A stretch of 20,000 nucleotides of DNA from an uncultured virus (IMG/VR IMGVR_UViG_2061766007_000557) (IMGVR_UViG_2061766007_000557); one strand, 5' to 3'; shown: positions 1 to 20,000, counted from the first letter of the stretch. Notes: generated by a model from the letters alone, not told the origin. Numbers and translations are program-made.

Positions 1-348
1 TTTATTTAATTTATAAATTAGTTCATCACGAATTTTATAATATTCTTTTATTTGTTTTTCCAATTCTTTTATTTTAGTTGTATATCGTTCAATATGTAAT
101 TCAGGATTTTTCAACAATTGAGTATATAAAGTATTCAATTGTGTATATTGTGTTTTAAGTCCTTTATTAGTATTTTCCAAATCATTTACTTTCTTTTTGA
201 GTTCTTCAATTTCTTTTTCATATTTAGGACTTAATCCTTCTTCAAGTTCTGCTATATATTCTTCATCGGCAGCATGTTGTTGTTTAAGTTTACTAATCAA
301 AGCATCAGCTGCTTTTAATTGATGATTTTCTGTTAAATGTAGTTCCAT
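1..348 (-). CDS. Hypothetical coiled-coil protein, partial (runs off window start)
   Basis: Not in the ORF track. Manual translation from ATG at 348 gives MELHLTENHQLKAADALISKLKQQHAADEEYIAELEEG..., 116 open codons to position 1, rich in E/K/L. Confidence 0.8.
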   Translation of the reverse strand, partial: MELHLTENHQLKAADALISKLKQQHAADEEYIAELEEGLSPKYEKEIEELKKKVNDLENTNKGLKTQYTQLNTLYTQLLKNPELHIERYTTKIKELEKQIKEYYKIRDELIYKLNK

Positions 349-382
349 AATATACACAATTAAATAAATTATACATATTGGC

Positions 383-1570
383 TTATTCATCATCAGGTCT
401 TATATGTTCAAATACTGGCAAAGTAGGAACATTATCCTGTGAATAATAAAAGAATTTACAGGTAGCCATTTTTCCTATAAATTCATCTTTATGTTGTAAA
501 TAATAAATTCGAGTTGAAGTATCACATGCTGGTTTTGCAGCAAACTCTTTATTTTCTTTTGTTTTTAAAACAAAACACATATCTTCATCTCGAAGTCCTT
601 CTCTTACACCAACAATTTCAAATTCTTCTGTTTGAAATTCTTTCATTTTTATTAAGTACACTCCAGATCTTTTTCCAATACCGTATTCTTTATCTGGATT
701 TCTAGCGCATAATCCTTCAAAACCTTCGCTTACAAATTTATCATGCCACTTTTTAATAACAAGTTTACCTGATAATTTATAATGCTCACAGATTATAATT
801 TTAGAATCTTTTGAAAAATTATCTTTTAAAGACATTAAATATTCATATCTATCTTTAAAAGGCTCCGTACTTATATAATCATATATCCAATATTCCAATT
901 CACCACATTCATCTTTCCATTCTTGCTGTCTAGCAAGCCCAGAAATGCGTTGTAATGGCCAATCTGATCCGTGATGATATAATTCTCCATCAAGAATAAG
1001 ATCAGGCTTCTGAGAGAAGATTTTTAAAAGTTCTGGATTTTTTCTTAAATGTTCTGTTGCAGAATCATATGTACCACCGCCTCTACTAGCAGTATGAATT
1101 TCTCCATTTTTATAATACATAAGACAACGCACACCGTCCAATTTTCTTGAACAAAACCATTCTCTTTCAAAAACATTAGCTCCTAAATCATCACAACTTT
1201 TTGCAAGCATTGGTTTTGGAATTCCACTAGAGTCTGTATTATAAGAATTACCTAAAAATATTTTTAAATCTTCTTCAGAAAATTCAGAATATTTCTTTTG
1301 TGTAAAAGAAGATAGTTTCTTATATCCACTATCTAAATAGTTTTTAAGATAACTTAAAAATTGTAACGTTGCTTGTTCAGCTGTACTTCTTTTTGCTTTT
1401 CCTTCTGTAATTACAATTTCTGGTTGAATTGATTCTTTTCCGCCGAATTGATTAGTTATTCTTTTAATAGTATATTTATATAGAATTTCATCTTTCTCAA
1501 GATGAAGATAAACATGCTGAATTTTATTTTTATTGTTTAATTTAATTAAATGTTCTTCCCTAATTAACAT
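383..1570 (-). CDS. lig: ATP-dependent DNA ligase with N-terminal extension
   Basis: PMLA motif, motif I KLDGVRC (KxDG), ILDGELY, YDY, FEGL and LIKMK, plus a C-terminal OB-fold (VPTLPVF..IR). Confidence 0.93.
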   Translation of the reverse strand: MLIREEHLIKLNNKNKIQHVYLHLEKDEILYKYTIKRITNQFGGKESIQPEIVITEGKAKRSTAEQATLQFLSYLKNYLDSGYKKLSSFTQKKYSEFSEEDLKIFLGNSYNTDSSGIPKPMLAKSCDDLGANVFEREWFCSRKLDGVRCLMYYKNGEIHTASRGGGTYDSATEHLRKNPELLKIFSQKPDLILDGELYHHGSDWPLQRISGLARQQEWKDECGELEYWIYDYISTEPFKDRYEYLMSLKDNFSKDSKIIICEHYKLSGKLVIKKWHDKFVSEGFEGLCARNPDKEYGIGKRSGVYLIKMKEFQTEEFEIVGVREGLRDEDMCFVLKTKENKEFAAKPACDTSTRIYYLQHKDEFIGKMATCKFFYYSQDNVPTLPVFEHIRPDDE

Positions 1571-1776
1571 GGTTCATAATATTCTATACCTATTGCATAA
1601 TCAGTATTATATTTATCTGGTTTATCAAACACATTTGAAAAATACGAATTTACTAATTGCAATACTAATGTTTCATCTGGATACATTGGATGGATACTAG
1701 GTTCTAGTATTCCTTCCCAATGTTCTACCAAATATGTATTAGGATCTATAACACAAACTTTAGTTTTATATTTCAT
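1564..1776 (-). CDS. Hypothetical protein (70 aa)
   Basis: Fills the gap between dut and lig and overlaps the lig start by 7 nt. Confidence 0.7.
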   Translation of the reverse strand: MKYKTKVCVIDPNTYLVEHWEGILEPSIHPMYPDETLVLQLVNSYFSNVFDKPDKYNTDYAIGIEYYEPC

Positions 1777-1778
1777 AA

Positions 1779-2228
1779 TTATTTTCCTGAACTACCGAAT
1801 CCACCAGTACCTCTTGAAGTTTCAGATAAAGTATCAACTTCTTCAATTTCTACTTGAGGAATTTTTACTATTACAAATTGACCAATACGTTCGCCTGCTT
1901 TATATGGAGCGCAATCTAAACCGCAAAACATTTTACTATCACGAAGTTTATATCTAAATTGAATTTCTCCACGATATGTTGCAGGATCAACTAAACCAGG
2001 AGAATTAGGTAAATATGCATCAGTTTTAGTATTACTACTTCTTGGTAAACACAATAAAGCATATCCTTCTTCCATTTCACATGCCAATCCTGTATGATAT
2101 ATATAAACATCGTGCTCTTGATCGTATTCTACATCTATTGCAGTTACATCAAGACCAATATCTCCAGGATGTGCTTTGAACGGAATTACTGCTTTAGAAT
2201 CAAGTTTCTTAAATTTTAATTTTGTCAT
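1779..2228 (-). CDS. dut: Trimeric dUTPase
   Basis: Motifs GLDV, PRSS, GLVDPATYRGEI, ERIGQ and C-terminal RGTGGFGSSG. Confidence 0.96.
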   Translation of the reverse strand: MTKLKFKKLDSKAVIPFKAHPGDIGLDVTAIDVEYDQEHDVYIYHTGLACEMEEGYALLCLPRSSNTKTDAYLPNSPGLVDPATYRGEIQFRYKLRDSKMFCGLDCAPYKAGERIGQFVIVKIPQVEIEEVDTLSETSRGTGGFGSSGK

Positions 2229-2566
2229 GTTTGAATTATAAATTGTCTTGTGAAAACTTCTTTTTTATTGTCATTAAAATCTATAGATTCACATTTCAAC
2301 TCTGTATAATTTGAAAATATTGTTATTGTGTAAAGAAATTCGATATCACCGTGAATTCCAGATCCATCAAATTCAAATACACCATCAGTTACTAACTCTG
2401 TAATAATATTTTCAAATGATAATTTACTTTGTGATGCTAAAGTCTTAAGAATATATTCTAATTCTATTCCTGCACCACTAGGATATCCGTCACAATGACG
2501 ATAAGCACAAACCTGTCTTCTTCTAACGTCAGTGTCTTGAATTATTACATTACATCTTGTACTCAT
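2225..2566 (-). CDS. Hypothetical phage protein with MSTR...YRHCDGYP motif
   Basis: Probable start is ATG 2566, overlapping the nrdG stop (ATGA). Its stop overlaps the dut start (ATGA). Confidence 0.75.
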   Translation of the reverse strand: MSTRCNVIIQDTDVRRRQVCAYRHCDGYPSGAGIELEYILKTLASQSKLSFENIITELVTDGVFEFDGSGIHGDIEFLYTITIFSNYTELKCESIDFNDNKKEVFTRQFIIQT

Positions 2567-3030
2567 TCGTTCCAAAATTTATAAGTTATATCTTTGAATT
2601 CTCCAGTTTCCTTGTTTATTTGATATAACTTTTGATTAGTAGTTTTAGAATCTAATCCTCCTAATTCTTTCTTATAAGAGCCATATTTATAGTAATCTAA
2701 TTCAACCATCATTATAGGATGTAAAACATCTTCGCCAGAATACCATGCTGTTTTTATAGATCCTTTATATGTTTCATTTATAAGAAATATAAGTTCTTTT
2801 ATATACCCAATATCAGAATCCCCTCCCATAAAACAAATACATGTTATTCCTTTATTTTGTTCGATTAGACGCAATAAAGTTGATCTAGTTAGATCTTCTC
2901 CGATATCTTGCCAAAGTTCTTTAGAATGACAATCTGGGCAATGTATAGGACATCCTGATATATTTATACACAAAGTGACTTCGTCTGGTATTTCCCTAAA
3001 TGTAACTTGTGTTGTTGTATATTTTAACAT
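2563..3030 (-). CDS. nrdG: Anaerobic ribonucleotide reductase activase (radical SAM)
   Basis: CPIHCPDC (CxxxCxxC), CFMGGD, LDYYKYGSY...GGLDSKTTNQ. Probable start MLKY at 3030, just after the upstream stop. Confidence 0.92.
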   Translation of the reverse strand: MLKYTTTQVTFREIPDEVTLCINISGCPIHCPDCHSKELWQDIGEDLTRSTLLRLIEQNKGITCICFMGGDSDIGYIKELIFLINETYKGSIKTAWYSGEDVLHPIMMVELDYYKYGSYKKELGGLDSKTTNQKLYQINKETGEFKDITYKFWNE

Positions 3031-3031
3031 A

Positions 3032-3313
3032 TTACCTTTTAAAAATTTTCCATTTTTCCGGGTTTTCGTCAATATCTTTTAGCATAGTTTCTCCGATATC
3101 CCTGCAGATAATAGTAAAAGGATTATTAGATATTATACATAAATTCCCAATTGAGCATACATCTGGATCAGCAGGATTACCAAAATTATTATATTGTTCT
3201 TTAAATTCAAACTGAACTTGAATAGATTTATCAGAGATTTTATTTAATTTATCAATTAATTCTTGTACTGTCATTCTAATACTAATTCTAGCAATTAAAC
3301 TTTCAACTATCAT
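3032..3313 (-). CDS. Hypothetical protein
   Basis: ORF-track frame. Start taken at ATG 3313 (ATGA overlap with the upstream small ORF); the downstream MTVQELIDKL start is an alternative. Confidence 0.65.
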   Translation of the reverse strand: MIVESLIARISIRMTVQELIDKLNKISDKSIQVQFEFKEQYNNFGNPADPDVCSIGNLCIISNNPFTIICRDIGETMLKDIDENPEKWKIFKR

Positions 3314-3426
3314 AAATCTATAGATAAAGTAAAACGTGGCCACCCGTACTTATCTACAACAACAATTGGAAATACTCTGTATTTATTAGGAATTTCAAAA
3401 TATTTATACCATTTATAGTCAGACAT
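3310..3426 (-). CDS. Small hypothetical protein (38 aa)
   Basis: Manual translation MSDYKWYKYFEIPNKYRVFPIVVVDKYGWPRFTLSIDL*. Overlaps the trx end and ends in an ATGA overlap with the next gene. Confidence 0.5.
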   Translation of the reverse strand: MSDYKWYKYFEIPNKYRVFPIVVVDKYGWPRFTLSIDL

Positions 3427-3718
3427 TGAATTTATCCTCCAACATTTGAACGGTCATTAAACCGCTATGCCTCCACAATTCTTCATTATCTTGTTTACAA
3501 ATAATTGTAGGCAAACTCATTATTTCAAACTGCTCAGAAATAGATTCGTTTTCATCTACATTAATTGTATATATTTTAATTTCAGGATGTGCATCTGCAA
3601 ATTTATGTAGATTATTTTTAGTTATTCTACACGGTCCACACCATTCAGCCCAAAAATCCAATAGTACAGGTTCTTGCCCTATTACTATTGGATTATTTTC
3701 ATTTACTTCTATAATCAT
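3419..3718 (-). CDS. trxA: Thioredoxin
   Basis: LLDFWAEWCGPC active site, INVDE, and cis-Pro SLPT. ATG 3718 lies in a TAATG overlap. Confidence 0.95.
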   Translation of the reverse strand: MIIEVNENNPIVIGQEPVLLDFWAEWCGPCRITKNNLHKFADAHPEIKIYTINVDENESISEQFEIMSLPTIICKQDNEELWRHSGLMTVQMLEDKFNV

Positions 3719-3936
3719 TACCAACTTATTTTAACTCTAGCTTCTTCTCCTTGTCCTACAACAACAGAATATCCTGCTTGTTTAACTTCGTCTAAAAGAC
3801 TAGAATCAAGAGTATCTTTGTTAACAAAAATATAATTTAATCCTAATTCTCTAGCATTATCCATAAATGCTTGTAAATTGACAAGTTGTGGATATTTAGG
3901 AGATTTAAGATTTTTAAATACTTCTACATGTGTCAT
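3718..3936 (-). CDS. Hypothetical protein (72 aa)
   Basis: Overlaps the prfB 3' end and the trx start; ends KISW. Confidence 0.7.
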   Translation of the reverse strand: MTHVEVFKNLKSPKYPQLVNLQAFMDNARELGLNYIFVNKDTLDSSLLDEVKQAGYSVVVGQGEEARVKISW

Positions 3937-5020
3937 ATAAAATATAAGAATTAATTAATTCGTCTAAGTTTCCATTTAATACTGAATAAACATCTGTTGT
4001 CTCATAAGAAGTTCTGTGATCTTTAACTCGTTTATCATCAAGTATGTAACTTCTTATTTGATTACCCCATTCTATTTTCTTAGATTCTCCTTTTAATGCT
4101 TGTTCTTCTTGAAGTCGTTTTTGTTCTTCAAGTGCATAAAGTTTACTCTTAAGGATCCTTTTAGCATTTTCTTTATTTTGAGGTTGATCTCTAGATTCAG
4201 TATTCTCTATAACTATTTCATCAGGAAGTTTAGTAATAGGATTTATGAATTTATAATGTAATCTAATACCAGACTCTACTTTATTGACATTTTGTCCTCC
4301 TGCTCCGGAAGATCTAAATGTATCATAAGTTATATTACTTTCGTCTATGTTAATAGTTATAGAATTATCTATAAGAGGGATTACGGACACACTTACAAAA
4401 GAAGTCATTCGTTTACCTTGTGCATTAAACGGACTTATACGAATTAATCTATGTATACCATTCTCTGATTTAAAATTTTTATATCCATATTCAGTATCAA
4501 CTATAAAAGTAATCGATTTAATTCCTGCTCGACTATCTTTTTGCTCATTTTCAATTAAAATGTTATAATTTTTAGAGGAACAATACTTAAAATACATGTC
4601 TCTTAACATTTTAGCAAAATCCTGAGCTTCAACACCGCCAGCACCAGACTCTATTTGAATAACCGCCGGTAATTTATCTGTATTTTTTTCAGGAATAATT
4701 ATTTGATTTAGTTGATTTAAATTAGAATATAAAAACTGGAGTTCCCTGTCAATTTCTTCTTTAAAAAGATCTTCATTTTCATTCATTATTTGTAAATCAT
4801 CTATAGATTTTTTACAAATATTATATAGTTCAAGCTTAGTTTTTACTTGTGTATATTCTTTTAATAAACTTATTGATTTTTCTTTATCTTGATATAAATC
4901 AGGGTTATTAATTAATATTTGTAATTCAATAAGTTTATTATTTAAATTCGATAAATCTAATATTGAAGAAATTTTAGAAAAATCTCTTCACATATCAGAA
5001 AATTGTATATTATTTATCAT
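3914..5020 (-). CDS. prfB: Peptide chain release factor 2 (368 codons) with an in-frame UGA at codon 11 (4988-4990)
   Basis: GAGGVEAQDFA, ENGIHRLIRISPF (SPF, the RF2 specificity motif), GAGGQNVNK (GGQ), WGNQIRSY. ATG 5020 overlaps the nrdD stop and is in frame with the 4786 ORF (78 codons upstream). The extra segment resembles the RF2 N-terminal domain. Confidence 0.93.
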
Positions 5021-7197
5021 ACTTCTTTAGAATAAATTCTTTTCTGAGCTTCAATATATCTATCTCTACTATAAGCACTCAATGGTCTTAAATATCCAAT
5101 AATTCTTACCCAATAATCAAGATTTTTACTTTTACAAATAGGACATTCTTGAATAGGAGCATTTACTACATGACCACAATCTTTACATTCACTCATCGGA
5201 ATATTAAATGTAAAGTAAGTCACTCCATTAGCTGTTGAATAATCAAGAAGCTTTAAATATTGTTCTTTGGATAAATGAGCATCTAAATGAATATGTGCTG
5301 CTTGGCCTCCATCACTATATTTAGCAATTTCTTTTCCGTGAAGATAAAGTTTATCTAATACAGATATTTCTGGATCCCACTGTTTAAAGAAATAACTAGA
5401 ATAAAGATTTTGATCTTCAGGTACGACGTATCCATCTTGTTTATCCCAATTATAGAATTTTACAGAAAGAGACTCTCCGGGCACAGCTTCAGAGTTAAAC
5501 AAGAAAGGTCTTTTCTTATCATGGATTGCATGAAGTTTATTTTGTTCTTTGACTGTACCGAGAATAAACTTTAAGAAATCAATATATTCTTCATTCTTAT
5601 TTACTTTCATTCCTAAGAATTCAGCAGCTTCACAATATCCAAGTAATCCTATTGTAGAATAAAGTTTACTCATTTTAATATATCCAGCATTAGAAGATGC
5701 AAACATACCTTGATCTTCAACATCATAAAGCATAGTTTTATATGCTATTTGATATTTATATACTCTATCAAGAATATTACAGAAGTAACGTTTGAATTCT
5801 TCATGAACTTTTCCATCATCTTCTTTCCAAATAGCAATAGCATCTTCTTGAGTTGCTAAACCGTCAATATTAAAATAGTTTTGAACTATTCTGTTAATAT
5901 TTAGAGTAATAACATTACAAGAACCTGTCATTACACCTTGTAAACCATTAATAGAATTAAATGTATTTTCTTGCATTTCGTTCAAAACTCGACAACAACT
6001 AGCAAGCGATGTAGGATTATCACTATTATAACAGAAGAAACTACTTCCTTTTGCCCATTCTTCAGCACAAAGCTCTTTATATTCCTTATCGATTATATCT
6101 TTTCCATCATTTACCATTGCAAAAGTAGTAACAGGAAATGTTAAAGGTTTAATGAGTCTAAGCTCTCTGTGTAATTCAAGAAATATTCTTTGTAAGCAAT
6201 TTACTGCATCCCATTCTGCTTGAGTTCCATCTGGAAAATAAAAATCCTTGAACATTGCATCAAAATAAGTATGATCATAAATAGAAATATTACTAAATGG
6301 ACTATTATATGATCTATTGCCTGCAGGTTGATTAATGCCCCAAATGAAATGTTTCATTGCTTTTATAATTTCATGCTTAATAGTTTTATCAGGTAATACT
6401 TTTACTTCCTCAAGTCTTTCCCACCACTTATCGCCAAAATCTTTTTTTGCATAATAACTAAATGCAATAAGATATTCAGATAATGCAACAGCTCCTTTAC
6501 ATTGGGCAGATAATAAGAATACAAGATTTGTTACTTGCCCACTAAATGAACGTAAATCATCTGGAGCGCTGGGAGTGATTCCGTCAATATTACCACATCC
6601 TTCAGTCATTAAAGGATATAAACTATCAGCTTGACAATAGAATTTTAAACAAGGAGAACTTGCTTCATCATGAACATATATAATATGATCATCAAGATCT
6701 TTTATATATTGTGATGCAACTTCAGGATACATTTCCTGAAGTTTTTTCTTCATTCTTTGTCTTTGAATAAGTCGATTGGTAGTTTTATAAACTTCTCCTT
6801 CAAGATTTGCTACATTTTTGAGTGTAACATTTGCATTCGCATCTGTCTCAGATGCAGTAGATGCATTATCTGAAGAAGCTGCATATTTATCCATGTAGTC
6901 AATTCTTTCACGAATAAATGTTGCCTCTTTATGTTTTTCTCTATAAAGAATAAAAGCTTTGGCCGCTTTAAATTCTTGTAAACTCATTAAAGCGTCCTCA
7001 ACTAAATCCTGAATTTCTTCTACTGAAACTTCCATCCTTCCATCATACTCCTGCTGTGTTAATGTTCCAATAACACAATCGAATACTTCATCTGAAGAAT
7101 GATTGGTTTTTACTTGCTTAAAACAATTTTCAATTGCTTTTTTAATTTTTTCTGGTTGAAAATCAACCATTTGTCCGTCTCTTTTAATTACTTTCAT
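5017..7197 (-). CDS. nrdD: Anaerobic (class III) ribonucleoside-triphosphate reductase with ATP-cone
   Basis: N-terminal MKVIKRDG ATP-cone, FYC and ASCCR cysteines, CKDC...CPIC Zn site, RIIGYL glycyl-radical motif. Confidence 0.96.
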   Translation of the reverse strand: MKVIKRDGQMVDFQPEKIKKAIENCFKQVKTNHSSDEVFDCVIGTLTQQEYDGRMEVSVEEIQDLVEDALMSLQEFKAAKAFILYREKHKEATFIRERIDYMDKYAASSDNASTASETDANANVTLKNVANLEGEVYKTTNRLIQRQRMKKKLQEMYPEVASQYIKDLDDHIIYVHDEASSPCLKFYCQADSLYPLMTEGCGNIDGITPSAPDDLRSFSGQVTNLVFLLSAQCKGAVALSEYLIAFSYYAKKDFGDKWWERLEEVKVLPDKTIKHEIIKAMKHFIWGINQPAGNRSYNSPFSNISIYDHTYFDAMFKDFYFPDGTQAEWDAVNCLQRIFLELHRELRLIKPLTFPVTTFAMVNDGKDIIDKEYKELCAEEWAKGSSFFCYNSDNPTSLASCCRVLNEMQENTFNSINGLQGVMTGSCNVITLNINRIVQNYFNIDGLATQEDAIAIWKEDDGKVHEEFKRYFCNILDRVYKYQIAYKTMLYDVEDQGMFASSNAGYIKMSKLYSTIGLLGYCEAAEFLGMKVNKNEEYIDFLKFILGTVKEQNKLHAIHDKKRPFLFNSEAVPGESLSVKFYNWDKQDGYVVPEDQNLYSSYFFKQWDPEISVLDKLYLHGKEIAKYSDGGQAAHIHLDAHLSKEQYLKLLDYSTANGVTYFTFNIPMSECKDCGHVVNAPIQECPICKSKNLDYWVRIIGYLRPLSAYSRDRYIEAQKRIYSKEV

Positions 7198-7226
7198 ATA
7201 CTATATTTTTAATGTGAAATAAAGTA

Positions 7227-7258
7227 CAAAGATAGTAAAAATTTTTGATAAAAACAAG
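7227..7258 (-). promoter_or_regulatory. Bacteroidota primary-sigma-type promoter upstream of nrdD
   Basis: Minus strand CTTG-N20-TATCTTTG matches the -33 (TTTG) / -7 (TAnnTTTG) consensus, about 30 nt upstream of the nrdD ATG in a 112-nt intergenic gap. Confidence 0.75.
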
Positions 7259-7309
7259 TAAATTTAAAAATTTTTAAAAATTATTACTATCCTTTACTTA
7301 AAGTAATTA

Positions 7310-7702
7310 TTAGAGGTTGAACTCTCGATCTACATTAGTTTCAGCAATAAACTGTTCCTTACGATTACATTCTTTTATAAATGTTGAAAAATTATCATAT
7401 AATTCGTTAGAAATTTCTATTCTATCAGTAGTACCATTTCCGCCAATTGTAAATCTATCTACAACAGCTAATGGTTTTTTACGTTTCCGAAACCATTCTC
7501 TACCGAATAACCATTTAGAATTATATTTGTATAAATATATTGCGAGACAATTTTTGTTTTCAATAGATTCAATACGTATAGAAACAGACATTTCTTTATC
7601 ATCTCTTTTATCACACCATGAATCTGTTTTATAAACAGGTGTATCATAAGCGTTTAGTCTCAATGAATCAAGTACTTTTTTTAATTGTTCCTCAGTAATC
7701 AT
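7310..7702 (-). CDS. Hypothetical protein (130 aa)
   Basis: ORF with ATGA overlap to the upstream gene; no recognised motif. Confidence 0.75.
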   Translation of the reverse strand: MITEEQLKKVLDSLRLNAYDTPVYKTDSWCDKRDDKEMSVSIRIESIENKNCLAIYLYKYNSKWLFGREWFRKRKKPLAVVDRFTIGGNGTTDRIEISNELYDNFSTFIKECNRKEQFIAETNVDREFNL

Positions 7703-8457
7703 AACTTTAGCAGTCTTTTAACTAGTATAGTTTTTTCAAATTTATTAATAATATCTTTATCATCTAATCTAATCTGGCTAACAAATGTTCTATATATATC
7801 ATACATAGAAATCTGTTTAGTTTCAGGAATATAAAATATAGAATCTTTATCTTTTATTAACAATTTATAAACATCTACTGGCAAAGATGTTGCTAATTTT
7901 ACTTTTCCACCATCATTAGTAAATGAACCATCTAATGCATAATCAACCCATTCTCCTAAAATTTTAATCATTTTGTCTCTATCAATATACGATTTTTTAA
8001 GTTGATTAATCATTAATGCATTATTATCAGTCTTTTCTAATAATGATTTTATTCCTGTATAATCAAGCGGAACACCAGATTCTAATTTTTGTAATAATAT
8101 AGCATCTTGATCAAATGTAATTATATTTCCATCTTGATCAATATCTGCTATATAAAACTTAGCGATTGGAGTTTTTACATCAAGCCCATAGATCATTCCA
8201 ACTACTTTCTGGCAATCTTCTTTAAAATAAAAAGATTTTGGTAAGATGGCTTGAATATGAATTCTATTATAAACTAGATCTGGTTTTCCGTTTGTAATAG
8301 ACATTTGATCAGGGGTCTTTACTTGACATATAAATTCAGGATTATATTGTTGTAATCTATTGATAAAAGGTTCAATATATGCTTTTGCTGACAAATATTG
8401 AGATCCTTTTATAATAGTATCTTTTCCTTCCAATAAACTTTTAAGTTCTTCTACCAT
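7699..8457 (-). CDS. Conserved crAss-like phage protein (possibly DUF932-related)
   Basis: LLEGK...AYIEPF...QVKTPDQ...GMIYGLDVKTPIAKFY resembles, from memory, a conserved crAss-like replication-module protein. Confidence 0.6.
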   Translation of the reverse strand: MVEELKSLLEGKDTIIKGSQYLSAKAYIEPFINRLQQYNPEFICQVKTPDQMSITNGKPDLVYNRIHIQAILPKSFYFKEDCQKVVGMIYGLDVKTPIAKFYIADIDQDGNIITFDQDAILLQKLESGVPLDYTGIKSLLEKTDNNALMINQLKKSYIDRDKMIKILGEWVDYALDGSFTNDGGKVKLATSLPVDVYKLLIKDKDSIFYIPETKQISMYDIYRTFVSQIRLDDKDIINKFEKTILVKRLLKL

Positions 8458-8459
8458 AT

Positions 8460-9092
8460 TTATACTTCTGCATCTATTCCAAAAGCAATAAATTTTCCTT
8501 CTTTAGTGTTTGCACCTGGTGTATAAACACTGTAAGCAGCAATAGGATTTATGTCTGGAACTTTTACAGCAAGAGCAGAATAATCTTTGTGATTCTTTGA
8601 TGTTAGTTCTTTCATTCTTTGAATAGCTTCTGCTTTAGAATCACATTGATCAACAATTCTTCCCATTTTTACAATACTAACATCTATTTCATCAGCACCT
8701 TCTATTTCATCACCATATTCATCGATTGTTTTTGTAGGGAAAGAAGATAATTCTAGTTCATCTTCTCTAATAAAATAAACGAAAGACCACTCTCTAGTAG
8801 TTTCTGTTTTATTATTAATTATAGTATAAGGTCGCTTTCTTATATCTGCTATGGGATTTTCTAAAACAATATATAAACCGTATCCCGGTTGCAATTTGGT
8901 TTTTTCCATTAATTGCTGAGATGCAAATCTCTTAAATTCAGTTGTTCCAGGGAATGGTTTTCCAGATTTAATCCAGGCTTGTGTAGAGTTACATCCTTTA
9001 ACAATACTACAGTCTGGATTAAACTTTAAATTTTTGAATGCTTCTTCTTTTGTAAATCCGGAGCATTCTTTTATTTTTAATATATCCGTCAT
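8460..9092 (-). CDS. Conserved hypothetical phage protein
   Basis: 210-aa ORF (GFTKEEA...STQAW...RKRPY...YTPG...GKFIAFG) packed between its neighbours. Confidence 0.7.
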   Translation of the reverse strand: MTDILKIKECSGFTKEEAFKNLKFNPDCSIVKGCNSTQAWIKSGKPFPGTTEFKRFASQQLMEKTKLQPGYGLYIVLENPIADIRKRPYTIINNKTETTREWSFVYFIREDELELSSFPTKTIDEYGDEIEGADEIDVSIVKMGRIVDQCDSKAEAIQRMKELTSKNHKDYSALAVKVPDINPIAAYSVYTPGANTKEGKFIAFGIDAEV

Positions 9093-10021
9093 AATCCTAA
9101 TTTATTTTGTTTTAAATTAAGATAATTTTTACATTCAGTAGGATTTTTAATTTGTTCAACAACATCATCAATATTTTTACCCATAACTGCTGTAGATATA
9201 AATACTTCTTTTAGTTCAGCAAATGAAAAACCTTCTGTTTTATTAGAATATTCTTCTAATAAATCATCATTAATACCTTTTTTCTTTAAGTATTCTTTAC
9301 GTATTGATTTATTAGGAACATCTAATACAAAATGCATATCTATTCTAGAAGGTCTTAATAATGCATCAGATAATTCAGAAGTATTATTTGATGTCATTAA
9401 TACAAGATGGTGTTCTACTGAATTTTTTCCATCAAGAAAATCTAAAAATTGAGAATCATCTCCATTGTTAGCTTCTATTAATTTATCAATATCTTCAATA
9501 ATTGTAATAATCGGACGTTCTTGTTCAATTTTTCTAATAACAGGATTTAAAGAATCAAATAATATATTAAAATCTTTAAGATTATTTACTAGAAAAATAA
9601 GTCCATCATTATCAAGTAATTGTTTTATCAATAAACTTATTATTGCACTTTTACCTGTGCCTGGTCTACCAGATAATAAAATTCCTCTTTTATGTGAAAT
9701 ATTGTGTTGTTTATATACATCTTTCTTATTCCAAAAATCATTTACTTCGTTTAGTATCTTAGTAGTATAACTTTCAGAAAATGTAAATAATTCATCAGTA
9801 TTAATATTTGAAGGAATAACTTTATATTCTTCACGAGAATAAGTTACTTTATAAACACCAGATGGAATTTTATCACAAGTTTTTAAATTAACTGCAGGAA
9901 CATATTCAGATCCATAATCAAGCCAAGTAGCATACTTAATTTCTGATAAATCTTTTTTTGCTTCAACAGTTTCTATGATATCTATTAAAGGTAAAGTTTC
10001 TAAATCTTCTTCTGTATACAT
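9089..10021 (-). CDS. AAA+ ATPase (classical clade)
   Basis: RGILLSGRPGTGKS Walker A, IIEDID Walker B, FLDG, TSN, LLRPSRID second region of homology, GFSFAELKE. Confidence 0.9.
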   Translation of the reverse strand: MYTEEDLETLPLIDIIETVEAKKDLSEIKYATWLDYGSEYVPAVNLKTCDKIPSGVYKVTYSREEYKVIPSNINTDELFTFSESYTTKILNEVNDFWNKKDVYKQHNISHKRGILLSGRPGTGKSAIISLLIKQLLDNDGLIFLVNNLKDFNILFDSLNPVIRKIEQERPIITIIEDIDKLIEANNGDDSQFLDFLDGKNSVEHHLVLMTSNNTSELSDALLRPSRIDMHFVLDVPNKSIRKEYLKKKGINDDLLEEYSNKTEGFSFAELKEVFISTAVMGKNIDDVVEQIKNPTECKNYLNLKQNKLGL

Positions 10022-10022
10022 A

Positions 10023-10415
10023 TTAAAATGGAAGCCATCCTGAAATTAATTCTTTAATTCGATCTTTAACCTCTGAGGAATTAGAATAGTTAGATGGCTT
10101 TTCTATATCATTTGTTCCCCAAATAAGATCATCACATACTATACTTAGTCCAGACAAATAATCATTGTCTGCTTCTTCTAAAGACATTCCTACAAGTATA
10201 TATTTATATAATACGTCATAGGAATTCTTAAAAGTTTCTGGCACTCTTTTCTTCAATTGTTGAGTTAAATAAGCAAGTAATGTTAATAACTCAATTTTAT
10301 TACTAAAACTTTGAGAAGTATTAGTCTTTGAAGAAAAATACGAACTATATAAAAATCGTTTCGTATCTAAGTTTATATTATTTAAATCAATTGTCCCACT
10401 CGACTGTTTGCTCAT
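10023..10415 (-). CDS. Hypothetical protein
   Basis: ORF-track frame. Probable start MSKQ at 10415, giving a short overlap with the upstream nuclease. Confidence 0.7.
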   Translation of the reverse strand: MSKQSSGTIDLNNINLDTKRFLYSSYFSSKTNTSQSFSNKIELLTLLAYLTQQLKKRVPETFKNSYDVLYKYILVGMSLEEADNDYLSGLSIVCDDLIWGTNDIEKPSNYSNSSEVKDRIKELISGWLPF

Positions 10416-11445
10416 ATCCGTATAACTCATGAAAAGCAACCCTACAAATTAATTCTTTAAATTCTTTTGCTCCATATTGAATATAAGAATTATTTATAGG
10501 AAATACTTTTGATTTATTATTACCAGTAGTTTCAACTACAATAACATTACATTTATAATTATAATCAGTTAATCCTAATACTTGTTCGCAATACATTTGT
10601 AACATCATCAAATATACAGAAAATTGTCTCATATAATGTAATTTTTGCATACTACCATTATACCAAGATCCTTCATATATACCTCCCATAAATGTTTCAC
10701 AAGGTTTAGATGTAGTTTTTAAATCATTTAAATAAATTATTTTATTTTCATGATCAATTATTATACTATCCGCTTTTCCTTTAAATGGAAGTGTAATTTT
10801 ACCACCATTTGATAATGTTACATCCAGATCAACAAAGAAAGCAAATTCATTAAGAAATTGTTTAGGAATTAATAAACTTGGAGCTAATAATTCTTTAACA
10901 TCTTTATTTGTATTCAATGAATGTAATGCAATTTTACAAGTATCAAGTTGTGATTTTGGTAAAACACGAACTACTTTTTTAGGATTATAAAATTTATTAT
11001 TTACTAACTTTAAATAATAGTCTAGTCCATCTTTTACAACAGATCTAAATCTATTTAAAGTCATTTTTCCAGAATAATAATCTGCTTTAGAGGAAGCAAG
11101 ATCAATTGATTCTTGAATAGTTTTACCTTGTTTTCTAAATTTATAAAAACAATCTATAAAATATCCTTTTTTAGCAGATGGTTTTCCTTCATAATCACTA
11201 AGTTCATATTCATCAGAACTTAAAAATTGTTCATGAATACTTGAACCTAACTCAAGCGAAACATCATATTTAAATGGTATTCCGTTGGTATATTTTTCTG
11301 GTGAACCATCTTCTAGTGGATCTATATATTTTAATTTAGAATTACTTATTCCTGGACTTTTGAAATAAATTTCATCGGATATTTTTGCTCCTTTTATATT
11401 TAAAAATTCAACTGAACATTGATTTGCATTCAACTTTATTCCCAT
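10387..11445 (-). CDS. PD-(D/E)XK nuclease (DUF3799/RecE-like exonuclease)
   Basis: ISNSKL, LGSSIH, FKGKAD...LNDLKTT, YMRQFSVY. Confidence 0.82.
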   Translation of the reverse strand: MGIKLNANQCSVEFLNIKGAKISDEIYFKSPGISNSKLKYIDPLEDGSPEKYTNGIPFKYDVSLELGSSIHEQFLSSDEYELSDYEGKPSAKKGYFIDCFYKFRKQGKTIQESIDLASSKADYYSGKMTLNRFRSVVKDGLDYYLKLVNNKFYNPKKVVRVLPKSQLDTCKIALHSLNTNKDVKELLAPSLLIPKQFLNEFAFFVDLDVTLSNGGKITLPFKGKADSIIIDHENKIIYLNDLKTTSKPCETFMGGIYEGSWYNGSMQKLHYMRQFSVYLMMLQMYCEQVLGLTDYNYKCNVIVVETTGNNKSKVFPINNSYIQYGAKEFKELICRVAFHELYGYEQTVEWDN

Positions 11446-12422
11446 TTACCATTCATTTTAAGTTGATAATATTTATCTGCAATATCTTGATATTTCAAAC
11501 TATTAACTCTATATTCTGTTTTTATATGTTTATTATGAGGTCGTGTAATTAATAAAGCTGGTAATCCTTTATCTATACATGCCTTAACATTAGAATAAGA
11601 ATCATCTATTAAAATATCACAACGTCCTTTTATATATTTAGCTTTATTAGCAGATTGTAAATATATTTGATAGATAGGTCTTAACGGTAAATTTAATTTT
11701 GAAAAGCAAGATTTTGTATACTCTTTACTGTTTATTCTTTTTGTACAATAAAGCTCAGGAATAAAATCAGGTTTTTCAATTAATTTAAGATTAGACCAAA
11801 ATTCCCTATCATTTCTAAGTTTAACAACTTGTCTTGTAATTTTAGATTCAGTCATTTCAGAAAGTTTACATTTAAATCTTTTTTCATGAGCTCCTCTCCA
11901 ATCAACAAGTGTATCATCTATATCAAGAGCAATTCTTAACTTTTTTCTGCCATAAGATATACTATTTTGAACATACTTACAAAATATTGCTTTCTTAATA
12001 TCATTTTCTAATCGTTCAGGAGTTATAAAAGAAAGTAATTTATTTTGAGCTGCAATTTGATCAGAAGATAAATTAGAATTACTAAAAACTTTATACCTAA
12101 TCAAACATATATTGTTATCTGGACAAAAAACAGTATTTTCCCAATGATCTCGCTTTTTAATGTCTTCAAATTTACAACCATCACCAAAATTTATAGGACG
12201 ACTGTGTTGAATTCCATCAAACTCTATTAGAAATGTTTTACCATTATATACAAATCCAAAATCAGCTCTTCTTAATTTATTATCAAATTTACCAAATTTA
12301 ACTTCTCTATTATAAAAAAAGTTTAATTTATTACTTACTTGTTGTAAAATATTCTCGATATGTTGTTCACCTTTAGTAGAGTTTCCTCCATTGAGTGGTA
12401 ATTTAAAATCGTCAATATTCAT
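11436..12422 (-). CDS. Fusion of an N-terminal DUF559/Vsr-like endonuclease and a C-terminal HAD 5'(3')-deoxyribonucleotidase-like domain
   Basis: N-terminal GEQHI...RADF...LIEFDGIQH...CLIR; C-terminal RIALDIDDTL (DxD), K, LIDDS, RPHN. Confidence 0.8.
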   Translation of the reverse strand: MNIDDFKLPLNGGNSTKGEQHIENILQQVSNKLNFFYNREVKFGKFDNKLRRADFGFVYNGKTFLIEFDGIQHSRPINFGDGCKFEDIKKRDHWENTVFCPDNNICLIRYKVFSNSNLSSDQIAAQNKLLSFITPERLENDIKKAIFCKYVQNSISYGRKKLRIALDIDDTLVDWRGAHEKRFKCKLSEMTESKITRQVVKLRNDREFWSNLKLIEKPDFIPELYCTKRINSKEYTKSCFSKLNLPLRPIYQIYLQSANKAKYIKGRCDILIDDSYSNVKACIDKGLPALLITRPHNKHIKTEYRVNSLKYQDIADKYYQLKMNGKWE

Positions 12423-12832
12423 TAATATAATTTTTTAATTAAACTATAGAAAAAGTCTTTAGGAAGAATTGCATATTCTCCAGCAGAGACTTGTTTCTTT
12501 TCTTTAGCTTCTTGTGCATTCCAAATTATAACAAGAGGTTTATCTTTTTTACCAACTTCAGAATTTATTTTTTTAATGGCAGGAACAGCTTGTGTGCATT
12601 TTATTTGAGTATAAAATGGTAAAATATTATCTGGATCTGCTATATCTATTTTTGCATCATCCAATTTTTTGCTCTCAGATCTAGATGTACATAAATTATC
12701 ATTTCCAGTAATTTCTTTTAACTCAGATACAATGCGTCTTTCGTACGAATTTCCACGACGTTTATTTCTTTTTCCAATAGAAGATTTATCAGAAGATCCA
12801 GAAATGTTTCGTTTCCCTGATTTTTTCATCAT
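12422..12832 (-). CDS. Holliday-junction-resolvase-like PD-(D/E)XK nuclease
   Basis: KRRGNSYERRIV (G..ER helix), KIDI, YTQIK; size typical of the family. Confidence 0.7.
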   Translation of the reverse strand: MMKKSGKRNISGSSDKSSIGKRNKRRGNSYERRIVSELKEITGNDNLCTSRSESKKLDDAKIDIADPDNILPFYTQIKCTQAVPAIKKINSEVGKKDKPLVIIWNAQEAKEKKQVSAGEYAILPKDFFYSLIKKLY

Positions 12833-13832
12833 CAAATATTGTCTTTAATTCATTAATGGACTCGTTATAATCTTGTTTTCCAACATATTTATATAAATCA
12901 GATATATCCTTTGCATATTTTCTTTTTATAAATATACATCTAATAAACGGATACTCTTTTTTATATTTATGAGCACTTTTTATTCCTGGCAAATCATTAT
13001 CTCCTAAATATAATATGTTAGAAGCAAGTTCGTGAATTTTAGACATTTGCCTATTTGATATAAGTATCGTTTCACTACAAGGAGCAATAGCATTAATTTT
13101 AGATTCGTACAAATTCAATAAGTCTTTCATTGATTTTGTTATTATTAATCTATCATTTAAATTGCTTGGTAATTGTTTTGCTCCTTGAATCATTGTACTA
13201 GTCCAATTAGATAAAAATCGATAATCTTTCATTTGTGGAAAATATATTCTCCACAATTCAATACCATCCTTTTTACCACCATAATATCCAAAAATATTAC
13301 TTCTTGCGCTTGATGATTTATAATAATTACCATTTAAAAATACAGATTTACACGAATGAACTTTAAACTTCTTAAGAGTTGACTCATGAATACCAAAAGA
13401 TTCCCACCATTTTAATTCATATGATTTAAATGGTTGATCCTCTATTTGAATAACTGTTTCTAACTTCTCTTCTATTTTAGTATTCGACTGTTTTATTTTA
13501 GTAAGAGGCCTAAGAGAAGTTTTTTCTATAAGTTTAAAATCTTCTGCAATAATTTTTAAAGCATCGTTATATGTACAATTATTTAAATACATTACTACAC
13601 TTATGAAATTACCATGAAATCCTATTCCAAAATCGTGAAATATTAAATCACCTTTTTTATTTCTATAAAAACTAGCAGTTGGTTTGTGATCATTCCTTAA
13701 TGGACTTATAAGGAGTCCTTTTTTAACAGGGACTCCTAAATAAGTACTCATATATGTTTCTTCACTATTTTTACTTAAAAGAAATTCCTTTGTTATTTTT
13801 GGTTCATTTTTAGGAATTTCAAATAAGTTCAT
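12789..13832 (-). CDS. DNA primase (crAss-type, DnaG/TOPRIM-like)
   Basis: Degenerate N-terminal Zn-finger-like region (SPLRNDHKPTASF...FHDFG), TOPRIM-like IITKSMKD and GDNDLPG, AKDISD. Confidence 0.85.
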   Translation of the reverse strand: MNLFEIPKNEPKITKEFLLSKNSEETYMSTYLGVPVKKGLLISPLRNDHKPTASFYRNKKGDLIFHDFGIGFHGNFISVVMYLNNCTYNDALKIIAEDFKLIEKTSLRPLTKIKQSNTKIEEKLETVIQIEDQPFKSYELKWWESFGIHESTLKKFKVHSCKSVFLNGNYYKSSSARSNIFGYYGGKKDGIELWRIYFPQMKDYRFLSNWTSTMIQGAKQLPSNLNDRLIITKSMKDLLNLYESKINAIAPCSETILISNRQMSKIHELASNILYLGDNDLPGIKSAHKYKKEYPFIRCIFIKRKYAKDISDLYKYVGKQDYNESINELKTIFDDEKIRETKHFWIF

Positions 13833-14491
13833 CAAAACGTAAAGTCAATATTTGCAGTTGGTTGTTCCTGAGCAGGCATTTCAAATGTATCAGAAGATGT
13901 TGGTGTTGCTGTTGCAGCATTCTGCATCTTAGTTAATTCCTTACTTGTCCAGAAAATATTATCACCAATAAAGTTAGTAGACATATAAAATCTTCCTTCT
14001 TTGCTGTAATTAGCAAAATACGGAAAAATTGCTTCTCCTTTATTGTTCTTAATTAATTTGATTTTAGTCGTTTTTCCAATACCAGGAGTAGTCGCTTGAA
14101 CCATAAGATTACGCAATCCATCCCAGGTAGAAGCATTCAATTTCTGTTCTCCACTATCAATTTTAGCAGCAAGTGCAGGATTTACAGCATCAATAAGATG
14201 TTTAAATTTATACATCATTGCTTTAAAATTAGATGGTTGCGAACCATAAGGACCTTGTCTATCTTCCATGTCAGCATCAGTAGGTTCCCATATAGTTTCT
14301 GTAAAATATCCATCATTATTAGAGAACTTAATATCTAATACTTTAAATTTCTTTGTTGGATCCTGTTTACCTTCAATATCTCTTGCTTCGCATCCATCAA
14401 ATTTAACTTCATGAATAGCATTACCTTCAAGTTGTTTACGCACACTACTTTGGCTTGAACCAGCGGTCATTCCAAAATCAAAATCCATCAT
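13832..14491 (-). CDS. Putative single-stranded DNA-binding protein
   Basis: Located next to the primase, with a low-complexity A/T/S linker and an acidic/aromatic C-terminal tail (NIDFTF). Confidence 0.55.
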   Translation of the reverse strand: MMDFDFGMTAGSSQSSVRKQLEGNAIHEVKFDGCEARDIEGKQDPTKKFKVLDIKFSNNDGYFTETIWEPTDADMEDRQGPYGSQPSNFKAMMYKFKHLIDAVNPALAAKIDSGEQKLNASTWDGLRNLMVQATTPGIGKTTKIKLIKNNKGEAIFPYFANYSKEGRFYMSTNFIGDNIFWTSKELTKMQNAATATPTSSDTFEMPAQEQPTANIDFTF

Positions 14492-14877
14492 AATTTATAT
14501 TCTTTAAATTTTTCTATATTGTAATTAGTATCTGTAACTATTGATAAGTCTAAATAATTCTCATTTATAGCTTTATCTACATCTGTATATACAACAAATT
14601 CTTGGTCACCTTCTAAAAAGAAAGTGCCAAGATCATCATATAATGTAAATTTTGTACCATATTGTTGTAAAAAATCCCTTTCTTGTCCTTTAAAAATAAA
14701 CGAATTAGATTTAGATAATAAATTACCAGAATTATCCTTTTTAATTACTGGTTTCATATTACCATCTAATTTTCCATAAACTATAGCAATTCTATCTCCA
14801 GGTTTTGCTTCTAAAAGTTTAATTAAATTTTCACTAAGAATTGCTTTTCCTTCTTCTAATATTAAATCGTAATTCAT
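14488..14877 (-). CDS. Hypothetical protein (possible AbrB-like N-terminus)
   Basis: ILSENLIKLLEAKPGDRIAI pattern; ATGA overlaps at both ends. Confidence 0.65.
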   Translation of the reverse strand: MNYDLILEEGKAILSENLIKLLEAKPGDRIAIVYGKLDGNMKPVIKKDNSGNLLSKSNSFIFKGQERDFLQQYGTKFTLYDDLGTFFLEGDQEFVVYTDVDKAINENYLDLSIVTDTNYNIEKFKEYKL

Positions 14878-15623
14878 TTCTTAAGAGACGGGTATATATT
14901 TTCCCAATGAGTTATTAATGTACCGTCGTCTTGTTTTTCAGACAGAAGAATCGTTTTACCTTGAAGATGCTCTGGTCTAGCACTACATATAATAGATGTA
15001 TTGTCTCCAAAATTTACATATACTTTATTTTCTTCTGCATTTCTATATAAAAATCCAATAGCATCAGATTTTGCAGAAAGAATATTTGATATTTTTCCAG
15101 AAAGATCTAATGTTCTAACATTAAGTTCTTCTTTATTATTATCAGTTAAAGTTTTGTCTTTTGTATGACCAACAAGAATTACATTTAATCCTGTACTTTC
15201 AAACCAACCAATAATTTGTTGCATTGCAAGTCTTAAATATAAATATCCTGCTCCATTTGGAAGTTTCAAAATATCAGTAGGATTCTTATATTGAAAGGCT
15301 TTCCCCATTGGAGTGTCGACATATAGCTTACACGCTAATTCGCAAGACATCTCTTCAAGTGCAGTAACTGTATCTAAAGCTACAAATTTAAATTCGTGTT
15401 TTCCTTCTTTTAATTCTTTAGCAATATTATATAAATCGTATATATTGTTAGCTTTTACAATATAACCACTTACATAATTAGATCCATTTTCCATATCAAC
15501 AATCAGACATCCATCTAATTTAGATAATGCAGATGTTTTTCCTCCTTTTGGACTACTGAAAATTATTAGATTTTTAGGATCGTTTGTACTAATAGACGTC
15601 ATTTTTGTAGGAAGTAATCCCAT
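14874..15623 (-). CDS. P-loop ATPase, AAA_24/Sak4-like
   Basis: FSSPKGGKTS Walker A, VDMENG, VALDTVT Walker B, ILVGH, SDAIGFL. Confidence 0.82.
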   Translation of the reverse strand: MGLLPTKMTSISTNDPKNLIIFSSPKGGKTSALSKLDGCLIVDMENGSNYVSGYIVKANNIYDLYNIAKELKEGKHEFKFVALDTVTALEEMSCELACKLYVDTPMGKAFQYKNPTDILKLPNGAGYLYLRLAMQQIIGWFESTGLNVILVGHTKDKTLTDNNKEELNVRTLDLSGKISNILSAKSDAIGFLYRNAEENKVYVNFGDNTSIICSARPEHLQGKTILLSEKQDDGTLITHWENIYPSLKK

Positions 15624-15624
15624 A

Positions 15625-16659
15625 TTAAGTTAATTTTACAAATTGTTCATAATCATTTATATCTTGAGGTAAAGGTAAATCTCTCCAAAGACCTATTTCT
15701 CCAAAGAAATTTAAACCAATATTCTTATCTGCTACACCAAAACGATTTTTTAATAATTGCACTAATCTAAATCTATCACATAACTGTCTAATATCATATC
15801 CTTCACATCTAGGAACTTTTTCTCTAAATGGATGATATATACCGATTACGGTTTCAGCAGCTTGTGTTGGTCCAGAAGAATCACTCAAATCACTCAAATC
15901 AAGTAAATTATTTTGTGAATTTCTTCTATCCATAGATTTAAAATTTCTATTTAATTGTTGAATTACTACTTCAGTAAAATTACATTTATTTCTAAAATGA
16001 ATTAAATAATCACAAGCTTCATCAATTTCTTGTTTAGATGTATGCCCTGTACTTACTGATAGTAATTTAATATGATCAACTACAACTATTAAATATTGTT
16101 CTGGATTTTTTGGAATATAATCAGTTTTTGTATACTCACCAATAGTTTCGCCTTCTTTATATGAACCAAACTTCATGCTCCATTCTTTACATATTGCATA
16201 TAGTCCTTTAGCAGTAACTGGTTTGTCTACAATTTCACATTTAGATTCAAATTCTTTTAACCAATTTTTACTATTTTCTATAAGTTTATAATGATAATCA
16301 GTACATACTTCCCCGAGTGATAATATTTCACTATAGGGAACTACTTCATTATATTCATCATAAATATGTAAAGATAAAAGTTTTGCTAATAAAACTTCAG
16401 CACTCATTTCAAAAGAAAATAATAAGAAATGAATATCTAAATTTTTATTAACCATATATTGTCGAAAAACCGAGTACACATATGTATAAAGAGATAAGAC
16501 AGACTTTCCTCCACCAGAATCTCCAGAAATTACGGTCATCCATCTTCTTTGTACACCATATGTCAACATATCAAGTTTTGGTAAACCTGTTGAAAGTCCA
16601 ACATTTAAACCAGAACGACCTCGTTGAATAGTATTAAATAAACTATCAACAGAACTCAT
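15625..16659 (-). CDS. DnaB-like (SF4) replicative helicase, motor domain only
   Basis: STGLPKLD, GDSGGGKS, FSFEMS, VVDHIKL, QQLNR, DLSDS, LKNRFG. Confidence 0.9.
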   Translation of the reverse strand: MSSVDSLFNTIQRGRSGLNVGLSTGLPKLDMLTYGVQRRWMTVISGDSGGGKSVLSLYTYVYSVFRQYMVNKNLDIHFLLFSFEMSAEVLLAKLLSLHIYDEYNEVVPYSEILSLGEVCTDYHYKLIENSKNWLKEFESKCEIVDKPVTAKGLYAICKEWSMKFGSYKEGETIGEYTKTDYIPKNPEQYLIVVVDHIKLLSVSTGHTSKQEIDEACDYLIHFRNKCNFTEVVIQQLNRNFKSMDRRNSQNNLLDLSDLSDSSGPTQAAETVIGIYHPFREKVPRCEGYDIRQLCDRFRLVQLLKNRFGVADKNIGLNFFGEIGLWRDLPLPQDINDYEQFVKLT

Positions 16660-17279
16660 ACTAGTTCAGATGTTTTAAATTCACCGTGATCACCATCTCT
16701 CATTTGTTGATACATATCCCATTGTCTTTCAGCAATAAACTGACATATTCCATTTTGTATAAGATTGTTATCTCTAGCATAATCAAGAATTTCTAATACT
16801 TCTTGATGTTTTTCAGGATCAAATTTAATAGCTTCTCCATAAGCAAAACACATTTCATCTAAAGATTTATAAAGTTTTGTTATATTTCTTAGACTAAATG
16901 GTCTTCCATTTACATAAGTAAATGCAGGATAACTATCAAACAATTGAATTCCTAATTCTTGAGAATGTTGGATAAATGATTTTGTTACAATTTTATTAAA
17001 ATCAACATCATTAGGATTAAATATTTCACCTTTTTCAGGAATTATATATGATTTATTGATGATGCCTTTATCACGTAGACTCATCAATAGTTCTCTAATT
17101 TCTTTTCCTAATTTGCATTCTCCAAAATATTTATGTAAATATTCTGGATGCTCGTCCTGAGCAAACCAAATTAACTTCATTAAAAATAATTCATCGGAAG
17201 TTAATTGGTATTTAATCATAAAATCAATTTCTCTTTCAATACTTAATTCTAAATTTTTCATAGGCATGAATAATTTCAC
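16656..17279 (-). CDS. Conserved crAss-like protein; putative replication initiator or helicase loader
   Basis: wHTH-like LLMSLRDKGIINKSY; coupled to the DnaB gene by an ATGA overlap. Start is GTG 17279 or ATG 17267/17261. Function inferred from position. Confidence 0.55.
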   Translation of the reverse strand: MKLFMPMKNLELSIEREIDFMIKYQLTSDELFLMKLIWFAQDEHPEYLHKYFGECKLGKEIRELLMSLRDKGIINKSYIIPEKGEIFNPNDVDFNKIVTKSFIQHSQELGIQLFDSYPAFTYVNGRPFSLRNITKLYKSLDEMCFAYGEAIKFDPEKHQEVLEILDYARDNNLIQNGICQFIAERQWDMYQQMRDGDHGEFKTSELV

Positions 17280-17338
17280 AATTACTCATACTAATTATAG
17301 CATTTATTGCGTTTAGTAAGTTACCTGTAATTTAGAAT

Positions 17339-17665
17339 TTAATTAATATTTTTTAAATAATTGTTAATTGCTTTATTTACTATTGTTAAATTTATAACTC
17401 CTCTTGGAAATCTATGTCCAGAAAGAAGTTGAAATCCTAATTTTATTAATTCTATATCATTCGATGATAATAAATTTGAAATTTTATCCCATTCTTCATC
17501 ACTAATTATTGGAAGTTCTGGATCATTTATTTGACTCAGTACTTCATTATATGTTAATCCTTGTTCGTAGAAATATCTACTAGGAATATCAGAAGTTGTA
17601 ATAGTTCCAATAGAATTCATCCAATTATATGTAGATGAAGAACGAGTTGAACAAACAGAACTCAT
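17339..17665 (-). CDS. Hypothetical protein (108 aa)
   Basis: ATGA overlap with the helicase stop. Confidence 0.65.
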   Translation of the reverse strand: MSSVCSTRSSSTYNWMNSIGTITTSDIPSRYFYEQGLTYNEVLSQINDPELPIISDEEWDKISNLLSSNDIELIKLGFQLLSGHRFPRGVINLTIVNKAINNYLKNIN

Positions 17666-18804
17666 TTTCTTAAAAGATCATTATTTATTTTACTTTGTAT
17701 CTTTTCTTTTTTATTTATTAAAGGTCGATTGTTAAGTACTAAATCTAATTCTTGCTCATTTATTTCAATAAAATTCATTTCTTCTGATGCTTTTCTACAC
17801 CATTGTTCCTCAACAGTTCCTTTAATAACTAAAGTAAATATTTCAGCTTCCTTTCCAGGTTCAGCTCTAATTACACGACCAATTTCTTGAATTCGATTAG
17901 TTTTTGACGAACTATAACCAGTAATTATTCCAACACTTAAACCAGGGCAATCAAGACCTTCAATTAGCAATTTACTACTATGAATGCATCCAGCATTACA
18001 ATGTGAAAATTCTTCTAATATTTCTTCGTTTTTCTTTTTAGATTGTTTTGAATGAACAATATATCCAGAATCATAAGCTTTACATTGGTCAATACTAGAA
18101 TTAAACGTAATAATTTTCTTATCAGATCTTGCTTCTATTATTCTTTTAGCAATTTCTATTTTTTTAGGATGATTTGCAACAAAAGATTTTCTGAATTTTA
18201 ATGCATTTTTCCAAGCAAAAGCATGTGCTTTTACTTCTTTTAATGTACAATTCATCATTTTAGCAAGTTTTTGTTGTTCCCATACTGAAGTTACAGCAGT
18301 CATTGCTGTATCAAAGTCATAATTGAAAAAACTAAAATGTTGCATAAATTCAACATTTGCTTTATCATATTCAGTTAAATCAACATTTAATAATACTTTA
18401 TATTCCTTATATGGTGCAAGCCATCCATTTTCAGTAGCTTCTTTTACTGTAATTGTATCACAAACTGGACAAAATCGATCAAGAACTATTTTTTCTCGTC
18501 CATCGAGTCGTTCATAAGTTGCTGTTAGTCCTAAAATAAGTGCAGGACGACAATTATTAAACATTCTAGCCATTTGTTCAGCAGCCGCCTTGTGTATTTC
18601 ATCAATAATTAAAAAATCACATTTAAATGGTTTTCTAGCAGCAGTATTTAATACGATTACTTCAATATCAAGATCCCATTGCTGTTTATCAATAATATTT
18701 TGCCATTGTTTCTGCAAAATCTTTGTAGGAACAATTACTCGTATAGTAAGATTAGGATTTTTTGTTGTTACACGATCAATTGTCATTATAGCTGTATGAG
18801 TTTT
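17662..18804 (-). CDS. SF2 DExH helicase, 3' exon (5' exon lies beyond the window)
   Basis: The frame extends 6 codons upstream of ATG 18786 as KTHTAI, the KT of Walker A. Then VPT, DEIH, GLTAT, EGLD and QEIGRVIR. Confidence 0.88.
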   Translation of the reverse strand, partial: KTHTAIMTIDRVTTKNPNLTIRVIVPTKILQKQWQNIIDKQQWDLDIEVIVLNTAARKPFKCDFLIIDEIHKAAAEQMARMFNNCRPALILGLTATYERLDGREKIVLDRFCPVCDTITVKEATENGWLAPYKEYKVLLNVDLTEYDKANVEFMQHFSFFNYDFDTAMTAVTSVWEQQKLAKMMNCTLKEVKAHAFAWKNALKFRKSFVANHPKKIEIAKRIIEARSDKKIITFNSSIDQCKAYDSGYIVHSKQSKKKNEEILEEFSHCNAGCIHSSKLLIEGLDCPGLSVGIITGYSSSKTNRIQEIGRVIRAEPGKEAEIFTLVIKGTVEEQWCRKASEEMNFIEINEQELDLVLNNRPLINKKEKIQSKINNDLLRK

Positions 18805-18871
18805 CGATTCTGTTATCGTTAGGCTTTTTATCCTAACTTCTTATTATTACTAATAAGTCCCGCGTATATTT

Positions 18872-19894
18872 TCATCCACTTATTTCAGTTGGGATGTCGG
18901 ACACTCTTGGAGAGATTATATTCTTTTCAGGTTCACTCTCTACGCTGTACGATGATTTAGATTCTTTATTATCTAAATTTATCTCGGTGTTATCCATTTT
19001 TGGACTTTCACCGATATTGCCCGATGATATTCTATTTAATTCCTTAAAATAGACGGCTCCATCTTGTATAAGAATATATTCATTTGAAAAATAAATTTTA
19101 AAATTAACTTTATTTGGTAAATATGGATTTTCTTTCGTAGCTTGTGAATTTTTCATTATCATGCTTCTAGATACTTTTGTATATTTAGCACAATCTAATA
19201 TAGTTTTATGATATTTTATATTTCCATTTAAATCTTCAGATATTAAATAATTACCATTGGAACTTATACATTGATAATAATTTTTCAATATATAATTAAA
19301 AATATCTATATTAGATTTTTTAAATTCAGAATCGATTACTACACAATATTTATCATATATAATTGTATTTAAAAATGTAGCCGATCTTGTTGTATGATAA
19401 CTTAAAAAATCACAAACTTCTTTTATATTTTTAAAAGATTGTATAAATTCTCCATATTTTGTATATAATGTGCATGGAATCCAAGTGTGATCTTGTTTAT
19501 ATGTTTGAATTTCACCAGACTTATATTTTTTCTTAAGAGTACTTGAAATTTTTTGTCTACTTTCTTCTGAAGGAGAGTGACCAAAATTAGCAATAACTTG
19601 AAGCGATAAGTTATATTCAGGTTTTAATGTATTGATATAAAACTGTTCTCTGTCAAATCTATCCTTTTCATCACAGTACTCTAAAATTGAAAAATCAAAT
19701 GAATTTTTTCCATATTTATTCCAAGAATTTTGTAAATGTTTATTATGTGCTTTATTGTTTTGTAAATTATGAATATGCTCGTGTAATCTGTTATAAATAT
19801 TTACACTTGATCCAATATATCGTTTACCATTTACAAGATTGCATATACAATATATGCCACATTTGAATCTAATTAATTCTGAAATTTTTTGCAT
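18872..19894 (-). CDS. GIY-YIG homing endonuclease with NUMOD3/NUMOD1-like DNA-binding modules (intron-encoded)
   Basis: CGIYCICNLVNGKRYIGSS, R..EH, REQFYI, YN; NUMOD3-like HSPSEESRQKIS. Confidence 0.93.
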   Translation of the reverse strand: MQKISELIRFKCGIYCICNLVNGKRYIGSSVNIYNRLHEHIHNLQNNKAHNKHLQNSWNKYGKNSFDFSILEYCDEKDRFDREQFYINTLKPEYNLSLQVIANFGHSPSEESRQKISSTLKKKYKSGEIQTYKQDHTWIPCTLYTKYGEFIQSFKNIKEVCDFLSYHTTRSATFLNTIIYDKYCVVIDSEFKKSNIDIFNYILKNYYQCISSNGNYLISEDLNGNIKYHKTILDCAKYTKVSRSMIMKNSQATKENPYLPNKVNFKIYFSNEYILIQDGAVYFKELNRISSGNIGESPKMDNTEINLDNKESKSSYSVESEPEKNIISPRVSDIPTEISG

Positions 19895-19919
19895 ATTATT
19901 ATTAATTTAAAATTATGTG

Positions 19920-19927
19920 CAAATATA
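19920..19927 (-). promoter_or_regulatory. Bacteroidota -7 promoter element upstream of the homing endonuclease
   Basis: Minus strand TATATTTG(CA) matches TAnnTTTG, 25 nt upstream of ATG 19894. No clear -33 element. Confidence 0.55.
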
Positions 19928-20000
19928 CAAAAAATAATTGAATTAAAAAAGTAAAATTTAAGATTTATTTAAATTCTAAATAAAGTTAAATTTATTTTAT

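Follow-up and report, generated by a model that had tools for sequence, protein, structure and literature searches.

The RF2 gene of a phage from the bovine gut metagenome is, on comparison with its relatives, a candidate for a frameshift-free variant of prfB autoregulation. Its frame carries an in-frame UGA, the stop codon specific to RF2, only ten codons after the start, and the best explanation for the retention of this codon appears to be read-through that is sensitive to RF2 activity and probably inserts tryptophan, an interpretation that we hold with a confidence just short of even. The +1 frameshift through which bacterial prfB genes regulate their own expression is a textbook case of recoding.

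The RF2 frame and its genomic setting

The window, i.e., the whole 20-kb stretch of DNA that was analysed, holds the replication and nucleotide-metabolism module of a cattle-gut phage and has a G+C content of 27.6%. Its genes, without exception on the minus strand, include those for DNA ligase, dUTPase, NrdG, thioredoxin, RF2, NrdD, an ATPase, an exonuclease, a primase and Sak4, along with a DnaB-like helicase, a second helicase and homing endonucleases; neither late genes nor tRNA genes were found within the window. The full RF2 (prfB-like) frame occupies 3914..5020 on the minus strand and comprises 368 codons, including a TGA at codon 11 (4988..4990, minus strand; next base A), up to a TAA stop at 3916-3914. 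Translation confirmed two claims of an earlier, sequence-only reading of this DNA, namely that the ATG at 5020 overlaps the nrdD stop and that the TGA is the sole interruption of the frame. The frame begins MINNIQFSDM*RDFSK, with the TGA in the context GAU AUG UGA AGA, and stays open for 357 codons beyond it. The product is colinear from residue 1 with bacterial RF2 proteins of 366-371 aa and contains the PCRF (PF03462, E 2.9e-43) and RF-1 (PF00472, E 2.6e-31) domains. Translation and alignment also locate the SPF tripeptide of RF2-type stop-codon recognition (residues 196-198, in the stretch RISPFNAQ; 4427..4435, minus strand) and the GGQ motif of peptidyl-tRNA hydrolysis (residues 241-243, in SGAGGQNVNK; 4292..4300, minus strand). 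RF1 has PxT where RF2 has SPF.

The start codon (5018..5020, minus strand) forms an ATGA overlap with the stop of the upstream gene nrdD, which encodes the anaerobic ribonucleotide reductase (5017..7197, minus strand; stop TGA at 5019-5017, with TAA immediately next), a layout typical of translational coupling. Its Met aligns with the first Met of the bacterial homologues, and codons 1-10 as a whole match the N-terminal end of the nearest bacterial RF2s, sharing M1, I2, Q6 and D9 with the consensus MITxEQLKD (in its fuller form MITxEQLKDxQxR). This match argues that the ATG at 5020 is the real start, at least ancestrally. The TGA itself falls in a column that is variable in bacterial RF2 (Q/E/V/N/S) and is occupied by W in P0124, a homologue from a divergent lineage considered below.

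Past the TGA, codons 12-78 (4787..4987, minus strand) encode part of helix 1 through helix 3 of RF2 domain 1, with P0124 colinear throughout. As the sequence-only reading had noted, an ORF listing gives no in-frame ATG, GTG or TTG in this stretch, the next being the ATG of codon 79 (4784..4786, minus strand), at which gene callers start a 290-aa ORF and at which the proteins P0001, P0121 and P0122 begin. Domain 1 is thus fully encoded, and it is reachable only across the TGA. The AlphaFold (AF2) model of the protein has a mean pLDDT of 69.6, with blocks over residues 11-80 at 78-89, and places domain-1 helices at residues 4-20, 23-37, 40-44, 46-81 and 87-108, codon 11 lying in the middle of the first. 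On this model, a protein of 290 aa starting at Met-79 would lose helices 4-20, 23-37 and 46-81, that is, three of the four long helices of domain 1.

The classical bacterial solution is absent from this gene. The window's RF2 contains no CTTTGA; the place of the shifty cassette, at codons 20-22, is taken by ATA TTA GAT in frame 0, again in agreement with the sequence-only reading, which had seen no slippery site there. No Shine-Dalgarno-like AGGAGG or AGGGGG precedes the TGA, where the sequence reads ATACAATTTTCTGATATG. A frameshift or a hop is therefore out, the slippery site being absent and the downstream frame being frame 0. Bypassing of the kind seen in gene 60, another type of recoding, was also rejected, as it would skip conserved codons. 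A scan for promoters and terminators around the RF2 gene yielded nothing above shuffled sequences.

The stop codons of the window bear on how the TGA could be decoded. Its 27 minus-strand genes end in TGA (14) or TAA (13) and never in TAG, and the codon-11 TGA of RF2 is the only internal stop in their 6,444 codons. Since it is the sole such stop and sits in the gene of the very factor that decodes UGA, its occurrence goes beyond chance. Decoding of TGA as sense by host or phage (code 4 or 25) was rejected for this module: TGA terminates those 14 genes and has no other internal occurrence, back-up TAA or TAG codons stand not significantly closer behind TGA stops than behind TAA stops (median 5 versus 11 codons, Mann-Whitney p 0.32), the other genes would gain just a few codons, and RF2 falls within a Bacteroidales clade.

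More specialized decoding, in which a UGA-reading tRNA (with anticodon UCA, or an altered tRNA-Trp) encoded outside the window would time the synthesis of RF2, is in our estimate very unlikely. Such phages do carry suppressor tRNAs, and their codes differ within a single clade, according to the available part of a preprint on them (10.1101/2021.08.26.457843); the W at codon 11 of P0124 would also suit such a tRNA. Against it, the same preprint part links RF2 to the recoding of TAG and RF1 to that of TGA, and the window combines frequent TGA stops with the lack of any other internal TGA. The sequence-only reading had proposed a search for a tRNA with a UCA anticodon; within the window, this search returned no tRNA of any kind.

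The joint occurrence of an RF2 gene and TAG avoidance is described there as a signature of the TAG-recoded Lak and Agate phages (10.1101/2021.08.26.457843, available part). Like these, the window derives from an AT-rich gut or rumen phage with a Bacteroidales-type RF2 in a standard-code early or replication module and no TAG stops (0/27), a combination that matches the code-change module of TAG-recoded phages. That the window's own phage recodes TAG is a guess.

Conservation of the interruption and of the codons beyond it

The 90%-identity cluster of the window's RF2 protein consists of four variants, none of which has been called from codon 1. One is the window's own 290-aa call, found on two contigs. 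P0001, 95% identical and likewise of 290 aa, occurs on four contigs of up to 166 kb; P0122, 89% identical and 287 aa long, begins at Met-79; and P0123, 96% identical and 334 aa long, starts at codon 35, where it has a start codon in place of the window's Ile. An uninterrupted relative of more than 53% identity is absent from the 7,991 scored homologues. At the nucleotide level, Logan contigs from three other studies cross the TGA site, namely X4 (4865-5043, 9 differences), X6 (4924-5040, 3 differences) and X7 (4610-5043, 14 differences), all of them without gaps and with no change at 4988-4990 among the differences listed. Divergence amounts to 2.6-5.0% in records that cover the N-terminal part versus 0.8-9.3% in the gene core, so that the catalytic part is evolving no more slowly than the stretch that precedes codon 79. 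Searches for the DNA of close relatives returned nothing among viral contigs (with a single protein query), best matches of 51% among metagenome contigs and likewise 51% among genome contigs, and, in a phage collection, only Lak phages besides bacterial-like records. Taken together, the relatives appear to share the interruption, the persistence of the TGA itself being read indirectly from the lengths of the gene calls and from the differences listed.

A search with the first 137 codons of the RF2 frame brought up a single protein, P0124 (JGI, 146 aa, from a 918-nt contig), which equals P0122 at 77 of the 77 residues of their overlap and hence represents the N-terminal portion of the lineage that has diverged most. 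The protein starts M-W-R-D-F, its Met falling at codon 10 and its Trp at codon 11, and over codons 12-78 it is identical to the window's frame at 42 of 67 positions (37% diverged), colinear, gap-free and stop-free. When neutral substitution was simulated to equal amino-acid divergence, the frame remained open in 5.3% of 3,000 runs (P 0.053). Further, the 25 replacements sum to +21 on BLOSUM62, compared with -9.7 +/- 8.9 in stop-free neutral runs, of which 0/2,000 reached +21. This comparison indicates that codons 12-78 are under protein-level selection and, being conserved as protein, they must be entered by translation. The sequence-only reading had proposed to look for purifying selection over codons 1-78, and the constraint detected pertains to the part of that stretch beyond the TGA.

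Codon 11 of P0124 itself could be TGG, which as a sense codon in a relative would be the kind of finding that the sequence-only reading had listed against itself, or it could be TGA translated under code 4; Prodigal in its metagenome mode can translate AT-rich contigs under table 4. The second option is favoured, because P0122, which represents the same lineage through another pipeline, starts at Met-79 and so needs a table-11 stop upstream, and W occurs in P0124 only at codon 11, which leaves no other candidate position for that stop. A TGG/TGA polymorphism is equally allowed. The C-terminal fragment of nrdD from the contig of P0124, from which the code of its gene calls could be learned, was not present among the 120 of 213 matches listed. 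Either way, the residue at this codon is Trp, the amino acid inserted by natural misreading of UGA in the cases that the available parts of two papers describe (PMC5289835; PMC7918605).

These comparisons speak directly to another account, namely that the gene is inactive or truncated, with only the 290-aa product from the ATG at 4786, or none, being made while the upstream region decays, or that the TGA is an assembly error. The gene callers do give products of 287-290 aa, and the branch that leads to this RF2 is very long. Nevertheless, we judge the account extremely improbable in light of the conservation of codons 12-78 as protein across lineages, the gap-free N-terminal region without raised nucleotide divergence, the cost of three of the four long domain-1 helices, and the recurrence of the same truncated call in independent assemblies. 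Exclusive production of the 290-aa form, the outcome that the sequence-only reading had set down as fatal to it, is disfavoured on these evolutionary grounds, and so is the random decay that it had thought a poorer fit, the RF2 being otherwise intact and its interruption shared.

The TGA also lies within a predicted RNA hairpin (4956..4999, minus strand), in which an 8-bp outer stem and a bulged G are followed by a 12-bp inner stem that starts at the U of UGA and is closed by the loop UCU. A 66-nt fold of this region reaches -17.4 kcal/mol (z -4.35), with none of 200 shuffles equally stable, and falls near the 1-2 percentile among 3,987 66-nt segments sliding along the 20 kb, where some 8-10 loci are equally strong. 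The codons of the inner stem (R-D-F and I-S-S) are conserved in P0124 and those of the loop differ; one base pair of the hairpin is lost through a synonymous variant that two runs show. Rfam contains no family for it, the one match being sub-threshold and attributable to chance. The hairpin was rejected as a stimulator of read-through since its 5' arm includes the UGA and, from this position, would be melted with the UGA in the A site; downstream of the UGA, no stimulatory structure was found.

The hairpin is of interest for a different account, in which translation starts or restarts at a non-canonical codon just past the TGA (for instance codon 17, an AUU, or codon 20, an AUA), with codons 1-11 serving as a leader ORF for coupling and RF2 being shorter by about 16 residues. 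The want of ATG, GTG or TTG in codons 12-78 despite protein-level selection there fits this account, a 10-codon ORF that stops next to a strong hairpin, together with the ATGA coupling, resembles leader-ORF layouts, and I17-S18-S19 is conserved in P0124. However, R12-D13-F14, right after the stop, is conserved there too, codons 1-10 still match the RF2 N-terminus, and starts at AUU or AUA are unsupported in this phage or its host; we regard such initiation as quite unlikely.

Bacterial ancestry and other phage RF2 genes

The best bacterial homologues of the window's RF2 come from Paludibacteraceae and other Bacteroidales; they are 46-53% identical to it, 366-371 aa long, and align from their own Met-1. 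CTTTGA was looked for in 185 related loci, each matched over more than 290 residues of the query; it occurs near the 5' end in 97 and is absent from 88. All nine frameshift-type loci that were inspected have the same cassette, AGGAGG (or GGGGG) TAT/TAC/TGT CTT TGA C following ...ALRRYL, which is the Bacteroidota arrangement (RRYL*, CTT TGA C) that the sequence-only reading had named. The canonical cassette is hence present in close Bacteroidales relatives of the phage gene.

A quick IQ-TREE phylogeny of 77 rows (21 from phages plus, for either bacterial type, the 28 loci with the highest similarity, five redundant Lak-like rows having been dropped) sets the window's RF2 on a branch of 2.7 changes per site within the Bacteroidales clade (SH-aLRT 99). 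Its position relative to the unshifted and frameshifted clades and to the remaining phage groups is not settled by this tree, which also does not group it with Lak, L089 or L084/L085. Lak and L089 form a second phage clade, and L084/L085 a third, which is sister to a frameshift-type Paludibacteraceae gene. The presence of three phage groups implies that Bacteroidales RF2 genes have been taken up by phages at least three times. The sequence-only reading had the UGA replace an ancestral +1 frameshift. This is not supported, given the even spread of the cassette among related loci, the unplaced branch, and an N-terminus of the window's RF2 that resembles the unshifted type.

For recurrence among phages, 36 IMG/VR loci were surveyed, of which 21 are readable at the N-terminus (match from query residue <=37; several are near-duplicates of Lak) and 15 were left out. 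An in-frame stop after the start is present in 1/21 of the readable loci, L085. The RF2 of Lak phages, 45% identical to that of the window, has neither the frameshift nor an early stop in the 3/3 loci read, and L084, the sister of L085, is also without a stop. As to the conservation of the TGA that the sequence-only reading had asked about, the calls are truncated in 4/4 variants of the cluster, the three Lak loci and L084 lack the early stop, and P0124, for its part, shows W.

L085 lies on a 262-kb phage contig (G001) and reads AAG TGA TTT at RF2 codon 16, where L084, on contig G002, reads AAG CGA TTT. With a dN/dS of 0.089 between the two (dS 0.33), the RF2 of L085 is not decaying. Both contigs read TAG as Gln, a call that rests on the codon-substitution pattern: they have 48 conserved TAG-TAG pairs, and the dominant mismatch is CAA/CAG versus TAG. 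In G002, ARAGORN reports a single tRNA(cta) along with a tmRNA-like call; the Rfam tRNA model finds no tRNA in G001 or G002. General recoding of TGA in G001 was rejected, the excess of in-frame TGA falling mostly in spurious off-frame ORFs; the in-frame TGA codons that look real are those of RF2, of a neighbouring gene and perhaps of one more. That neighbour, a conserved gene with a dN/dS of 0.079, has likewise undergone a change of CGA to TGA. The RF2 of L085 shows no comparable local RNA structure (z -0.95), and its TGA is followed by U, which the available part of PMC5289835 gives as a low-read-through context. L085 hence resembles the window in that its phage RF2 gene carries an early in-frame TGA and is otherwise strongly constrained by purifying selection; it differs in the position of the TGA, in the next base, in having a sister with CGA, and in its independent origin (46% identity, separate clade). 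The early TGA thus recurs in phage RF2, and its occurrence in L085 fits a tolerated leaky nonsense codon as well as it fits regulation.

Such a tolerated nonsense codon, arisen from TGG, CGA or AGA and devoid of any regulatory role, is also conceivable for the window: basal leakiness would suffice for an accessory gene, and the codon would have spread by drift or hitch-hiking. The step from CGA in L084 to TGA in L085, together with the second such step in the neighbouring gene, shows how it could arise; P0124 may carry TGG, and the Lak phages manage without a stop. In-frame stops are, moreover, widespread in otherwise conserved bacterial genes, according to the available part of PMC7918605. 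What makes us consider this account rather unlikely is that the interruption is common to four variants down to 89% identity, with the N-terminal domain diverged by 37%, and that the window and L085 agree in having TGA as the stop, in placing it no later than codon 16, and in the gene affected, which encodes the factor that recognizes this codon, an unlikely outcome for random hits. Early nonsense hits are the most survivable ones, which softens the argument from two early TGAs.

Read-through as a proposed control on RF2 synthesis

On the favoured interpretation, RF2-sensitive read-through, ribosomes would, through coupling to the nrdD terminus, start at the ATG at 5020 and would meet the UGA after ten codons. 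There, RF2 of host and phage would free a decapeptide in competition with a near-cognate tRNA, most likely tRNA-Trp, that reads through, and full-length RF2, probably with Trp at codon 11, would arise only from read-through. With termination by RF2 competing with read-through at this codon, RF2 output would fall as RF2 activity rises, so that synthesis would go up when RF2 is limiting and down when it is abundant.

Several published observations give this scheme a footing. The leakiness of UGA followed by A, and its misreading by tRNA-Trp, which the sequence-only reading had invoked, are documented for E. coli in the available part of PMC5289835. The context favourable to read-through, UGA with a next base other than U, is found in the window (UGA A) and not in L085 (UGA U). 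In B. subtilis, UGA read-through rises from 6% to 19-54% with prfB mutations, and overproduction of RF2 is toxic in both E. coli and B. subtilis (PMC7918605 and PMC12421855, respectively, in the parts available). Given the toxicity of unregulated RF2 in these bacteria, regulation would suit a phage that ends half its genes in UGA.

Counting against the proposed loop, host RF2 is present from the start, and the early stop is absent from the RF2 of Lak and of L084. Natural read-through usually amounts to a few percent, so the yield of RF2 would be low.

A broader proposition is that phage RF2 has evolved frameshift-free prfB feedback at least twice independently, in the window's clade at codon 11 and in L085 at codon 16, with the early UGA decoded as Trp only when total RF2 is limiting; this would match the supply of RF2 to heavy use of UGA stops and avoid RF2 toxicity during the switch to TAG as sense. 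We put it forward tentatively, as something that we would sooner doubt than accept.

The likeness to the bacterial prfB frameshift lies in the placement of an early, RF2-specific UGA in the RF2 gene itself, such that completion of the protein competes with RF2 termination. In contrast, the downstream frame in the window is 0 rather than +1, there is neither CUU-U nor AGGAGG, and the event would be read-through instead of slippage. The position of the UGA differs as well, being codon 11 in the window, 22 in the Paludibacter type and 26 in E. coli (PMC12421855, available part).

A second point of comparison comes from another phage. The A1 read-through protein of Q-beta is a product of programmed UGA read-through by tRNA-Trp. 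There too, a full-length phage product needs near-cognate decoding of a leaky UGA-A, and misreading of stop codons in coliphages is cited in the available part of PMC5289835. However, the Q-beta stop ends a complete protein, and read-through provides a minor C-terminal extension, whereas the stop in the window falls at codon 11, with only the read-through product functional. Moreover, in the window the stop is contested by the very protein that the gene encodes, so that a feedback loop would be closed.

In the portions of the literature at our disposal, we found no description of an in-frame UGA without a frameshift in phage or bacterial prfB; Table S2 of the preprint on phages that carry release factors might bear on the matter (10.1101/2021.08.26.457843, available part). 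Likewise, the presence or loss of the frameshift cassette is all that a survey covering more than 12,000 bacterial genomes describes in its available part (PMC12421855).

If the proposed read-through control is true, one point mutation would be enough to re-establish the feedback principle of RF2, and the early UGA would amount to a simple natural sensor of RF2 activity. For the stop-codon-recoded phages of the gut and rumen, it would add a layer of control to the poorly understood machinery by which they switch their code.

The in-frame UGA and the contigs around it

A strong AT-rich hairpin lies on the minus strand at 4956-4999 in the RF2 gene (3914..5020, minus strand). The first base of its inner 12-bp stem is the U of the UGA that stands in frame at codon 11 (TGA at 4990-4988). 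In two runs from other studies, X4 and X6, a synonymous variant at 4964 (T>G on the plus strand) disrupts a U-A pair of this hairpin.

The contigs of relatives that span the RF2 start all end at 5040-5043. In the neighboring nrdD gene (5017..7197, minus strand), within 5040-5300, the conserved part encoding the C-terminal zinc ribbon (5075-5215) shows a pile-up of read depth contributed by contigs of other organisms. A 154-nt contig from a further run (X7, record 17) links the 3' end of RF2 (4061-3944) to about 33 letters similar to 5034-5002, with three extra letters between the two parts at the junction (window 3944/5034). As its depth is only 2 and one side is short, this contig probably does not represent a tandem or circular RF2 copy; more likely the C-terminus has diverged or AT-rich sequence has matched by chance.

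Stop codons and homing-endonuclease-like genes in the window

Across the window (1-20000, minus strand), 14 of the 27 genes terminate at TGA and the remaining 13 at TAA, with TAG used by none. Many of the TGA stops belong to ATGA overlaps with the start of the following gene, and tandem TGA TAA stops close both nrdD (5017) and a primase-like gene (12789). The replication module also houses minus-strand homing-endonuclease-like genes of the HNH and GIY-YIG-like types (11436-12422 and 18872-19894), the former seemingly fused to a C-terminal part resembling 5'-3' deoxyribonucleotidases.

Recoding in the sister phages and bacterial prfB cassettes

Two sister phage loci, L085 and L084, lie on megaphage fragments (G001 and G002, with CheckV completeness of 53% and 41%, respectively), in both of which TAG is read as Gln. 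For G002, ARAGORN calls a tRNA(cta) at 167827-167902 and a tmRNA-like element at 3290-3686; the Rfam tRNA model has no match in either contig. Besides RF2, the L085 phage has a second CGA>TGA gene, a conserved plus-strand gene of unknown function (L085 1855-2331; L084 1439-1909), in which the change falls at about codon 43, where the L084 counterpart encodes Arg. The dN/dS of this gene pair is 0.079.

Among bacteria with related RF2, the Bacteroidales prfB frameshift cassettes (L004-L083 and L145-L224) carry a perfect AGGAGG 5' of CTT TGA C, even though Shine-Dalgarno pairing is little used for initiation in the phylum to which the Bacteroidales belong. The Paludibacteraceae contain both shifted and unshifted versions of prfB.
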